Virus record (IMG/VR): IMGVR_UViG_3300042868_009074
Span: 186,001 to 250,000 of that record
Reading direction: 5' to 3' (one strand)
Length of the DNA: 64,000 nt
Positions 1 through 64,000 of the stretch are shown here, one piece after another; the first letter of the stretch is position 1; each line of letters opens with the position of its first letter. The notes beneath the pieces are model-generated. The model was given only the letters and a program-made list of their open reading frames with translations. It made no database searches and was not told the origin of the DNA. The position numbers and the translations under genes were made by a program.

Positions 1-582
1 TCCCGCAGGCTTTCTTAATGATCCGCCTCTAGCAAACCTATTTACAGCTCTACTTCCATTGACTATTGCGTTTCCAGTCGTAGACATAAACCCACCTTGA
101 ACAGGTGCGTAAAAGTTAGAATGAGCTCCAGCGCTAAATACTGAAGTACTGTGCATTCTTCCTGAAAGCATGTGCAATGGATTGGCATAGTTCGCCCTAA
201 AACCACCAGCCATGCCAGGTGTTCCACGGACTCCTTCTGCTGATCTGGCAAGCATTCTGCTGCCTCTTGTTGTTTCTTTTCCAAACTTTGAACCAAAAGC
301 AAAAGATCTATGCGAAAGATCAGTAGGCTTCATAGAGCCTGCATCTTTATATATTCTAAACTTATCTCTACCTATTGCTGTTCCAAATTTACCCCTACTG
401 GTGAGCTTGTCGTCATAAAAGCCACCTTTAAGCATTGTTTGTTGATAGCGAAAGTTATTAAACCCAGCCATTGCCATAGGCGTTGGAAGCATAGACATAG
501 CTTGCGTCATTGCACCGGGGAATCCACCTATTGCTGCTGCTTCTTGAGCTGCTACCATTTTTGTATTCTGGTCGCCTATCAT
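1..582 (-). CDS. Gly/Ala-rich hypothetical protein, runs off the window edge (possible virion protein)
   Basis: ATG at 582, 1 nt after the upstream stop. Frame open to base 1 (MIGDQNTKMVAAQEAAAIGGFPG...). Absent from the ORF track because it has no stop in the window. Confidence 0.75.
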   Translation of the reverse strand, partial: MIGDQNTKMVAAQEAAAIGGFPGAMTQAMSMLPTPMAMAGFNNFRYQQTMLKGGFYDDKLTSRGKFGTAIGRDKFRIYKDAGSMKPTDLSHRSFAFGSKFGKETTRGSRMLARSAEGVRGTPGMAGGFRANYANPLHMLSGRMHSTSVFSAGAHSNFYAPVQGGFMSTTGNAIVNGSRAVNRFARGGSLRKPAG

Positions 583-583
583 T

Positions 584-1417
584 CTATCCTCTTCTCAAGT
601 TGTGCATTCCGAGAACTATGTCTCCAGAACTATTCATTTGTTGAGATATTCTTCCAGAAGAATTACGATAAGCTTCTCTTGGGTCCGATGGACCTTGGTC
701 CCAATTGTGTTCTAAGGTGTTAGGATCTAGTCTTCTACTTCCACTATATGCAGTCTTAATAGCTTTGTCGCCTCTGTGTTTCCCTGTTCTAACATATCCG
801 GCTGTAGCTGCTCCACCACCCATTAACCCACCTACAGCTGCACCTTTTGCGCTTCTAGTAATTAGTCCACCAATTCCAGCTCCTATTGCTGCACCAGCAG
901 TTACACCTGCTCCTGGATTCAATGGAATTGCATAATCATCTGCGTACTGTGGGCTTAAAAGCTTTGCTCCACTTGCAGCTCCACCAATTGCTCCGCCACC
1001 AAAAATTAATGGACTTAATTTTCCACCTGTAAATTCTTTATCAGCGTCTGGGTTGTCAAACGCAACGTCCATTGCTGCGTCCATTGCTGGACGAGCTGCA
1101 ACGTTGTACATTCCTACTGCTGCTGCTCCTCCAATTATTGCCTTTGTACCAAATGAAGATGTAGCTGCTTTATATAAACTTTTACCCACACCCGGTGCCT
1201 TTGATGCTACTGCACTTGCTCCCCTAGTTAAAGGTGAAGCGTTATTAGCATACTGCCCTGCCCCTTGTGCAACCGCACTAGCACGAGAAGATGCAGAATT
1301 TCCTACCCTATTAAAGAAACCTCCTACACGTGCCGTCTCTTGACTAAAGTATCCTGCAGCTCTACTGGATCTTACCTCTTGTCCAACTCTGTTTAAGATG
1401 TTTCCAAATGATGGCAT
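584..1417 (-). CDS. Gly/Ala-rich hypothetical protein with hydrophobic GxxxG stretches (possible virion/ejection protein)
   Basis: 277 aa ORF, tightly packed between neighbours. Ends SSGDIVLGMHNLRRG. Confidence 0.7.
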   Translation of the reverse strand: MPSFGNILNRVGQEVRSSRAAGYFSQETARVGGFFNRVGNSASSRASAVAQGAGQYANNASPLTRGASAVASKAPGVGKSLYKAATSSFGTKAIIGGAAAVGMYNVAARPAMDAAMDVAFDNPDADKEFTGGKLSPLIFGGGAIGGAASGAKLLSPQYADDYAIPLNPGAGVTAGAAIGAGIGGLITRSAKGAAVGGLMGGGAATAGYVRTGKHRGDKAIKTAYSGSRRLDPNTLEHNWDQGPSDPREAYRNSSGRISQQMNSSGDIVLGMHNLRRG

Positions 1418-1422
1418 CTGTT

Positions 1423-4400
1423 TTATCCTCTAAATAAATGGGCGTTTTTTTGTGGACTCATATTTGTATGCCCTACTTTTCTGCGATCTAAATTACCAAC
1501 AACTCCAGCTGTTGCCAGTGGGTCTGAGTTCGACTGTGGAGCCTTAGGGGCTAACAACGCCTCTTGTGCACCATATGGTCTTTGACCCTGTTCTGGCTCA
1601 GACATCATCATAGTACTTTCATATTGCTGATTTTCTCTATGTTTTTTAGAGAAATGTCTTGCAATTAATGCAGTACCAATTACTGCTGCTCCAATTGCCA
1701 CTTTACCTCTATTGTCCCCATACATTTGTTTAGCCCTAATGGCAAATGGTTGAAACTTATCACCTATTTCTTTAGCCTTACTAATTCTTAAGTTTGATAC
1801 TAATTTAGAATCGTCTGCTAATACATTAGCAGTTGCTCCAAGTCCTCTTATCGCTTCCTCGTCTGCTGCACGACCAGCTAATTGAGCAGCTCTTTCTGCA
1901 CCAGACGCGCCTTCTACTGCTTCTAATCCAATTCTTTCTAATGCTTCTACTCCAACCGCTGCCTCTTGGTTTCTCATTGGTGACAATGCTACTCCTAGCA
2001 TGTCTTCTCCACCAAAAACTTGATTAATTCTCATTGGGTTCTTCATTGCTTCTACGTCAGTGTTTTGTCCAAAGAATATTTCTGGCATAGTGTGTTGTAA
2101 CGCTTGCTTTAATCTTCCTCCTGCTTCTCCCTTTACGGTAAAGCTTATGATTCCTCTTTCTCTTAAGGTTCTGCCAAGTTGTTCTACTATTGATTCGTAA
2201 GCTCCTCTTGCACCCTGTGGTATGACTAGGTCGTCACCTCCTGTCACCATCTGACTAACCTGTTTACTATTTACATCTATACCAGAAGCTTTTATGCTTT
2301 CAGTAATTTGATTAATAGGATGAATTGACATGTCATTTTCAATTGGTATATCTGTTGTAATATGCCTAAGGGCTTGCCTAACTAGATCTTGCGATTCCGC
2401 TACTGCCTCATCTTCTATTTGTGAAAAACCATGATTGAATCTTAAGTTAACAACATTCTCATTTTGAGGACCACTAGGAAGGGAATAGTGAACAGTATGA
2501 TTTGCCTGTTCTAGATATTCTGGACTACCAATAAGAATTCTTTTTCCAGTTTTTTCACCTAAATTATCAATTTGATCTACTTCTAGTTTCCCTAAAATAT
2601 TAGATGGAATAATAAAGTTTGAACCAGATTTTTCAACACCTTCTAATGGAATTCTTGAATAAGGTTTTTTATTAAATGTTGTTTCCTCTATCATTCCAAA
2701 TTCAAGTTCTCTTCCTTGTCCAACAGCGTATGTTTGTCCAAATTCCTCTAACAGTTCAATGTGTTCTGCTATATTTCTAGCAGTTCTTGCTTCTTCTCCG
2801 GATATCTTTCCAGCATGTTGCCTAAATAGTGTTGCTCCAATGTCGGAAGTTGCCCTTGAAGTTTCTACCGCAGAAACTCTAGAAACTGGAGATATATCAG
2901 CATAGGGCAAACCTAGCTCTTGCATTCTTTGCGCATAGTGAGAAATTCTTTCCGTACCATCTTCTAGTATGTCTCCATAATGAACTGTCTTTGAAAGAGG
3001 TATTCCTGCTTCTCTATAATTCGTAGAAGTGTGAGTAAGAGATTCTATTAATTGATCTTGATCAGTATTTGGATTAAATGGTAGCCCAGGTAAGTTTCTA
3101 GCTTGTCTTGCTGCGCTCATTTGTGTTAATTCAGTATGCTCCATGTTGGTCATTCTTATATCCAGCATGTTGTTAGCCATGTTAGTTTTTATTGGAGCAA
3201 TACCAGGTGCAATTTCTATGAGATCTTCTTCTAGTCCTGTTCTTGCATTCGCTAAAGTGTCTCTTATAAGTGATCGAGCTTTTGTTTGAAAATCAGATGG
3301 AAGAGTAGTTCCTTCTGGAAGATTAGTTATATAAAACTTATCTTTACCAAATCTTAATCTTCCCTGAAAATCATCTCCAAACCTAGAGATATCATCTTCA
3401 GAGAGACCTAATGCTCTCATTTGATCTTGGGCTATGCTTCCTTCTAAATCAAGCGATACTCTTCTAATTCCCTCTTCAGTATCTGCTAAATATTTATAGC
3501 CAGTTTCACTTAATAGATTTACGTCTTTAACATTAGTAGTCAAAGTAAGCGCACTACTTCTAGTTGCTTTTCTTCTAAAATGTTGCTCAAATGCACTGAA
3601 ACCTTTTTTTCTAACAAAACCCGCTTCGTCTAATCCCCTAAATGCTTGACGACCAAGTTCTTCGTCTAACCCTGCAGATTTAACCATGTTTATAACTTGT
3701 TCTTCTGTTAAGGTTCTTTGAATTCTTAATCTATCTTCTACTATTGCTTTTTCTATATAGCCCTGCATTACTACGTCCACTTTACCTGTGTGCGTACCTT
3801 TTTCTAGAGCTTTTAAAAGACTTGGATTATTAATCGCATCTTCTTCTATGATTGATAATAGATTTGTATTTAAAATAGTATTTTCTACAGAACTAACAGT
3901 AGCACCTTGCCCTGTAAATTCAGCTTTTTCCATTAGAGATCTATCTATAAGGGAATTTGTTAAAAACTTATTTACATGTTCTTGATTTACTCCACCAACT
4001 CTTTCAAGTATATTTTTTTGATCATTTACTTGTTTCATCATTGTTACAGTAACGCTATGTAATGTATCAACAACAAAATGTGGATCGTTAGCTCTTCTCT
4101 CTGCAAACTCTCTAAGAACTTTTATTGTTTCTGGATTTTTAGCCATGGGTAATACGTTTCTTACCATAAAGTCAATGTCAAAACTGTTGTTATGAAGAGA
4201 AAATCTAGTTGGAAGACCATTTGCATTTTCGCCTTTACCCATTATCATTGTAAAAGCTTCTCTAATTGCAGTTTCTGCGTCATCTCCACCTTCTTCTAAG
4301 AAACTGTATATTGGATTTTTTAATTTTTTTGTAACAGTGCCAAATTCGTCAACATGATCTACCATTTCTCTTGCTTCGGATTGCATAAAAGCGGTTTCTG

Positions 4401-5067
4401 ATAAAGGAACTGGTCTTTCTACTCCACCTACTGTTTCGTAAGTTGCTCCGGCATCCATTTTGTTTGTTTTGATATTAAAAGTTGTAACATTAGAAGGATC
4501 TATATCTTGAGTATATGTAGTATTTCCGTGGATATCGGTTATTGCTTTTCTATGCAATACAGAAATTTCTCTTGTTTGAGATAATGGATGAAGTCCTGTA
4601 GTTTCAATGTCTAATGTATAAATATTATATTCTTGACCAGGCAATATGTCATACATCCCCATTTTTCTAATCAGTTCTTCGTGACTAGAAACACCAGCCA
4701 TTGCTTGTTCTGCAGTAGATGATTCTATACCCTGTCTAATTGATTGGCCCGGCAATCTAACTCCGTATAAGTTAAGACCTCTTTGTAATGGATTAGTTAC
4801 AACCCTATCTCCAATTTCCAATAGCGTACCATCGGCATTAATTAGTCTACCATCGGTATCGACTAATGGTGCTATCCATCTAGCTGTTTGCGAATACATT
4901 TCATATGCTTCTTGGAAAGATGGTAATTGAGTTTTTCCTATACTAATTGCATCACTTAAGTTTCCACCAGTCATTCTAGTGTTAACTGAAGTTCTCATCA
5001 ATGACATTAGGGCTGGATGAATTCCGTTGACCTGCTTGTAATTGAGGGTCAATAAAGTATCTACCAA
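1423..5067 (-). CDS. Large protein with DEDDh 3'-5' exonuclease domain and a C-terminal hydrophobic helix; true start probably 5537
   Basis: ExoI TLDIETTG, ExoII HNNSFDIDF, ExoIII-like HTGKVD, and the helix VAIGAAVIGTALIA. No good start/RBS at 5067. Confidence 0.7.
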   Translation of the reverse strand: MVDTLLTLNYKQVNGIHPALMSLMRTSVNTRMTGGNLSDAISIGKTQLPSFQEAYEMYSQTARWIAPLVDTDGRLINADGTLLEIGDRVVTNPLQRGLNLYGVRLPGQSIRQGIESSTAEQAMAGVSSHEELIRKMGMYDILPGQEYNIYTLDIETTGLHPLSQTREISVLHRKAITDIHGNTTYTQDIDPSNVTTFNIKTNKMDAGATYETVGGVERPVPLSETAFMQSEAREMVDHVDEFGTVTKKLKNPIYSFLEEGGDDAETAIREAFTMIMGKGENANGLPTRFSLHNNSFDIDFMVRNVLPMAKNPETIKVLREFAERRANDPHFVVDTLHSVTVTMMKQVNDQKNILERVGGVNQEHVNKFLTNSLIDRSLMEKAEFTGQGATVSSVENTILNTNLLSIIEEDAINNPSLLKALEKGTHTGKVDVVMQGYIEKAIVEDRLRIQRTLTEEQVINMVKSAGLDEELGRQAFRGLDEAGFVRKKGFSAFEQHFRRKATRSSALTLTTNVKDVNLLSETGYKYLADTEEGIRRVSLDLEGSIAQDQMRALGLSEDDISRFGDDFQGRLRFGKDKFYITNLPEGTTLPSDFQTKARSLIRDTLANARTGLEEDLIEIAPGIAPIKTNMANNMLDIRMTNMEHTELTQMSAARQARNLPGLPFNPNTDQDQLIESLTHTSTNYREAGIPLSKTVHYGDILEDGTERISHYAQRMQELGLPYADISPVSRVSAVETSRATSDIGATLFRQHAGKISGEEARTARNIAEHIELLEEFGQTYAVGQGRELEFGMIEETTFNKKPYSRIPLEGVEKSGSNFIIPSNILGKLEVDQIDNLGEKTGKRILIGSPEYLEQANHTVHYSLPSGPQNENVVNLRFNHGFSQIEDEAVAESQDLVRQALRHITTDIPIENDMSIHPINQITESIKASGIDVNSKQVSQMVTGGDDLVIPQGARGAYESIVEQLGRTLRERGIISFTVKGEAGGRLKQALQHTMPEIFFGQNTDVEAMKNPMRINQVFGGEDMLGVALSPMRNQEAAVGVEALERIGLEAVEGASGAERAAQLAGRAADEEAIRGLGATANVLADDSKLVSNLRISKAKEIGDKFQPFAIRAKQMYGDNRGKVAIGAAVIGTALIARHFSKKHRENQQYESTMMMSEPEQGQRPYGAQEALLAPKAPQSNSDPLATAGVVGNLDRRKVGHTNMSPQKNAHLFRG

Positions 5068-5287
5068 ATGTGTTATATGGGCTTGAAGTTGGTAATGATA
5101 TTCCCGGAGTACCCAATCGTTCTACTATCTCTGGCATATTTATAGTGTTTTGGGCAAACATCTCATAAATAGGTTGTCTTGCCTTGTAATTTAAATCAGT
5201 TAGATCTAGTCTCGCACTTGTGGCTTTTAACCCTTTTCTCCATCGTAACTCAGCTGTTGGAGATTCTCCGTAACATTCTTTGACCAC
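4982..5287 (-). CDS. Probable middle fragment of a frameshifted 5537-1423 gene
   Basis: Overlaps both neighbours in shifted frames and has no RBS. Confidence 0.45.
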   Translation of the reverse strand: MVKECYGESPTAELRWRKGLKATSARLDLTDLNYKARQPIYEMFAQNTINMPEIVERLGTPGISLPTSSPYNTFGRYFIDPQLQAGQRNSSSPNVIDENFS

Positions 5288-5537
5288 TTAGACTTAGACT
5301 ATCTGGATCTTCTAACGTTTCCATGTAAGTGTTAGTAACTTTTCTTAGTGAAGTAAAGTATCTTTCGACGCCATAGATAAATGGATCTGAGTCTTCTGTG
5401 TTATATATTCTATTTATATCTTGTGGAGTAATAAAACTAGATTGAGGAACTATCGGAATTGATCCGCTTCGTCTTGATAGCCTAGCAGCATTTATTTCTT
5501 GTTCTGGTATAGTCTGCCTTGGTAGTATCTTAGCCAC
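5250..5537 (-). CDS. Probable N-terminal fragment of a frameshifted 5537-1423 gene
   Basis: GTG start overlapping the upstream stop, preceded by GGAG. Confidence 0.55.
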   Translation of the reverse strand: MAKILPRQTIPEQEINAARLSRRSGSIPIVPQSSFITPQDINRIYNTEDSDPFIYGVERYFTSLRKVTNTYMETLEDPDSLSLSGQRMLRRISNS

Positions 5538-6261
5538 TTTCTTTTTCTCCCGAGGATTCAGAATCTACAATGTAATCATCGATCTCATAGGTACCAAGTT
5601 TTTGTCTAAGAATCTTATTTCTTTCCGTTTCAACATTTTTAACTTTTTGAATTATTTCAGATATAGCTTGAGCAGTATCAAGTTGAACTTGTCCGACTTT
5701 TGCTCTAGCTTCACGTGTTGCCAGTAATTGATTACGAAGATCTTTTCTTCTCTTGTGCAAACGATCTTCTAATTCAACTGCAAGGTGCAATTCTTTTTTG
5801 AGAATTGGCTCACCACTATTAGGGTCAATTCCAACAATATTTTCTTGAATGAAATGTTCTTTAGCAAGCAGTTTTGTTTTACGAAGATATTGAACTTCTT
5901 GATCCACAAGGTCTCTAACCATAGAAACTTCGACTAAATTGTCTGGACTAACATCCAATTGATGCATGTATTCAGAAGTGAACTGAGAAACCATAGACAT
6001 CTCTATTGGACATGGCTTCCCATGTGGGGCAAGATTCTCTGCGTATAATGGACATGTTGAGGCGTAGACGCATTTGCTAGACTGACAACTCATTGGTATA
6101 GAAGAAAACATGGCGTTTTTAGTTCTCTGTGGTCTAATTAATTCTGTTGCCTTATCTACTTGAGACTGATCCCATTCTTCAGGAAAAAACAAGTCTGGTC
6201 TTAATGACTCAAAACTTTTTATGAAGTTATTCTTTTGGTCAATCTTTTCTATTTCCGACAT
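5530..6261 (-). CDS. Hypothetical protein with Cys cluster and C-terminal coiled coil
   Basis: CQSSKCVYASTCP...PCPIE, followed by a helical C-terminal half. Confidence 0.75.
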   Translation of the reverse strand: MSEIEKIDQKNNFIKSFESLRPDLFFPEEWDQSQVDKATELIRPQRTKNAMFSSIPMSCQSSKCVYASTCPLYAENLAPHGKPCPIEMSMVSQFTSEYMHQLDVSPDNLVEVSMVRDLVDQEVQYLRKTKLLAKEHFIQENIVGIDPNSGEPILKKELHLAVELEDRLHKRRKDLRNQLLATREARAKVGQVQLDTAQAISEIIQKVKNVETERNKILRQKLGTYEIDDYIVDSESSGEKESG

Positions 6262-6424
6262 TTAAGTCTATCCAATCGCTATTATATCTTTTATCTTCGT
6301 AAAATTTTTCTATTAGAACACTCTTACAATTAGAACAATATGTATCTCTTACCAATACCTGTATATTATAATCGTAATATTCTGAAACTACTTCAGTTTT
6401 ATATAGGCACCTAGGACATTTCAT
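6239..6424 (-). CDS. Small zinc-ribbon protein
   Basis: CPRC...CSNC; overlaps both neighbours. Confidence 0.65.
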   Translation of the reverse strand: MKCPRCLYKTEVVSEYYDYNIQVLVRDTYCSNCKSVLIEKFYEDKRYNSDWIDLNVGNRKD

Positions 6425-6824
6425 TTAGTGCTTGAATCAAACTTTTTTGAATCTTACTTATTGCTTGAGCATCTTGGGCTGCGTTAAAAAATACTCCAAC
6501 TTCTCTCATTTCGTCTGGAGAAAGAGTTGCGCTTATTACATATCTTGCACCTTTGCAAGCGTCACAATAGCTTTCTCTGTATGAGGATTTACAGATACAT
6601 TCTTCTATTAGACCAAAAAATTCTAAAGACTCAGCTATAGAAAACCATTTATTCTTAAATAACTTTTTAGTCTGTTCTTTATATGCTCTCAACTTATACT
6701 GATCGTCAGAAAGGAGAGTCCCCATATCTAAAGCTTGTTTCATTAATTCATTTATTGTCTTATATAAAAAATTAGGTAATTCAAAGTTACCATTTAAATC
6801 AATATAATTCTTCCAATCATTCAT
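6411..6824 (-). CDS. Hypothetical protein with CxC/CxxC motifs
   Basis: ECICK...YCDACKG. Start MNDWK follows GGAG. Confidence 0.7.
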   Translation of the reverse strand: MNDWKNYIDLNGNFELPNFLYKTINELMKQALDMGTLLSDDQYKLRAYKEQTKKLFKNKWFSIAESLEFFGLIEECICKSSYRESYCDACKGARYVISATLSPDEMREVGVFFNAAQDAQAISKIQKSLIQALNEMS

Positions 6825-6869
6825 CTTACATATCTCCAATACATTATTATTATAAAATTTTATATCAAG

Positions 6870-7181
6870 TTAGAATTCGCCTACTCCCATTCCACCTGAT
6901 GATTTTGGTTGCAACCCGCCAGTTGCAGAGGATCTTGGATTATATCCACCTCTTTTTTGATTGTCTCTTAATGACATTCCTATTGCACCGCCGGCTGCTG
7001 CACCCATTCTCATTTTGCCCATAGTACTAAAACCGTTTTTATAAGCGTATGATCCATGTAGCCCTATGCTGCCTACACCTTTTTTTAATTGTGGGCCATA
7101 TCCAGAGAATTTTTTCGCTCCAGATCCCATCATCCTTCCAGCTGAACCTACTCGTCCAGCCATTCCACCTAGAAAGGCCAT
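6870..7181 (-). CDS. Small basic Gly/Met-rich protein
   Basis: AGGAG RBS; composition similar to the adjacent ORF. Confidence 0.7.
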   Translation of the reverse strand: MAFLGGMAGRVGSAGRMMGSGAKKFSGYGPQLKKGVGSIGLHGSYAYKNGFSTMGKMRMGAAAGGAIGMSLRDNQKRGGYNPRSSATGGLQPKSSGGMGVGEF

Positions 7182-7193
7182 TAGTCTCTCCTA

Positions 7194-7508
7194 TTAGTAC
7201 ATTGGGTAGTTTTGACTACCCTTACGACGACCGTCACCTGCCATTGCACCAAGTCCAGCTGTTCCGGCTACTCCAGCTGCTCCTATTGATCTCATTGGGT
7301 GTCTAGCTATTGAACTTGCGGCTTTAGCTCCAGCACCGTACATGGCACTTCTTGCGCCTGAGGAACTTGCGCTCCTCATTCCCATAGTAGCAGATGCCCT
7401 TCCTGCTCCTCTTGACACTCTTGAAGCCATTGGCCCCATCATTCCCAGAGCTCTTGCTCCAGTGGATGTTCCGGCTACTCTGCCAACCATTCCGCCATAC
7501 ATTCCCAT
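7194..7508 (-). CDS. Small basic Gly/Ala/Met-rich protein
   Basis: AAGGAG RBS. N-terminus GGMVGRV resembles GGMAGRV of the neighbour. Confidence 0.7.
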   Translation of the reverse strand: MGMYGGMVGRVAGTSTGARALGMMGPMASRVSRGAGRASATMGMRSASSSGARSAMYGAGAKAASSIARHPMRSIGAAGVAGTAGLGAMAGDGRRKGSQNYPMY

Positions 7509-7568
7509 TTTATTTCTCCTTGTTTAAAGACTATCAATACTGAGTGGTATTTATAGCTATATAGTAAT

Positions 7569-8990
7569 TTAAGTTTCCAGATTTAGTTGTTTTTCTGGCT
7601 TTTTAATTGTAAAAATAAAATTATCTTCTTTATCTTTATAAGATATCTCAAATATACTGCCTCTTGGAGGAATGGACTTAATAAGTATGTCTGCCAGCTT
7701 ATCTTCCATTTGTTCTCTACGAACTTGAGCTAAACCTCTGGCCCCCTTTACTGTATCCACGCCTTTTAATATTAGAGCAGATATAACTTGATCGTTATAA
7801 TTAACTGAATAACCTTTTTTAGTAAGCTTTTCTACTATAACAGACATCTCAAGTTCTGCTATTTTTTCATAATCTGATTGAATAAGGTGATTAAATACAA
7901 TAATTTTATCTAATCTATTAAGAAATTCTGGTCTAAAATGTTTTCTTACTGCATCTAAAGTATTTTTTTCAACCATTTCCTTTGGTGGAGCTTGAGTTGT
8001 AGTAGTTTTATAGTTAATATTTTTATTAAATCCAGTTCCACCAGCTAATAAATAATCTACAGTCTTTTCATTTCCCAAATTAGTAGTCATTATTATAACT
8101 GTATTTTGAAAATTAACTTCTTCGCCTTTAGCATCTGTTAAAATTCCGTCATCAAATACTCTAAGGAAAGTATTCCATAGATCTGGATGAGCTTTTTCTA
8201 CCTCGTCAAGCAAAACTACAGTTGAAGGATTCTTTTTTACTAGATTTACTAGCTGACCACCTTCATCGTGACCTATATAACCAGGTGGAGAACCAATTAA
8301 CTTTTGATTTTCATGCTTATGTTGAAATTCTCCGCAATCAATTCGCACCATAGGGTTATCTTCACCAAATAAATACTTATGAAGTGTATTAGCTAGATGA
8401 GTTTTACCAACGCCAGAAGATCCTGCAAATAAAAATATTCCTAATGGTCTGTTTTTATCGTTCAAACCTACTTGAGATCTTTTCAAAGCCGATATTACTG
8501 ACTCTACAGCATCTGTTTGTCCTATGATATTGCTATCAAGATGATTTTGAAGTCCCAAAAACTTTTGTCTAGTAACTTTTTTTACTTTATTTTTAGTTGA
8601 AGTCTTCTTATTCTTAGCGTCGTGTATTTTTTTAGCTAATTCGTCATCTATGAATATATTATCATCTAGTCCAGAGATCTCTAGTGTCTTAGAATATGCG
8701 AGATTAATCCACAAATCTATATCTAGACCGGGGTTTAGCATTACGCAACCGTTATAAAGTGCGTCAATACATTTTTCTGCCGTTGGACGGGACATCAATC
8801 TAAGAGATTCTGATATTTCAGATTTTATATTATAGATAACATTTTCTAAAATAGCTAATTTATACTCTTTAGCAGTTTTTCCAGACAACTCAGCAACTAA
8901 TGCTTCAATATCTTCTGGTGTGAGAACTTTATACTTAACGTAAGATGCTAGTTCTGGAACATATATTTGATATATCTTCATTTTAGTCAC
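7569..8990 (-). CDS. ClpA/B/C-family AAA+ ATPase, second (D2) module only, with an unrecognised N-terminal domain
   Basis: IIGQTDAV, Walker A GSSGVGKT, LIGSPPGYIGH, Walker B LLDEVEKAHPD, FRPEFLNRLD, GARGL. Confidence 0.9.
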   Translation of the reverse strand: MTKMKIYQIYVPELASYVKYKVLTPEDIEALVAELSGKTAKEYKLAILENVIYNIKSEISESLRLMSRPTAEKCIDALYNGCVMLNPGLDIDLWINLAYSKTLEISGLDDNIFIDDELAKKIHDAKNKKTSTKNKVKKVTRQKFLGLQNHLDSNIIGQTDAVESVISALKRSQVGLNDKNRPLGIFLFAGSSGVGKTHLANTLHKYLFGEDNPMVRIDCGEFQHKHENQKLIGSPPGYIGHDEGGQLVNLVKKNPSTVVLLDEVEKAHPDLWNTFLRVFDDGILTDAKGEEVNFQNTVIIMTTNLGNEKTVDYLLAGGTGFNKNINYKTTTTQAPPKEMVEKNTLDAVRKHFRPEFLNRLDKIIVFNHLIQSDYEKIAELEMSVIVEKLTKKGYSVNYNDQVISALILKGVDTVKGARGLAQVRREQMEDKLADILIKSIPPRGSIFEISYKDKEDNFIFTIKKPEKQLNLET

Positions 8991-9137
8991 CTACTTTTAA
9001 ATTAGAGATGTACTTATGAAGATTATAGTAATTACTAGATCCTGTTGCAGATACATTTAATCTGTTTTGCGAAGTAATTATATAATATAGGTTATGTATT
9101 CTTGTGATAGCTAATATTCTGTCGCTGAGAGTAAACA

Positions 9138-9167
9138 ATTATAACCACGCCTGTCAAGCTCTGTCAA
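9138..9167 (-). promoter_or_regulatory. Sigma70/SigA-type promoter upstream of the Clp ATPase gene
   Basis: TTGACA-18 nt-TATAAT on the minus strand. Confidence 0.6.
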
Positions 9168-9322
9168 GAACTTTTAGGTATTTTTTCTACTTCTGGACAA
9201 TCTCCATGAAAAGGTCCGCAAAAAGCCCAAATTTTTATAAGATCCATTGGAGTATTGATTCTATTCTTAAGAAGTAGTACTGCTCTTCTGTAATCAAAAT
9301 TGACATCGACATTCTTAGACAT
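9164..9322 (-). CDS. Small hypothetical protein (52 aa)
   Basis: MSKNVDVNFDYRRAVLLLK..., preceded by AAGGA. Confidence 0.5.
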   Translation of the reverse strand: MSKNVDVNFDYRRAVLLLKNRINTPMDLIKIWAFCGPFHGDCPEVEKIPKSS

Positions 9323-9415
9323 GTTGCCTGATCCTTTTTAGTAGTTATAATGCTTACCTATTATATCATTGACTCATATGGTGATAGTGTATATTGCATG
9401 TGATATACTTGTTCT

Positions 9416-10393
9416 ATGGAAGAATCTAAATCACTTGAATTAGCGATTGCCCAACTCGAAAGACAATTTGGAATTGGTGCAGTAATGAAGTTAGGTGCTC
9501 ATACCTCAGAGCCTTGGCCATCAGTGTCAACGGGAGCACCAACGTTAGATAAGATACTAGGGATTGGCGGATTGCCACTAGGTCGTGTTGTAGAAATTTA
9601 TGGACCAGAATCATCTGGCAAATCTACAATTGCACTATCTACAGTAGCACAAGCTCAAAAGCAAGGACTACGTTGTGCATATATAGATGCCGAACATGCG
9701 TTAGATCCAGGTTACATGACTGCACTTGGTGTAGATCTAGATGAACTATTACTTGCGCAACCAGATTACGGCGAGCAAGCATTAGAGATTGTAGATAAGC
9801 TCATTAGGACCGGAGAGGTCGGCCTTATCGTTATAGACTCAGTTGCGGCACTTGTGCCCAAGGCAGAGCTTGAAGGCGATATGGAGGCCAACCAGATGGG
9901 TCTGCAGGCACGTATGATGTCTAAGGCATTACGTAAGATCGTAGCACTTGCTAACGAGCATAAAACTCTTGTTATATTTATTAACCAGCTTCGCATGAAG
10001 ATAGGTATCATGTTTGGTAACCCAGAGACCACTCCTGGTGGTCGAGCACTACCTTACGCAGCATCTGTACGTCTAGATATTCGCAAGAAAGAAGATCTTA
10101 AGGACAAGGCCGGCGATTCAATTGGAATTAAGGTCAAAGCTAAGGTTATCAAGAATAAGATGGCACCCCCACTTAAGGTAACTGAGTTTGATATCTATTA
10201 CGGTAAGGGTGTGGACATGTATGGTTCTTTGTTGGACCTTGGATTCATGTCTGGAATCTTTACACAAAAGGGAGCTTGGGTTTACTATAATGGTGAGATG
10301 TTTTCTCAAGGAAGAGACAACGCCATCAATAAGCTCAAAGAAGACGAGAATGTTTACAAAGAAATTGCTAAGCTTTTAGATTATGAAAGCTGA
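9416..10393 (+). CDS. recA: Recombinase RecA
   Basis: GPESSGKST, IDAEHALDP, VIDSVAALVP, INQLRMKIG, GNPETTPGGRAL, KNKMAPP. Confidence 0.97.
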   Translation: MEESKSLELAIAQLERQFGIGAVMKLGAHTSEPWPSVSTGAPTLDKILGIGGLPLGRVVEIYGPESSGKSTIALSTVAQAQKQGLRCAYIDAEHALDPGYMTALGVDLDELLLAQPDYGEQALEIVDKLIRTGEVGLIVIDSVAALVPKAELEGDMEANQMGLQARMMSKALRKIVALANEHKTLVIFINQLRMKIGIMFGNPETTPGGRALPYAASVRLDIRKKEDLKDKAGDSIGIKVKAKVIKNKMAPPLKVTEFDIYYGKGVDMYGSLLDLGFMSGIFTQKGAWVYYNGEMFSQGRDNAINKLKEDENVYKEIAKLLDYES

Positions 10394-10541
10394 ACAACTA
10401 AAACTAGACCCTTGCCCTGAATGCCCAGTACCAATGAATGTTTTAATAAAACCATTGGCTGTTAAAGAAGGCGAATGTCAAAGCTTTGGAATCTCTTGTA
10501 GAGAGTGTGGCGAAAAATGGACCGAGGAAATAGAAGGTTGA
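10383..10541 (+). CDS. Small zinc-ribbon protein (52 aa)
   Basis: MKAEQLKLDPCPECP...SCRECGEKW; overlaps the recA stop. Confidence 0.6.
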   Translation: MKAEQLKLDPCPECPVPMNVLIKPLAVKEGECQSFGISCRECGEKWTEEIEG

Positions 10542-10542
10542 T

Positions 10543-10683
10543 ATGTCGCTAGCTGGCTTTAGAAAAGTTACTAAAGGCGATGAGAACGGTATAGACCCTT
10601 GGTCAGTAAACTACTACTGGGATGGAGAGAAATGGGTTATCAAGAACTCAGATCAAGATCCACCAGTTGAAGATGTACCCTAA
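10543..10683 (+). CDS. Small hypothetical protein
   Basis: Starts 1 nt after the previous stop (MSLAGFRKV...). Confidence 0.45.
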   Translation: MSLAGFRKVTKGDENGIDPWSVNYYWDGEKWVIKNSDQDPPVEDVP

Positions 10684-10743
10684 GATTAATCCCAACTTTC
10701 CCCGCAAATTTTTTTTGTAATTTTTAAGGTTAATGGAGTCTAT

Positions 10744-11007
10744 CTATTTCTTGCCACGGTTACGGCCACGGTTTATAGCTGGTGACTCTGGGACCATTCT
10801 GCCGTCTTTAGTGTGTGACATGTCTTTGCCACCCTTGCCCATAATCCCACGGCTACGACGTTCAGCTGATAACTCACGACGCTTTGCTAATTGCTCAGGC
10901 TTTGTGTTGAATGCCTTATTATAAGCGTCCTTCTTAGCCTTAGCTGCTGGGTTCTTAGAGTAGAACTGTGAAGATGATCTTGGCTTAGAAGCCTTACGTG
11001 GTGCCAT
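10744..11007 (-). CDS. Small basic protein with HNH-like remnant
   Basis: GKDMSHTKDG...INRGRN; AAGGA RBS. Confidence 0.65.
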   Translation of the reverse strand: MAPRKASKPRSSSQFYSKNPAAKAKKDAYNKAFNTKPEQLAKRRELSAERRSRGIMGKGGKDMSHTKDGRMVPESPAINRGRNRGKK

Positions 11008-11009
11008 TA

Positions 11010-11276
11010 TTACATCCTTAATGAACTTATATCATAGTTCGGATAATTTGAAGCTATATCTCTTGCTGCTGATGTATGAGATGATCCACCTTCTCTCATC
11101 CATTCATATTGTTTCTGAGGGCTAGCTACACTAGTGAAATCACCAGTAACTGTAATACCCTTAGATCTGTTCCTGTAGCTTCTTACGCCTGCTGCTACAC
11201 CCAAAGCTCCCATACCTCCAAGAGCCATTTTACCACCTGCTGATTTAGGTATGAGGCCAAATCTTGCTGAGGACAT
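11010..11276 (-). CDS. Small hypothetical protein with hydrophobic segment
   Basis: AAGGA RBS; MALGGMGALGVAAGV. Confidence 0.65.
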   Translation of the reverse strand: MSSARFGLIPKSAGGKMALGGMGALGVAAGVRSYRNRSKGITVTGDFTSVASPQKQYEWMREGGSSHTSAARDIASNYPNYDISSLRM

Positions 11277-11345
11277 ATATCATTTCCTTGTCATTTTAGT
11301 GTACTATGTTAGTATAGTAAAACCATTTACGGAAAGATAGAACCT

Positions 11346-11639
11346 ATGAGCCTAAACTTTTGGGAACTAATCTATAAGTTCTTTAGTGAAGACCATGATG
11401 AAGGTAAAGATATCGTAGAATATCAGTTTGAGGGTATAGATGACAGTCAATGTGTCATCACTGCTCACAAAGAGGGTGAAAGTGTATTAGTTATTAATCT
11501 CATTGAAATGGATCAATGGGAAATGATTCAAGATATAGCTGATATCACAAACACCCAGATCTCAGATGTAGTTAAAGGATTATCTCCGCAAGAAATCGAT
11601 CAAATACGCCTGGATCTGGGTGAGATGGATTTAGATTAA
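11346..11639 (+). CDS. Acidic hypothetical protein
   Basis: 97 aa ORF, divergent from 11276. Confidence 0.65.
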   Translation: MSLNFWELIYKFFSEDHDEGKDIVEYQFEGIDDSQCVITAHKEGESVLVINLIEMDQWEMIQDIADITNTQISDVVKGLSPQEIDQIRLDLGEMDLD

Positions 11640-12269
11640 CGCCATCTTACCTTTTGTGTCATTAAGGTAAGTCTTTTGATGAATATCGTATAATACGACT
11701 CCATATGCTTCTTGAGCGTAACGTTGTGTGGTTAACGGTGAAATCAATGTTGGAATCAACTGATTCACATGTGCGCAAGCTAATGGTGAGTATTTTAGGC
11801 TCTTGCCGTAGAGATTGTAGATCTTAGTCTTTTTATATACAGACTTAACTGTATTGCCGTATACCTTTTCTTGATCTTCTCGCAAGTTATTGATGAAAAC
11901 CGCCCCATCAAATGTGAAGCCATAATTCACATAGAGATCGAATAACATCTCACAGTCTTGACCATGACCTATAAAGATCTTTTTATTATATCCAGACTCA
12001 AAGCTATTCTTTAAGGACGGATATATCTCATTAGTCTTTTCTATTGAAAGTTTATTATTATTGTATGGTATTAGAGCTATATCATGTTCATTAGCAAATA
12101 ACTTAGTAAAGCTATTGGTAAGGGACTTAGTGAATAGTCTTTCGGATCCTAGGATCAGGTTGTCTTGTGTCTTTAATAGCACTTTTATATCCTTTGATTT
12201 GTTTGGCATTTGATTAATAGTTTCTCTTGTATCAGTAGGATTCTGAGAATCCATAGTTATCTGTGTCAT
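11631..12269 (-). CDS. Hypothetical protein, possibly a degenerate alpha/beta-hydrolase fold
   Basis: IFIGHGQDC resembles a GHSxG elbow without the Ser. Confidence 0.6.
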   Translation of the reverse strand: MTQITMDSQNPTDTRETINQMPNKSKDIKVLLKTQDNLILGSERLFTKSLTNSFTKLFANEHDIALIPYNNNKLSIEKTNEIYPSLKNSFESGYNKKIFIGHGQDCEMLFDLYVNYGFTFDGAVFINNLREDQEKVYGNTVKSVYKKTKIYNLYGKSLKYSPLACAHVNQLIPTLISPLTTQRYAQEAYGVVLYDIHQKTYLNDTKGKMALI

Positions 12270-12450
12270 AGTCTAGGTATCTATCGTTATTTGAGTAACC
12301 ATAGTATACGGAAGCATATGTGTGGGCGTCTTCTATTGGTTCATCAGCATATACGAGACAGTCTGGACAACGTAGTGTTGTTTCAGCTGCGCCTTCATCT
12401 ATTATGAACTCTGATGAGCATTTTGTACAGGTGGTATATTCCATAGTCAT
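12232..12450 (-). CDS. Small zinc-ribbon protein
   Basis: CTKC...RCPDC; AAAGGA RBS. Confidence 0.65.
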   Translation of the reverse strand: MTMEYTTCTKCSSEFIIDEGAAETTLRCPDCLVYADEPIEDAHTYASVYYGYSNNDRYLDYDTDNYGFSESY

Positions 12451-12508
12451 TGGATTCTATCCTTTTGTTTTTTGGGGCGGATCATCGCCTTTGTGGTTAG
12501 TGAGTGAA

Positions 12509-12537
12509 ACATTATCGGTTGATTTGTGGTTTGTCAA
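12509..12537 (-). promoter_or_regulatory. Sigma70-type promoter for the leftward genes
   Basis: TTGACA-17 nt-TAATGT on the minus strand. Confidence 0.45.
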
Positions 12538-12766
12538 CCTAGGTGGGAATATTTGTAAGAAAAATTTTTTGGACTGTAATGATTGTATGTGAACCTATAT
12601 ATACATATATAAAAGTCATATAGGGGAAAAGTTGAGAAAATTTATAAAGGGGTAATAGTATATTATATGTATATGTTTATATCTTTAACATGCCCACCGG
12701 GTCTATGTAGGATATATATATGTTTTAAAGTTTATAATGTCACTATGAGTACTAGGAGGTACCGAC

Positions 12767-12961
12767 ATGTCCCTATTCACACCACTAACACAAGCCGAGT
12801 TCGAGGCTAAGTGCGCTGCAAAGCGTGCGAAAGGCGTATCAGCACGTCAGAAGAACAACGCACAAGTAACTGCAGTAACACAGCAGGTACGCATGCAAGT
12901 AGTACAACCAGCGTTGGGCTACATCACAGCTCGCGACAAGAGCGTCCCTACAACCATCTAG
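12767..12961 (+). CDS. Cassette protein, 64 aa, copy 1
   Basis: AGGAGG RBS; paralogue of 13403-13597 with mostly synonymous or conservative changes. Confidence 0.85.
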   Translation: MSLFTPLTQAEFEAKCAAKRAKGVSARQKNNAQVTAVTQQVRMQVVQPALGYITARDKSVPTTI

Positions 12962-13061
12962 TCTTCGGACTGCTCTGGTCCCTCACTTCCCCGTAAGGGG
13001 GGTGAGGGTTAAAGGAGTATATATCTTTAAATTATAGTATGCTCGTGAAAGGAGTATTATC

Positions 13062-13208
13062 ATGTTTACACTATTAACATCATTGTTCACTATCATCGGA
13101 TTCGCACTCACCAAGGGTGTATGGATCTTCGGTGCGTACACGCTCGTACGTAAGTACGACGTAGTGAACGTAATCAAGGCTCGCGTTCAGGACTCTTCGG
13201 AGTTCTGA
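13062..13208 (+). CDS. Cassette membrane peptide (48 aa)
   Basis: GAAAGGAG RBS; MFTLLTSLFTIIGFALTKGVWIFGAY... Confidence 0.7.
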   Translation: MFTLLTSLFTIIGFALTKGVWIFGAYTLVRKYDVVNVIKARVQDSSEF

Positions 13209-13402
13209 GCGTAAGCTAAGAAAAGGTATATATATTTAAATCTTATAGTGAGCAGCAATGCACACGTGTCGTTAGAGTTTGTATTTAGGAGGAACAATGT
13301 CAGCAACCGTTCAGGTCTAGAGTTGAGGTGTGTTGTTGTTTCAACAATGTTATATATCTTTAAATATTATAGTGTCTCTATTAGTACTTAGGAGGTACAG
13401 AC

Positions 13403-13597
13403 ATGTCATTATTCACACCACTATCACAGGCCGAGTTCGAGGCTGCGTGCGCTGCAAAGCGTGCGAAAGGCGTCCAAGCACGTCAGAAGAACAACGCTGC
13501 AGTCCAGGCTGTATCACAGCAGGTACGTATGCAGGTCATTGCTCCGGCAATGGGTTACATCACGACTCGTGACAAGAGCGTTCCAACAACCATCTAG
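13403..13597 (+). CDS. Cassette protein, 64 aa, copy 2
   Basis: AGGAGG RBS; paralogue of 12767-12961. Confidence 0.85.
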   Translation: MSLFTPLSQAEFEAACAAKRAKGVQARQKNNAAVQAVSQQVRMQVIAPAMGYITTRDKSVPTTI

Positions 13598-13717
13598 TCT
13601 TCGGACTACTCTGGTCCCTCACTTCCCCGTAAGGGGGGTGAGGGTTAAAGGAGTATATATCCTTTAAATCTTATAGTGACGCAAGGAAACCCAAGTACTT
13701 GTATCAGAAAGGTAAAC

Positions 13718-13969
13718 ATGTTTACATTAGCGCAAGTTGACGCACTCATCAACACGGCTATCAGCAAGGGCGATCTGCTCCACTACAACGGTGGTCAGGC
13801 TTACATCCGTTACGGTAACAACGTGATCATCATTGATCATGCTTGTCTTCCAGTAACAATGGAAGTCCACACCGGTGGATGGGCAGAGTCCTACATTGCA
13901 GAAAACCGTGGTGGTGGATACACTCACCACACGTCGCACTTGGCCGAGCTCCATCCGGAACTCGTCTAA
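13718..13969 (+). CDS. Cassette hypothetical protein
   Basis: GAAAGG RBS before MFTLAQVDALI; GCAA-tetraloop hairpin follows. Confidence 0.75.
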   Translation: MFTLAQVDALINTAISKGDLLHYNGGQAYIRYGNNVIIIDHACLPVTMEVHTGGWAESYIAENRGGGYTHHTSHLAELHPELV

Positions 13970-14057
13970 TCGCCAGCCTGTTCCCCCGCAAGGGGGACGG
14001 GCACCAAGGATTATAGTTCTTTAAATTATAGTATGAATTCCATGAAAGGGGATAAAC

Positions 14058-14162
14058 GTGAAGACTTTACGTTCTGCGTACTATGTTACGTACATCGTGT
14101 CAGCGATTCTTTCGTTCGTTGCTTTGGCTTTTGCCTACAAGCATCGCGACGAGATTCTCTGA
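14058..14162 (+). CDS. Cassette membrane peptide (34 aa)
   Basis: GAAAGGGG RBS, GTG start, one hydrophobic helix. Confidence 0.6.
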   Translation: MKTLRSAYYVTYIVSAILSFVALAFAYKHRDEIL

Positions 14163-14455
14163 CCAACCGCTCCGGCTGCCTCTCCCCCAGGCAAGTCGGG
14201 TAAGTCGGTTACTGTTATATATCTTTAGTTTATAGCCCACTATCACGGCTAGCCTATGTCCACATAGTGGGATAGGGTAGGCATAGTGATGTATATATGT
14301 ATGTATGTATTGTACATACCTTTAAATCATAGTATGAGCGATATGCAACTGGGTACCAGAGCTATCGTGGACTTGGTCTTTACTTCCCTTTTGGGAGGTA
14401 GAGACTACTGATTTATATATCTTTAAATTATAGTTTGCTCGTGAAAGGAGTTATT

Positions 14456-14617
14456 ATGTGGACATGTGGACACTGCACTAAGGAAATTGAAGACAAGTAT
14501 GATTACTGTGGATGGTGTGAATACTGTGGATGCACGTTGGATGATCATCGTTGCGTTTGCAAATGTGGTTCTACCGATGTGGAAGATCATGATTGCACTG
14601 GAGTTGGCTCAGCGTAA
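14456..14617 (+). CDS. Cassette Cys-rich peptide
   Basis: GAAAGGAG RBS; CGHC, CGWC, CGC, CVCKC. Confidence 0.7.
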   Translation: MWTCGHCTKEIEDKYDYCGWCEYCGCTLDDHRCVCKCGSTDVEDHDCTGVGSA

Positions 14618-14679
14618 GCTGGGTTAACTTCCCTGATTTATATACCTTTAAATTTCATAGAGAACTTAGGAGGTTCATT

Positions 14680-14850
14680 ATGGCTAAGAAAGCTATTATC
14701 TGTCGGCACTCTATCTGGTCGTTGATTAGCGACGATTCACGTCGTGCACTCATCACCCTCATCGAGGCTAACGTTGAGTTTGCTAATCGTCAGCTCAAGT
14801 TTGAGTTGGTTAATGGTCAGCTCAAGAAGGCCCCAGCGAAAGCTGGGTAA
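14680..14850 (+). CDS. Cassette hypothetical protein (56 aa)
   Basis: AGGAGG RBS; ends KKAPAKAG inside a hairpin. Confidence 0.75.
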   Translation: MAKKAIICRHSIWSLISDDSRRALITLIEANVEFANRQLKFELVNGQLKKAPAKAG

Positions 14851-14907
14851 CCTTCAACTATTTATATATCTTTAAATTATAGTATGTCCCTACAGAATGG
14901 AGATTAC

Positions 14908-15162
14908 ATGTATTACGTGTATCTACGACGTCGTATTGCGGTAGCAGTTGTACTGTTTATCGCCTTTATCCCAGTCATCAAGGTGCTCGTTCAAGAGCCA
15001 CCTGCCGATTGCGACCATGCATTGCATGTTGTTGCAAGAGGCGAGACTATTTGGTCAATCGCACATGCGCATTGCACCTCCGGTATCATCACCGCCATTG
15101 ATCAATTGGTAGATCAGTATGGTGGTGTTATCGATGTCGGTGACCGCATTCAGTTGCCTTGA
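14908..15162 (+). CDS. Membrane-anchored LysM-domain protein
   Basis: YLRRRIAVAVV TM segment, then HVVARGETIWSIA...IDVGDRIQLP. Confidence 0.8.
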   Translation: MYYVYLRRRIAVAVVLFIAFIPVIKVLVQEPPADCDHALHVVARGETIWSIAHAHCTSGIITAIDQLVDQYGGVIDVGDRIQLP

Positions 15163-15488
15163 CCAGGTCAAGTACACTCAGCCTTTTAGGTTGGGTGTAT
15201 TTGGCTATTGTATATATCTTTAAATCTTATAGTGGGAGAGATGGCACAGACAAGACTCATCCCGCTGCAGACGTGCAGTCCGGTTCGTCATGAACTGGGA
15301 TCTTGTTGGTAGTCACTGATCTTACCCGCTTAAGAGCGGTGCAGTGACTATTTACCTAATTGTTATATATCTTTAAATTATAGAGTGAGAAGCAATTGCA
15401 AACCGATGGGGCACTGGACTGCAGTGCATTGTTTCTTATTGTGTATATATCTTTAAATTTTATAGTGTGACTTGTGAAAGGAGTTATT

Positions 15489-15668
15489 ATGTCTAATGTA
15501 GACGAAGACGGACGTGGAGCATGTGTGAAATGTGGTCGTAATCAAGTATTGATTGATGAACTATGTGAAATGTGTGACAATGGGTTCACCCTAAAGGAAA
15601 TCAACATGTTTGAAACATGGTTGGCCGTTGGGGCACCCGGCGAGACCCCCTGGAGTAATCCAGGGTAA
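15489..15668 (+). CDS. Cassette zinc-finger peptide
   Basis: CVKC...CEMC; GAAAGGAG RBS. Confidence 0.7.
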   Translation: MSNVDEDGRGACVKCGRNQVLIDELCEMCDNGFTLKEINMFETWLAVGAPGETPWSNPG

Positions 15669-15764
15669 GTCCGTTGTATTTATACACCTTTAGTCCATAG
15701 TCCACTATCACGCGCAGGGTGATTATATATCTTTAAATACTTTAGTGAACTAAGGAGGTTCATT

Positions 15765-15920
15765 ATGTATTATGATTTTGACAAAGATGCTTGGTATTGT
15801 TCGACTTGTCACATCGATCTCAAGCAGATGGTTATTGACTATGACCCAGATTGTGGTGAATGCGAGTCTGCCATTTACACACTTCTGGTCAGTGGTGATC
15901 ACGACGTTTCGGCGTCGTGA
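15765..15920 (+). CDS. Cassette zinc-finger peptide (51 aa)
   Basis: AAGGAGG RBS; WYCSTC...DCGEC. Confidence 0.7.
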   Translation: MYYDFDKDAWYCSTCHIDLKQMVIDYDPDCGECESAIYTLLVSGDHDVSAS

Positions 15921-16111
15921 TTATCCACTTGTATATATCTTTTAAATTTTATAGTGAGTTGCCAACAAAACCAACCAGCGAAGTGGTTCTTCGGGTCTAG
16001 CACAGCACTAGGCGATAATGCAACTAAGATCTTCGGGAGTCATTCTCCCGAGGATCTATGCTGAAAGGTATATATCTTTAAATTATAGTTCGACTTTTGA
16101 AAGGAGTTATT

Positions 16112-16306
16112 ATGAGATTATTTATTATGCCAGATGGAAAAGGCGAAGGCGTCGATGCTGTGGTCTGTGAACGTTGTATTGAAAATGACTACGACATCAA
16201 CGAGAACAACGGTATGAGTGACCTTGAGCAGCAGCGCTACTTAAACGGGCTCGATGTTGCACCTGCTGCATCGTATTGTTGGTTGTGTGGAGTTGACTCG
16301 GCTTAG
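16112..16306 (+). CDS. Cassette zinc-finger peptide
   Basis: CERC...CWLC; GAAAGGAG RBS. Confidence 0.7.
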   Translation: MRLFIMPDGKGEGVDAVVCERCIENDYDINENNGMSDLEQQRYLNGLDVAPAASYCWLCGVDSA

Positions 16307-16372
16307 GCTGGGTTAACTCTCATGTCTTATATACCTTTAAATACTTATATGAACTCTTGAAAGGAGAACACA

Positions 16373-16606
16373 ATGAAGAATGCGATTTTATTCTTTCGTA
16401 ACATTGGCAATCCACACGGCATGGAATGGCGCAAGATTGGCTGTTTCAACATTTGGGCTTTTAGCGACTGGGCTGATTACGCAGGCTCTGGCTTGCATTG
16501 GAGCACCCATGACCGTTGCCTCGTGTTGAAAACATCCGCGAACAAGCGTAAATCTTGGAAGACCATTACACTTCTGCGTTTGCCCAAGGAAGGGACCTCA
16601 GCTTAG
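16373..16606 (+). CDS. Cassette hypothetical protein
   Basis: GAAAGGAG RBS; 77 aa. Confidence 0.7.
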   Translation: MKNAILFFRNIGNPHGMEWRKIGCFNIWAFSDWADYAGSGLHWSTHDRCLVLKTSANKRKSWKTITLLRLPKEGTSA

Positions 16607-16811
16607 GCTGAGGGACTTTTCCTTGTTTATATATCTTTAAATTTCATAGTGGTAGGCTGTACCGACGGCTATTCGATGGTCGGAGTAAATGGTGGGTCAA
16701 CACAGCGCAGGCTCCATCAGCTGGGTACCAGAAAGCTCAGAACGTTTATCGTTCTGGGTTTTTCTATTATTATATATCTTTAAATTTCATAGCGAACTAA
16801 GGAGGTTCAAC

Positions 16812-16970
16812 ATGTTTGTTACTAACTGTCCTCGTTGCGGGCAACTTGCGCCTGACTTTGAGAGTCCATCACATCAAGACGAATGGTGTTTTCATCATCG
16901 TTTGAATGGATTTGGCGAAGTCGTTGTTTCTGACGACGATTACCAGTCATCGGACGACGAGCCCTTTTAG
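16812..16970 (+). CDS. Cassette peptide with CPRC motif
   Basis: AAGGAGG RBS before MFVTNCPRCG. Confidence 0.7.
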   Translation: MFVTNCPRCGQLAPDFESPSHQDEWCFHHRLNGFGEVVVSDDDYQSSDDEPF

Positions 16971-17029
16971 GGTTCGTTGTTTGAGCTTTATATATCTTTA
17001 AATTTCATAGTGACCTAAGGAGGTTCATT

Positions 17030-17371
17030 ATGGCAACAACGCCATCCGTCACATCCCTACTATTACAACAGGAAGATTTGCAAACGCAAATTGATTCTGT
17101 TGACAGCAAGATTGCTGCGCTTCATCAGACCATGAAGGAGTGCGAGTCTCAAATCAACGCTTATGAGCAGGACCGTAAGCGTCTTGATTATTTGACTTGG
17201 GAGATTCAGAAGGCTTTGGCCAAGGCTGTCTGCCCTACTAACCAAGTTCTTCTTCGGTTCTCTAGTACTCTCAACGCTCTTCGGAATCCTGACCATCCGA
17301 GCTATGGAGCACTAGCGATTGACCAACGCTTTGCAGCCCTTGGCTTTACTCAGTCTTCTTCGGAAGGCTGA
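17030..17371 (+). CDS. Cassette coiled-coil protein
   Basis: AAGGAGG RBS; heptad pattern. Confidence 0.8.
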   Translation: MATTPSVTSLLLQQEDLQTQIDSVDSKIAALHQTMKECESQINAYEQDRKRLDYLTWEIQKALAKAVCPTNQVLLRFSSTLNALRNPDHPSYGALAIDQRFAALGFTQSSSEG

Positions 17372-17425
17372 GTTTAGCTGGATTATATATCTTTAAATTA
17401 TAGTGGGACGAAAGGAGTCATCATC

Positions 17426-17614
17426 ATGAATGACTGGGTAACACCAAAAATGGTGGACCAAGCTTTAGACTTTGCAGAACTACATCAACGTTCAAACAAG
17501 TTTTGTCGTGCAATGTTTCTGACCTTCAGGGCTAAGGGTAACTTGTCTGACAAGCAGGTTCTCAAGCTGTTGGAAATCAAAGCTGGTTACCGCCGCAGTG
17601 CTCGAGCTTCTTAG
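17426..17614 (+). CDS. Cassette hypothetical protein
   Basis: GAAAGGAG RBS; GNLSDKQV motif. Confidence 0.75.
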   Translation: MNDWVTPKMVDQALDFAELHQRSNKFCRAMFLTFRAKGNLSDKQVLKLLEIKAGYRRSARAS

Positions 17615-17867
17615 CTCGGGTTACTGTGGTCTTTATATATATCTTTAGCTTATAGTTGTCGTCCACTATCACGCGCCAGCTTGTATGCACATAGTGCTAT
17701 ACAGATGGTGTAGTGATTATACTGTGTGTATATCTTTAAATCTTATAGTGCCGACTGGAGTTGTAACAAGGACTGTCCGGGCACACAAGGATTGCATCTC
17801 TGACGAGAGATGTAGTCTTGTATCTATATAGATCTTTAAATGTCATAGTGTCCTTAGGAGGTACACT

Positions 17868-18020
17868 ATGTCCGCTATTTGCGCACGTTGTCGCTTGGAA
17901 AGCAACAACATCACACCACAGTCCATCGACCACATCCGTGGTCATTACGCAGCATTCCATGCTGCTTCGTCGAAGCCTCGCAAGGCTCGTGCGAAGAAGG
18001 CCCCAGCGAAAGCTGGGTGA
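17868..18020 (+). CDS. Cassette basic peptide (50 aa)
   Basis: AGGAGG RBS; MSAICARC...KKAPAKAG. Confidence 0.7.
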   Translation: MSAICARCRLESNNITPQSIDHIRGHYAAFHAASSKPRKARAKKAPAKAG

Positions 18021-18332
18021 CCTTCAACCGTTTATATGTCTTTAGTTTATATCTATAGTCTCACGTTTCAGGGATTGGAAACCAGTGAACTAAGTGAATA
18101 GTATGAGGAGTCCGCGAACGATTGTCCTACTGAACGCTGTAATAGTATCTTATATATGTTTATATATATGTTGGAGCAATGTCTTAGACTTGATCAGGCA
18201 TAGTTATTTTGCCGGCAAACAATTACGTCTATATTATTAATAGACATATATCTTAAGTTTTAATATTATATTATTCTAAATTTTCAAATAGGGACCCAAT
18301 CCGTGGGTTTCTTGTAGTAGTTTGGAGAAACT

Positions 18333-18758
18333 ATGAAAGTCCGTATCAACGCTCTTGCTTCTGGCAAGGGCTCAACTCAGCAAGCACCAATCCAAAAGCG
18401 TTCCGCTGATGGTCAACGCTTCGCTTTCTTGGTTAGCATTATGGATGCTACCAACACTGTACCAGTCGACCTTCGTTTCGACTCGGTTGCCTCTGATGGC
18501 GTCAAGTACCAGAACTTCTCTGGTGCGTATGAACTCTGGTTTTCAGCAGAAGAGAACTCTGAGATTGTTTCTCGGTTCAACACAGCAAAGGCTTCTGGCC
18601 AAGTTGTGTACTATGAGTTCACTTGCTTGACCGCTGACAAGTCTGTCCCCTATCTCTCTGAGAAGGGTGTCACTTATCAGACCATCATCCTGAATGCTGA
18701 CCGCTTTGCGGAACGCATTTGCGGTTTGGCACCAGTGCCCGCCATCAAGTTCGTTTGA
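18333..18758 (+). CDS. Hypothetical beta-rich protein
   Basis: GGAG RBS; 141 aa; hairpins downstream. Confidence 0.75.
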   Translation: MKVRINALASGKGSTQQAPIQKRSADGQRFAFLVSIMDATNTVPVDLRFDSVASDGVKYQNFSGAYELWFSAEENSEIVSRFNTAKASGQVVYYEFTCLTADKSVPYLSEKGVTYQTIILNADRFAERICGLAPVPAIKFV

Positions 18759-19452
18759 TGAGATTTGCCACCAAGTTCTCTTGGTGAAGACACCAGTCTG
18801 GTCACTTCGGTGACTAGGCTGTGTGTAACCCCCTCTATATATCCTTAGGTTTGATTTCACCTAGCACTGATCCGCTGAAACAATCCTTGTGTCCTACCTT
18901 GTGTAGTTGTGTACTGACGAGTACATTACTACATTAGGTAACACTCGTACCTACATAGATTCTAAATCTATAATCGATCTCAAGTTCTCTGGGGTTGGGC
19001 CCCCAGTTAGATGATTGCAGGTATCATATCGATATCTTTAGCCCGTTGTCCCGCTTTAAGGCATTTCCATTTGGATTTGCCGGCCAGGCAACAAAAGCAA
19101 ACATATGATAGTTTGGTAGATACCTACGGCTGATTGCCAAGAAACTACCCTTTTCGTTAGTATAAGTATACTTATCCCCTAATGTATCTATAGCAATATA
19201 TATATTATTGTTGGACAAATGCTTATATTAATATCTCTCAGGGGTATACCCATTATAAAACTATGCATATGTAACCTGCCAAGGTGTTATGCATTTGGGT
19301 ATACTAGACACGGCAAATGTAAGTATACCCAATATGGGAGATTATCTCCCCCTATATTAGGTGTCTCTATACTCTCTTATTCCTTTCTAGAGTATATGAT
19401 ATACCCCTGAGAATATTCGTGTTCGTTGGTTTTGCCGGCGAACCACAAGATT

Positions 19453-19734
19453 TCTTAAGAAGAGTCTGTATAGCGAGTCTGTAACTGATTAGACTAAAAC
19501 CCGATTGAGTTACCCTTAAGTTTCCAATTGAGAAGTGCCTAATCAAGTGCCACTTTAGCCGAGACTACAGAACTGTCTCTTTGAGACTATGGTTGATACG
19601 AAATCCCGTGATAACCTCTGCGAACGAATGCATTACCCTGGTTCAATTGTTGGATTGTACAATCCCAACCCAGCGTATGTTAGCCATCTAGTACCCATTG
19701 TTATCCTTGCAAAATAGGACCAATCTTCTTAAGA
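19453..19734. ncRNA. Candidate ~280-nt structured RNA
   Basis: 11-bp terminal stem TCTTAAGAAGA/TCTTCTTAAGA, nested stem ATGGTTGATACG/CGTATGTTAGCCAT, no ORF. Confidence 0.5.
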
Positions 19735-19982
19735 TTAAAGTTTCCAACTGCACACTGCTTATTGTGTGTGCGTGTAGAAATATCGCACGGTTAGCGATAA
19801 AAACCCCTCACTGGTATATTGAGGCTCTTCTAACCGAATATACCACTTATGGTTTGTTACTTACTTAATTTAAAAGTAACTCATGCTGAGTATCATGATG
19901 TAAAGTGCTTCCATTCTATAAGATATTTGCCTGCGGGCAATTGACCATACGCCCATACAAAACCAGAATAACAGGAGTTATT

Positions 19983-20207
19983 ATGAACACTACAAAAATT
20001 AAATCAACATTTAAGAAAACAGCTCAATATGGAGTTGTTGCGCCAGCCATTGGTGCAGGAACATTGCTTTATGGCACTGCTCTTGGTCTATGGCACATCA
20101 CTAAATCTACTGGTTTTGCCCTAAAAACCATTGCTAATGATTCAGTCACAAATACTGTTGAGTATATCAATGAAATCAAAAACCCACACGTTCGTAACGA
20201 TTGGTAA
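19983..20207 (+). CDS. Small membrane protein
   Basis: AGGAG RBS before MNTTKIK; hydrophobic segment. Confidence 0.65.
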   Translation: MNTTKIKSTFKKTAQYGVVAPAIGAGTLLYGTALGLWHITKSTGFALKTIANDSVTNTVEYINEIKNPHVRNDW

Positions 20208-20436
20208 CAAAATGCATTTCCTATTTATAGGTTACCTGGATGGTAGTAAGCCAGGGTAAAATGCTAGCTAACGGAGCCTGAGTATGCTCTGCACAAATAT
20301 GCTCACCTTCGGGTGCCTGGAAGGTAATGACCACCCTGAATATAGCCTTCCCCCGCTATATCAGCTGTGAGATACATAATTGGGTTCAAATCCCATTACA
20401 CCCACTAAAATCAAATCTATAGTTAGGAGAACTATA

Positions 20437-20616
20437 ATGAACAATAATAATCAAACTATCTATTACGTAGTTGACCCTGCAGATGAATTCATCCTTTATC
20501 GTGGTAATCTTCAAGACTGTGAACAGGTCCTTGAACAACAATATGGAGGAGTTCTTATCTATCAAGAGTCACAACTGACTGAGGAAATGAAAACTTCAGT
20601 TTGGTATTATTTCTAA
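20437..20616 (+). CDS. Small hypothetical protein
   Basis: AGGAG RBS before MNNNNQ. Confidence 0.65.
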   Translation: MNNNNQTIYYVVDPADEFILYRGNLQDCEQVLEQQYGGVLIYQESQLTEEMKTSVWYYF

Positions 20617-20634
20617 AGAAAGAGTAAATTTAAA

Positions 20635-21252
20635 ATGAATCAACCTAATGACAAAAAAGTAATATGGGATCCTGAAACAGAGTCTTACAAAGTTGTTTCA
20701 AATCCTGAATGGGATATTGAAGCTGAAGTTGGCATTTACTCATCGCTTGTTCAAAGCGGTGTTAATGATACTTTAGCAACTGACATTCTATCTATGTTTA
20801 ATACCACTAGACCTGTCTATTCGTGCTATTGTCACAGTGAACACACAGAAATTGGCTATGGATTTAATCCATGCCCTTGTGCAGACTGTGAAGCAATTGC
20901 TCGTATTGAAGGTTATAATATCTCAGAACCTATAGACAACATTCAATTGCACAAAAATTCAGTTCATGTTGTTGGCCATATGGTTCAACAACAGCTTTCT
21001 GCTATTAATAAAGTTATTGCTTCTGACAATATTTATATTTCTGAAGATGACTTTAAAACTTTTCAATCTCTTTTAGAAGACTATGGCAAAACAGATTTGT
21101 CTTGGTCTGAAATCTTAGATTATATGGCCGTTGATCCTAGAAACTCATCTGAACCAGATCATTTTTATGCTGTTGCTGCAGTTTTAGAATACTTCTGGAT
21201 TGCATTTGTTCTCAAGAACCCAACAGTTACGGGTCATCGTCCAAAACAATAA
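20635..21252 (+). CDS. Hypothetical protein with Cys motifs
   Basis: 205 aa; CYCH, CPCADC. Confidence 0.7.
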   Translation: MNQPNDKKVIWDPETESYKVVSNPEWDIEAEVGIYSSLVQSGVNDTLATDILSMFNTTRPVYSCYCHSEHTEIGYGFNPCPCADCEAIARIEGYNISEPIDNIQLHKNSVHVVGHMVQQQLSAINKVIASDNIYISEDDFKTFQSLLEDYGKTDLSWSEILDYMAVDPRNSSEPDHFYAVAAVLEYFWIAFVLKNPTVTGHRPKQ

Positions 21253-21270
21253 AGAAAAAAATGAAAGAGT

Positions 21271-21792
21271 ATGCTTAATCATTCTCAAGAATTAGTGGAT
21301 AAATATCCACTACTCAACTGTACAAACTGTGGGATACCCAATCCCACGACTCAACAACAGGGTATGTTTATTGACGACGGTATTTCTATCAATACCTTGT
21401 CACTTGGACACTATGGCGGATTCACTGACTGCATCCCCGATCAAACTCGGGGTGAAGTGTACTCAATTTCTGAGTATGATTCTAATCCATACCTAGCACA
21501 TTTGTGCCATGACTGCAGTGTGATACTTTTCAATGCACTACCTGGACTTGCAAAATTTGCAGGAGTTCATGGTGGTCATGGCAACATCACCGGAGGATGG
21601 TGTTTCTCAGGTGGCGAACTTAGCCACATTGAGAATGGAACACTTGTTCCACCTTGTTGTCCATACGCTTGGACTTGGGATCAGACTGAAAAGTCTGGTC
21701 CATACAATCAATCCACTACTTACATAGCTACACCCGAATTAACTTGGGTAAAGCGACAATATTTGGATGATGACTTAGAGGATTTCCTCTAG
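21271..21792 (+). CDS. Hypothetical Cys-containing protein
   Basis: CTNC, GHYGGFTD, LCHDC. Confidence 0.7.
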   Translation: MLNHSQELVDKYPLLNCTNCGIPNPTTQQQGMFIDDGISINTLSLGHYGGFTDCIPDQTRGEVYSISEYDSNPYLAHLCHDCSVILFNALPGLAKFAGVHGGHGNITGGWCFSGGELSHIENGTLVPPCCPYAWTWDQTEKSGPYNQSTTYIATPELTWVKRQYLDDDLEDFL

Positions 21793-21843
21793 GTCATTAT
21801 CCTTAGCCCAAACAATAACCCACTAACATTAGGAGAAATTAAA

Positions 21844-22038
21844 ATGTGGTATTGGTATCTTTCAGGTATGATTTCAGCTTTCTTGCTGGTATCTGCCGTA
21901 ATCAATGTAGGATTTGTGTTTGGTTTTATAACCTATACAAAATCTAAATCAAAATCATCCCAACTTACAGGAGCTGATAAAGCCCTGTATGATTGGGCCA
22001 AACAAGACATCACTGGTGAAACCCAAAGGAGTAACTAA
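21844..22038 (+). CDS. Small membrane protein
   Basis: AGGAG RBS; N-terminal TM helix. Confidence 0.65.
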   Translation: MWYWYLSGMISAFLLVSAVINVGFVFGFITYTKSKSKSSQLTGADKALYDWAKQDITGETQRSN

Positions 22039-22553
22039 TGTTATTATCTATGATGATTATCTTAGCAATTACATCGTGTGCTTTAGAGCTCATGATTGCT
22101 GCTAAGGTTCCAATCTGGCGTCAAATGTCAGCTAAATATCCATTGTTCAACCTACTAAACTCTCTTGTTATCTCATTCATAATGGGTATAGCATTTGGTG
22201 CAGCAGGTCTTGTAGCAATGGGTGCTGGTGTTATCTCAACTGTACTTTCAGTTCCAGGTTATCAGTTCCTTAAATGGAACTATGACACACCTCGTGCTCG
22301 TGCACACGGTGGAAGTGAATACAAATATCACCATGCTATCTTTAAGTCTAAACTAGAAAACTATAAAGTTACCCTCGCTAAATGGGGTGTAGCTTTGAAT
22401 GATCTAGGTAAACTTATGTATAGCTTTATCCGATTCCTTACTTTCCCTATCTGGATGACCCGCGACTTTATCGTATGGGTTCGTCCATATGTGGTTAAGT
22501 ATAACAACTATGTAGCTAGAAAACGTCTGGCTAAGATAAGGACAACACCATGA
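22038..22553 (+). CDS. Membrane protein
   Basis: AGGAG RBS; several hydrophobic helices. Confidence 0.75.
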   Translation: MLLSMMIILAITSCALELMIAAKVPIWRQMSAKYPLFNLLNSLVISFIMGIAFGAAGLVAMGAGVISTVLSVPGYQFLKWNYDTPRARAHGGSEYKYHHAIFKSKLENYKVTLAKWGVALNDLGKLMYSFIRFLTFPIWMTRDFIVWVRPYVVKYNNYVARKRLAKIRTTP

Positions 22554-22617
22554 AACGTGTAGCACAATACATTGGGCTCACTATCACTTCCGTAGCGTTT
22601 GCTTTTGGGTGGTCAAA

Positions 22618-22821
22618 ATGACCATTTCCAATACAATAGGTGCATACCAAGCAAACCCTAGTAACGGTATATATAGACACAAATGTATAGAACCATCTTG
22701 CTCAGAATTCGTCTTGTACGATGACGAGCCTTGGTGTTTCGACCATTCCCCTGATGAAGGTTCATCCCTTCCAGGATATTCCGCTTATCAACTAGATCTC
22801 TTAAAGGAGACAGCACAATGA
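22618..22821 (+). CDS. Small hypothetical protein
   Basis: ATGA-type overlap; CIEPSC...WCFDH. Confidence 0.55.
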   Translation: MTISNTIGAYQANPSNGIYRHKCIEPSCSEFVLYDDEPWCFDHSPDEGSSLPGYSAYQLDLLKETAQ

Positions 22822-22931
22822 GTATCATTAAAAATACTGTTGTTGCAATCAGTCAGCGTGTTCGCATCTTTGGTGCGTTCATCACTGGCTTTGTAACAAA
22901 GAAATAAATAAATTCATTAAAATAAAAAACA

Positions 22932-22963
22932 ATGACCTAGGGATCACCCAATCCCTAGGTCAT
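22932..22963. terminator. Perfect 13-bp inverted repeat (terminator or processing hairpin)
   Basis: ATGACCTAGGGAT/ATCCCTAGGTCAT. Confidence 0.55.
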
Positions 22964-23022
22964 AAAGCCCAATTAAAAACCCAAATATTATCCCTATTTA
23001 TACAGAAAGAATTATTGACACT

Positions 23023-24084
23023 ATGTCTATTCTAAATACACTTGTTAAGTCCTTCGACCCAGAAGGTTCACTTGGAATTGCAGTAGATTCACCCGAAATA
23101 CTGCAGTCCACACCAAAAACAGCTAACTTAATCCTTGGCCGTCGTGTTCCATTTCAGGCTTCCTTTAATGGCAACATGCTTCCTGGTTTCGTTACCTTAA
23201 AATCTGCAAATCTCCAGCGTCTTAGCGTTGAAGATCACACTTCTGCAAATGGCACAAAGCCATTAGTATCAGGTATCTTTAACAACGTTCAAATGGACGT
23301 AGAAGTAATGATTGGAACTGAAATTATTAGCCTTCAAGAACTTCTTCTTGCAATGTCTAATGCTTCAGCTCAAAACCAAGTTACATTGGAAGAATTCATG
23401 CCTACACTCGAAAGCCTTGGCTTCCGTTTCAACTCAGGTATGACCTTCTTCTGGCAACAGTTTGGCTCTAATATCGATAGCTACAACGAACTTCGTGACT
23501 CATTCAAGTCACTTGGTGCAGTAAGTGGTCTCGGTACTAAGAACTTGCCTGCTAAAGTTAAAGAAGTTTGGGAAATGCCAAAGAACCTTACTGGTCCTGC
23601 AATTGTAGGCTTTGAAGTTAGCCGTGCAAAGCGCGAAGAATCTAAGACAGGTCAAGGTTTCCTTGATTTCGTAGATGCCATTACAGCTAACTACAAGCGT
23701 ATTGTAGATCTTCGTAAGACTTCAGCAGCTATGAAGAACGATATCACTACAAACTCTGTTGTAGAAGCATGGTCTCCTGAGAAAATTAAAGCCGTTGAAG
23801 AGCATGCAAATGCTTTGATGCGCATTTCTCAGAACTGGTCAAGCGTTTGGTCTGGTTCTTCTCAAGGTAAAGTTATCGACGAGAAAGATCCTTCTGTTAT
23901 TGAACTTCAAGACCAGTGGTATGCAACCAAAGCTAACTGCGGACGTTTCTCTGTTGTCGTTAACGACAAAGTAATGCCAGTTGATCTTTGGACAAACTCA
24001 TTGCAAGCTAATACCTCAGGTAATACGACTGCATCTGCACCAGCTTCGGCTGTTGCTGGTGAAGCTCCAATTTCCTGGGAATAA
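23023..24084 (+). CDS. Hypothetical protein (353 aa) immediately upstream of the polymerase gene
   Basis: Long ORF with a low-complexity tail ending APISWE. Confidence 0.85.
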   Translation: MSILNTLVKSFDPEGSLGIAVDSPEILQSTPKTANLILGRRVPFQASFNGNMLPGFVTLKSANLQRLSVEDHTSANGTKPLVSGIFNNVQMDVEVMIGTEIISLQELLLAMSNASAQNQVTLEEFMPTLESLGFRFNSGMTFFWQQFGSNIDSYNELRDSFKSLGAVSGLGTKNLPAKVKEVWEMPKNLTGPAIVGFEVSRAKREESKTGQGFLDFVDAITANYKRIVDLRKTSAAMKNDITTNSVVEAWSPEKIKAVEEHANALMRISQNWSSVWSGSSQGKVIDEKDPSVIELQDQWYATKANCGRFSVVVNDKVMPVDLWTNSLQANTSGNTTASAPASAVAGEAPISWE

Positions 24085-24227
24085 GCAATCATCTAACTAA
24101 GCCCTACCGTAGGTGGGAGTATGCAGAAATGTATACTCCCACTTACACCCCCCATCATACTTTTTTATGTTTATGCAAAGACATACAAAAATATAATTAT
24201 AATTACACAATCTCTTAAGGAGGGATT

Positions 24228-26771
24228 TTGGCCATTAACCCCAAAACAAGAACTATCTGCTATGCTGATGGACCTATTCGCTCTACAGGTGGATATCAAG
24301 TAGGTTTCTACGATATATCTCACCTTCGCCAGGCATTACAATATTCTGGCGAATCATTCTATCGGGTAGGCTCTTTGCCTATCCCACAAAACGAACATGA
24401 ATTTACCCAAATTCAACAAATCATTAATGATCCTTCTATTCAGTATGCTCTAGTTGACAAGAACAAAATTGTTATCTGTCAAATTGGCAACAATACTGAA
24501 TGGCTTAGTATCTTTACTGATATGGGTTATACTGTCCACGGTGGAGGCAAGACTGCTAAGCGGTTGAAGACTCTCCATCGACCTACTTTAATCAATGCTC
24601 ACTTTGATCTTGATGAAATCAAAATACGCTATTGTGAAGCCGGCGACTTTAGTCGCTATTTCGATAGCGATGAAGAAGGCTATTGGCTTATAGATGCTGA
24701 AGACTATCAAGAATTTTATCAAAATCCTGAAGTTTGGGATCGACTCTTAGACGGTGGCTTTGCTATCCATCCACGATTGATCCATAAAGGTATTGATAAC
24801 CTACCTATCTTTGATCCCGCTGAAAACGAGGATCCAGGTGAGTACTATCTTAATCCTACTATGCGTATGGATTGCATCCGTAATCTATATAATGCTAAAG
24901 TATTTAATATTAGACTTACTGGACCAATGGGTCAGCTTAAAGGCAACTGCTTTGTTACCGATAAACTTCCTGAAGGTGTAGATGTATTGACTTGGCATGG
25001 AAATGTCAAGACAGAGATCTCATATTCTGAAGGCTATCAACTCATTGCTGAGCCTCAAGGACCTAAGTCCAAAGTCCGTACGGACGATCAAACTCTTATT
25101 AATATGCCACAACTCTTTACCAAGAGTGATATGGAATATTGGCTAGACGAGGAATATAAGAAACTCTTCAACGATGCCATCAACAATAAGCTTTTGATGA
25201 ACTGGAAGAATGTATACCAACGTTCTTTCCGTGATGATACTAACCTTGAAGATGAAGAGTCTTATGCACGGTTTCAATATCAAGGTTATCGCTGGAAAGC
25301 AATGGGGATGAAGGTAACTGATTCCCCTTGGTTATTCCAGACCCTTGCTACTAGCCATGCTAAACCCCTTCAAGAACGTATCCCAATCCCTTGTTCTGTA
25401 TCTGAACAGATTATTAGCGAGTCTATGGCTCGCTTATCTGGTTATGATGTAGAAGTCGAAGAAGGAACTATTCAACGCATCAATGACCTTGGTGTACACG
25501 TAGTTAATGATCTCGATTGGATTGAGATGTATGAGAGCCATGGTGGCTGCGACGGTGACGACTTCTTTGGTTTATTCTATAGGACTCCAGTTGGTGGACA
25601 ATATGATAAAGAAAAGGTTGTCTTTGCACGTCGATCTCCAAATGGTCTTGGTGAGTACTCTGTATTTAGATATGTAGAAGGACAATGGTCTCCAACTTGG
25701 TTGACCAGTGACGGTACTCAAGTTAAGTTTCCTGAGTGTTCTGGACGTGGTTGGCCTATGCGCCTATCTACCGCCATTCACGCAGGGAAAGTTAGCTATG
25801 TAGGACTTCCTTCTTCTACTGCTCCTAAAGCTGAACGTACTGAAACCTATACTAGACAAGATGTCTTTAATGATATCCGATCTAGTATGACAGGTGGAGG
25901 CGTTGGCGGTTTCGTCAATGCTGTAATGCTACATACTTCTGTGTTCCATTCTCATCGTCCACTTCAACTGTGTAGTTTGGAAGATGCAATCGACGGTTGC
26001 ACTCAGACAAACGAACCAGCTGACCGTGAAGCGATTGAGCTTGAAGCTAAAGTATTGGTTGATGAAGTTATTAGTTCTGGACTTCCAGTAGACCGTTCAT
26101 TATGGGATGCTAAGAAGTTTGACTACTATCTCAAGCCAGGCCAATTTGTAGAAAAGCACGAAGGTAAAATCACTCAGCTTAATATGATCACGAAAACTAA
26201 ATATCGTGAGTATGTAAAGATGATTACCGAATGGGCTCAAAAGAACTGTCAACCTGATGAAGTTATTCATAAGATTGGCTATCGCTTGAGCTTCAATGCT
26301 ATTCCTATCTTAAAACAATTCCGTAAAGATATTTACAACTTGAATCAATCAGACATGAATGAATCTAGTGGTTATCTTGACAGCAGTAGCTGGGACTTCC
26401 TGTATCAATCAATCGTTGATAAGATTGAACTACATGACAATGAGTCTGATCGACACGATCTAGTACTTGGTCTCTATTCTGCCAGCTTGAAGCACCCAAC
26501 TTCAAATGGTAAAGTAAGTGACCAAATCGTATTCAATCGACATGTCTTTCCGTTCCTTGAACGAGCACTCCAATATTATGGATTGGCTAACGTAGTTTCT
26601 TTCATTAGAAACAAAGATGGCACAGTCCGAGTAATGCAGAGCAAGACATCTGAATGGATTGGCATCGATGAAGATGGCAGTTATCATACCTTTGATGAAG
26701 CCATTGAATACCAAAGATTCCGTGGTAAGATTAGCCCTATTGTGTTTACCAACGCAAAGAAAACTGCTTAA
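24228..26771 (+). CDS. Single-subunit two-barrel (DPBB) RNA polymerase, QDE-1/YonO-like
   Basis: AAGGAGG RBS. Motifs LDGGFAI (DG.G.I), FNIR...LKG (fQiR...KG), HGGCDGDD (metal-binding loop), RRSPNGLGE (R.P....G[DE]), VGGFVNAVM (lG..aNa), DAIDG (AVD). Confidence 0.7.
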   Translation: MAINPKTRTICYADGPIRSTGGYQVGFYDISHLRQALQYSGESFYRVGSLPIPQNEHEFTQIQQIINDPSIQYALVDKNKIVICQIGNNTEWLSIFTDMGYTVHGGGKTAKRLKTLHRPTLINAHFDLDEIKIRYCEAGDFSRYFDSDEEGYWLIDAEDYQEFYQNPEVWDRLLDGGFAIHPRLIHKGIDNLPIFDPAENEDPGEYYLNPTMRMDCIRNLYNAKVFNIRLTGPMGQLKGNCFVTDKLPEGVDVLTWHGNVKTEISYSEGYQLIAEPQGPKSKVRTDDQTLINMPQLFTKSDMEYWLDEEYKKLFNDAINNKLLMNWKNVYQRSFRDDTNLEDEESYARFQYQGYRWKAMGMKVTDSPWLFQTLATSHAKPLQERIPIPCSVSEQIISESMARLSGYDVEVEEGTIQRINDLGVHVVNDLDWIEMYESHGGCDGDDFFGLFYRTPVGGQYDKEKVVFARRSPNGLGEYSVFRYVEGQWSPTWLTSDGTQVKFPECSGRGWPMRLSTAIHAGKVSYVGLPSSTAPKAERTETYTRQDVFNDIRSSMTGGGVGGFVNAVMLHTSVFHSHRPLQLCSLEDAIDGCTQTNEPADREAIELEAKVLVDEVISSGLPVDRSLWDAKKFDYYLKPGQFVEKHEGKITQLNMITKTKYREYVKMITEWAQKNCQPDEVIHKIGYRLSFNAIPILKQFRKDIYNLNQSDMNESSGYLDSSSWDFLYQSIVDKIELHDNESDRHDLVLGLYSASLKHPTSNGKVSDQIVFNRHVFPFLERALQYYGLANVVSFIRNKDGTVRVMQSKTSEWIGIDEDGSYHTFDEAIEYQRFRGKISPIVFTNAKKTA

Positions 26772-26780
26772 CAGTTTATG

Positions 26781-26827
26781 AACCCCCAGAGTATTAGCAC
26801 GTTGCTAGTATTCTGGGGGTTTTTTTT
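26781..26827 (+). terminator. Rho-independent terminator
   Basis: AACCCCCAGAGTATTAGCA/TGCTAGTATTCTGGGGGTT followed by a T-run. Confidence 0.85.
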
Positions 26828-26870
26828 CTCACGCGGGCGAACGCGTACGAGGGTTAACACCAACTTACAA

Positions 26871-26886
26871 TGTTCCACGTGAAACA
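26871..26886. promoter_or_regulatory. parS-like site
   Basis: TGTTCCACGTGAAACA, one mismatch from the chromosomal parS palindrome TGTTTCACGTGAAACA; intergenic. Confidence 0.75.
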
Positions 26887-26913
26887 TCCGCTACCATAAA
26901 AAACAACGAACTG

Positions 26914-27026
26914 TAGTCAGCTCTGCTGTCTCTAGGAAATAATCTTTGAGCACTTACCCTCCTTAGCTCAGATTAAAATCTCCCAGTGCCCCATCACCAC
27001 TGTCCTAGAGATGGCAGAGTTGACTA
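26914..27026 (+). ncRNA. Candidate sRNA: 24-bp closing stem with two C-rich loops
   Basis: TAGTCAGCTCTGCTGTCTCTAGGA/TCCTAGAGATGGCAGAGTTGACTA; the G-U pairs favour the + strand. T-run follows. Confidence 0.6.
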
Positions 27027-27058
27027 TGGTTTTTTTTAAACGAGAGGCACCAACTAAT

Positions 27059-27343
27059 ATGGCTGATATTGATATCTCAAGTTATAACTTACAAGACCCT
27101 GCAGACATTGAGAAATTCTTCTTGGCTAACCACGCTGAGCTCATGTCTATGATGTCAGTGCTGTCTGAAAATGTTAGCACTATCCAAAATTATATTCTTG
27201 AATTAGATCTTTACACACTTCCAGAAGATACTGTTGTTAGTCTTTCTTCATTAATGGACGCTAACTTCAAAGTTCATGAAACCATCATAACTTTCTTTCA
27301 AGCTCTCATGCAAGTCTCTAAGATAGCTCCACGTCAAGATTAA
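27059..27343 (+). CDS. Helical hypothetical protein
   Basis: GAGG RBS before MADIDIS. Confidence 0.65.
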   Translation: MADIDISSYNLQDPADIEKFFLANHAELMSMMSVLSENVSTIQNYILELDLYTLPEDTVVSLSSLMDANFKVHETIITFFQALMQVSKIAPRQD

Positions 27344-27531
27344 TTTGTTAGACCATTGATTTTATATACCTTCGAGGACATCATCACTATATATATTATA
27401 TTATTTGTAATGATGTTCTTGATTTTATCAACTTTATTTGCTAAACTATTCCTATGTAACACAATTATTTATATACCTTTATATGAATAAAAATCCATAA
27501 ACAATCCCCGTTAACGGGAAAGGAAACCACA

Positions 27532-27756
27532 ATGCAAAAGAGAAATAAAACTCAACTCATAACACAATACCTTGACCAGAACATTGGTAGTGAAGTTACT
27601 CCTCAGCAGATTGCTGATGCAGTAGAAACTACCATTCAAACAGTATACACTTTTATTCGTTCAAATGCATCACGCTTTGAGTCAGTTAAGCGTGGTACTT
27701 TTAAAATTAATTCCTCACAAAACACCCTCTTTTTAAATAACGAGGGTACTATATAG
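27532..27756 (+). CDS. Small winged-HTH DNA-binding protein
   Basis: VTPQQIADAVETTIQTVYTFI...VKRGTFK; GAAAGGA RBS. Confidence 0.7.
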   Translation: MQKRNKTQLITQYLDQNIGSEVTPQQIADAVETTIQTVYTFIRSNASRFESVKRGTFKINSSQNTLFLNNEGTI

Positions 27757-28336
27757 AGGTTATCAACAATTGATAACAGCGCAGTAATCTCGATAAATCG
27801 GCTTCATGCTAACCATTTGCTTTGTTAAGAGCGAATAAGTAAACTAAAAATCTACTTCTTTGTTTTAAAGTTATGGTTAGATATGAGGCCTTTTTTTATC
27901 TATTGCTTCCTGTTTTCAAAAGATTATTATTAAGGAATAGACTATGGCTAAGAAAGATAGAACTCAACAGCACCCTGTTGATGTAAATCTACTCACTAGG
28001 TCAATAGTCTTGGTTGCTCAAAAAATTGATCAACTTACCGAAGAAGTTCGTCTTCTTAGGCAAGACCTTTCTAATAGTCCTAACAAGGAGGAATGTAGCT
28101 GAACACCAACTGGAACCACCCATATCCAATGTGTTATACTATATACATGCCCGTTGACAAGCGGGCAGGGAAACAATCCCTTACGTAACAGTTATACTGT
28201 GAAGTCGGAGAAGGCAAACCTGTCTTTTGTTGAACGGACAATTCGTTGTGTCCGGAACATTCGATTTCGCAACCTGCGCGATGCTAATGAAATCTGTTTT
28301 TAAGATTTCAAACCCAATCGAAAAGGAGCGAATAAA

Positions 28337-29212
28337 ATGCGCATACTACGAGTGATAATATTAATATTAACAATGCTAGTAACATCTGTTGTTGTTAGCT
28401 CTGCTGCTGGTGCAGCAACTGGAGGCGTCTCGGAGCTTTCTTCCGAGCCCCGAAGTACCACCCTACTCAGTACTCCTACTAAGTGGAAGTCCGTCGAATT
28501 TAAGATGGGACCTTCTATTAAGTACTGGACTAAAGTAGCCCAATGCGAGACTCGCCAGGACTGGCAAGACGGTGGCAACTGGGGTGGTGGACTTGGCATA
28601 GCTAAATCCACATGGCAAGGATATGGTGGCAAAGAGTTTGCATCTCATCCTTCCAAAGCGACTGTTCTTGAACAGATCGTAGTGGCTAACAGAATTGCAG
28701 TGTTTGGCTACCAAACAAAGAATGAGTTTATGACTGTCGAAGACAGAACTAATAACACACCATTCTTTAGACCAGCTGTTGGCTTTAATGGTTGGGGCTG
28801 TATTAAAAATAATACTTACCTCAAACCTAAAAAAGACACAGTTCTTAAAGTTAAACTTCCTGTAGGTAAAGAATTTTACTGTCCACAGTTTGAAGATACT
28901 TTTAAGAAGTATGCCCTGCCACACAAAGTGTTTTCTTATATCGCTTGGCGTGAATCTAGGTGTAATCCTGGAGCCGTCAATGCTAAATGGGAAAACGGGC
29001 ATATAGTCTGGACCCTCAACTCTAACGGTTCATACGACTCAGGTCTGCTCCAAATCAACTCTTCATGGTTTAAAACATTAAGAGAACAATTTGGTTATGC
29101 CCCTGACGATCTAATGACACCAGCAGTCAATGCTTTATTCGCCAGTTGGATTCTCCACTTCTCTAGTGGCAGACTTAGAAACTGGAATGTTAAAGCTACT
29201 TCTGTACGCTAG
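28337..29212 (+). CDS. Secreted dual lytic transglycosylase: Rpf-like domain plus SLT-like domain
   Basis: Signal peptide; WTKVAQCET...GGGLGIAKSTWQGYGG...ATVLEQIVVA (Rpf); IAWRESRCNPGAVN...DSGLLQINSSW (SLT). Confidence 0.85.
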   Translation: MRILRVIILILTMLVTSVVVSSAAGAATGGVSELSSEPRSTTLLSTPTKWKSVEFKMGPSIKYWTKVAQCETRQDWQDGGNWGGGLGIAKSTWQGYGGKEFASHPSKATVLEQIVVANRIAVFGYQTKNEFMTVEDRTNNTPFFRPAVGFNGWGCIKNNTYLKPKKDTVLKVKLPVGKEFYCPQFEDTFKKYALPHKVFSYIAWRESRCNPGAVNAKWENGHIVWTLNSNGSYDSGLLQINSSWFKTLREQFGYAPDDLMTPAVNALFASWILHFSSGRLRNWNVKATSVR

Positions 29213-29245
29213 TTTGCAGTAAAAGGGGAATACCCATTCCCCTTA

Positions 29246-29560
29246 ATGCAAAACACAAGAATCATTACCCTTAATCATAAGGATATCCCTATGCCTAAAA
29301 CTAACTACCTACCAGAAGAACTAGACTCTAAGTCTAAAATAAAAGAAATCATACTACAATACATTATCGATGCCAATGTAGAAGAGTATGAATACGACGA
29401 TGACGACGGCGACTGCTGTGACGATTGCTCGTATGAAGATGCTGACTGCAGCGACTGCTCATGTCATTCTGATTTTCCTGGCTACGATGAACATCTTGCT
29501 GCCCTACTAGTAAGATTCATCTATAATAACTTTAAACTTCAAGAAACACCTAATGAATAA
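29246..29560 (+). CDS. Acidic Cys-rich hypothetical protein
   Basis: DCCDDCSYEDADCSDCSCH. Confidence 0.6.
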   Translation: MQNTRIITLNHKDIPMPKTNYLPEELDSKSKIKEIILQYIIDANVEEYEYDDDDGDCCDDCSYEDADCSDCSCHSDFPGYDEHLAALLVRFIYNNFKLQETPNE

Positions 29561-30308
29561 TCAAATTAACTATGACCATGTTCACAATCAAGATCTAGCC
29601 CAATTAGATATTGAATCAGACACCCTTATGAGCGTAGATGTTGTGTCTATAATGTCACGCAAATTTAATTTTATTTCTCGTGGTTTTGATACTACAGAAA
29701 TGGAAAACCTTGTATCTTTCTATTATGACATAGAAGACACACGGATCTCGTTGCTAGATCTCAATGATTCTAAGAACTCATCTGTTTTTAAATCATATTC
29801 TCATTATCTAAGAGGATTAGAGAATTCTACTACTCCCATCTTTAGTGACTATAACCACTCCACTGTGACTGGTACCTGGGCTTTACAACAGCCTGGTATC
29901 GGACAAGCTGCCTCTGCTGCGTTGTTGTCTACGATAGATATTCACAAAGCTCCTAACTTTAATAACTTATGGAGCTATTGTGGTCTTAATCCAAGTACTG
30001 CTCAACCAGGATCTTGGAACCCATTCTTAAAGAATCTTACTTGGAAGATCGGCAAATCTTTTGCTACTGTTCCTGATTCCTTTTACGGTCAACTCTATAC
30101 TAAAGAGCTTGACCGTAGAATCAAACAACGAGATGATTCAGGTGCTGACACAGAAGACTCCAGGCTAGAAGCTCAAGCTCGACGCTATGCAACTAAGATC
30201 TTCTTGTCTCACTGGCATCAGATCCGATACATAGAAGTTATTGGACAAGAGCCATCATCTTCATTCAAAAATTCTAGTTACATTGCCCCACCTAATAATC
30301 CTTATTGA
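29553..30308 (+). CDS. IS110/Nop-domain-like protein without a nuclease domain (TasA-like)
   Basis: HhH PGIGQAASAALLSTID, LWSYCGLNP, WNPFLK, ARRYATKIFLSHW. No DEDD/RuvC N-terminus. Confidence 0.7.
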   Translation: MNNQINYDHVHNQDLAQLDIESDTLMSVDVVSIMSRKFNFISRGFDTTEMENLVSFYYDIEDTRISLLDLNDSKNSSVFKSYSHYLRGLENSTTPIFSDYNHSTVTGTWALQQPGIGQAASAALLSTIDIHKAPNFNNLWSYCGLNPSTAQPGSWNPFLKNLTWKIGKSFATVPDSFYGQLYTKELDRRIKQRDDSGADTEDSRLEAQARRYATKIFLSHWHQIRYIEVIGQEPSSSFKNSSYIAPPNNPY

Positions 30309-30365
30309 ATAAAAAGCAATGAACAATTTCAGTTCCTATCACCACTATATAATAAGAGGTAAATC

Positions 30366-30710
30366 ATGCCTATGATAACAAGTACAGAGACTCAAGTACA
30401 TCAGAACCCAGGGCGGTTCAAGATGGCTGAGCCAACCAAGCTGCTCACACCAATCCAAGGCGAGCCACCAATCGGTGCAGGCAAAGGCCGTAAGCGTAAT
30501 CCAGTGATTACCGCAATCTACAACGAGCTTGTAGGTAAGCGTAACCAGTGGTTCCACGTAAACATTCCCATCACCGACAAAAAGCAACTGAGCACCCTTC
30601 GTGCATCATTGTTTGCTCGCGCAGCAAAAGATAATCTCAGTATCTCTTCAGCGTCTGTTCTCAACGAACAAACAAAGATGATCGATCTTTGGGTAATGCT
30701 TACAGCCTAA
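30366..30710 (+). CDS. Basic hypothetical protein
   Basis: GAGG RBS; GKGRKRNP. Confidence 0.75.
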   Translation: MPMITSTETQVHQNPGRFKMAEPTKLLTPIQGEPPIGAGKGRKRNPVITAIYNELVGKRNQWFHVNIPITDKKQLSTLRASLFARAAKDNLSISSASVLNEQTKMIDLWVMLTA

Positions 30711-30932
30711 CCCAATTAAGATTTCCTAGAGTACAAGTTCATTGAACTTATAATGCTTAGATGTATTATGATTAAATGTGTGTGTTTATTGGGTACAAAG
30801 AAATAATCCTTTCTTGTGCTCTAGGATTAAAGTCTTAAGACCTGCTTAGTCATATGCAGGAGAATGACCGACGCCAGCTCGGCTCACTAAATATGACAGC
30901 TGGCTTTTACTCTATTTTTAAAAGGTACCATT

Positions 30933-31169
30933 ATGACCAATGTGATCTATTATAGACTCACTAAAGAAGTAGCTCCTTGTTTTGTTCAAAAGATATGCCT
31001 TCATTGTAATGATGAAGTATTCTTTTTAATGACACAAGATCAGTACGATCGATGGGTTAAAAATCTAGAGTATGCTCAAGATGTTTTTCCTGATACAGCT
31101 CCAGACATTCGTGAATGGATGATTTCAGGTACTCACCCGAAGTGTTGGGATGAAATGTTTTCTGAATAA
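30933..31169 (+). CDS. Small phage protein with Cys/His motifs
   Basis: CLHC...ISGTHPKCWD. Confidence 0.7.
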   Translation: MTNVIYYRLTKEVAPCFVQKICLHCNDEVFFLMTQDQYDRWVKNLEYAQDVFPDTAPDIREWMISGTHPKCWDEMFSE

Positions 31170-31343
31170 GATTTGAATTAATCATGTTTAGTTTATACAA
31201 AGAAAAAACTATTTAATATTCTCAAAAAAAAAAATAAACGGAGTTCTTCGGCACCGGATTATTAGTGGATCGTACAGCCATATACTTATCCTTTTAAGTA
31301 TATACAAAACAAAAATATATTATCTTTACAGTAAGGAATAGTT

Positions 31344-31691
31344 ATGACTATTATTACACCAACCCCATACGCATCGTTCTTCGATAGACTCAAGATGAAC
31401 GATCTTGAAATCGCTTATCATGTACCACAGTACGTATCTCAAGATACGCTCTTTACTAAAAGTAAAAGGCTTACACGTATTAGTGCAACTAAAACAAAAG
31501 AGTTCTTTGCTAGACCAGAAGTTAAAGTTGGATCTTTGATTTCCTATTGGGCAACTGAGGCTTTAATCTCTGCTCTTGGAGTCTACGCATTTATATCCAT
31601 GGGCATGTTTGTTCCTGCAGGATTTACTCTTGCTATCTTTGCCTATCTTACCTACGCTACATTTGGCGTTATCAATGAGGTTCAACTATGA
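31344..31691 (+). CDS. Membrane protein
   Basis: Two C-terminal TM helices; AAGGA RBS. Confidence 0.7.
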   Translation: MTIITPTPYASFFDRLKMNDLEIAYHVPQYVSQDTLFTKSKRLTRISATKTKEFFARPEVKVGSLISYWATEALISALGVYAFISMGMFVPAGFTLAIFAYLTYATFGVINEVQL

Positions 31692-32317
31692 GTTTTGATG
31701 TTGATCTTCTAAATGAATTTGGTATTCATCAGAATCCTGAAGTAGAAATCGCTAGTCTTCAAAAGACCTTTGAAGCTTGCGTTAAAGAAAACGGACCTGA
31801 CTCTTACAACCCAATGCTTGTAATTTACGACCATGATTCAAGTCCTATGTTTGCACTAGAAGCTCGTCCTTATACTTCTAAGAAAGACATGTACACCTGC
31901 TTTGCCGAAATGCTCTATTCCTATAGCGCATTAGAGGGTCATTCATTCATGATGTCTAGTGACGTTACCTTAAGGTCTCATGAATCTACTGGTGAAGCTA
32001 CTAAGAAAGAAGATTGTCTTACTCTTAGCTTTGCTTCTCGTAGTTCATCTTGTCTTGTAATCATGCCCTATCAAGTAGATTCTGATAACAATGTTATCTG
32101 GTTACATGATGAATTTAATATTGCTTCTATGCTTGATGATGAAGCTGCTGTATCTTTGGATGCAAGTGGTACTCTTACTGAGTTGTTTTATATCATGTCA
32201 CACATTAAACAATCTCCATTTCCTTTTAATACTTTAATTAATTATTATTCTTTTAGGGATTTTCCCTACACACTTCCCCCATCAATGATCGGTGACAAGA
32301 TACTTGTCAAGATCTAG
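31688..32317 (+). CDS. Hypothetical protein
   Basis: ATGA overlap, GAGG RBS, 209 aa. Confidence 0.75.
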   Translation: MSFDVDLLNEFGIHQNPEVEIASLQKTFEACVKENGPDSYNPMLVIYDHDSSPMFALEARPYTSKKDMYTCFAEMLYSYSALEGHSFMMSSDVTLRSHESTGEATKKEDCLTLSFASRSSSCLVIMPYQVDSDNNVIWLHDEFNIASMLDDEAAVSLDASGTLTELFYIMSHIKQSPFPFNTLINYYSFRDFPYTLPPSMIGDKILVKI

Positions 32318-32332
32318 AAATTATATAAATAT

Positions 32333-32542
32333 ATGTTAATAAAAAATATAACTAAACGTAGCTTAAGTAAAACTTATAATACAAAAAATTCAAAAGCTAA
32401 AGCTTCTATTTCTAATCAAGATAAATATCTTGTCACTAAAGAAGATTGTTACTTGGTTAATCAAGTTGTTTCTTTTGATAATCCATATGATAAAATGGAT
32501 GAGTTCATGGTTGATGAAATCTTCTATGAACCTTTATTCTAA
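32333..32542 (+). CDS. Small hypothetical protein
   Basis: 69 aa ORF in a co-directional run. Confidence 0.5.
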   Translation: MLIKNITKRSLSKTYNTKNSKAKASISNQDKYLVTKEDCYLVNQVVSFDNPYDKMDEFMVDEIFYEPLF

Positions 32543-32630
32543 TTATGATTATTCCAACTTGTTTGGTAATCTACTTTACAATTAGAATTATTGTCCATTA
32601 TTCTAACAAATTCTTTTAAGGAATTTAAAC

Positions 32631-34310
32631 ATGACCGTTACCCTTAGACCCTACCAGCAAGAAGCTCTTGATGCTATCCTATTCCATGAAGGAAAAGGAA
32701 TTAGTAAACAACTTGTAGTACTCCCTACTGGTGCCGGTAAAACAGTTTTGTTTTCTCATCTACCAGTTATTCGCAAGAACACTCTACCTATGCTCGTTCT
32801 TGCACATCGTGCAGAGCTATTAGAGCAGGCCCGCAATAAGATCATGGCATCTAACCCTACACTTACTGTAGAGATAGAGCAAGCTGATCGTAAAGCTGGC
32901 CATGTAGACGTAGTGGTAGCTTCTGTAGCTACCTTAGGTCGTAGTGGCACACCCCGTATTGAAGGATATCCTAATGACTATTTTAAGTCTATCGTTATTG
33001 ACGAAGCCCACCATGCTGCTGCTCCTTCTTACAGAAGAATTGTTGATTACTTTAATCCTCCTTTTCTGTTGGGAGTTACGGCAACGCCGCAAAGGTCGGA
33101 TTCGGTTAGACTCATTGATGTTTTCGATGAGATAGTTTACTATAAATCAATACAAGATCTCATTGAAGATGGCTGGCTTAGTCCCCTCATCGGATATAGA
33201 GTTAAAACAAATGTAGACATATCAGATGTCGAAATTAGAAACGGTGAATATGCTCAAGATCAACTCGAAGAAAAAGTGGATACTCCTGAGCGCAACGCTT
33301 TTGTTGTCGCTACCTATCGCAATTTGGCAATGGCTACGAAAGCCATTGTATTCGCATCCGGCGTTCGACACGCCGAAAACCTGGCCTTATCCTTTCGACA
33401 AGCGTCGGTAGAATGCGAAGTAATCGTGGGGACAACTCCTCACGAAGAACGTCAAAAGATCCTTCAGGATTTTTCTACGAATAAACTTAAAGTAATTGTC
33501 AATGTAGGTGTTCTCACCGAAGGTTTTGATGAACCCTCATTGGAAACAATTATCTTAGCTAAACCAACCAGATCAACACTTCTGTATACTCAGATTGTTG
33601 GTCGAGGTACCCGTCTATTCGAAGGCAAAGAACATTGTACGATTATCGATATTGCAGACACCACGAGGGGGAAGAAGCCTATTGGCCTTCCTACTCTTTT
33701 GGGAATGCCACCAGAGTTCGATTTACAAGGACAGAGCCTAACAGACGTCGCTAAGAAGTATGAAGAGCTAGAAGACTATTGTCCTGGTGAAGCTATTCGT
33801 GTACTTAATCCAGATGATATTCAAGGTGCATACAAACGCATTAACTTGTTTATGCCACCACCACCAAACCCTGCTATCTTAGAATACTCTAAGTATGTAT
33901 GGGCAGAGATCGGTGAAAACTCTTACCACCTAGGTCTTAATAATAATGAGTCCATGCATATAACATTAGATGCTTTGGGTCGTTGGAATACTGAGCTTCA
34001 TTATAAAGATAATGATAAAACTTCAGTTAAGATTATTGGTAGAGCTGATAATCTTAGATCAGTATTTTCCGGCACTGACAAATGGATTCAAGAGAATCGT
34101 GCAGCATCTTTAGTTCTAATCGATTCTTCTGCTCAATGGAGAACTGATGGACCTACTGATCCTCAAAAGAAAATGTTAAAGCGTTTAGGTATACCCCTTA
34201 CTGCTGACATGACTAAAGGTATGGCTTCTCAAATCATATCTAAGTATTACGAAAACAATCCTAAGCCTAAATGGCTTCAAAATAAGATTGAATCTAAAAA
34301 ACGTTGGTAG
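32631..34310 (+). CDS. SF2 DExH helicase (ResIII/Irc3-like)
   Basis: LRPYQ, PTGAGKT, DEAHH, TATP, LTEGFDEP, QIVGRGTR. Confidence 0.93.
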   Translation: MTVTLRPYQQEALDAILFHEGKGISKQLVVLPTGAGKTVLFSHLPVIRKNTLPMLVLAHRAELLEQARNKIMASNPTLTVEIEQADRKAGHVDVVVASVATLGRSGTPRIEGYPNDYFKSIVIDEAHHAAAPSYRRIVDYFNPPFLLGVTATPQRSDSVRLIDVFDEIVYYKSIQDLIEDGWLSPLIGYRVKTNVDISDVEIRNGEYAQDQLEEKVDTPERNAFVVATYRNLAMATKAIVFASGVRHAENLALSFRQASVECEVIVGTTPHEERQKILQDFSTNKLKVIVNVGVLTEGFDEPSLETIILAKPTRSTLLYTQIVGRGTRLFEGKEHCTIIDIADTTRGKKPIGLPTLLGMPPEFDLQGQSLTDVAKKYEELEDYCPGEAIRVLNPDDIQGAYKRINLFMPPPPNPAILEYSKYVWAEIGENSYHLGLNNNESMHITLDALGRWNTELHYKDNDKTSVKIIGRADNLRSVFSGTDKWIQENRAASLVLIDSSAQWRTDGPTDPQKKMLKRLGIPLTADMTKGMASQIISKYYENNPKPKWLQNKIESKKRW

Positions 34311-34336
34311 TCAATACCACCTACGGAAACTATTCT

Positions 34337-35917
34337 ATGAACAATAAATTAACTAAATACATAACAGCATTAGTTATGTTAACTACGTTTACACTTACTA
34401 ATGCTATTCCAGCCCAAGCTGCCCAAAACAAGGGCGGTTCAGAAATAACTAAACCCAATTCTAAACCTAAGAAAAAGACTAACAAAAGAGTTAAGTCTCA
34501 TTCTTATAAGAAAGTTGTAAAGACTAAGTCTAAAGTTGCTACTGCTAACTCTAAAGTTAAATTTAAACTTTCTTTGTCCACAGCTATTCCTAAGATAGGT
34601 GCAGACTATTCTTATGATTCTGGTTATACTGGGCAAGGATCTTACGTTGTTGTCATTGATACCGGCGTAGAAAAAGCACATCCTTTCTTAGCCGATAAGA
34701 TAGCTCTAGAAGCCTGCTTTGCTACTCGTTGCCCTAATGGTACCAATCAGATGATTGGACCAGGAGCAGCTGTCCCAGTGCATTATCACGGGACACACGT
34801 TGCTGGTATCATTGCTGGTAGCAACTCACAGTTTCATGGAATTGCCCCAGGTGCAAAGATCATAGCTATCAACATTTTTGACGTATATGGTGCAGCCTAT
34901 GATGATGATATGGTTAAAGCTTTAAACTATGTCTACTCTTTAGCTGATACTTACAACATTACTTCAGTTAATATGTCACTTGGTGGTAACACTGTTTTTA
35001 GATCTACTTGCGATTCTTATCTTCCTGATGTTACTCAAGCTATTAACAATTTAAAGTCAAAGAATATTGCTACAGTTATTGCTTCTGGAAACAATTATTC
35101 TGCTGGTATGTCAGCTCCTGCTTGTATCTCTACCGCCGTTAGCGTAGCTGCTACTTATACTTCTACAGATAAAGTAACTACATTTTCTAACGTATCTCAG
35201 TTTACTACACTGTCGGCTCCTGGCTATGCCATTAACTCTTCTAAGTTGATGGGATCTTATGGTTCAGCTTCTGGTACCTCAATGGCAACTCCATTTGTTG
35301 CCGGAGCTTTAGCCGTGTACCGTTCCAAGTTTGGTGTCCAATCTGTAGATAAAGTTATTACTGACTTTCAATCTACTTCTTCGCCTGCTGTTGATGATTT
35401 CACTGGAATTATAACTAAGCGAATTAATATGAAGTCCTTGATTGATTCCACTACTACACCGGTTGTTCCTCCAGTAGTAACTACTACTACTATTCCAAAT
35501 GCAACAACTACAACGTTACCTACTACAACAACTACTACTACTGTTCCGGTGACCACTACTACTGTCCCAGTAACTACAACCCTTCCTCCCGTTACTGGAT
35601 ATGCAGTAGGAAAACCATTGCTTGTTTCGTTAGACTCTATGTCGTCTGTCTATAACTCTTACCTCCATGATGTATTCACGATTACATATCTTGATGTTTA
35701 TTATGGCAAAGATGTTTTAACTCATTATCTATTGACTTGCGACAGTGGTCAAACGTTTACTATTCCAGTAGATTATACTGGCCGTTTAAACTATTATAGA
35801 TTAAAGAATACAGATGGAACCTACGCTAAAGCTACAGGTATCATTAGGTGTTACCTGCAAGGTGCAGTAGGATCCTTTCTTGCTCCAAAATCTTGGTGGG
35901 AAGACGTCAATAGATGA
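34337..35917 (+). CDS. Secreted S8 subtilisin-like serine protease with Thr-rich linker
   Basis: Signal peptide; VIDTG, HGTHVAG, ASGN, SGTSMATP. Confidence 0.93.
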   Translation: MNNKLTKYITALVMLTTFTLTNAIPAQAAQNKGGSEITKPNSKPKKKTNKRVKSHSYKKVVKTKSKVATANSKVKFKLSLSTAIPKIGADYSYDSGYTGQGSYVVVIDTGVEKAHPFLADKIALEACFATRCPNGTNQMIGPGAAVPVHYHGTHVAGIIAGSNSQFHGIAPGAKIIAINIFDVYGAAYDDDMVKALNYVYSLADTYNITSVNMSLGGNTVFRSTCDSYLPDVTQAINNLKSKNIATVIASGNNYSAGMSAPACISTAVSVAATYTSTDKVTTFSNVSQFTTLSAPGYAINSSKLMGSYGSASGTSMATPFVAGALAVYRSKFGVQSVDKVITDFQSTSSPAVDDFTGIITKRINMKSLIDSTTTPVVPPVVTTTTIPNATTTTLPTTTTTTTVPVTTTTVPVTTTLPPVTGYAVGKPLLVSLDSMSSVYNSYLHDVFTITYLDVYYGKDVLTHYLLTCDSGQTFTIPVDYTGRLNYYRLKNTDGTYAKATGIIRCYLQGAVGSFLAPKSWWEDVNR

Positions 35918-36309
35918 AGACCTTGAAAGATGTTCATAAATCTTTTGATGATGATTTCTTTCAATCTATTCTAATACCTTTTGATTCTTATCCACAAGTT
36001 ATTAAAGCTTCATTGAATGATGTTTTTAATTACGCTGGATTATCAGAAGAGAACTTATCTTTATTAATATTAAAGAATAACCATTGTCTAATCTTTCATG
36101 AAGACCATGAAAGATCAATTAAAGAATCTAATATCCTAGCAACTTCTATATATAGAGACTACACTAATACTTATTATATTAATGAAGTTATATATGGTAA
36201 TGCTGTAATATTGGGTTACAACTCTATCTTAATACAAGACAACGAAAGATTTCATTCCATATCTACTTTGTATATGAATGAAATTATTAACAGGTTTAAT
36301 GTATTATGA
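35914..36309 (+). CDS. Hypothetical protein
   Basis: ATGA overlap; IYGNAVILG. Confidence 0.65.
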   Translation: MKTLKDVHKSFDDDFFQSILIPFDSYPQVIKASLNDVFNYAGLSEENLSLLILKNNHCLIFHEDHERSIKESNILATSIYRDYTNTYYINEVIYGNAVILGYNSILIQDNERFHSISTLYMNEIINRFNVL

Positions 36310-36483
36310 AAAAAGATAGAAAATCTATTCACATTAAACAAATTAGATCTATACAAAACACATGTTCAGCATGTGGATTAAAATCCACTAAAGTTGAAAA
36401 GTCAATTAAGTTTAACAAATACTTTTGTATAGATTGTCTATTAGATTACATAAGAAATAATCTATAATTAATAGGAGACATTT

Positions 36484-36726
36484 ATGTCAATTAACATTTT
36501 AGTCGGATCAGATCCCGACGATATCCCCCGCATCGTGGACACGATTGCAGCACTTGAATTCCTTCATAATATCCTTCCACAACACCAATCTGTATTAGAT
36601 TTAGAAGGTGGAGAATTTAATGGAGAAAAAGTAGAATATCTTATTGACTGGTATAAGTCAATGAAAGATGTTATACTTTATGCAGGAAACACCGAAGACG
36701 TAGTCTTAGAACCTAACCTCGTCTAA
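36484..36726 (+). CDS. Hypothetical protein
   Basis: AGGAG RBS. Confidence 0.7.
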   Translation: MSINILVGSDPDDIPRIVDTIAALEFLHNILPQHQSVLDLEGGEFNGEKVEYLIDWYKSMKDVILYAGNTEDVVLEPNLV

Positions 36727-36731
36727 CATCT

Positions 36732-36815
36732 GCCCGAGTGGCGGAATAGGCAGACGCAGGGGGCTTAAACCCCCCGGAGGGCAACCTCTTACCGGTTCAA
36801 GTCCGGTCTCGGGTA
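36732..36815 (+). tRNA. tRNA-Leu(TAA)
   Basis: Acceptor GCCCGAG/CTCGGGT, anticodon loop CTTAAAC, long variable arm, GTTCAAGTC. Confidence 0.92.
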
Positions 36816-36844
36816 CTATGCAATACACTATAATAAGGAAAAAA

Positions 36845-37318
36845 ATGAACGATATTTTACTAGACCCACCAACACCTCAAGCTCCTAAGCCAGGTGCAGG
36901 TATGAAACAAATGGGAATTATCATGGGACTAATTGCAGTTGTTGCATTACTCATTGGTATTCTTTTAGCATCTGGGAGTAAAACATCAGATTCTGTAGTT
37001 ACCACACCGCCTGCCCCAGTGCAAACTTATGCTCCAGCTCCAGTTGTCAACAAGTATGAAGCTTATCTTGACCATGTTTATAATAACTCTGGTCAAGCTA
37101 ATACAATTACTAAAGCTTCTCTTATTGAATATGGAGATACTATTTGTTCTGCCTTAGATAATGGTAGAACAATTCCTTATATCGTAGGTTATCTTTCAAA
37201 TAGTTCTTCTGGCGAAACCGATGCTGCTTTGTATGCTTCAGTAATCTTTGGAGCTATCACTTATATTTGCGATGAATATAAAGGTGATCTTAACCTTTAT
37301 CTTTCTAACTCCAATTAA
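36845..37318 (+). CDS. Membrane-anchored DUF732-like protein
   Basis: TM helix, Pro-rich linker, LIEYGDTICSALDNG...AITYIC. Confidence 0.7.
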   Translation: MNDILLDPPTPQAPKPGAGMKQMGIIMGLIAVVALLIGILLASGSKTSDSVVTTPPAPVQTYAPAPVVNKYEAYLDHVYNNSGQANTITKASLIEYGDTICSALDNGRTIPYIVGYLSNSSSGETDAALYASVIFGAITYICDEYKGDLNLYLSNSN

Positions 37319-37336
37319 TATTTAAGGAAACATTTT

Positions 37337-38569
37337 ATGTCTATTCTAGTATCTGAACTAGATCTTCCTTATGTACCACCTAAACTTATTAAATCTGATT
37401 TAACAACTTATGATCAATTTAAAATTGGTTTAGAAGCTCATAAGCAAAACTGGATTGGCACAACAAAACTTTCTTATGTGATTTTAGACCACAAGCATTC
37501 TGCTGCTATGTTGAAAGACAAGAGATGGCACAATGGTTTGTATTTATTAAGCGAACTTAATCCTCATTTTACTGAAGAGATTAAGATGAGTAGGAAAAAA
37601 TTAATAATTAACTTAGAAGGCGAAGATCATTCAAGACTCAGAAAGATAATTGCTCCAGTTTTTTCACCAAAGACAGCTGAGCTTCTTCGACCAGACATGC
37701 AAGATGCTATCAATCAAGTTCTTAATGATGTCATCGAAAGCGGTCAATGCGATTTGCAAAAAGATGTATTCAACAAGTATCCATCATACATTATCTCTAA
37801 GATAGTAGGAGTCCCCAATTCAGATTGGGAGAAGTTTAGTCAATGGGCTGATGATACCTTCAAAACATTTGGTGGAAACTTTGAACACCATAGCGAAGTT
37901 ATATTAAATACTCAAAATGAATTAGATCAATATACTAATAATTTAATCATCAGCAAAAAAGAAAACAAAGGCAATGACCTTGTTTCTATGTTAATTGACG
38001 CAGAATTTGATGGTCAAAAATTATCAGATCAAGAAATACAATCTCTTATCCAAGTAGTTCTGATGGCAGGCATGGATACGACTAGAGCACAGCTTGGTCT
38101 TATAGCAGTTATGCTATCTGAGAGACCAGATTTAATATCGATGTTAGCCAATGATTTAAATGTTGAAGATATAATAGAAGAGTCTACTCGCTTAGATTCT
38201 GTTTTTAAATATGTAATGAGAATTGCTTCAGAAGACATTGAATACAATGGAGTCTTATTCCCTAAGGGAACAATTATCTCCCCAGCATTGGGTGTTAATA
38301 ATTACGATGACTTAGCTTTTGAAAACGCATCTGAATTTATTCTTGATCGTAAAGCAACAAAGGGCATTACCCTGTCTTATGGTGGTGGAATTCATTACTG
38401 TCTCGGTGCTTCTTTAGCACGAGCTCAAATGCAGGAATGTATGAAAGTTGTTGCAAAAAGAATGCCAGATTATAAAATTACTGGAGAAGTTCTTTATAAA
38501 GAAGCTTACGAATCAGTAGTCGGTCCAAGATCTATCCCTGTGACTTTTACACCTAACATTAAGATTTGA
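37337..38569 (+). CDS. Cytochrome P450
   Basis: HSRLRK, I-helix AGMDTT, ExxR (EESTR), heme motif YGGGIHYCLGASLAR. Confidence 0.95.
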   Translation: MSILVSELDLPYVPPKLIKSDLTTYDQFKIGLEAHKQNWIGTTKLSYVILDHKHSAAMLKDKRWHNGLYLLSELNPHFTEEIKMSRKKLIINLEGEDHSRLRKIIAPVFSPKTAELLRPDMQDAINQVLNDVIESGQCDLQKDVFNKYPSYIISKIVGVPNSDWEKFSQWADDTFKTFGGNFEHHSEVILNTQNELDQYTNNLIISKKENKGNDLVSMLIDAEFDGQKLSDQEIQSLIQVVLMAGMDTTRAQLGLIAVMLSERPDLISMLANDLNVEDIIEESTRLDSVFKYVMRIASEDIEYNGVLFPKGTIISPALGVNNYDDLAFENASEFILDRKATKGITLSYGGGIHYCLGASLARAQMQECMKVVAKRMPDYKITGEVLYKEAYESVVGPRSIPVTFTPNIKI

Positions 38570-38572
38570 TAT

Positions 38573-38785
38573 ATGGACAGTCAAATAATTAAAGCACAGA
38601 TGTCTTCTCTTATTGGTAGAAGGATAGAACTTGTTGATTGCACTGATGAGTTCACCCCAATGACACCTGGTACCAAAGGAACTATATCTTATATAGATGA
38701 TATTGGTACAGTCTTTGTTGATTGGGATAACGGATCTGCATTAGGTCTTATCCCTGGAATAGATAAATGGAAGTATATTAAATGA
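38573..38785 (+). CDS. DUF4314-like small protein
   Basis: GTKGTISYIDDIGTVFVDWDNGSALGLIPGID. Confidence 0.75.
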   Translation: MDSQIIKAQMSSLIGRRIELVDCTDEFTPMTPGTKGTISYIDDIGTVFVDWDNGSALGLIPGIDKWKYIK

Positions 38786-39078
38786 CTATTACATTTGGAA
38801 CACGGTCACTCGAAGGAGTGACATTAGAACACAAAACATTAGAAGAATCATTAGAGGCTTTTATGGCTGCTGATGGTTATAGAATAGATTTCATGTTCCC
38901 AGATGGAAGATTTCTTTTTATTCATCGGGGAGAATATGGCGATGACATTCCTGAAGAAAAGTTAAATCACCCTGCATGGAGGAACTACAAACAAGCTGTC
39001 TCTAAAGTTCTTGTTTATGATCCTCAAAATTTGCACAACAATAATGACAACGTAACTTACGTTGATTTTTCTTCTTAA
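38782..39078 (+). CDS. Hypothetical protein
   Basis: ATGA overlap. Confidence 0.7.
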   Translation: MTITFGTRSLEGVTLEHKTLEESLEAFMAADGYRIDFMFPDGRFLFIHRGEYGDDIPEEKLNHPAWRNYKQAVSKVLVYDPQNLHNNNDNVTYVDFSS

Positions 39079-39083
39079 GATTT

Positions 39084-39182
39084 TAGCTAGTAGCGTGTTC
39101 GATTTACTATTTGGAATTCGGAACGATATTAATAGTTACACACAGCACGTGGGCCTATATTCCCCGTAACTACTACTAGCTA
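39084..39182 (+). ncRNA. Candidate structured RNA, copy 1
   Basis: Terminal stem TAGCTAGTAG/CTACTAGCTA; inner stem GCGTGTT/AGCACGT. Confidence 0.55.
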
Positions 39183-39189
39183 GATAAGT

Positions 39190-39305
39190 TTGATGGTAGC
39201 TGGTAAATTCCTACTAAGCGATTTTCGCAGAAATAAGCCGGTGTGAATTGCTAACTAAAAGTAACGATACTAGTGGCCCCATATCGCCCCGTTACCTACC
39301 ATCAA
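39190..39305 (+). ncRNA. Candidate structured RNA, copy 2
   Basis: Terminal stem TTGATGGTAG/CTACCATCAA; inner stem GCTGGTA/TACTAGT; 3' motif shared with copy 1. Confidence 0.55.
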
Positions 39306-39557
39306 TTAATTTAAATTTAAAGGCAGTATTTTTTATGAACTTTTTTGCTATGACTATGTGCATATCAATTGTTGGTGGAACAATACTTTGCATTATATAT
39401 GATGCTTATAAATATAAGGACTGAATATGATTCATTCTATTAAACAACTTATTATCCGTATTCGTTTTAAACGAACAGCTAGACAACGTCATAAATCATA
39501 CAATAAAATGCATCAGACTCCTTATGGAGTTCCCACTAGAAATCAAGGATATTACGA

Positions 39558-39746
39558 ATGACTTACATTAAAATGCATGTTAAAGATAAGCTAGACATTA
39601 TTGCTCATGTTTTAACTCGTAATGGCATTACTGTTTGGTATGGTATACCAGAACAGATAGTTGATGAACTTAAAGCTAATGGCTATAAGATAAAAAAGCG
39701 TAAGAATTTTAAAAACCTTACATCTAAGAATCAACCATACTTATAA
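39558..39746 (+). CDS. Small hypothetical protein
   Basis: AAGGA RBS. Confidence 0.6.
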   Translation: MTYIKMHVKDKLDIIAHVLTRNGITVWYGIPEQIVDELKANGYKIKKRKNFKNLTSKNQPYL

Positions 39747-39870
39747 TGATAGCTTATGTAATCATTGCTATTGGTTCTTTGTGGGGCATCTTAACTTTTA
39801 TTGGGTTCCATGAAGAAGATAAAGAAATTAAAGAGATGATTGAATCTGCTCGCAAAGCAACTGAAAACAA

Positions 39871-39943
39871 GCGCCTTTAGCTCAGTTGGTAGAGCAGTGG
39901 ACTTTTAATCCATGTGTCCCGGGTTCGAACCCCGGAGGGCGCA
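39871..39943 (+). tRNA. tRNA-Lys(TTT)
   Basis: Acceptor GCGCCTT/AGGGCGC, anticodon loop CTTTTAA, GTTCGAAC. Confidence 0.95.
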
Positions 39944-40211
39944 CTATTAAAGATGTGTCTGTACTATATACAATACAAATCCAAAAGTTAGAGGGTAAAC
40001 ACAATGGAAGCAACTCCTAAACAACTAGCAACTAATCTCATAGATAAAGCTATTAAAGATATATCAGGTAGAGATCTTGTTTCCACCAATGAAATGACTG
40101 ATCTTCTTCTTGATATTAGGCTTTATCTTCTGGCTCAAGAAGAGCCAGTCCCCCAGTAGATCTAATCTATGCTATACTTAATAAATATTAGAAACAAATG
40201 AAAGATATATA

Positions 40212-40412
40212 ATGAACAAAGGTACAGTAAAATTCTTCAATGATGAAAAAGGCTTCGGCTTTATTTCACGTGAAAACGGTGACGATTTATTCGTTCACTT
40301 CTCAAACATCGAAGGTACAGGTCGCCGTTCTTTGGCTACCGGTCAAGAAGTAGAGTTTGAAGTTGGTCAAGGCCAAAAAGGCATGGAAGCTAAGAACGTC
40401 CGCCCACTCTAA
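40212..40412 (+). CDS. csp: Cold-shock protein
   Basis: [25 protein letters not shown]. Confidence 0.95.
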
Positions 40413-40422
40413 TAAGGTAGTT

Positions 40423-40623
40423 ATGAAAATTAAATTTACAGCTGAAATAACCATGGATATTCCTGGTGAATTTCAAGACGATGCAGATGCAGTTCAACTG
40501 ATTACAGAAGAACTTCGGGATAGACTAGAGACAGAAGTTGAGTACGATAAGTACGATCAACCTTCTCTTATGTTTCTAACTGCAGAAGTTCGTAGTTATT
40601 TTGTAACTGCCGGAAGAGTTTAA
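40423..40623 (+). CDS. Small hypothetical protein
   Basis: AAGG RBS before MKIKF. Confidence 0.6.
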   Translation: MKIKFTAEITMDIPGEFQDDADAVQLITEELRDRLETEVEYDKYDQPSLMFLTAEVRSYFVTAGRV

Positions 40624-40759
40624 TTGCTCTAGGCATTTTATTTCGGGAGCTTACAGTCCCCATTGTTACGGATCCCCACTCGTTTACGACTGGCCCGTCC
40701 ACAAAGTGAATATACCAATCCACCTTTCTCCCCAGATAAGGTGGTCACAACTGTCCTAC

Positions 40760-40833
40760 GGGCCTTTAGCTCAGTTGGTTAGAGCAGGGTGCTCATAACG
40801 CCTTGGTCCTCGGTTCGAGTCCGGGAAGGCCCA
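40760..40833 (+). tRNA. tRNA with CAT anticodon (Ile2 or elongator Met)
   Basis: Acceptor GGGCCTT/AAGGCCC, loop CTCATAA, GTTCGAGTC. Confidence 0.92.
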
Positions 40834-40835
40834 CT

Positions 40836-40991
40836 ATGATAAATCTTTTATTCACCTATATTTGGTTATTCTATATTGGATTAACCGAGTCTATAGTTAT
40901 GCAGTTTGCAGCAATACTTATATTTTATGTTGCTTCTCGAATTGCATACGCCCCTACTGATAATTGGTATTATCCCAAACAGGAAGACTAA
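40836..40991 (+). CDS. Small membrane peptide
   Basis: Hydrophobic 51 aa ORF directly after the tRNA. Confidence 0.45.
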   Translation: MINLLFTYIWLFYIGLTESIVMQFAAILIFYVASRIAYAPTDNWYYPKQED

Positions 40992-40992
40992 T

Positions 40993-41190
40993 ATGCCAAG
41001 ATATAATTTAAACCGTGAAGATGTAGATCTTCTTGTCGACGCTTTACAGAACTACTTAGTTAATAATGGTTTTGAAAAACATCCTACTAGAGTAGTTAGT
41101 CTTAAGAATAGACTCTTATTAAAAATCAAACCTGAAGATCTATCACTCGATGAGGTAGATGTTTGGTCCGCATTTCAAGAAGGTAACTAA
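40993..41190 (+). CDS. Small hypothetical protein
   Basis: AGGA RBS before MPRYN. Confidence 0.6.
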
Positions 41191-41453
41191 TGCCATATAT
41201 TGAACAATCTGATAGAAGCTTTTTTGATGAAAAGATTTCTTTTAAAAATAATGCAATACAAACTCCAGGTGAGTTAAACTATTTCATTACCAAGATAGTT
41301 GATCATTATATTTCAAGTCATGGTAAAAACTATTCTAGTATCAATGAAGCTATTGGCGTATTAGAATGCGCAAAACTTGAACTTTATCGTAGAATTGCAG
41401 CACCTTATGAAGATGCAAAGATACAACAAAACGGTGATGTTTACACCGCCTAA
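41190..41453 (+). CDS. Small conserved-looking phage protein
   Basis: MPYI...PGELNY...[11 protein letters not shown]...PYED...NGDVY. Confidence 0.8.
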
Positions 41454-41468
41454 TTAAGGAGAACCCAA

Positions 41469-41951
41469 ATGGGTATGGACGTCTATGGCAATAAGCCAAA
41501 GAACGAACTTGGTGAATACTTTCGTGCCAACGTATGGTACTGGCATCCTATGTGGGATTGTTTAGACCAACTCCACCCTACTATTTGTTCTAAGTGCGAA
41601 AGCCCCCATGATAATTCTGGCGCAGGTTTAAGTGCTAAAGACTCTATAACTCTTGCTAAACTTTTAAAAAAAGATTTAGAAGATGGAACTATAAAAGCAT
41701 ATATTGAACAATACAAAGCCCACATGGATTCTCTTCCATTGGATGATTGCAAGTATTGTGAAGGCTTAGGTGTTCGTGTTTGGAAAGAAGCAGATGCTAA
41801 TGGTCAAGAACAGAGTGTTACTAAACAATGTAACTCTTGCCAAGGTACTTTAAAAGTAGCTAACTTTGCTACTCATTACCATATGGATTATGATCTTCTC
41901 GTAGAGTTCCAACTATTCTTGCAAAATTGTGGCGGATTTAGGATTTGCTAA
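41469..41951 (+). CDS. Phage protein with DnaJ-type zinc finger insert
   Basis: YFRANVWYWHP, CKYCEGLG, CNSCQG. Confidence 0.8.
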   Translation: MGMDVYGNKPKNELGEYFRANVWYWHPMWDCLDQLHPTICSKCESPHDNSGAGLSAKDSITLAKLLKKDLEDGTIKAYIEQYKAHMDSLPLDDCKYCEGLGVRVWKEADANGQEQSVTKQCNSCQGTLKVANFATHYHMDYDLLVEFQLFLQNCGGFRIC

Positions 41952-42186
41952 TATGTCATTTCAAAACAAGCAGAGCATTAAACATCCTCCTTTGAGTATG
42001 AGAATGAAAGTTCTTGAAGTATATTATAAAAAGCTCAGTGAGTCAGATCATATTGATGCACTTGTTCTTTATAAAAATACTATGGGTGGACTTTACCATA
42101 GGTTTAATCCATGGTTAAGACAACGATTCTATACCAGAAAATCTTTTATGCCTAAGGAAGAAGAAGAATACGATGACTATAATTAA
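41929..42186 (+). CDS. Small hypothetical protein
   Basis: Co-directional ORF; true start probably at MSFQN. Confidence 0.55.
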   Translation: MADLGFANMSFQNKQSIKHPPLSMRMKVLEVYYKKLSESDHIDALVLYKNTMGGLYHRFNPWLRQRFYTRKSFMPKEEEEYDDYN

Positions 42187-42460
42187 TATCAAAAGAGATT
42201 CTAGCATTCATCTAGTATTAAAATATTTAAAGATGAAAAATTCTAGACCTTCAACTCAAAAAGATATTTATACATTTAATCCTAATAAGTTTGATTCTTC
42301 TTATGATGTTCAGGATTTGCTTAACAATTTAATTGATCAGCAATTTGCTATTTGCAAAAACAAACAGTATACTATTACTCCACGAGGTAAAGAGGCTCTT
42401 TGTTTTATAACCGCACAACAACCATTACCGAGATACAATGACAAAGCATCTATCATTTAA
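42173..42460 (+). CDS. Winged-helix protein
   Basis: LNNLIDQQFA...YTITPRGKEAL. Confidence 0.65.
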   Translation: MTIINIKRDSSIHLVLKYLKMKNSRPSTQKDIYTFNPNKFDSSYDVQDLLNNLIDQQFAICKNKQYTITPRGKEALCFITAQQPLPRYNDKASII

Positions 42461-42503
42461 ATTAGACTTTCGAATAACCACCGATACTACCCCAGCTTAT
42501 CAA

Positions 42504-42580
42504 GCGGGTGTATCCCCTCACTCTTATAAAGTGTAGAAAGGGTAGTTGGTGGCACGCGGGTTCAAATCCCGTCACCCGCA
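42504..42580 (+). ncRNA. Non-canonical tRNA-like RNA (TAT anticodon-like loop, no normal D arm)
   Basis: Acceptor GCGGGTG/CACCCGC+A; T arm GCGGG-TTCAAAT-CCCGT; hairpin CACT-CTTATAA-AGTG. Confidence 0.7.
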
Positions 42581-42598
42581 CTTTACCGAAAGGTTCTT

Positions 42599-42883
42599 AT
42601 GGAATCCGAACAATTAGATGATATAATTAATTCAGTCATCAATGAACATGATGTTATACTGAATAATTATAACGATATCTATTCTTTATTCAAAGAAATT
42701 ATTTGGATGCCCAAACAAGTTCTCATAAATCTTTCTTCTGTTGTTGAGTATATGCAAAGTAAAGATTCCAAATCAACATTGGATGCGCTACAAGAAACTA
42801 GTGCAATCCTTGAATCATTAAACAAAAAAATCAATCAATCAATTGAGTTAATCAAATCTGGAGAAGTTGTTGAAAAAAACTAG
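42599..42883 (+). CDS. Helical hypothetical protein
   Basis: GAAAGG RBS. Confidence 0.65.
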   Translation: MESEQLDDIINSVINEHDVILNNYNDIYSLFKEIIWMPKQVLINLSSVVEYMQSKDSKSTLDALQETSAILESLNKKINQSIELIKSGEVVEKN

Positions 42884-43274
42884 TAGAAAACCAAAAGGCT
42901 CTAAAAAGCTAGATGACTTTAATATTATTTCTGCTAATGAAAATGGTTGGAGACACAAAGCTTCTTGCTCTTCTAAGGAAGTCAATAGCAATTGGTTCTT
43001 TGCTCAACCTAAATCCCCTGAAGCCAATAGAGCTTTAAGCGTTTGCAAAAACTGTCCTGTTAAAGCTAATTGTCTTTACGATGCAATCATGTATCAATAC
43101 CATGGTATATGGGGTGGCTATACTCAAGAAGCCCGTAATAAGATAATTGTTCATTACCTCAATAATGATTTGACTTCTTTTACCCTTGAGCAAGCAAAAC
43201 AAATCTATGATCATGTAGAACAATCTGGACAGCGTAAACCTGTCAATACAACTAACGTCCATATAAAACGTTAG
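42867..43274 (+). CDS. whiB: WhiB-family Fe-S transcription factor
   Basis: W...ASC...WFF...VCKNCPVKANCL...GIWGG. Confidence 0.92.
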   Translation: MLKKTSRKPKGSKKLDDFNIISANENGWRHKASCSSKEVNSNWFFAQPKSPEANRALSVCKNCPVKANCLYDAIMYQYHGIWGGYTQEARNKIIVHYLNNDLTSFTLEQAKQIYDHVEQSGQRKPVNTTNVHIKR

Positions 43275-43290
43275 GTACAACTATTCTGGA

Positions 43291-44055
43291 GTGTGTATGC
43301 ACAACTATTCTTTTAACGATAACGATGATGACATCTTTGATGAAGAAAAAACTTTAACTAGTTCTAAACCTAAAGAACAAAAAAACTTTAAAGAAGATGT
43401 TAAAGATAAAGTTTCTGATTCAGACAAAGAGTTGAAAGACCTTATCGATTCTTTGTCATTAGACGATGATGAACAGAAACCTTTTAGCTTTGTTGCTAGT
43501 CTTGCTCTTAACTTTTATGGAGCTTCTGTTAAATGGATACAATCTAATCATGATGATCAGTTTAAGAAAGCTCTTCATTCTTATTTAGAATCTCTTAATA
43601 AAGGTAACCAAAAATCTTTTCCTTTTTATGAGAAGTACTATACAGCTCAATCTGATTTAGCTATGCGGAGAGTCGTTAATTTATTCTTACAAGAAGTAGT
43701 TAATTCTCCAGAAAAAATAGAACAACTAGTTAATAAAATTGGTTCTTCAGTTGATCCTAATTTTGTGACTACTTACTTTGCATCTTACTTTAATATAAAC
43801 CAGTTTACTATTTTAGAATGCTTCTCTCATTACAAAGCTCTAGCTCAGTACTTAGATCTTCCATTTGATGACTCAATAATGAAAGAGGTTAGTGGAGGAG
43901 CTCTTTCTCCAATTGACTATGAAACATTTTCTTCTAATCAATTCTCTCTTGCCATTATGGATAATCAAGAACTTAAGACTATCCTTACAGAAGTATTATC
44001 TGAATCAATAAAGACCTTTGTAAGAGTTAAGAACTTAGAAGATCTAGATATATAA
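43291..44055 (+). CDS. Hypothetical protein
   Basis: 254 aa; GGAG RBS. Confidence 0.75.
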   Translation: MCMHNYSFNDNDDDIFDEEKTLTSSKPKEQKNFKEDVKDKVSDSDKELKDLIDSLSLDDDEQKPFSFVASLALNFYGASVKWIQSNHDDQFKKALHSYLESLNKGNQKSFPFYEKYYTAQSDLAMRRVVNLFLQEVVNSPEKIEQLVNKIGSSVDPNFVTTYFASYFNINQFTILECFSHYKALAQYLDLPFDDSIMKEVSGGALSPIDYETFSSNQFSLAIMDNQELKTILTEVLSESIKTFVRVKNLEDLDI

Positions 44056-44071
44056 CAGAAAGTTTTAAAAT

Positions 44072-44380
44072 ATGTCAGAAGCCGTAATAATACCCGTTGA
44101 ACAAAAAGAATATGTTTCAGTTCTTTTAACTCTTGAAGTTACTGATTGCTACCACATGGCTGAACTTCTTATGACAGTTGCTTCACAGGTAGCAAGAATA
44201 AAAAACAATAAAATTTCTTTAGTAGAATCCCAAATTGTGTTATTAGATTCCGAAACTGGTCAACCAAAATACCGAGATATTGAAGATGATGACGAAGGTT
44301 ATGAATATCAGATGACTGAATCTGGGGTTATTAAAAATGATGAACATTTGATTGTATTTGATCCAAATGAAGAAATATAG
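44072..44380 (+). CDS. Acidic hypothetical protein
   Basis: 102 aa, co-directional. Confidence 0.7.
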   Translation: MSEAVIIPVEQKEYVSVLLTLEVTDCYHMAELLMTVASQVARIKNNKISLVESQIVLLDSETGQPKYRDIEDDDEGYEYQMTESGVIKNDEHLIVFDPNEEI

Positions 44381-44382
44381 AT

Positions 44383-44826
44383 ATGTTTATAGGAAAAAAG
44401 TTTAAATCTTTTACAGTTAGCTTTTGTACTATTGGTGCTCTCGCTGCAATCAACTATACATTGATCCATAACCCTTTAGTGTTTGTCTTTACTATGATGT
44501 TACTGGTTCATGAACTAGGTCATTATCTTATTGCTAAACTAGCTAAAGCAGATGCATCTTATCCTTTCTTTATACCTCTTCCTTTTATAGGTATAGGTAT
44601 AACCAGAGTTAAAAATCTCTTACCCAAGCACAGAGCTTCCGTTGCTATTGCCGGAGTTCTGTTTTCTGCATTGTTTATTTTAAACGTTATTTTTAATAAC
44701 TTTATATATCATATGTTTACTTTTTCTTCTTTATTTGTTCTTTTGTTTCTGGAATTGTTCTTTAACTATTTCGGATCAGACGGTAATAAATACCGTCAAT
44801 CAAAACTTTCTTTGCTATCTTCCTAA
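44383..44826 (+). CDS. M50/site-2-protease-like membrane zinc metallopeptidase (short)
   Basis: LLVHELGHY, FIPLPFIG, VAIAG; multiple TM helices. Confidence 0.75.
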   Translation: MFIGKKFKSFTVSFCTIGALAAINYTLIHNPLVFVFTMMLLVHELGHYLIAKLAKADASYPFFIPLPFIGIGITRVKNLLPKHRASVAIAGVLFSALFILNVIFNNFIYHMFTFSSLFVLLFLELFFNYFGSDGNKYRQSKLSLLSS

Positions 44827-44850
44827 ACCAAAACAAAACATAAATCATCA

Positions 44851-45093
44851 TTGAACAGGAAAACCATGAATCAAAGCAACAAGGCCAAAGCTAATATGTT
44901 AGAAAACAAAATCAATAATTTCTTTGAAGAATCTTATTTTGATGTTCAAGGAATGACTACTAAGATTTCTTTTAATGAGACTCAACTTGTTCGTCTTATG
45001 ACTAAGATTAGTGTTGGTCTTGTGACTGTTTGGTGGTCATCGTTAGAACTCAAAACTCTGCTAAAAACTTATCAATTATCTAAGGGGCTTTAA
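44851..45093 (+). CDS. Small hypothetical protein
   Basis: AGGA before MNQSN. Confidence 0.6.
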   Translation: MNRKTMNQSNKAKANMLENKINNFFEESYFDVQGMTTKISFNETQLVRLMTKISVGLVTVWWSSLELKTLLKTYQLSKGL

Positions 45094-45485
45094 TGTCTGA
45101 ATATCCTGAACAAATTCCAAAGGAACAAAAGCCTTTGGATAAGTTTACCTTTTCTCTTAATCTTTCCAACAAAGTTAAAGAAGATCTAGAGTCTGAACTT
45201 TCTACAATAGAAGAGAGAATAAATTCTATTGTTAATAAGGTTACTGTTGACGGGATGCCTATACTAAAAGCTATTCTTCAAACCAGCCACGATAAAAAAG
45301 AACTTAAGCGTTTAGCTAAAGGTCTAGATAGAGTTGCTGATTTGATTGAAGGATCTGATCATATTAAAACTCGGTTAAATATAATTGATACCGCACATAA
45401 AGATCCTGATTGGTTCGCTTGGACCTTTGGTGATTTCTCTGAAGAAATCGACAAGCACATTGAATCTATTCTAGACGAAAGCTGA
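45093..45485 (+). CDS. Coiled-coil hypothetical protein
   Basis: TAATG coupling to the upstream gene. Confidence 0.7.
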   Translation: MSEYPEQIPKEQKPLDKFTFSLNLSNKVKEDLESELSTIEERINSIVNKVTVDGMPILKAILQTSHDKKELKRLAKGLDRVADLIEGSDHIKTRLNIIDTAHKDPDWFAWTFGDFSEEIDKHIESILDES

Positions 45486-45487
45486 TT

Positions 45488-47410
45488 ATGTCTAAAAATA
45501 TAACCTATTCTATTGAGCAAACAGAGTCAACTATTGTAGCTCGCTCTACTGTAAAATCTTTTAACTTAGATCATGTGACAGATAAAGATATTACTTCTTA
45601 TTATCGTCAGATTTCTAACCAGGCTTTATTTGACACCGGTCTTTTGCCCCTTAATGGAACTGGAATTCTTTCTATCCGTTCTGCAGGACGGCATACTCAG
45701 ATAGCTTTCCAGCATGCTCCAGCATTGGCTTACATTAACTGGGGTGCTAACGAAGGAGACCGAAACGCTAAAGCCTATTTGCTTGCTCAGCCTTATCGTA
45801 TTTGGGTAGCAGATCTTTTAGACGGCAATCTATACGGTGCTAGAATGTTCTATAGCCCTTATCCAATCAGCCATCCTGATCAGCCTCTTTATCATATCAA
45901 CCTTCCTAACACTAACTGCAAGGGTTATCGTGGTAATGGTGTAGGTTGGCAATGCTTGTATCACAATGAAGACTGGACTAACATTTCTTTTAACGATAAA
46001 GTTAATAAGTTGATTCAACGTTGTTCAGGCATTGAAGCATACAACGATGCTAACATGTCAGAGACTGATGGTCCTAGGTTTTATCGTGAAAACAATAAAC
46101 CAGAATACCTTTGGAACCCATCTGCTTGGCAAGAAAAATCTCAAGAAGAAGGATTAGACTGGACTCTTGATGAAGATATGTGGATTCCTATTCTTGTTAA
46201 AGATATGGATAACCAAGACAAGCACTACGATGATGGTCAACCATTAACATTTGCAATGGCTTTGTTAGGTAACTATAATTCTTACTACAATGATAACTAT
46301 CACCCTAAGCTTATCAACGCTTTTGCTCGTACTGATATTGATATTCCTACAGACCAAGTATTTAATGTCTTTGTACAAGCTCACAACTCTGCTAAAACTG
46401 AACCTCAAAAGCTAGATCAGTTTAATGCTGCTGCTTTAAGCAAGGTAAAGATTGCAGAAACTTTTGTACAACCTTCGCTATTCAATTCACCAGACGATGA
46501 TAATGATAACACGTTTACTTGCCCAGGATGTGAAGAATCTTATTCTGAAGATAATGAAGAGTTCTTTGCTGATCCTAAAGGATCTAACTGGTGTCAAAGT
46601 TGCTTCCAAGAAAATTGGGTTTATTGTGAAAACGTAGATACTTATCTTCATGCAGAAGATGATGATGCTGTTTACATGGAAGCTTATTCTTATTATGTAG
46701 ATGCCAAGAAAGCAACTATAAAAGAATGTAACCATTGCGACATGTCTTATTGGATCACTAAAGATTCTACTGAATCATTTCCGTTCTATCAGTTTCAATC
46801 GCAAAAAGAAGACGTTGATTTAGTTGATTGTTGTCCATCATGTTTTAACGAACAAGCAGCTGAACATCTTCCTGATCTTCTTCCTTCTGGATTAAACCCT
46901 TACAGTAAAAAGCCTGTTTACACTAAGAACCATGCTGTATGTTCTGGTTGTAATGTTGGTATATTTGTGGATGTTCCTGAGCTTGCTCACACTTATGTAA
47001 GCGTTCCTTCTTTGTTTCATCATAACGCTAACTTTTGGGAAGACATTGAAATTGATATTTCTACGTTTACTTTAGCCAGTCAAAAGTTTTGTTTACAATG
47101 TGCAAAGAAACAACACTATTGTCCTTCTGGACATTGGACTGACAAGAGTAATATTTCGATAATGCCTTTTGTCTCTACTCCTTTTGTTAATTCTAAAGGC
47201 GATGAAATAATTCTTAAAATAAAAGAAGTTTGTCAAGGATGTTTAAACTCTAAATATGATTTAGATGATCCTGTTAAATCTTTGTTTACTCATACTCATT
47301 ATTATTACAGAGCTTTGAGTTCAGTTTACTACGACCTTCATCCACAATATTCTACTACATTTGAATTGTTCAATACTGACGGTTCAGATTACAGTCCAGA
47401 ACCTTTTTAA
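45488..47410 (+). CDS. Prokaryotic E2-like (family D / PRTRC B-like) protein with C-terminal multi-zinc-finger region
   Basis: DTGLLP, LAQPYRIW, DQPLYHINLPNTN...GVGWQCL; many CxxC pairs after residue ~340. Confidence 0.7.
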   Translation: MSKNITYSIEQTESTIVARSTVKSFNLDHVTDKDITSYYRQISNQALFDTGLLPLNGTGILSIRSAGRHTQIAFQHAPALAYINWGANEGDRNAKAYLLAQPYRIWVADLLDGNLYGARMFYSPYPISHPDQPLYHINLPNTNCKGYRGNGVGWQCLYHNEDWTNISFNDKVNKLIQRCSGIEAYNDANMSETDGPRFYRENNKPEYLWNPSAWQEKSQEEGLDWTLDEDMWIPILVKDMDNQDKHYDDGQPLTFAMALLGNYNSYYNDNYHPKLINAFARTDIDIPTDQVFNVFVQAHNSAKTEPQKLDQFNAAALSKVKIAETFVQPSLFNSPDDDNDNTFTCPGCEESYSEDNEEFFADPKGSNWCQSCFQENWVYCENVDTYLHAEDDDAVYMEAYSYYVDAKKATIKECNHCDMSYWITKDSTESFPFYQFQSQKEDVDLVDCCPSCFNEQAAEHLPDLLPSGLNPYSKKPVYTKNHAVCSGCNVGIFVDVPELAHTYVSVPSLFHHNANFWEDIEIDISTFTLASQKFCLQCAKKQHYCPSGHWTDKSNISIMPFVSTPFVNSKGDEIILKIKEVCQGCLNSKYDLDDPVKSLFTHTHYYYRALSSVYYDLHPQYSTTFELFNTDGSDYSPEPF

Positions 47411-47450
47411 AATTTAAAACTACAACTACAAATATACTATTGGAGAAATT

Positions 47451-49151
47451 ATGTCTAATAAAATTAAAGAACCAGTTACTCTAGATGATCTAGACTACTT
47501 CTGGATGACTAACGGAGCACCATGTTTTATGGCTGACCGTGAAGACATCTGTGAAGTAGTTGAGTCTCTAGGTTTTCAGATCTATTACTTAATCGCTGAT
47601 CTTGCAATTAATAAAGAAGTTAAAGGCAAAGATAAACAATTTAAAGAAATTACGTGGATTGAGACTACTCATAAAGCCCGAGTTCTTAAAGTTGTTAATA
47701 ACATTATTGGTCGTTCTGTTTCAGAAACAGATGATGAATTTGGACAAGACATTCTTTCTTCAGTAGAAGAATCTGCAACATACAACATGCCAAAGATTCC
47801 TAAAGTTATTGTTAAAAAGTTAGACGAGTTCTTTAGATTAGTGCACGCTCAGCACGGCACCGAGTCTATAGTCATCTTAACTTTTGATCCTAATGTAAAC
47901 ACATCTGATGGTTGGGGTGTCTTGGTTCCTGAACAGACTAATACTCCAGCACACTGCAAGTATGACGCTGAGTCCATTGTTGATCTTAAACCTGACCATG
48001 TAATCATTGTTGGCTCAGTCCACAGTCATCCTGAGATGGCAGCATACGCCTCTGGGACCGATCATGAGGACCAAGCAGACTTCGATGGGGTCCACATCAC
48101 CTACGGCTGGATGAAGACCAAGAACGGTGGAGCTACTGAGTATCATGCAGAGATGCAAATGAACGGTACTGCTTATCTTTTGAATATTGAAGATGTCTTT
48201 GAAGACACTACTGAAATTAAAGATCCAGATCCTCAAGTTGTTGAATGGTCCGGCAAAGTAAAAAAAGTATCCCCCCCGCCGTACAAAGCGGGGGTTACAC
48301 CACAGGCTACCCAAGCCCTGCCAACTGGTCAGGCTCAGGGTCTAGTGTCGGGACATACGGGCACTACTGGGATTAACTATTACGGTGGACGTTCTGTTCC
48401 ATCTCGTAAGCAAACAATCCCTTTTCAAATGGATGAATACGATGGTCAACTCGTTGCCGAGATTGACACTTCTTCAAATGTTTCAATGACCTGTCCTTCT
48501 TGTGAACTATATCTATTTAAAGCAGACGTTGAAGGACATGGCTTTTGTCCAGCTTGTGACATCCCATTAGCTCCTAAAAATGCTTCTCTTAAATCTATTG
48601 AATTTGCAGTTAATTATCATCTTGTCAATCGTTCTAAAGAAACAGGATGTGCCTATTACCTTTGGTGTAAAGACGATAAGAATGAAAACTTTCTTATTCA
48701 AATTAAACCAGATGAATTAGATAGTCGTGACATTTCAATCGGTTCTAGAATAGATGAATTCGAAGAGTATGGTGATGCTGATCAAGCTGGCTTATCTCTT
48801 CTTAAAGAATCAGATGGCTTGTTCTTTTATGCAGAAGACGTAACATTATGTTGTGCGTGTCCTGCTGACAGAGCATGGACTGAATGCAAGTGTGCACCTA
48901 CGGTTTACTGGGAAGACATTGAAAGATTTGAAATAGCAGCAAACAATACAGAAAAATATGTTGCTGATTCAATTTGTCAAACATGTGCTTTCTATTGTCT
49001 TCCTGAATGTGATTCTTATAGAAACAACATTATTGAATTTATTTCTACACAACAGTTGCCATCCAAAGCAATAGATGGCTGTGATTCTTGGGTTGATTTT
49101 TCCAAGGTTGCTAACGATATAGATAGCGGTATTTATGACACATACAGATAA
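47451..49151 (+). CDS. JAB/MPN metalloisopeptidase (PRTRC A-like) with C-terminal zinc fingers
   Basis: GTESIV (catalytic E), VPEQ, GSVHSHPEMAAYASGTD (HxH-x7-S-x2-D), DGVHITYG. Confidence 0.9.
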   Translation: MSNKIKEPVTLDDLDYFWMTNGAPCFMADREDICEVVESLGFQIYYLIADLAINKEVKGKDKQFKEITWIETTHKARVLKVVNNIIGRSVSETDDEFGQDILSSVEESATYNMPKIPKVIVKKLDEFFRLVHAQHGTESIVILTFDPNVNTSDGWGVLVPEQTNTPAHCKYDAESIVDLKPDHVIIVGSVHSHPEMAAYASGTDHEDQADFDGVHITYGWMKTKNGGATEYHAEMQMNGTAYLLNIEDVFEDTTEIKDPDPQVVEWSGKVKKVSPPPYKAGVTPQATQALPTGQAQGLVSGHTGTTGINYYGGRSVPSRKQTIPFQMDEYDGQLVAEIDTSSNVSMTCPSCELYLFKADVEGHGFCPACDIPLAPKNASLKSIEFAVNYHLVNRSKETGCAYYLWCKDDKNENFLIQIKPDELDSRDISIGSRIDEFEEYGDADQAGLSLLKESDGLFFYAEDVTLCCACPADRAWTECKCAPTVYWEDIERFEIAANNTEKYVADSICQTCAFYCLPECDSYRNNIIEFISTQQLPSKAIDGCDSWVDFSKVANDIDSGIYDTYR

Positions 49152-49899
49152 TTCTCCTAGAAGAGTAGTTCTTGTTGGTGCCGGTGGCATTGGCACTTGG
49201 CTTGCTGAAGGCGTAGCTCGAATGCTAGAGTGGAAATTTCCTGGCTCTGCATTGATTCTTGTTGACGGTGATAACTATGAACAAAAGAATTTAGAACGTC
49301 AGAACTTTAAACAGATGGGCAACAAGGCTTCAGTTAAAGCTTTGGAACTTACTCCTTCATTTCCAAACACAATGTTTATTCCAGTCCCTAAATGGGTTGT
49401 TGATGATAACTTTGCTGGAGTAACAGATGAAGAATCTCCAAAGATTAAAGCTTCTGAGCTAATCACTGAAGGAGATATTGTTCTTGCAGTAGTAGATAAC
49501 TTTGCTGCACGCAAAATCTTGTTCGATGCGGCATCTAAACTTGATAATGTTGACGTCTTTACTGGTGGCAATGATGATGACCTTTTTGGTTCTATCTATC
49601 ATTATCAACGCAGAGATGCTAAAGATGTTACTGAGCATCCAGTAACCTTTCATCCAGAGTATGAGAGTCCACCAGATAAAAACCCCGGTGAGATGTCTTG
49701 TCAAGAACGAGCAGAAGTAAATGGTGGAACCCAGTTACTTGCAACTAACATGGCAGTTGCAGCTTTTATTCTTGGTCGTATTCACAAAACAATTGTGAAC
49801 AACCAAAACCCCGAAGAGTCTGAGATTTACTTTGATCTCGGCGTCGGTAAATCAGAACCATATAACCGTATGGTTCAATTAGTACCACTACCAGTATAA
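49135..49899 (+). CDS. ThiF/E1-like adenylating enzyme
   Basis: VVLVGAGGIG, LVDGDNYEQKNLERQ, NKA, AVVDNFAAR, candidate catalytic Cys in EMSCQE, ATNMAVA. Confidence 0.93.
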   Translation: MTHTDNSPRRVVLVGAGGIGTWLAEGVARMLEWKFPGSALILVDGDNYEQKNLERQNFKQMGNKASVKALELTPSFPNTMFIPVPKWVVDDNFAGVTDEESPKIKASELITEGDIVLAVVDNFAARKILFDAASKLDNVDVFTGGNDDDLFGSIYHYQRRDAKDVTEHPVTFHPEYESPPDKNPGEMSCQERAEVNGGTQLLATNMAVAAFILGRIHKTIVNNQNPEESEIYFDLGVGKSEPYNRMVQLVPLPV

Positions 49900-49916
49900 T
49901 AGGAGAATCTATTACT

Positions 49917-50168
49917 ATGAATAATCAATCATCATCAGCTTCGGCTGCGTCTTCTTCTGGCGTAGCTAACGTCAGATTTGGCGTTTACAGTCAGCCAACA
50001 CCAGTTGCTGGCAAAAGCGTTAAAGAAGTTCGCGAGCAATTCAGCAAGTTGTGGGGAATCCCCAACGACGCAATTGCTTACAAGGGCAAGGATAAGCTTG
50101 ACGAAGACTATGTCGTTCAGCCAAGTGACAACCTTGAGTTCCATCGCCGTGCCGGCGAAAAGGGCTAA
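49917..50168 (+). CDS. Ubiquitin-like beta-grasp protein (PRTRC C-like)
   Basis: GKSVKEVRE...DYVVQPSDNLEFHRRAGEKG; C-terminal Gly; AGGAG RBS. Confidence 0.85.
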   Translation: MNNQSSSASAASSSGVANVRFGVYSQPTPVAGKSVKEVREQFSKLWGIPNDAIAYKGKDKLDEDYVVQPSDNLEFHRRAGEKG

Positions 50169-50284
50169 CTAACCCTTGCAAAGATCGTGGGGGAGGATGT
50201 ACTAAACTTCTTACTTGATGTAGTACAGCTTCCCCCACTCTTACATTTTTTACAAAGGCCCCCACTTATTTTAAAGGTATCCTA

Positions 50285-51907
50285 ATGCTATTCTCCCAAA
50301 TTAAACTTGGAGTTCCTTCTATTTGGCTTAAGACTACTGATTATGCTAGAACCACAGAGTCTCTTATCAAGTTTAATCAACGCTCTTTCTACACTATAGA
50401 TCCCCTTAAAGGTTATGCTAAGTTCATAGACAATGAATGGAAGAGCATACTAGTCCAAATGCCTGATCCTCAAAACCCAGAGGAACTTCGTGAGACTACA
50501 ACTTTTGATTTTACTGTAGCTTACACTCATCTTCTTGACCAGTTAAACACTAACAAAGAATCTGCTACATTTTTATATTCTGTTTACACTAAACCAGAAG
50601 CAATGATGGAAATGTTTTCTGGATTGATCTCCATGAACAACACTCAATATCGTTCTGCTTTTTGGTCTGATGATCTTGAACAAATGCCTCTTCAGTTGGT
50701 GTTTATGTCTTGGTTTGATTGTCCAGAAGATTTTAAAAACATGTTTTATCTTTCTGATTTTGAAGAACCAAACCTTGAAGAACTCGCAACTATTATTAAT
50801 CACATAGATGATTCTTCTGGTAACACTCTTGTTGATCAGGGATCTCTTCCTGCAATTGCTAAAGCCGCAATTGGTTTGACAGAATCTGATTTCATTAATG
50901 TTTGTCTTAATTCTGTTCTTGAAAATGGAAAGATTGATCCAGATTATATTTATAATTTTAAGATGGCCGACATTAAAAAGAATGGCATTCTTGAAATCAT
51001 TCGTCCTAAGACTACCTTTGATAATATTGGTGGTCTTGATAACATTAAAGAACTTATTACTCGCAACGCTGTTCTTTGGCATAATCCAGAAAAAGCTGCT
51101 GAGTTTGGGATTAGTCCTATCCGTCGTATTCTTATGGTTGGCGTTCCCGGTACTGGTAAATCAGCTATTTGTGAAGCAACTGCTAATGCACTAGGGCTTG
51201 ATCTTGCTCGTACTGGTGTTAGCCAAGTTATGAATTCTTACATTGGTCAATCAGAGCAAAACATGCGTACTGTCTTTAAACAGATTAGTGTTATGGCTCC
51301 GTTGTGCGTTTGGATTGATGAGTTTGGTCGAGACATGTCTGGTGGTCAAAGCTCTGGACAAGTCGACGGCGGTACTACTGACCGTGTTCATGGTGAGTTC
51401 CTTACTGGTTTACAAGAGCTTCCTGATAACGTCTTCTTGATGTGTGCTGCCAATCAGCTTGATCATCTTAAACCAGAAATGCTACGAGCTGATCGTTTTG
51501 ACAAGATCATGTTTGTTGGTCTTCCTTCTTTTAATGAGCGTATGTCCATCCTTGATATTTATCTTCAAGGAATTAAAACAGATCACGTTTTTGATCTTGA
51601 AGAGCTAGCTCATGCTACTCAATACTTTACTGGTGCAGAGATGAAGTCTTTGATTAAAGAAGTTAAGTTTAACGTTTCTTCTGCCGAACTTCGTCCAATC
51701 AATACCCGTGATATTCTGGCTTATGCTCCGAAGCAGAGAAATATTCTTTGGAATAAGAGTCGTCAAATGATTCAAGATCTCTACGTCACTGCTATAGAGC
51801 AATGGGACTGGGCCTCGACAGATCAATTTAATGATGCTAAACTAATAGTTAGCGGTGAATCTAAAACAACAAATGCACCTGCAAAAGCCAGTGGCTTTAA
51901 ATGGTAA
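50285..51907 (+). CDS. AAA+ ATPase (Ycf46/Cdc48-clade, degenerate N-terminal module plus intact C-terminal module)
   Basis: FDNIGGLDNIK, GVPGTGKS, YIGQSE, WIDEFG, AANQ, MLRADRFD, FTGAEM. Confidence 0.92.
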   Translation: MLFSQIKLGVPSIWLKTTDYARTTESLIKFNQRSFYTIDPLKGYAKFIDNEWKSILVQMPDPQNPEELRETTTFDFTVAYTHLLDQLNTNKESATFLYSVYTKPEAMMEMFSGLISMNNTQYRSAFWSDDLEQMPLQLVFMSWFDCPEDFKNMFYLSDFEEPNLEELATIINHIDDSSGNTLVDQGSLPAIAKAAIGLTESDFINVCLNSVLENGKIDPDYIYNFKMADIKKNGILEIIRPKTTFDNIGGLDNIKELITRNAVLWHNPEKAAEFGISPIRRILMVGVPGTGKSAICEATANALGLDLARTGVSQVMNSYIGQSEQNMRTVFKQISVMAPLCVWIDEFGRDMSGGQSSGQVDGGTTDRVHGEFLTGLQELPDNVFLMCAANQLDHLKPEMLRADRFDKIMFVGLPSFNERMSILDIYLQGIKTDHVFDLEELAHATQYFTGAEMKSLIKEVKFNVSSAELRPINTRDILAYAPKQRNILWNKSRQMIQDLYVTAIEQWDWASTDQFNDAKLIVSGESKTTNAPAKASGFKW

Positions 51908-51927
51908 CAACAATATAAAGGATAAAT

Positions 51928-52554
51928 ATGTCTGAAGAATTTTCTTATCACGATGATTCATACAACCCTGAAGCTGCAATTGATGCATCTACTGGTGAAG
52001 TTCAAAAAACTTATGATAAAGATCTATACAAGAAATGGTTTCGTTCTAAAACTCAGAGTGGATTTCTTTCAATCCGTCCTTGGTTTCAGGGTCTAAAGCT
52101 TCGTATTGATATTGGTAAGACTTCTTCAGACGGCAAGCTTATGAGCAGCACTAATGTGTTTGTTGATGTAGTAGACTTTGGTGCCTATCTCAAGGCTATT
52201 ACTACAGGCACTGCAGCTCTTGGCTATCCAGCCAATGAAAGAACTGGTGTACCTAGTGCTGAAGGATTTGTTTCTTATGGTGGTGCTAAAATAAATGGCA
52301 AACCAGTAAGTAGAATATTTAAATCTCATTATTGGCAAAATGGAGATGTCTTTGATTCTAACAACTTTGTATTTAAGACTGGTCACTTTGAAGCTCGTAT
52401 GGCTGAGTCCGGAGCTTTCATTCCAGATATGAAGAATATTATTTCTTTTGATTCAATTAAAGTAACTCGTCAAGATATCCACTCTATTTCTTATATGGTT
52501 GATCTGGCTATGGCTTCTCATGTAGCTAATAAATCAGATTGGTATGAGGTCTGA
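51928..52554 (+). CDS. Hypothetical protein
   Basis: AAAGGA RBS; 208 aa. Confidence 0.8.
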   Translation: MSEEFSYHDDSYNPEAAIDASTGEVQKTYDKDLYKKWFRSKTQSGFLSIRPWFQGLKLRIDIGKTSSDGKLMSSTNVFVDVVDFGAYLKAITTGTAALGYPANERTGVPSAEGFVSYGGAKINGKPVSRIFKSHYWQNGDVFDSNNFVFKTGHFEARMAESGAFIPDMKNIISFDSIKVTRQDIHSISYMVDLAMASHVANKSDWYEV

Positions 52555-52954
52555 TATGGAAAATATAGAAGAAGAATTTCTTGAACTTCCTCCTTTGACT
52601 GAGATAGAAGAACTTAAAAGACTTCTTAACGAATTAGTTATAGGACTTGCTGCTAAGTTTGATGAGAAAATAAATCAGATTGAAAAGACCATGGAAGATT
52701 ATGAGAAGCAGTCTGCTACTCTTATAGTTGGTTTTGGTGAACAAGCAGTATTCCTTGAGGCCTTAATGGGTCAACTCCAGTTTGCTACATCTGAAGCACA
52801 AAAAGATTTTCACGATACTCTTAACAACAGTAGAAAACAAATGTTGAACATTATGAAAGATGGTGCTCGTGATCTCGTGGCCGATGAAAATGAAGGACTT
52901 GCCTCAGCCATTGAAGACGTGGTTGACTCAAAGTCAACTGACACCCCCAATTAA
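52544..52954 (+). CDS. Acidic coiled-coil protein
   Basis: GAGG RBS; heptad pattern. Confidence 0.75.
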   Translation: MRSDMENIEEEFLELPPLTEIEELKRLLNELVIGLAAKFDEKINQIEKTMEDYEKQSATLIVGFGEQAVFLEALMGQLQFATSEAQKDFHDTLNNSRKQMLNIMKDGARDLVADENEGLASAIEDVVDSKSTDTPN

Positions 52955-53147
52955 TTCTGCTTGTGTTCTGTTGGTAGATAAAGAATCTTATCCATTCATT
53001 AATACACTACCATCTTTAAATAAGATTTATCCTTTTGTTAAATCTTTGCATCCTGACATGCTTTCCCTGCATGTTATATCTTCGTCCGTTTCTTTCTTCA
53101 TTAAAAATAATGTCTTAGAACTACACACAGTAGAGGTAATAAAATGA
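52860..53147 (+). CDS. Small hypothetical protein (start uncertain)
   Basis: Fills the gap and ends in an ATGA overlap with the next gene. Confidence 0.5.
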   Translation: MVLVISWPMKMKDLPQPLKTWLTQSQLTPPINSACVLLVDKESYPFINTLPSLNKIYPFVKSLHPDMLSLHVISSSVSFFIKNNVLELHTVEVIK

Positions 53148-53764
53148 TTACAGTCATTGATACTTTAGAACAGTTTAATGATCGTTTTATTAATTTTAAC
53201 GATTCTCAAAGAACTGATTTCTTTCTTCCTTTAGACTCAATGGTTAATGATGCCCTTGTCAATAACCGGATTGAAGAACTTAGAATAATATTAGAAGATA
53301 ATGATAATTCTTATTCTTATTATGAGGATTTGTATAACTTAAATTACAGTCCTTTAACAGAACACCAGTACATATCTAATTATTCTTTACTCTATCCTTA
53401 TTCTAAAAATAATTTTATTAAACAGTTCTTTAATGATATGCTTCCTAGCTTATCTAATCATGTTTTATCTTACATGAAAACAACTTCTAGAATTGTCCAG
53501 ATTGGTGCTGGAAAAGGCAAAGGCCTTATGCTTAATCCTGTTTCTTTCACCGAAGACGATCTTCAGTTTTTAAAACCATTACAATATCAGCATGTTATTG
53601 AAGCTATGGTTAACGTCACAGCTTTAGTTAATAACCAACAAGCAGATATTAAATTCCTTCTTGACCAAAATCAAGAACTACAAACTACTAATACTATTTT
53701 ATCCCTTGAACACCAAGCAATGAATAACGCTCGAGTTCAGGATTATCTAACTACTTGGAGATAA
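53144..53764 (+). CDS. Hypothetical protein with C-terminal coiled coil
   Basis: GAGG RBS; 206 aa. Confidence 0.75.
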   Translation: MITVIDTLEQFNDRFINFNDSQRTDFFLPLDSMVNDALVNNRIEELRIILEDNDNSYSYYEDLYNLNYSPLTEHQYISNYSLLYPYSKNNFIKQFFNDMLPSLSNHVLSYMKTTSRIVQIGAGKGKGLMLNPVSFTEDDLQFLKPLQYQHVIEAMVNVTALVNNQQADIKFLLDQNQELQTTNTILSLEHQAMNNARVQDYLTTWR

Positions 53765-54669
53765 CTACTATGTCTAATTTCATTGTTCAAGATGAAAAAA
53801 CTATTCTCTATCCTACTCAACCTTGGGATGGCTCAATAGAAAACTGCATTATTCTTATTGAAGACAAAGATATGATTCCTGGCACTGTGCGCTGGGATAC
53901 TACAGCTACTGGGTTTATGTTTTATAATCTTCCAGAATATTCTACAATTTCTTCTATTAGCGATAGCCTTCTTCAAGTATACAATAAGTTTGTAATTCCT
54001 GGAAAATTTGCCAATGTCCCTTCTCCCAATGACAGCATTCCTAACTGGGCAACTTTTAACCCTGAAGACAAATCTTTCTATTTAAGATTTGATTTAGTTT
54101 TTAATATTAGAACAGACTATTCTTCTGTTTCTACTTGTAAGTTTTACACTAACCCTCATAGCAGCTTTTCTTCAGATGAATACCAGTATGCTAATAAATC
54201 AAAAGGCGACATTTGCTCTGAGCCAGTACTAAATGCCAAGTCTAGCGGCGTTGCTTATTGCCCTTATTACCAAAACTTGTTCGCTGATATGCCAGCACAT
54301 TCTTGCCAAGGTTACTCTGCTGACAGTAAGATTCTTTCTTTGACAAATCTTTCTTCTAGGCATTCTGAAAATAAAATTAATATTACTGTTACTCAATCCA
54401 GAATGGATGCAGGTAAAACGGTCAATATTTTATTTAAAGATCAAATAAATAACACTGTATTTCATGACATTAAATTTAGTTCTTTAGATAAAGACCAATT
54501 AGATTCCATACCTACTATGGTTCAATCTATCCTTGATGAAATATTAGAATCATATAAAAACGATTTTAATATTGATACACAAGATGTTATTTCGCAAGTA
54601 GTTAAAATAGAAAGAAAAAGTTTCATATCTTCTCTTATAGAAAGAGAGAATCAAGATGTCTACATTTAA
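53755..54669 (+). CDS. Hypothetical protein with Cys cluster
   Basis: 304 aa; CKFY...ICSE...YCPYY...SCQGY. Confidence 0.75.
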   Translation: MEITTMSNFIVQDEKTILYPTQPWDGSIENCIILIEDKDMIPGTVRWDTTATGFMFYNLPEYSTISSISDSLLQVYNKFVIPGKFANVPSPNDSIPNWATFNPEDKSFYLRFDLVFNIRTDYSSVSTCKFYTNPHSSFSSDEYQYANKSKGDICSEPVLNAKSSGVAYCPYYQNLFADMPAHSCQGYSADSKILSLTNLSSRHSENKINITVTQSRMDAGKTVNILFKDQINNTVFHDIKFSSLDKDQLDSIPTMVQSILDEILESYKNDFNIDTQDVISQVVKIERKSFISSLIERENQDVYI

Positions 54670-55810
54670 TATCTATAAACAATATGATGATAACCTTTAT
54701 TATCTATCTTTGATTTCTGATCGTTTTCAAAGACAAAATTCTGAATACTACAGATTCTCATCTCATCTTGGAATTATTTCTTTAGATCAAGTTCAAGAAA
54801 ATATTAATTCGTTTCCAAAGAACCGGTTAATAGATTCTCTTAGCGGTCCTTATCCAATAGCTGTTCGTTATATGGATAAAGGAGTATTCCTTGTTGAAAG
54901 GCCTCCTTTCCAAATGAAGATTGACTACTCACCTACTAAGAGCAATCGTGTTCGCCGTCCAATTAAACCAGTTACAGTCTGGGTCCCCTGGACTGTTTCT
55001 GTTTATAATTTATCTGCAGATGTAAACACAATGATCAACTCTTACAAGATATATTTTAACGACTCTTCTATATCTTCATTAGAAGATCGTTTAGTTACTA
55101 ACTATTTTTGTAATGTTTATGGTGATGGCAAAATTTGTTTAGGCCGTTCTGCTCAAGGTATCCAAGATAAATTACAAAATAATCAGATTACAGACTTTGC
55201 TACTTTACATTCTTATATGTTTAATGAATACTTTTCTGGTGGATGGAATACTGACTTAGGTTCTAATTTGTATTCTTTAATGAGAAGTATAGATTCTTCT
55301 TACATGATCAAAGATTACATTAATCTTTCTGATTCCTCAATCGATGCAAGAGCTAAAAAATTAAAGTTGAAGTTCTTTAAATCTCATCATCCTGCTTATG
55401 AGATAGCTAACTCTTTTTATAATCTTTCTCTTTTATCTCTTGAAGAAACTTTGAACATGGTTACTGAAGTAAAACAAAAGCATTTTCATCAAGTTAAACC
55501 AATTAGTTCTATTGCAGCTACTGACGTAGATAGTTCTGTAGATCATTATGTTGATCCAATAAATTTTACAGATAATTATTCTAACAATTATTGTGTTGTA
55601 AAACTTGTTTTAGATAACAGTCTTAACGCTACTAATCTTAATAGCCGTGATATCCCTTCTGAAATATTGCAGTTCTTTAAAGAAAACTCCTACGATATTA
55701 TGGATCAAGTTTACGAAAGCTATAATTCTAGAAACTCAATGTCTATTGAATTAAATTATCAAATTCCTCTTATTTCTCCTTCTACAATTGAGGAGCAGGT
55801 GAATGTATAA
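54656..55810 (+). CDS. Prokaryotic E2-like (family D) paralogue 2
   Basis: LVERPP, VWVPWTV, NYFCNVYGDGKICLG, WNTDL. Confidence 0.7.
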   Translation: MSTFNIYKQYDDNLYYLSLISDRFQRQNSEYYRFSSHLGIISLDQVQENINSFPKNRLIDSLSGPYPIAVRYMDKGVFLVERPPFQMKIDYSPTKSNRVRRPIKPVTVWVPWTVSVYNLSADVNTMINSYKIYFNDSSISSLEDRLVTNYFCNVYGDGKICLGRSAQGIQDKLQNNQITDFATLHSYMFNEYFSGGWNTDLGSNLYSLMRSIDSSYMIKDYINLSDSSIDARAKKLKLKFFKSHHPAYEIANSFYNLSLLSLEETLNMVTEVKQKHFHQVKPISSIAATDVDSSVDHYVDPINFTDNYSNNYCVVKLVLDNSLNATNLNSRDIPSEILQFFKENSYDIMDQVYESYNSRNSMSIELNYQIPLISPSTIEEQVNV

Positions 55811-56873
55811 CTTAACAAACTTTAAAAGTACTTCTTCAAATTACGAAACAACCAATGCAGGAATTGTTCATTCTCTTACCGCATTTGATTCCTCTGGCAT
55901 AAGCCATGTTATAGAAGACCAAAACGAATTTGAATTTACCTACTACAATGAGTGGATGAAAGATAATATCTTTATTTCTCTTTATCGAGATTCAAAAGAT
56001 ACTTACAATTACAATTCTAATTCCATTATTCCACCAGGTCTTATCCATATTGATAAAAACTTTTTAGTTTTTGAGAAGCCTCCTACTCATAAGCTAATTA
56101 ATATTTATAACCAGTATCTTCATGACATAAATGATGATACAAGATTATACTCTTACTACCTACCTATTCCTTGGCAAGTTTATATTGTAGAATTTGATCC
56201 TAATAATAATAGGACTTGTTTAGTTAAAATGTTCTTTTCCAAATCAAGCTTAGTTAATTTTGATCAACAGCTTTTTCTTCCTCCTATCCCTAACTTTTAT
56301 GTTAACGGATTATTGTGTCGCCCGTTCTTTAATTCCATGGATGATATAGAAAGATATTCTGCTGATGTTCCTGGAATCATGGAATCAGCTTACGATTGGG
56401 TTTGGGCTAGTAACTTTAACTTAGATCTTTCAGAAACTATTTCTTCTGTTTATGTTCAAAAGAATCCTATTCAGTTATCTCGTGGCATAACTGACAGTTC
56501 TCACCTTAGTTATAAGCTTGGCATGAGTGTCATAAACCAGCTTTACACACATTGGGAATCATTACCGTTATCTGAAGTTACTTCTTTTAATTGGCCAAAT
56601 CCAGCTTTTGCAATGACTTTTCAAGAAGATCTTGCTACTGTAGATGTCCATGATTTATTTGATCAATGGTGTGAGAATAACAGTATATCCATAGATTCAG
56701 ACGAAGAGCATGATGAATACTACCAATCTGATAGTTTCAGATCATCTCTTCCTAATCCTAAAACTATCTCTAAGACATTTAAGGATATTATGAATTATTG
56801 CATTAGCCATACTTCTTTCCCTGTTTCTAAGAAAAAACTCAAAAATATTCTTGTTTCTCGAGCATCAGAATAA
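55803..56873 (+). CDS. Prokaryotic E2-like (family D) paralogue 3
   Basis: IIPPGL, VFEKPP, LPIPWQVY, LFLPPIPNFYVNGLLC, SNFNLDL. Confidence 0.7.
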   Translation: MYNLTNFKSTSSNYETTNAGIVHSLTAFDSSGISHVIEDQNEFEFTYYNEWMKDNIFISLYRDSKDTYNYNSNSIIPPGLIHIDKNFLVFEKPPTHKLINIYNQYLHDINDDTRLYSYYLPIPWQVYIVEFDPNNNRTCLVKMFFSKSSLVNFDQQLFLPPIPNFYVNGLLCRPFFNSMDDIERYSADVPGIMESAYDWVWASNFNLDLSETISSVYVQKNPIQLSRGITDSSHLSYKLGMSVINQLYTHWESLPLSEVTSFNWPNPAFAMTFQEDLATVDVHDLFDQWCENNSISIDSDEEHDEYYQSDSFRSSLPNPKTISKTFKDIMNYCISHTSFPVSKKKLKNILVSRASE

Positions 56874-56879
56874 AACGAC

Positions 56880-56908
56880 TTGACAAATCTATTATGCTAT
56901 TATATACT
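56880..56908 (+). promoter_or_regulatory. Sigma70/SigA-type promoter
   Basis: TTGACA-17 nt-TATACT. Confidence 0.75.
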
Positions 56909-56936
56909 TATATAAACTTTAAAAAAGGTATTAAAA

Positions 56937-57245
56937 ATGGCAAAACAAAAGATGACAGAACCAGTATTCACTAGATCTGAAATAGCAGAAATACTTAATG
57001 TATCCACCCTCACCATAGCCAATAGGGAAAAGAACAAAAAATACCCTGAGCCAAAAAGAGATATGAATAACTATAGAATATATAGTTTGAATGATGTTTT
57101 CAATCTTCAACTTATTACCTATAACCATATCAACCCAAAGCCTGTGATATCTATTCTTTTTGATAAAGGGTATAAAGACAGTAAGCATCTAGGTGAAATG
57201 ATAGACAATGTTCTATCTCGTAGGAGCAACGCAAATGCAAAATGA
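56937..57245 (+). CDS. MerR-like HTH DNA-binding protein
   Basis: FTRSEIAEILNVSTLTIANRE...PKRDMNNYRIYSLNDV. Confidence 0.85.
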   Translation: MAKQKMTEPVFTRSEIAEILNVSTLTIANREKNKKYPEPKRDMNNYRIYSLNDVFNLQLITYNHINPKPVISILFDKGYKDSKHLGEMIDNVLSRRSNANAK

Positions 57246-57465
57246 TAAAGAAGAAAAGTTTTCACTAGTAGACGATGTAGATGATAATGTATCTACTGAT
57301 AATATTACAGAATTAAAATCTGGAATATTTAATCTATTTGTTAACTTGTACGACCATTTGTCCATAGACGTTGGTCCTCGTGATGCTATAATCGAATCAA
57401 CTAATTATCTACTTTATATTGTAGATACATTCAAACAAGCTCTTGAAAATGAAAATCAAGAATAA
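57208..57465 (+). CDS. Small acidic hypothetical protein
   Basis: AGGAG RBS before MQNDK. Confidence 0.65.
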   Translation: MFYLVGATQMQNDKEEKFSLVDDVDDNVSTDNITELKSGIFNLFVNLYDHLSIDVGPRDAIIESTNYLLYIVDTFKQALENENQE

Positions 57466-57495
57466 TAAATCAAACTAAATATTGGAGTAAACAAC

Positions 57496-57939
57496 ATGTT
57501 AGACGCAAAGAATGTAGTAACCATCTCAGGTGGTATAGTTTCAGAGCCAGAAATAATCAATGATAAAATAGCTAAGTTTAGAGTAGCTATTGATTACGCT
57601 GGTTCAGAAAAAGGCGGAGATAATAACTCAGGTTATTTCGACGTAGTATACTATCTCAAAGAAGGTACAAACTTCGCTTCAAAGAATGCACAGTTCTTGC
57701 ATTCTCAAATCACAGGTGGAAAACTCAAGAAGGGTTCACCACTTCAAATCCTCGGACGCTTAGTGCAAGAGCGTTGGCAACAAGATGGAGCTAACCGCTC
57801 TAAGGTTGTTATCGTAGCTGAATCAGTGTCCTACGCTGCATCTAACTACTCAAAGACTAATGAGTCAGGTGAAGCACCAAAGACTGCAGAAGCCGGATCC
57901 CCAGCATCTTCTTACTCTTCAGTACCTAACCAGTTTTAA
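57496..57939 (+). CDS. ssb: Single-stranded DNA-binding protein
   Basis: NVVTISGGI...EPE, LKKGSPLQILGRLVQERWQQDGANRSKVVIVAE, tail ending in F. Confidence 0.9.
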   Translation: MLDAKNVVTISGGIVSEPEIINDKIAKFRVAIDYAGSEKGGDNNSGYFDVVYYLKEGTNFASKNAQFLHSQITGGKLKKGSPLQILGRLVQERWQQDGANRSKVVIVAESVSYAASNYSKTNESGEAPKTAEAGSPASSYSSVPNQF

Positions 57940-58676
57940 TGGAGTCTGAGTTTAATCAGGATGATTTAGATTCTCTGATTAAAGAAGCTCTATCTGTTCC
58001 GGTAAACCCGCTGCATCCTAAATCTGGGATGCATGTGGGTTTTATGGAGACTGATATGTTGGAGCTGTTAAGCGGTCATCTTTCTAATAAGATTCCGCTT
58101 TCAGCTATATCAGAGATCTATCAAGATTTGCGATTAGATCTTTTATCTAGAAAATCTAATCATCAAATAAAAGACTTGCATACAGTTATACTTAATTGTC
58201 GCAAATGTGAGATGCAACAAACTACTCCGGAACTTCCTAAGTGGAATGTAAAAAACCCAGATGTTTTATTCATTACTGATAATCCTTCTTTAGATTCTGA
58301 TTCAGTTTCTTTCTTTCTTTCTGCTTTGAAAGAAGCCGGTTTTGAATCATCTAATGTTTGTTTAACTTACGTTAACCGTTGCCCAGTCAAAAGAAAATAT
58401 ACCAATCAAGAAGTTTTTAATTGTTCTCCTTATCTTCATAATGAGATTCAACTATTAAACCCTAAATTGATTGTAACGTTAGGTTCAGTGCCTCTAATCT
58501 CATTACTTGGATTAGATGTAAAACTTAAAGAGTATAGGGGTAATTTAACTTGGTTAGGATACTGGCCAATCATTCCCACATATTCACCAATATACGCTGT
58601 AAGAAATGGTCAGAATTTTCAAGACCAATTTTTATCAGACATTAAATCAGCACATAACTTTTCAACCAAGGATTAA
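57939..58676 (+). CDS. Family-4 uracil-DNA glycosylase-like protein (catalytic motifs altered)
   Basis: NCRKC, YVNRCP, NCSPYLHNEIQLLNPKLIVTLG, PTYSP. Confidence 0.8.
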   Translation: MESEFNQDDLDSLIKEALSVPVNPLHPKSGMHVGFMETDMLELLSGHLSNKIPLSAISEIYQDLRLDLLSRKSNHQIKDLHTVILNCRKCEMQQTTPELPKWNVKNPDVLFITDNPSLDSDSVSFFLSALKEAGFESSNVCLTYVNRCPVKRKYTNQEVFNCSPYLHNEIQLLNPKLIVTLGSVPLISLLGLDVKLKEYRGNLTWLGYWPIIPTYSPIYAVRNGQNFQDQFLSDIKSAHNFSTKD

Positions 58677-58684
58677 CACAAATC

Positions 58685-59065
58685 ATGACTACAGACATAT
58701 GGTCTGATCTTCCTATAGAAGATCTTACAGAATCACAACTTAACTCTTTTAATGATCTTGTCTTAAAGGACATTAAAAACGAAGGTTCCTCAGAGGATAA
58801 AACAATCCTTTCTAACAATTTAGATCTTTGGCTTTTTCAATTGCGCGTTATTCGCCGCGATGTTGAGTTTCAATTATCTTCTCAAAAGTCTAAAGATAAA
58901 ATTAAGTTTATTGAATTAGCAGAAGTTAATGATGAAAATGAAATTAATGACTATAAAGTAAAGCAAAATAAGTGGAGAATGGGCGCAGTAAGATTTCTTA
59001 CCGCCATCGAACACAAGATGCTTTATGTTAAGTTAATCTTATCTGATTCAGAAGAATACGCTTAG
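58685..59065 (+). CDS. Helical hypothetical protein
   Basis: 126 aa; AAGGA upstream. Confidence 0.7.
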   Translation: MTTDIWSDLPIEDLTESQLNSFNDLVLKDIKNEGSSEDKTILSNNLDLWLFQLRVIRRDVEFQLSSQKSKDKIKFIELAEVNDENEINDYKVKQNKWRMGAVRFLTAIEHKMLYVKLILSDSEEYA

Positions 59066-59077
59066 GTCTAGTTTGAT

Positions 59078-59536
59078 ATGCAGCTGATAAATACTTTAGA
59101 ATATATATCTACAAAAGAATCTACTTTTGATGAGCAAGATTCTTATTATTTTCTTCAGGATTATCAGTTGCATACCGACTGGTATTCTTACTCTTCTAAA
59201 GATTTTTCATTAGATTCCGTTAAGAAACTTGCCAATACCTTTTGCTATTCCCATGGAATGGTTCCACTTAAGTCTAGTAAAGACCAACAAACGACTGAAG
59301 ATAATTTATTTTGGTCTTCTGTTCCTCTTGGTTTATTTAGATATAAGATGTTAGAAGATGGCTTTTGGTGTTCTACTTCTGTTCTTAAAAAACAAAAAGG
59401 ATTTATAGTAGAAGGCATTTATTGGATAAACGGCTTCGCTTATCTTGTAAGAAACAATGATTTTATCTTAGAAGCAAATTTATTTATTGATCAGAAAACA
59501 AAATTAAGATACAGTTATCCTGATACAATAAGCTAA
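59078..59536 (+). CDS. Hypothetical protein
   Basis: 152 aa, co-directional. Confidence 0.7.
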   Translation: MQLINTLEYISTKESTFDEQDSYYFLQDYQLHTDWYSYSSKDFSLDSVKKLANTFCYSHGMVPLKSSKDQQTTEDNLFWSSVPLGLFRYKMLEDGFWCSTSVLKKQKGFIVEGIYWINGFAYLVRNNDFILEANLFIDQKTKLRYSYPDTIS

Positions 59537-59544
59537 TAAACTTT

Positions 59545-59619
59545 GCCTCTATAGTTAAAGGGATATAACAAGGGACTTCTAATCCCTCGTTCTAGGTTCG
59601 AGTCCTAGTGGAGGCGCCA
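59545..59619 (+). tRNA. tRNA-Arg(TCT)
   Basis: Acceptor GCCTCTA/TGGAGGC+G, encoded CCA, loop CTTCTAA, GTTCGAGTC. Confidence 0.93.
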
Positions 59620-59900
59620 TGTCAGTCAGCGAACACTATTTTATAGACAGTTCTTTTATTCAACACATTCATTGGTATGAAGATACCAGTAACATGATTA
59701 TTACTTTTGCTACTAATTCTGTTTGGGTATATTACGATGTGCCTAAAGAAGTTTTTATTAACATGACTAAATCTAAATCAGTTGGTTCTGTATTTAACAA
59801 AGAAGTTAGAAACAAATTTCGAGCAGAAGTTTTATTTAAATTAGGTAAAACTTCAAATATCATTTATTCTAAAGGCGAAGAAATTGTCCAAGAAACGTAG
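59619..59900 (+). CDS. KTSC-domain protein
   Basis: SSFIQHIHW...YYDVPKEVF...SKSVGSVFNKEVR. Confidence 0.8.
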   Translation: MSVSEHYFIDSSFIQHIHWYEDTSNMIITFATNSVWVYYDVPKEVFINMTKSKSVGSVFNKEVRNKFRAEVLFKLGKTSNIIYSKGEEIVQET

Positions 59901-60072
59901 AAACAAAAACAAATATGCGTACAAAGACAACAGGTTTTACGGAAATGATGTAGTTTCTCATTACGCACGTCCAAAGAGTACTGCTTCACCTGAACAAATA
60001 AAGTCTTTAGCTTTACAGGTTTTTGGCTCTTTGTACGTTGATTCAACTTCTTTTTAATGTTATAATTATTCT

Positions 60073-60376
60073 ATGTCTATTTTTGATTATTTTAAATATA
60101 ATACAAAGAACAAAATTACTGATCATAAACTTATTTATATTAAGTGGTTAGATTCTTATACTCTAGAAGATACTTGGACTTCTCCAGATCAAATAGAAAA
60201 CTCCACATATGAAGTAGAAACATTTCGGATTTCTTATCTCATCTAACCCAATTGATTCTTATTATTCTGTAGCTTTATCCGTCGGCACTAAGACCGGTTC
60301 TAACCAAATATCTTATTCAAGTATTATTAATATACCTATATCTTCTATCATAACTTTAATAGAAAAAGATTTTTAA
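60073..60376 (+). pseudogene. Small phage gene interrupted by a +1 frameshift near 60226
   Basis: IKWLDSY...W...YEVETF continues as GFLIS...NIPISSII in the +1 frame. Confidence 0.55.
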
Positions 60377-60381
60377 TATAC

Positions 60382-60410
60382 TTGCGTTTTCTTTCAGTAA
60401 GCGCTATACT
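60382..60410 (+). promoter_or_regulatory. Sigma70-type promoter
   Basis: TTGCGT-17 nt-TATACT. Confidence 0.55.
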
Positions 60411-60443
60411 TTTATCAAGATATTATAGAAGTTAGGAGCTCAC

Positions 60444-60659
60444 TTGCCAAGACAGCATCAATCTAAATCGATGAAGAAAGTCTTAGCTGAATTAGAACGG
60501 TTAGGTTTCTCCGTAGTTAGGAATAAATCTGGTACATATAAGATTGTCCCCCCTCCGACAACATGCGGACCGATCTACACTACACACGGGACGGAATCAG
60601 CCCTCCATCCCATGCGGAGAGATTTTAAACGGCTCTATAATGTAGAACTCACTTTATAA
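60444..60659 (+). CDS. HicA-like dsRBD-fold protein
   Basis: KKVLAELERLGFSVVRNKSGTYKI...TTHGT; AGGAG RBS. Confidence 0.65.
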   Translation: MPRQHQSKSMKKVLAELERLGFSVVRNKSGTYKIVPPPTTCGPIYTTHGTESALHPMRRDFKRLYNVELTL

Positions 60660-60668
60660 TACTTAATT

Positions 60669-60713
60669 AAAACCCTGGATCTCTTTGGTGGTAAGAGCTC
60701 CAGGGTTTTTTTT
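60669..60713 (+). terminator. Rho-independent terminator
   Basis: AAAACCCTGGA...TCCAGGGTTTTTTT. Confidence 0.8.
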
Positions 60714-60727
60714 ATCTCACAGAAGGA

Positions 60728-63700
60728 TTGACCAATATGATATATGCAGATAATTGGAATCTCCCATCGCCTCAGATTAATAAACGAGTTGAAAAACCAA
60801 TTTCCCAAGACTCAGAAACATATTCTTCTAAGTTTCAAACTTTATTAAATGATTCTAAAAGTAATCAAAAATTAGGAATTCTATTTAAAGATATTGATAC
60901 ATCACAAATGATGGATGCTTTAAATGCTTTAGATAAAGTAATAGCTAATAAAAAGCTAGGTGGTTTTGATTTAGATGATGTTCAAATAAATACTGCCGGT
61001 CTTTTAGATAAATTTCATAATAAAATTAACTATGATCCAAAAGGTAAAATTCCTTTTCCTAAAGAACAACCAATTGTATTTATAGATGGCCTTGCCAATG
61101 ATGATCCGTTTTGATATAATCGATCATGGATAATATTAAATCAGGTGCAACCATAAAAGTCGACAAAGACTGGAACATTGAATTTTCTGATGGTCCTGAT
61201 GCTGAATATATAATTAATGGTCAAGTAATCACAACTTTAATAGAACATATTAAATATTTAGAAGTTGTTATTTTAGATTGTCCTGGCAATGAAAAAGTTC
61301 TAACAGAACGTGATCAGCTAAAAGTAAGAGTACAACATTTATCTTCTGAAGTAGAAAGACTTTCTAAGGAGTTGGGTCATGGTTAATTCATTCGATGATT
61401 GGATTAAAATTGGTTTAGACAAAGGCTGGTGTGGTCCTGCTGTGTGTTATACTCATGATAGCTTTCCTATAAGCTTAGAAGAAGATAATGAGTTTGAAGA
61501 AGGCAATGATCCTTGTATGCACATGATAAGGTTGTACGAAGATCCTGAACATAAACAATCTATAGAAGAATCTCATTCTCCTTCAATTTGGAGAAAACCG
61601 TATGAATCAGAATGATAGGAACATTAAACTTATAAAAGAGTTTTACCCTTATGTACTAGCCGAAGCTGAACAGGCTATAAAGCTAGGTGCTCTTCCTGAT
61701 GATCATCCTTATGATCCTCAATGTGAAGATTGTCAGTGGTACAATTGGGGTATATCTTTTATGTTAAGAGTACAAAAAGGAGAATTTAATGAATTCAATA
61801 GTTAGAGCATTAAACAACATAGCTGTATCTCTTGGTAAAATAGCTGACGCTTTAAATAATAAAGCAGTTACCAAGACTCATACTTCGATTCCAACTACTT
61901 CTACTTCAGTAGATAACAAAGTTGCAATAACAAGTTACAAAGTTGCTAACACCACTAATCCTTATCAAGATGTTTGGAAACAAAAAAAATCTCAAGACCA
62001 GTTTCAAAAACACAAGCATGATTATATTTCTCAAAAAATAGAAGAGCTATCCTCTAAAGATAACAGAGATATTCTTATTTTAAGATTGCGCAATATTGTC
62101 TTTAACGATAACGCATCAGACTCTTTACAGTCTTATTATATTGGTTCTGTAAATCCTAAACTTCATCAAAAAATTATAGATCAGCACAGACGAGAATGGC
62201 CTTCTCTTTGGCTTGTAATAGATGAGTTAATTAAAGATTCAAAACAGACTGGATTAAAATGAGCGTTCTATACTCTTTAATGATAGAAGGTCCTGATGGC
62301 TGGGATACTGAATATGATGTTGATCAGCATATTTACGTAATAATGAGATCTTATGACAACGGATTAACTTGGCATAAGCTTGCAACTATGAATGACTCAG
62401 ATCGAGACGATGCTTTAGATCTAATAAATACTTTAAATTTAAATAGCCAAAAAGTTAATAATTCCATTAGTACTAAAAGCGTTTCTACTGCATCTTCCTT
62501 AGATGCAATACGTAAACAACTAAGTGAATGGGATATCCACGATGATTAGTTGTAATGATATTTTTACCCTCTAAAGAAGTAAGAGATAGACTATCTTCTT
62601 ATTGGGGAACCGAAGTTATACTTCGTTGTTGCACAGATTGGCCAAGTCATTCTATGTTCCATCAAAGAGGAAACGGTAAATGTGGATCTTGCCACAACAC
62701 GCCTAAGATGCTACCTATAACCTGGGAAGAGTACAATGACTCAAATGATTATAAGAGCTGAACACGATCATCCTTCAATTACCGGACACTCTAGTCCTGG
62801 TTTTGCTCAACTATATGATGGATCACAAGTTCATTTTACTTCCCTTTGGGTTGAGGGTGATGAGTTTGTAGTAGATACTTTATTAAATGGGTTGATAACC
62901 TTTCCTATTGAAGAAACGTTGGTAATAGATTATGAGTGATTTTGAAGAAATGAGAAAAGCAATGACACGTGCCTTAGATGAGATACATAATGATTTTTGT
63001 AACAATTGTAAAAATTCATTTGATGAAAATCAAGGTGGATACACAGATCTTGTAACTGCTAGTAAAATGTATAAACTTTGGTACTGTGATGATTGTTTTG
63101 AAGTTGTTGAAAATGAAGATGAATATTTTAGTTAATATTAAAAATCGTAGAAAACATAAAGTTATTTTTAGACTTCAGTCAAACAATAAAAAGATTTGCA
63201 CTGTTAAATTTAATGACAGAGAATTTTTAAAGATAAAGCTTGCAGCTATATCTGCAGATATTACTCTTGAAGAGTTCTTTATTCGTATAATAAAAGATTT
63301 AGGAAAAAAATGACACATCATAATCCAATTACAGAAGTAATTAAAAAACTAAAGCGTCATCCCAACAACACTGATCAACCTGATCTTACTGAGTCTGAAT
63401 TAATAGCTAATCAACGTCAATTAATTAAATTTTGGGTTGATCGTTCTACTTTATTGGAAAAAGAAAACGACCAACTTAAGCTTCAAATAAACACTTTACG
63501 TGAAGAATACAATTGTACAGAAGATCCTGATCTGATATAATTTACTTATGGGATTATACGACACTATATTCATAGAATATCCCTTGCCTATACCGGAATA
63601 TATTCCCTCTAAAATTAGATCCTTCATCCATTCAACAATTTCTCAAGATGGATTTCAAACAAAAGATTTAGATCAATGTTTAGATGATTATTTTATTTCA

Positions 63701-63952
63701 AATGATGGAAGATTTCACATTTGTAATTATCTTAATTTTGATTCTCCTGAAATATCCAATTATGAGCCTATGTACATGCATGGTCATATTGAAGTTCATA
63801 CGATAGTTCGACTTGATGAAGAGTCTATGTATATGACTCCTACTAACAGTTTTAGGCTTGAGTATGATTTAAAATTTACTGACAGCCTATTGGTCTCAGC
63901 TACTCTGTTATCACCTACTATTGAGGATATACAAAAATATGAACAAGATTAA
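60728..63952 (+). other. Run of about 12 small, tightly coupled hypothetical phage CDS (60728, 61126, 61379, 61602, 61789, 62259, 62555, 62736, 62932, ~63120, 63310, 63548)
   Basis: Co-directional ORFs with overlapping start/stop codons; no family recognised with confidence. Confidence 0.7.
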
Positions 63953-64000
63953 ACAATGGATTTACATTGCAAAAGTGTTTTTAACTGGTTTTGATTATGG

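Follow-up and report, generated by a model that had tools for sequence, protein, structure and literature searches.

TIGR-Tas systems were described in 2025 (Faure et al. 2025, PMC12045711). Their TasA proteins are RNA-guided DNA binders that repress transcription (Xu et al. 2026, bioRxiv 10.64898/2026.09.09.750476), and in SpTasH the residues Y289 and H296 of a C-terminal loop are catalytic and cut the pre-tigRNA (PMC13421893). About two thirds of the catalogued tas loci are without a detected array, and for one arrayless compact TasR branch, found in dense viral genomes, the use of another guide source was left open (Xu et al. 2026, 10.64898/2026.09.09.750476). The question for the field is whether arrayless Tas proteins have another source of guides or whether their arrays escape detection. 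A more distant point of comparison is provided by the IS110/IS621 bridge-RNA recombinases, whose one structured, non-arrayed RNA is encoded beside the gene.

Within a 64,000-nt stretch of viral DNA (the window), a stand-alone Nop-domain protein resembling TasA had been predicted from the letters alone. We refer to this gene as Tas-1.

29553 to 30308, + strand: Tas-1, 251 aa, ATG start; nuclease-free Tas-family (TasA-like) Nop-domain protein

The ORF and all four motifs quoted in the original prediction are real: PGIG (within QQPGIGQAAS), LWSYCGL, WNPFLK and ARRYATKIFL (quoted as ARRY.TKIFL) were confirmed in the translation, which comprises a coiled-coil hairpin (about residues 47-102) and a Nop C-terminal domain (residues 105-230). 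Pfam returned a single match, PF02371 Transposase_20, over 44 residues (E 7e-6), and PHROG 4285, named 'transposase', also matched part of the protein (E 1.5e-15). The IS110 family transposase model NF033542 gave 17.8 bits against a cut-off of 140, and the IS110 DEDD domain PF01548 had no match in Tas-1, the N-terminal region being helical in the structure model. Furthermore, Pfam found neither DEDD/RuvC nor HNH in the protein and its AF2 model is all-helical without strands, which bears out the predicted absence of a RuvC or HNH domain and places Tas-1 in the TasA subtype. The NCBIfam model NF052498 'TIGR-Tas RNA-guided endonuclease' (TIGR_Tas_endo) matched Tas-1 over profile positions 38-212 of 215 with 92 bits (E 5e-26), which is below the curated cut-off of 100 bits of this equivalog model. 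TRF, Rfam at the gathering threshold and megablast against phage records returned nothing relevant.

For placement of the protein within the superfamily, a profile of 18 homologues was compared with the PDB, where it matched TasR (9mty, E 4.6e-26), TasH (2.7e-18) and IS621 (0.005). The AF2 model (pLDDT 84, pTM 0.85) was wholly helical, and with it Foldseek returned only TasH or TasR among its top ten hits (TM 0.51-0.63, the best matches at TM 0.55-0.63 and E 1e-5), ISCro4 and IS621 ranking after them (E 2e-3 to 4e-2, TM about 0.5). The comparison with TasR and IS621 that had been proposed as a check thus recovered a Nop fold, closer to TasR/TasH than to IS621. By profile and by modelled fold, it is well supported that Tas-1 is a Tas-family protein, much nearer the solved TasR and TasH than the IS110 recombinases; together with the NF052498 match, these results uphold its assignment as a stand-alone, TasA-like Nop-domain protein. 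An exhaustive profile search collected 4,698 cluster representatives, indicating that the superfamily is large, and the N-terminus of Tas-1 was common to just two others of them. Residues invariant throughout the Tas family, including the basic ARRY.TK motif, are kept in Tas-1. The protein was predicted to dimerise through its coiled coil (residues 30-96), with an ipSAE of 0.67 against 0.00 for the best control; 21 of 30 solved homodimers attained the ipSAE mark applied, and none of 23 monomers did. Contact agreement of the dimer runs was at least 52% and the partner pLDDT was 80. Because solved Tas dimers exist, this prediction is to be read as likeness and not as binding.

With the solo-Nop TIGR-TasA proteins FpTasA and MbTasA (PMC12045711; 10.64898/2026.09.09.750476), Tas-1 shares the Nop fold, the coiled-coil dimerisation hairpin and the conserved motifs, and it is likewise nuclease-free and phage-encoded. 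It differs from them in lacking the Tyr/His loop, in its shorter insertions 1 and 2 and in its sub-cut-off NCBIfam score; its genome contains no dual-repeat or stem-loop array, either beside the gene or elsewhere, and Tas-1 is a fixed core phage gene whereas TasA is a movable accessory locus. The arrayless compact TasR branch (Xu et al. 2026) resembles Tas-1 in having no detectable array, but it contains RuvC and has no coiled coil, whereas Tas-1 is nuclease-free and has retained the coiled coil; in addition, the Tas-1 genome has intergenic space, and array-bearing sister phages reveal what has been lost. The IS110/IS621 recombinases have an RNA-binding Nop-like domain in common with Tas-1, which is set apart from them by the absence of DEDD/RuvC and of mobility and by a sequence similarity far weaker than that to Tas. 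By analogy, their single RNA encoded beside the gene could serve as a model for Tas-1.

Three genes surround Tas-1 directly.

28337 to 29212, + strand: Rpf/SLT-type lytic transglycosylase, 291 aa; first gene of the Tas-1 run, with PF06737 and PF01464 on its homologues
29246 to 29560, + strand: acidic Cys/His-rich small ORF, 104 aa; its stop overlaps the Tas-1 start by 8 nt
30366 to 30710, + strand: 114-aa ORF; always adjoins the Tas gene in this phage group

The gene order is fixed in all Tas-1 homologues: transglycosylase, acidic Cys-rich ORF, Tas-1, 114-aa ORF and, further on, a DEAD-box helicase and an S8 peptidase. The homologues come from at least five diverged phage lineages, are 44-92% identical, intact and full-length, and occur as one copy per genome. 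Embedding in a phage operon, as originally predicted, was corroborated by the recurrence of the same neighbours across five lineages, and this constancy argues against a mobile element. The dN/dS ratio of Tas-1, calculated with its closest orthologue, was 0.13; comparisons with more distant orthologues gave 0.18-0.21. Tas-1 is under purifying selection and, given this and the fixed gene order, is not a decayed transposase; that outcome, which had been named at the outset, is contradicted by the synteny, the dN/dS values and the intact homologues.

The acidic Cys/His-rich ORF is translationally coupled to Tas-1. In each of the five lineages a homologue of 82-105 aa immediately precedes Tas-1, and none is present upstream of the canonical Tas in the blocks of the sister phages. 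The 114-aa ORF stands downstream of Tas-1 here and upstream of the array-linked Tas in the sister phages, and is 65% identical to its counterpart there. Pfam gave no match on eight neighbouring small ORFs, the 104-aa and 114-aa ORFs included. The closest relative, L002, has an additional 193-aa ORF (L002 9143-9724) between the transglycosylase and the Cys-rich ORF; by eye, it is close to a 197-aa ORF that in the sister block lies between the Tas gene (Tas-2) and the array, a resemblance that would point to exchange having taken place between blocks of the two types. Elsewhere in the neighbourhood, a very strong terminator-like hairpin (26,780-26,822, + strand), consisting of a 20-bp stem and then a T-run, stands after an 847-aa gene. 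Contigs from freshwater metatranscriptomes, matching at 90-100% identity, span 27.39-28.63 kb and short stretches of Tas-1 (29,995-30,335); they indicate presence in RNA libraries only, with DNA carry-over possible, and are weak evidence of transcription.

Arrays were then sought by the published definitions (Faure et al. 2025, PMC12045711; Xu et al. 2026, bioRxiv 10.64898/2026.09.09.750476). TRF, lag autocorrelation, a motif-chain scan, a stem-loop scan and a tigRNA-unit profile found no array in the window, so that the lack of a visible array noted originally held under five scan types; TRF, lag, motif-chain and stem-loop scans found none in the 104-kb record of the window, and nine Tas-1 loci from five lineages had none within about 10 kb. 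The suggested scan of the full genome for ~36-nt dual-repeat arrays was carried out on a closed genome of 217 kb, described below, and came back empty: lag autocorrelation, a strict two-unit scan, unit-profile nhmmer (sensitive to single units) and canonical and generalised stem-loop scans detected in it no dual-repeat array, no unit like those of the sister array and no stem-loop units above chance. As a positive control, the same scans picked up arrays of period 36-38 immediately next to the tas gene in the majority of 80 distant viral relatives. The gap at 27344-27531 (188 nt) held no tigRNA-like unit and two copies of a promoter-like motif, and the gap after the Tas gene of L064, considered as an array, holds a 148-aa ORF instead. 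Of the motif, TTATATA[CT]CTT, the window contains 19 copies where 3.1 would be expected; 15 copies are on the + strand and most stand before small ORFs, with 15 sites at 13,223-17,393 (13 on +) and others at 27,362 and 27,469 (+). Conserved in the sister phages as well, it resembles a promoter or operator specific to the phage.

Tas-1 is also present on the IMG/VR contig G001 (267,766 nt), a public contig that is an NCBI record as well; window position p corresponds to G001 position p + 186,000. In a self-comparison of G001, the left ~60 kb, which carry Tas-2 and an array, were collinear with the right ~60 kb, which carry Tas-1, at 25-92% protein identity (blocks 1-50,663 versus about 207,000-267,766, the second including window positions 21,000-64,000). 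The contig IMGVR_UViG_3300034283_001965 runs at 100% identity from G001 265,545-267,766 directly into 50,664-61,566, and this joint closes a circle of 217,103 nt without the array block. The resulting size agrees with the ~212 kb implied by CheckV (49% completeness for the 104-kb record) and with sister genomes of 203 and 211 kb (211 with terminal repeats), each of which has one block and one Tas. For the joint of the left array block to the rest of G001, no independent contig was found in support. The same samples contain both phage types, whose sequences do not differ from G001 position 50,664 on. Judged from these joints, G001 seems to have been assembled across two related phages that differ by an allelic, collinear ~60-kb early-gene block, and the array block is most probably the allelic region of a co-occurring sister phage. 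The array is likely the sister phage's because an independent contig closes the Tas-1 genome without it. Accordingly, the G001 array as a distal array of Tas-1 was set aside on the grounds of the collinear 60-kb ends and the circle-closing contig, and is considered below as a rival only. The claim that the guide is encoded elsewhere initially seemed to hold, with an array on the same public contig, but that array has its own Tas-2 and most likely belongs to the sister phage. Outside the window, G001 also contains a 12-nt tandem repeat of ~16 copies at about 166,410-166,605 (GGTGGAAAGAAA-like) and collagen-like Gly-X-Y repeat ORFs on the minus strand at about 165,700 and 262,300.

The sister-phage array is a dual-repeat array at G001 160-980, with 22 units, a period of 37 and 9-nt spacers. 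Its edge repeat is AATGAATCA and its inner repeat about ATTAGTAACA; the edge repeat is also found on the tas strand in the arrays of the nearest array-bearing relatives. A framing with AATGAATCA as the loop repeat was rejected, as the array ends with AATGAATCA at both sides and it is the AATGAATCA-bounded units that phages have in common (5 shared units against 2). Tas-2, a canonical Tas of 283 aa, lies ~2 kb before the array with a WhiB-like gene in between, and was seen on contigs that are identical to the start of G001 and extend upstream. The array is identical in five independent assemblies (G001 160-980; L016 12,830-13,360; L220). With G002 it has just 5 of 14 units in common, in matching order, and with a strain variant of the sample itself just 2 of 9; so few shared units indicate that units turn over between close relatives. 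The spacers had no match to Tas-1 phage DNA above mismatched-pair controls, in both framings and two target geometries. Tas-1 and Tas-2 are 28-31% identical and differ in the lengths of their insertions.

The array-linked Tas of the sister phages (Tas-2; G002, G003) occupies the same block as Tas-1, with the transglycosylase, the 114-aa ORF, Tas, a ~845-aa protein, the helicase and the S8 peptidase. Unlike Tas-1, these proteins have 283-285 aa, carry a Pro-Tyr...His-x-His loop, score 170-182 bits against NF052498 and are encoded 60 nt to 2 kb from an array of 6-22 units with a period of 37-38. Phylogenetic analysis gave the Tas-1 family a support of 100/100 on a stem branch of 1.49 and grouped it with the Tas proteins of L064 and L083; the sister group of these loop-less proteins was formed by the array-linked Tas of the sister phages, and all of them fell within the dual-repeat clade. 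The joining of L064 and L083 could be influenced by long-branch attraction. The tree and the common gene position show, at the level of sequence, that Tas-1 descends from the array-linked Tas gene which sister jumbo phages carry at this position. The description of Tas-1 as a 'domesticated' IS110 protein is hence not the best one, as it nests inside the array-linked Tas clade.

All 14 proteins of the Tas-1 family have a 5-residue deletion at the Tyr/His processing loop and no His there. The pattern [YWF]xxxHxxH was found in 46 of 79 relatives, with His-x-His visible in most of the other tails, and Tas-2, like the majority of array-linked relatives, has the Pro-Tyr...His-x-His loop. The Tas proteins of L064 and L083 are likewise without the loop and without an adjacent array. 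As far as alignments and scans reveal, loop loss and array loss coincide within this phage group, and Tas-1 has been kept as a fixed gene of the early/replication block despite both. The below-cut-off NCBIfam score and the very long branch imply that the RNA binding of Tas-1 could itself have changed. An unusually fast divergence of Tas-1 relative to its neighbours was rejected, since other gene pairs of the block are also just 26-43% identical and the long stem branch of the tree was its sole support. L064/L069/L071 and L083 are IMG/VR fragments of related jumbo phages (8-31% complete) with the same conserved block; against NF052498, the L064-type Tas scores 97 bits, below the cut-off, and that of L083 118 bits, above it.

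Structured RNAs of the window had been named originally as guide candidates, and two lie close to Tas-1.

28147 to 28336, + strand: structured 5' leader of the transglycosylase gene; fold z -4.67
30833 to 30937, + strand: two-hairpin RNA element, ~105 nt; specific to Tas-1 loci, 0.5 kb downstream

The leader is strongly conserved in all phages of the group; an alignment of nine sequences gave 53 predicted pairs, 12 of them with compensatory changes, and Rfam had no match for it. It may be a new cis-regulatory RNA. As a guide it was rejected, for it occurs also in phages that have only Tas-2 and has no variable segments. In the downstream element, the two hairpin loops are mutually complementary (GTCATAT / ATATGAC). 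Its first stem occurs in three different base-paired versions, and in L005 the loop-loop pairing is altered on both sides; this covariation is that of five sequences only. A covariance model of the element (R1) scored 99-110 bits once in each of the five Tas-1 lineages, and in a search of 529 kb of related sequence found nothing in the sister block, in L015, L016, L030, L064, L083, L010 and L012 or in the remainder of the 268-kb contig. No box C/D-spacer layout was recognisable in it. A TTTT follows three of the five copies, so the element may be no more than a structure at the end of the operon, and its confinement to Tas-1 loci could stem from the close relationship of the five phages and not from function. 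From its distribution and pairing, it is the best local candidate for an RNA partner of Tas-1, better than the transglycosylase leader; of the proposed guide candidates the leader thus drops out and the element is retained as a candidate only.

We tentatively read Tas-1 as a hard-wired RNP that uses a fixed, non-arrayed RNA, and hold this view with somewhat less than even confidence. A programmable, array-fed effector would have become a hard-wired regulator: dimeric Tas-1 would take up a single fixed RNA that lies outside any array and does not depend on processing by Tas, and would bind or block a fixed nucleic-acid target but leave it uncut, as experiments have shown for other TasA proteins. 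The two-hairpin element at 30833-30937 is the candidate for the fixed RNA, and the acidic Cys-rich ORF would be a likely protein partner or modulator of Tas-1. The complete picture, a transition from an array-fed Tas to a hard-wired RNP with this acidic partner and with this RNA, either loop of which might base-pair with one of the two strands of a single 7-bp DNA site, regulating the phage's own programme, would be so far undescribed, and in that full form we regard it as doubtful. The Tas-1 case pairs an array-free closed genome with sister phages that keep array and loop at the same position, and shows which changes accompany array loss: the loop is deleted, and both the coupled small protein and the structured RNA nearby are new. 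It is thus a natural test case for the function of arrayless Tas proteins. If a single fixed RNA is indeed used, Tas-1 with its 251 aa would count as a very compact RNA-guided DNA binder that does not rely on processing.

Guides could instead reach Tas-1 in trans, as tigRNAs made from the 22-unit sister array and matured by Tas-2 or a host RNase, provided that the 268-kb contig is correct and both blocks belong to one genome, or that the two phages co-infect. We consider this unlikely. The array and Tas-2 do stand on the same public contig as Tas-1, which retains the Nop core residues common to Tas-2, and its main loss, the processing loop, would be dispensable if another protein matured the RNA; the two phage types, identical from G001 50,664 onward, also meet in the same samples. 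However, the independent contig closes the 217-kb circle without the array block, at a size matching both the CheckV value of ~212 kb and the sister genomes of 203-211 kb with one module and one Tas each, and the joint of the array block is without independent contig support. The low identity of Tas-1 to Tas-2 (28-31%) and their unlike insertion lengths speak against shared guides as well, and the Tas-1 family is old (down to 44% identity), with which dependence on a co-infecting relative fits poorly. An array that simply went undetected, because it is very short, very divergent or has its guides inside coding sequence, would make this an ordinary TIGR-Tas system. Such an oversight has precedents: published tools found arrays at 6,685 of 20,096 tas loci (10.64898/2026.09.09.750476), a motif-chain scan of ours overlooked the sister array, as the box C triplets of the two repeats differ, and the lag scan missed a 5-unit array in L030. 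We nevertheless rate it as very unlikely, given that four complementary scans of the closed genome and the scans of nine Tas-1 loci were negative, and that the loss of the processing loop is an independent sign against dual-repeat array processing.

It may also be that Tas-1 works without a guide, as an RNA-independent structural or regulatory protein or as a decoy for the tigRNAs or Tas subunits of rival phages, possibly in mixed dimers. A very long stem branch followed by purifying selection is the pattern expected of a change of function; array and processing loop were lost together, in L064 and L083 too, the coupled and highly acidic small protein is confined to Tas-1 loci, and sister phages with active-looking, turning-over arrays live in the same habitat. 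Against this, the family-invariant residues including ARRY.TK are retained, for which continued RNA binding is the simplest explanation, and the sister-array spacers have no above-chance match to the Tas-1 phage and so give no sign of direct conflict; on balance a guide-free role seems improbable. If true, an anti-TIGR decoy directed at array-carrying sister phages would be of a novelty similar to that of a hard-wired RNP. Descent into a remnant of an IS110-family transposase, to which the partial matches to PF02371 (E 7e-6) and PHROG 4285 (E 1.5e-15) might point, is extremely improbable, for solved Tas structures match Tas-1 by many orders of magnitude better than IS621, there is no DEDD domain, the position is fixed in five lineages, and dN/dS values of 0.13-0.21 go together with intact, full-length homologues.

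Four to five tRNA genes were found in the window, at 36,732, 39,871, 40,760, 42,504 and 59,545 on the + strand, of types Leu-TAA, Lys-TTT, Met-CAT and Arg-TCT, the one at 42,504 being a weak match by Rfam only. WhiB-like genes are present at window positions 42,867-43,274 (+ strand) and at G001 1-162. These genes and the Rpf-domain transglycosylase suggest that the host is probably actinobacterial, likely of a low-GC freshwater lineage.

What the first reader, a model, noticed from the sequence alone, without database searches (positions are those of the whole stretch)
54656..56873. Two further tandem E2-like paralogues, giving three E2s for one E1/Ubl
Seen: both ORFs share an E[RK]PP...[VI]PW...N.Y..G..C...N.DL pattern, partly echoed in 45488, and each keeps the candidate catalytic Cys (KICLG, LLCRP). 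They lie in the same gene run, which ends at a new promoter at 56880. Inference: one E1 feeding several E2s is a eukaryote-like fan-out that could give different substrate specificities. The unknown ORFs in between (51928-54669) are candidate adaptors, E3s or substrates.
Basis: partly seen in the sequence, partly recalled or inferred. Interest (0 to 1): 0.75.

Follow-up and report, generated by a model that had tools for sequence, protein, structure and literature searches.

The report
Paired E2-like enzymes in jumbo phage
Two neighbouring genes of a roughly 200-kb lake-water phage encode very diverged ubiquitin-conjugating (E2)-type proteins that probably work as a pair, inside a conserved phage gene block that also carries an E1, a small ubiquitin-like protein, a JAB peptidase, an unfolding ATPase and, nearby, a proteasome-like peptidase.

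The parts
54656..55810 (+). ORF1, 384 aa: diverged Prok-E2_D-like (UBC-fold) protein. Core is about residues 55-215. Invariant Asn153 (55112-55114) and Cys161 (55136-55138). N- and C-terminal extensions pack together in the model.
55803..56873 (+). ORF2, 356 aa: paralogue of ORF1 and the better conserved of the two. Core is about residues 66-225. Invariant Asn164 (56292-56294) and Cys172 (56316-56318).
   Evidence: 98.8% against the ORF1 family; 23 of 64 family members hit PF14460; predicted heterodimer with ORF1.
45488..47410 (+). E2Zn, 640 aa. Very conserved N-terminal 300 aa: a beta-beta-beta-alpha module followed by a probable E2-like core with LPN and invariant Cys144, Cys156 and Cys179. 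Variable C-terminal half carries several CxxC pairs (zinc-ribbon-like). Candidate third E2; which Cys is catalytic is unresolved.
47451..49151 (+). JAB/JAMM metallopeptidase, 566 aa, with an intact HxH-x7-S-xx-D motif and a Cys-rich C-terminal half.
   Evidence: Prok-JAB, E 1.1e-5, over cut-off; weak PRTRC_A; motif read.
49135..49899 (+). Minimal ThiF-type E1 adenylating enzyme, 254 aa, with a GAGGIG motif and a single Cys at position 189.
   Evidence: ThiF, E 3.6e-13; best NCBIfam match PRTRC_ThiF, 3e-7, far below its cut-off.
49917..50168 (+). Candidate ubiquitin-like protein, 83 aa, ending ...RRAGEKG directly before the stop. The C-terminal tail is invariant in four distant relatives.
   Evidence: 84% mean column identity, invariant C-terminus; nearest ESM Atlas clusters ThiS/SAMP2, score 0.94, 204-208 shared features. 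No Pfam hit. Fold not modelled here.
50285..51907 (+). Classical-clade AAA+ ATPase, 540 aa, most similar to CDC48 / proteasome-activating nucleotidase.
   Evidence: AAA, 3.4e-24; CDC48 1.9e-34, PAN 8.8e-34, all far below equivalog cut-offs.
51928..52954 (+). Two conserved genes of unknown function (208 aa and 136 aa), present in nearly every related locus searched.
   Evidence: No family hits. The 208-aa protein is not E2-like by hhalign; the 136-aa protein was not compared.
53144..54669 (+). Two faster-evolving genes of unknown function (206 aa and 304 aa), syntenic but detectable only in closer relatives.
   Evidence: Not E2-like.
56880..56908 (+). Sigma-70-like promoter consensus match in the 63-nt gap after ORF2. 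Function unverified.
44383..45485 (+). Conserved upstream genes of the block: a small membrane protein with a weak M50-peptidase match (147 aa), an 80-aa ORF and a 130-aa protein.
   Evidence: Peptidase_M50, E 0.002, below cut-off; synteny.

Best explanation
ORF1 and ORF2 are anciently duplicated, strongly diverged members of the prokaryotic E2 (UBC-fold) lineage typified by Prok-E2_D / PRTRC system protein B. Each keeps the Asn-x7-Cys active-site loop.

They most likely assemble into a pseudo-symmetric heterodimer that leaves both Cys loops free. This pair would act as a conjugating enzyme in a phage-encoded ubiquitin-like modification pathway. The proposed steps are:
1. The neighbouring ThiF-type E1 adenylates the C-terminal Gly83 of the 83-aa ThiS-like protein.
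2. The Ubl is passed as a thioester to the E2-like cysteines. These are the E2Zn protein and/or the ORF1-ORF2 pair.
3. The Ubl is attached to phage or host proteins.
4. The JAB peptidase reverses or edits the mark.
5. The AAA+ ATPase, and possibly the proteasome-like peptidase a few kb downstream, act on the marked proteins.

Shown here: paralogy, fold class, motif register with Prok-E2_D, invariance of Asn and Cys, strict synteny across a deep phage lineage, and a supportive complex model. Inferred only: thioester chemistry, which E2 is charged, the targets, and any link to the ATPase or peptidase.
For: Paralogy:
- hhalign of the two families gives 98.8%, E 5e-17.
- Nine invariant columns across 61 sequences.

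Fold:
- The AF2 model has pLDDT 82.9.
- Foldseek against AFDB clusters finds 'PRTRC system protein B' (E 6e-5 and 7.8e-3) and a 'UBC core domain' protein (E 7e-3).
- An ESM Atlas Prok-E2_D cluster matches with TM 0.57 by the hit and rmsd 2.8 over 171 residues.

Sequence:
- PF14460 is hit by 8 of 62 ORF1-family and 23 of 64 ORF2-family members.
- In six-frame search of the phage itself, PF14460 hits exactly the ORF1 N153-C161 segment.
- The joint core profile against 10 bona fide Prok-E2_D proteins gives 93.6%, E 2.1e-7, with Asn and Cys aligned.

Context:
- E1, JAB, AAA and a Gly-ended ThiS-like protein lie in the same block.
- The block order is conserved in the 36 IMG/VR loci and the other related contigs wherever the locus is long enough, with ORF1 always immediately upstream of ORF2.

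Heterodimer:
- Score 0.69 in three runs against best control 0.00. The mark was reached by 58 of 80 solved complexes and 2 of 110 mismatched pairs. My own alignments were used, so these counts hold only roughly.
- 146-152 confident contacts on homologous surfaces of the two chains. The Asn/Cys loops are not in the interface.

Coding:
- Contigs about 90% identical from freshwater RNA libraries differ from ORF1 mostly at third codon positions. By my own count over the listed table, this is 18 of 25 differences.
Against: - No biochemical evidence exists for this family or for its PRTRC relatives.
- Foldseek against PDB with the whole model found nothing. A profile search of PDB sequences also found nothing.
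- Neither ORF passes Pfam's PF14460 cut-off.
- The His after the Cys that is invariant in Prok-E2_D (FSH) is replaced by N-x-D.
- ORF2's own structure and the Ubl's structure were not modelled.
- E1-E2 and E2-Ubl contacts were not tested.
- Paralogues descended from a homodimer can score as a heterodimer, and homodimers were not tested.
- Exposure of the Cys could not be measured.
Confidence: 0.6

Rival explanations
1. One reading: three independent E2s are charged by one E1 and each serves a different substrate set (a fan-out). ORF1 and ORF2 would act separately.
For: - All three proteins keep invariant Cys residues.
- ORF1 and ORF2 have different, fast-evolving N- and C-terminal extensions that could recognise targets.
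- E2Zn carries its own variable zinc-ribbon region.
Against: - ORF1 and ORF2 are never seen apart and overlap at stop and start.
- The complex model supports a heterodimer through homologous surfaces (score 0.69 against best control 0.00; 58 of 80 solved complexes and 2 of 110 mismatched pairs reached the mark).
- There is no evidence on substrates at all.
Confidence: 0.2
2. The proteins have the E2 fold but do not carry a thioester. They would be UEV/RWD-like Ubl-binding or scaffolding subunits, for example of the ATPase, the JAB peptidase or E2Zn, or an E3-like adaptor for the conserved E2Zn protein.
For: - UEV, Fts and Vps23/Tsg101 folds are among the structural matches.
- ORF1 evolves fast on a long stem, as expected of an adaptor.
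- E2Zn is much more conserved (67% against 18-27% mean column identity) and could be the real catalytic E2.
Against: - Asn and Cys are invariant in both families across about 60 diverse homologues each. They align with the invariant Asn/Cys of Prok-E2_D.
- From my own knowledge, non-catalytic UEVs have lost the Cys.
Confidence: 0.1
3. The proteins are thiol enzymes, or replication or host-takeover factors, unrelated to Ubl transfer. Their place in the block would reflect only co-expression with neighbouring early/replication genes (SSB, UDG).
For: - No direct link to the E1 or Ubl was tested.
- Four unrelated genes separate them from the E1/Ubl/AAA genes.
- The block abuts SSB and UDG.
Against: - Independent sequence, structure and language-model searches all converge on Prok-E2_D / UBC.
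- In bacteria, bona fide Prok-E2_D sits next to ThiF and Prok_Ub.
- No conserved His or other catalytic partner for a hydrolase was seen.
Confidence: 0.1

Closest known systems
Prok-E2_D (Pfam PF14460) = PRTRC system protein B (TIGR03737), of the ThiF-related cassettes on integrative/conjugative elements
   Same: - UBC-like core with an Asn-x7-Cys loop in register (hhalign 93.6%).
- Foldseek match to PRTRC protein B.
- Partners of the same kinds: a ThiF-type E1, a small Ubl, and JAB (the phage JAB and E1 give their best, though weak, NCBIfam hits to PRTRC_A and PRTRC_ThiF).
- It is borne by a mobile element and lies near an SSB gene.
- I found no functional study of it; the papers found use 'PRTRC' mostly as a gene-annotation label.
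   Different: - The phage proteins are below Pfam and NCBIfam cut-offs.
- They are 350-500 aa with extra N- and C-terminal parts, against about 240 aa.
- They are duplicated in tandem, and a third Zn-ribbon-bearing copy is present.
- The invariant His after the Cys (FSH) is replaced by N-x-D.
- No PRTRC_E or Prok_Ub (PF14454) match appears among the block proteins scanned, which did not include the small ORFs.
- The block adds an AAA+ ATPase and lies near a proteasome-like peptidase.
Ubc13-Mms2/Uev1a type E2 heterodimer of eukaryotes
   Same: Two paralogous UBC-fold subunits are predicted to form one unit. UEV and Ubc13-Mms2 chains are among the fold matches.
   Different: - Both phage subunits keep the Cys and Asn, whereas (from my knowledge) UEVs lack the Cys.
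- The predicted interface is pseudo-symmetric and also uses the extra N- and C-terminal parts.
- There is no detectable sequence relationship beyond the fold.
Bacterial antiphage ubiquitination-like systems: BilABCD (types I and II), CBASS Cap2/Cap3, Bub
   Same: They combine E1, E2, Ubl and a JAB-type or other deconjugating peptidase in one operon (PMC10557695, PMC11601596, PMC10097602). BubCD and CdnG-E2 structures appear among the fold matches.
   Different: - Those are host defence operons; this block is a conserved gene set of a phage lineage.
- The E1 here is a minimal 254-aa ThiF, not a multidomain E1 or an E1-E2 fusion.
- The E2s belong to a different family (Prok-E2_D-like).
- There are three E2-like genes, an AAA+ ATPase and a proteasome-like peptidase.
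Lambdoid/T1 phage tail-assembly Ubl (TAPI) with JAB-NlpC/P60 (TAPK)
   Same: It is a phage-encoded beta-grasp protein with a conserved C-terminal Gly and a JAB peptidase (PMC1779556).
   Different: That system has no E1 and no E2 and lies in the tail gene cluster. The present block has an E1 and E2-like proteins and lies next to replication/repair genes.

Membership tests
UBC/E2 superfamily (fold level) | UBC alpha/beta fold: N-terminal helix, antiparallel beta-meander, Cys loop, C-terminal helices | tested here: met
   [not shown]
UBC/E2 superfamily (fold level) | Invariant catalytic Cys in the loop after the last meander strand, with the conserved Asn of HPN eight residues upstream | tested here: met
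   N153/C161 and N164/C172 are invariant in 62 and 64 homologues. In the model they lie between strand 145-148 and helix 165-174. The eight-residue spacing in classical E2s is from my own knowledge. The His and Pro of HPN are not conserved (LPN or xxN).
UBC/E2 superfamily (fold level) | Forms a thioester with a Ubl delivered by an E1 | not testable with these tools
   This needs biochemistry. Only gene context is available: E1, a Gly-ended Ubl and JAB in the same conserved block.
Pfam Prok-E2_D (PF14460) / PRTRC system protein B | Score above the curated cut-off (25 bits) | tested here: not met
   ORF1 scores 11.6 bits, E 0.01, on 33 residues only. ORF2 has no hit at E 0.1. Family members hit it only weakly (best E 4.5e-4). 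PRTRC_B is hit by 1 of 64 members at E 0.098.
Pfam Prok-E2_D (PF14460) / PRTRC system protein B | Homology detectable at profile level with the active-site loop in register | tested here: met
   hhalign of A5 against A7 (10 proteins scoring 108-134 bits on PF14460): 93.6%, E 2.1e-7, 119 columns, Asn and Cys aligned. Foldseek to PRTRC protein B, E 6e-5.
Pfam Prok-E2_D (PF14460) / PRTRC system protein B | Absolutely conserved His C-terminal to the Cys (described for the class 6d E2-like proteins in PMC1779556, which I take to correspond to this family; seen as FSH in A7) | tested here: not met
   H199 is invariant in A7. I read the corresponding region of the phage families as GGWN-x-DL / FN-x-DL, with invariant Asn and Asp and no invariant His. 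The hhalign alignment ends just before this motif, so the correspondence is by eye.
Pfam Prok-E2_D (PF14460) / PRTRC system protein B | PRTRC cassette context (PRTRC_E, Prok_Ub, ThiF and others) | tested here: inconclusive
   The bacterial cassette was verified in L023: SSB-DUF932-PRTRC_E-Prok_Ub-391 aa-Prok-E2_D-ThiF. The phage block has ThiF, JAB and a Ubl with only weak PRTRC_ThiF / PRTRC_A hits and no PRTRC_E or Prok_Ub hit among the proteins scanned.
Ubc13-UEV type heterodimer | Stable dimer of two UBC-fold paralogues | tested here: inconclusive
   The prediction supports binding: score 0.69 against best control 0.00. The mark was reached by 58 of 80 solved complexes and 2 of 110 mismatched pairs, counts that hold only roughly because my own alignments were used. 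This is a model, not a measurement, and homodimers were not tested.
Ubc13-UEV type heterodimer | One subunit is catalytically dead (no Cys) | tested here: not met
   Both families keep the Cys and the Asn invariant.
Bil / CBASS-Cap2 / Bub antiphage systems | Host defence-island operon with a multidomain E1 or an E1-E2 fusion | tested here: not met
   The record is a virus contig. The E1 is a 254-aa stand-alone ThiF. Its only link is a weak hit to 6A-MBL cap2_3, E 0.0091.

The most novel reading that the evidence does not exclude
A widespread lineage of roughly 200-kb freshwater jumbo phages carries its own ubiquitin-proteasome-like pathway. In this reading, a ThiS-like tag is activated by a minimal E1 and is transferred by a Zn-ribbon E2 and a heterodimeric two-Cys E2 (ORF1-ORF2) onto host or phage proteins. 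The tagged proteins are then unfolded by the phage CDC48/PAN-like ATPase and degraded by the phage proteasome-beta-like peptidase. The JAB protein would recycle the tag, as Rpn11 does. As far as my searches reach, this would be the first tag-and-degrade system described in a virus of prokaryotes.
Probability: 0.2. Interest if true: 0.9.

Novelty: new variant of a known kind. Interest (0 to 1): 0.72.

Why it matters
Ubiquitin-like conjugation in bacteria has so far been demonstrated as a host weapon against phages (Bil, CBASS Cap2, probably Bub). Here the machinery is a conserved part of a phage lineage. It comprises an E1, a Gly-ended Ubl, a JAB peptidase, three E2-like proteins and an AAA+ unfoldase, with a proteasome-like peptidase nearby. 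The phage's DNA is present in at least 24 lake-water metagenome runs.

If the pathway is active, it would show that viruses of prokaryotes, like eukaryotic viruses, use protein tagging to remodel their host or their own proteome.

It would also give an experimental handle on the uncharacterised PRTRC / Prok-E2_D systems of conjugative elements.

Finally, it would provide a natural example of a two-cysteine E2 heterodimer, and of an E2 lineage that works without the classical His.

Tried and rejected
Searches that found nothing:
- Pfam, PHROGs and NCBIfam scans of ORF1 and ORF2 alone.
- tblastn of ORF1, ORF2 and the E2Zn N-terminus against 50,697 deposited phage genomes.
- Foldseek against PDB with the whole ORF1 model: best E 0.08, unrelated folds. 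This is probably because the model has several parts.
- A profile of the ORF2 family against all PDB sequences: no hit even at E 10.

Searches with limited yield:
- The exhaustive profile search of 1.84 billion representatives found 1,610 clusters (664 at E 1e-10 or better). Only the best 150 are listed and all are close family members, so it gave the family's size but no bridge to named families.
- The bridge came instead from fetching bona fide PF14460 genes out of Bacteroidota genomes.
- MAG labels of related contigs point to four different phyla, so they are useless for the host.
- RNA evidence is thin. Only short contigs about 90% identical were found in two freshwater metatranscriptome libraries, and these may contain DNA.

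Ideas tested and rejected or left open:
- The intervening ORFs (208, 206 and 304 aa) were tested as possible extra E2 paralogues. hhalign probability was about 0.1% each, so this was rejected.
- A direct link of E2Zn to PRTRC E2s failed.
- A cysteine-protease or transglutaminase reading of the invariant Cys was considered and set aside. No invariant His exists, and the fold matches are UBC.

Papers: jumbo-phage reviews and searches on PRTRC, Prok-E2, and phage plus ubiquitin-like terms gave no description of such a phage module.
Full report
**What the window is**

The window is part of an IMG/VR virus record of 104,067 bp. The record is linear and CheckV estimates it at 49% complete, so the genome should be roughly 200 kb. 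Related contigs of 190-220 kb carry the same genes. The stretch is held by at least 24 lake-water metagenome runs. From about 40 kb onward nearly all genes lie on the + strand. A WhiB-type regulator at 42867-43274 hints at an actinobacterial host. WhiB is used as an actinophage marker in freshwater studies (PMC10914622). MAG labels of related contigs disagree across four phyla and give no help.

**The observation**

ORF1 (54656-55810, 384 aa) and ORF2 (55803-56873, 356 aa) exist as described, and every quoted motif is present. The ORF1 start overlaps the end of the preceding gene. The ORF2 start overlaps the end of ORF1 by 8 nt and follows a GAGGAG site.

The two proteins are only 21% identical (BLASTP E 5e-5). 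Each heads a large family: 104 and 137 clusters at 90% identity in the word-indexed search, and together 1,610 clusters at 50% identity in the exhaustive search. The two family profiles align with probability 98.8%, E 5e-17.

**What the proteins are**

No curated family passes threshold on either protein alone. Four independent routes nevertheless converge.

- **Structure.** An AlphaFold2 model of ORF1 built on 62 homologues has pLDDT 82.9. Foldseek against PDB with the whole multi-part model found nothing. An aligner that scans 48,161 PDB representatives without Foldseek returned UBC/E2/UEV chains for most of the top 50 matches.
  - These align 126-147 residues of roughly 150-residue E2s to model residues about 48-290.
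  - Foldseek against AFDB clusters gives 'PRTRC system protein B' (E 6e-5 and 7.8e-3) and a 'UBC core domain' protein (E 7e-3).
  - The ESM Atlas shape search gives a Prok-E2_D cluster (TM 0.57 by the hit, rmsd 2.8 over 171 residues).
- **Per-member Pfam scans.** PF14460 (Prok-E2_D) is by far the commonest weak hit. It is found in 8 of 62 ORF1-family and 23 of 64 ORF2-family members. In a six-frame scan of the phage itself it lands on ORF1 residues 143-175, exactly the Asn153-Cys161 loop.
- **A direct bridge.** I fetched ten bona fide PF14460 genes (108-134 bits) from Bacteroidota genomes. The joint phage core profile aligns to them with probability 93.6%, E 2.1e-7. The phage motif 'LPN-x-Y-x-[DN]-G-x-[IL]-C' lies on 'PFFN-x-Y-E-D-G-x-V-C-M-G', so the Asn and Cys columns coincide.
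- **Language-model neighbours.** For ORF2, 67 of the 100 nearest clusters fall in sets that carry PF14460.

The Asn-to-Cys distance is eight residues in ORF1, in ORF2 and in Prok-E2_D. This is the distance I recall between the Asn of HPN and the catalytic Cys in classical E2s (my knowledge, not re-measured here). In the model, both residues sit in the loop between the last meander strand (145-148) and the first long helix (165-174), where an E2 active site belongs.

**What they are not**

They are not members of Pfam Prok-E2_D in the strict sense. The cut-off is not reached. The His that is invariant after the Cys in that family (FSH, and PMC1779556 for class 6d) is replaced by an invariant N-x-D. 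They are also larger, at 350-500 aa. In the ORF1 model the N-terminal strands and helix pack with C-terminal elements.

**The third E2**

The 640-aa protein at 45488-47410 has an extremely conserved N-terminal 300 residues (67% mean column identity) and a variable Cys-rich C-terminal half with several CxxC pairs.

- Its family profile aligns to the ORF2 family over 105 columns, ending at the shared '...LY-x-x-x-LPN' (probability 76%, E 2.3e-5).
- Its model (pLDDT 83.3) has the same layout as ORF1: three strands plus a helix, then a meander, then helices.
- Its Atlas shape cluster contains 13% PF14460-annotated members (TM 0.71/0.61).
- A direct profile comparison with PRTRC E2s fails.

An insertion follows LPN, so I cannot say which of the invariant Cys144, Cys156 or Cys179 would be catalytic. 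'Three E2-like proteins' is thus two firm and one probable.

**Context**

The same run encodes the following:

- A JAB peptidase with an intact HxH-x7-S-xx-D motif.
- A 254-aa ThiF-type E1.
- An 83-aa protein whose tail ...RRAGEKG ends at the stop. The tail is invariant in four distant relatives, and the nearest Atlas clusters are ThiS/SAMP2.
- A CDC48/PAN-like AAA+ ATPase.
- Four conserved unknown genes.

HMM searches of the related loci (36 from IMG/VR, plus metagenome and MAG contigs) show the following order, wherever the locus is long enough:

(M50-like)-g130-E2Zn-JAB-E1-Ubl-AAA-g208-g136-(g206)-(g304)-ORF1-ORF2-...-SSB-UDG

ORF1 is always immediately upstream of ORF2, even where ORF1 is only about 22% identical to the window's copy. 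This is a lineage-defining block, not a patchy accessory gene.

The tree shows the ORF1 family as a 100/100 clade on a long stem. The ORF2 family is less diverged, and its monophyly is unresolved. Every phage sampled has both genes, so the duplication is old.

Bona fide Prok-E2_D genes in Bacteroidota sit in PRTRC cassettes: SSB-DUF932-PRTRC_E-Prok_Ub-391 aa-Prok-E2_D-ThiF. I found no functional study of these cassettes.

**An unexpected neighbour**

Just beyond the window's 3' end, the same genome encodes a 205-aa protein at G000:C1:11574-12176, on the same strand as the block. It starts MTTIIG..., which I read as a Thr right after the initiator Met. It passes Pfam's Proteasome cut-off (31.7 bits against 22.4). 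Highly conserved homologues (E 1e-74 to 1e-139) lie 3-9 kb downstream of ORF2 in 33 of the 42 loci searched.

**How ORF1 and ORF2 probably work**

A complex prediction with both family alignments supports binding. The score was 0.68-0.69 in three runs, against 0.00 for the best of three controls. The mark was reached by 58 of 80 solved complexes and 2 of 110 mismatched pairs in the tool's calibration, which holds only roughly because my own alignments were used.

The interface uses homologous segments of the two chains: ORF1 63-76, 139-142 and 182 against ORF2 70-84, 149-153 and 189. It also uses the terminal extensions. The Asn/Cys loops are left out of it. Together with the strict adjacency and the overlapping stop and start, this favours one heterodimeric E2 with two active-site loops over two independent E2s.

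The caveat is that paralogues of a homodimeric ancestor can give this result, and homodimers were not tested.

The most likely pathway is as follows:

1. The E1 adenylates Gly83 of the Ubl.
2. The Ubl is transferred to E2 cysteines.
3. It is conjugated to targets.
4. The JAB peptidase reverses the mark.

A link to the ATPase and the proteasome-like peptidase is an attractive but untested extension. Every step after 'these are E2-fold proteins in an E1/Ubl/JAB block' is inference.

**Expression and coding**

No RNA run holds the phage itself. Two freshwater metatranscriptome libraries contain 151-287-nt contigs about 90% identical to parts of ORF1, ORF2 and their neighbours. DNA carry-over cannot be excluded. 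By my own count over the listed table, 18 of the 25 differences inside ORF1 fall on third codon positions, as expected for a gene under purifying selection.

**Comparison with the known, and novelty**

- The closest family is Prok-E2_D / PRTRC-B, by homology at profile and fold level, although two membership criteria fail.
- The closest working analogy for the pair is Ubc13-UEV, but here both subunits keep the Cys.
- Bil, CBASS-Cap2 and Bub are host defence systems with different E1 and E2 architectures.
- The lambdoid TAPI/TAPK pair lacks both E1 and E2.
- Searches of the paper library, including two jumbo-phage reviews, found no description of a phage-borne E1/E2/Ubl/JAB module.

I rate it a new variant of a known kind. 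The E2 assignment and the count of three hold up (the third weakly). The independent fan-out is not supported by the predicted pairing, and the affinity is prokaryotic (PRTRC-like) rather than eukaryote-like.

Noticed in passing
Outside the window: G000:C1:11574-12176 (- strand of the record, same strand as the block; about 1.4-2.0 kb past window position 64000); L060:1486-2103(-): A 205-aa proteasome-beta/HslV-like Ntn peptidase that starts MTTIIG... PF00227 scores 31.7 bits, over the cut-off of 22.4. Very conserved homologues lie 3-9 kb downstream of ORF2 in 33 of 42 loci searched.
   Followed up: partly
window 42867-43274 (+): A WhiB-family transcription factor (PF02467, E 1.9e-14). This hints that the host is an actinobacterium. 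MAG bins of related contigs name four unrelated phyla.
   Followed up: partly
IMGVR_UViG_3300042868_009074 (267,766 bp): L024 (231803-252870) and L056 (16502-37341): One IMG/VR contig holds a copy of ORF2 100% identical to the window's, plus a second complete module whose ORF2 is only 27% identical. Either two related phages were joined in assembly, or one genome carries two modules.
   Followed up: no
L023 (G242:C2:108000-125000), about 4138-9663: A bacterial PRTRC cassette in a Bacteroidota genome: SSB, DUF932, PRTRC_E, Prok_Ub, a 391-aa unknown, Prok-E2_D and ThiF. Like the phage block, it lies beside an SSB gene. I found no functional study of PRTRC.
   Followed up: partly
[not shown]
   Followed up: no
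window 46500-47410 (E2Zn C-terminal half) and 48400-49151 (JAB C-terminal half): Both proteins carry several CxxC pairs (zinc-ribbon-like). In relatives the E2Zn protein varies from about 350 to 650 aa, apparently through this region.
   Followed up: no
window 34304-35917, 37337-38569, 7569-8990, 9416-10393, 41469-41951: Other notable phage genes: a subtilase (S8), a cytochrome P450, a ClpB-like AAA_2 ATPase, RecA and a DnaJ-type zinc-finger protein. The first 20 kb have higher G+C (0.40-0.44) than the rest (0.31-0.39).
   Followed up: no
window 53871-57300: Two freshwater metatranscriptome libraries contain short contigs about 90% identical to g304, ORF1, ORF2 and the next gene. They come from a close relative, and DNA contamination cannot be excluded.
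   Followed up: partly
window 57496-58676 and 59619-59900: SSB, a UDG-superfamily protein and a KTSC-domain protein follow the block in the same order in all relatives.
   Followed up: no
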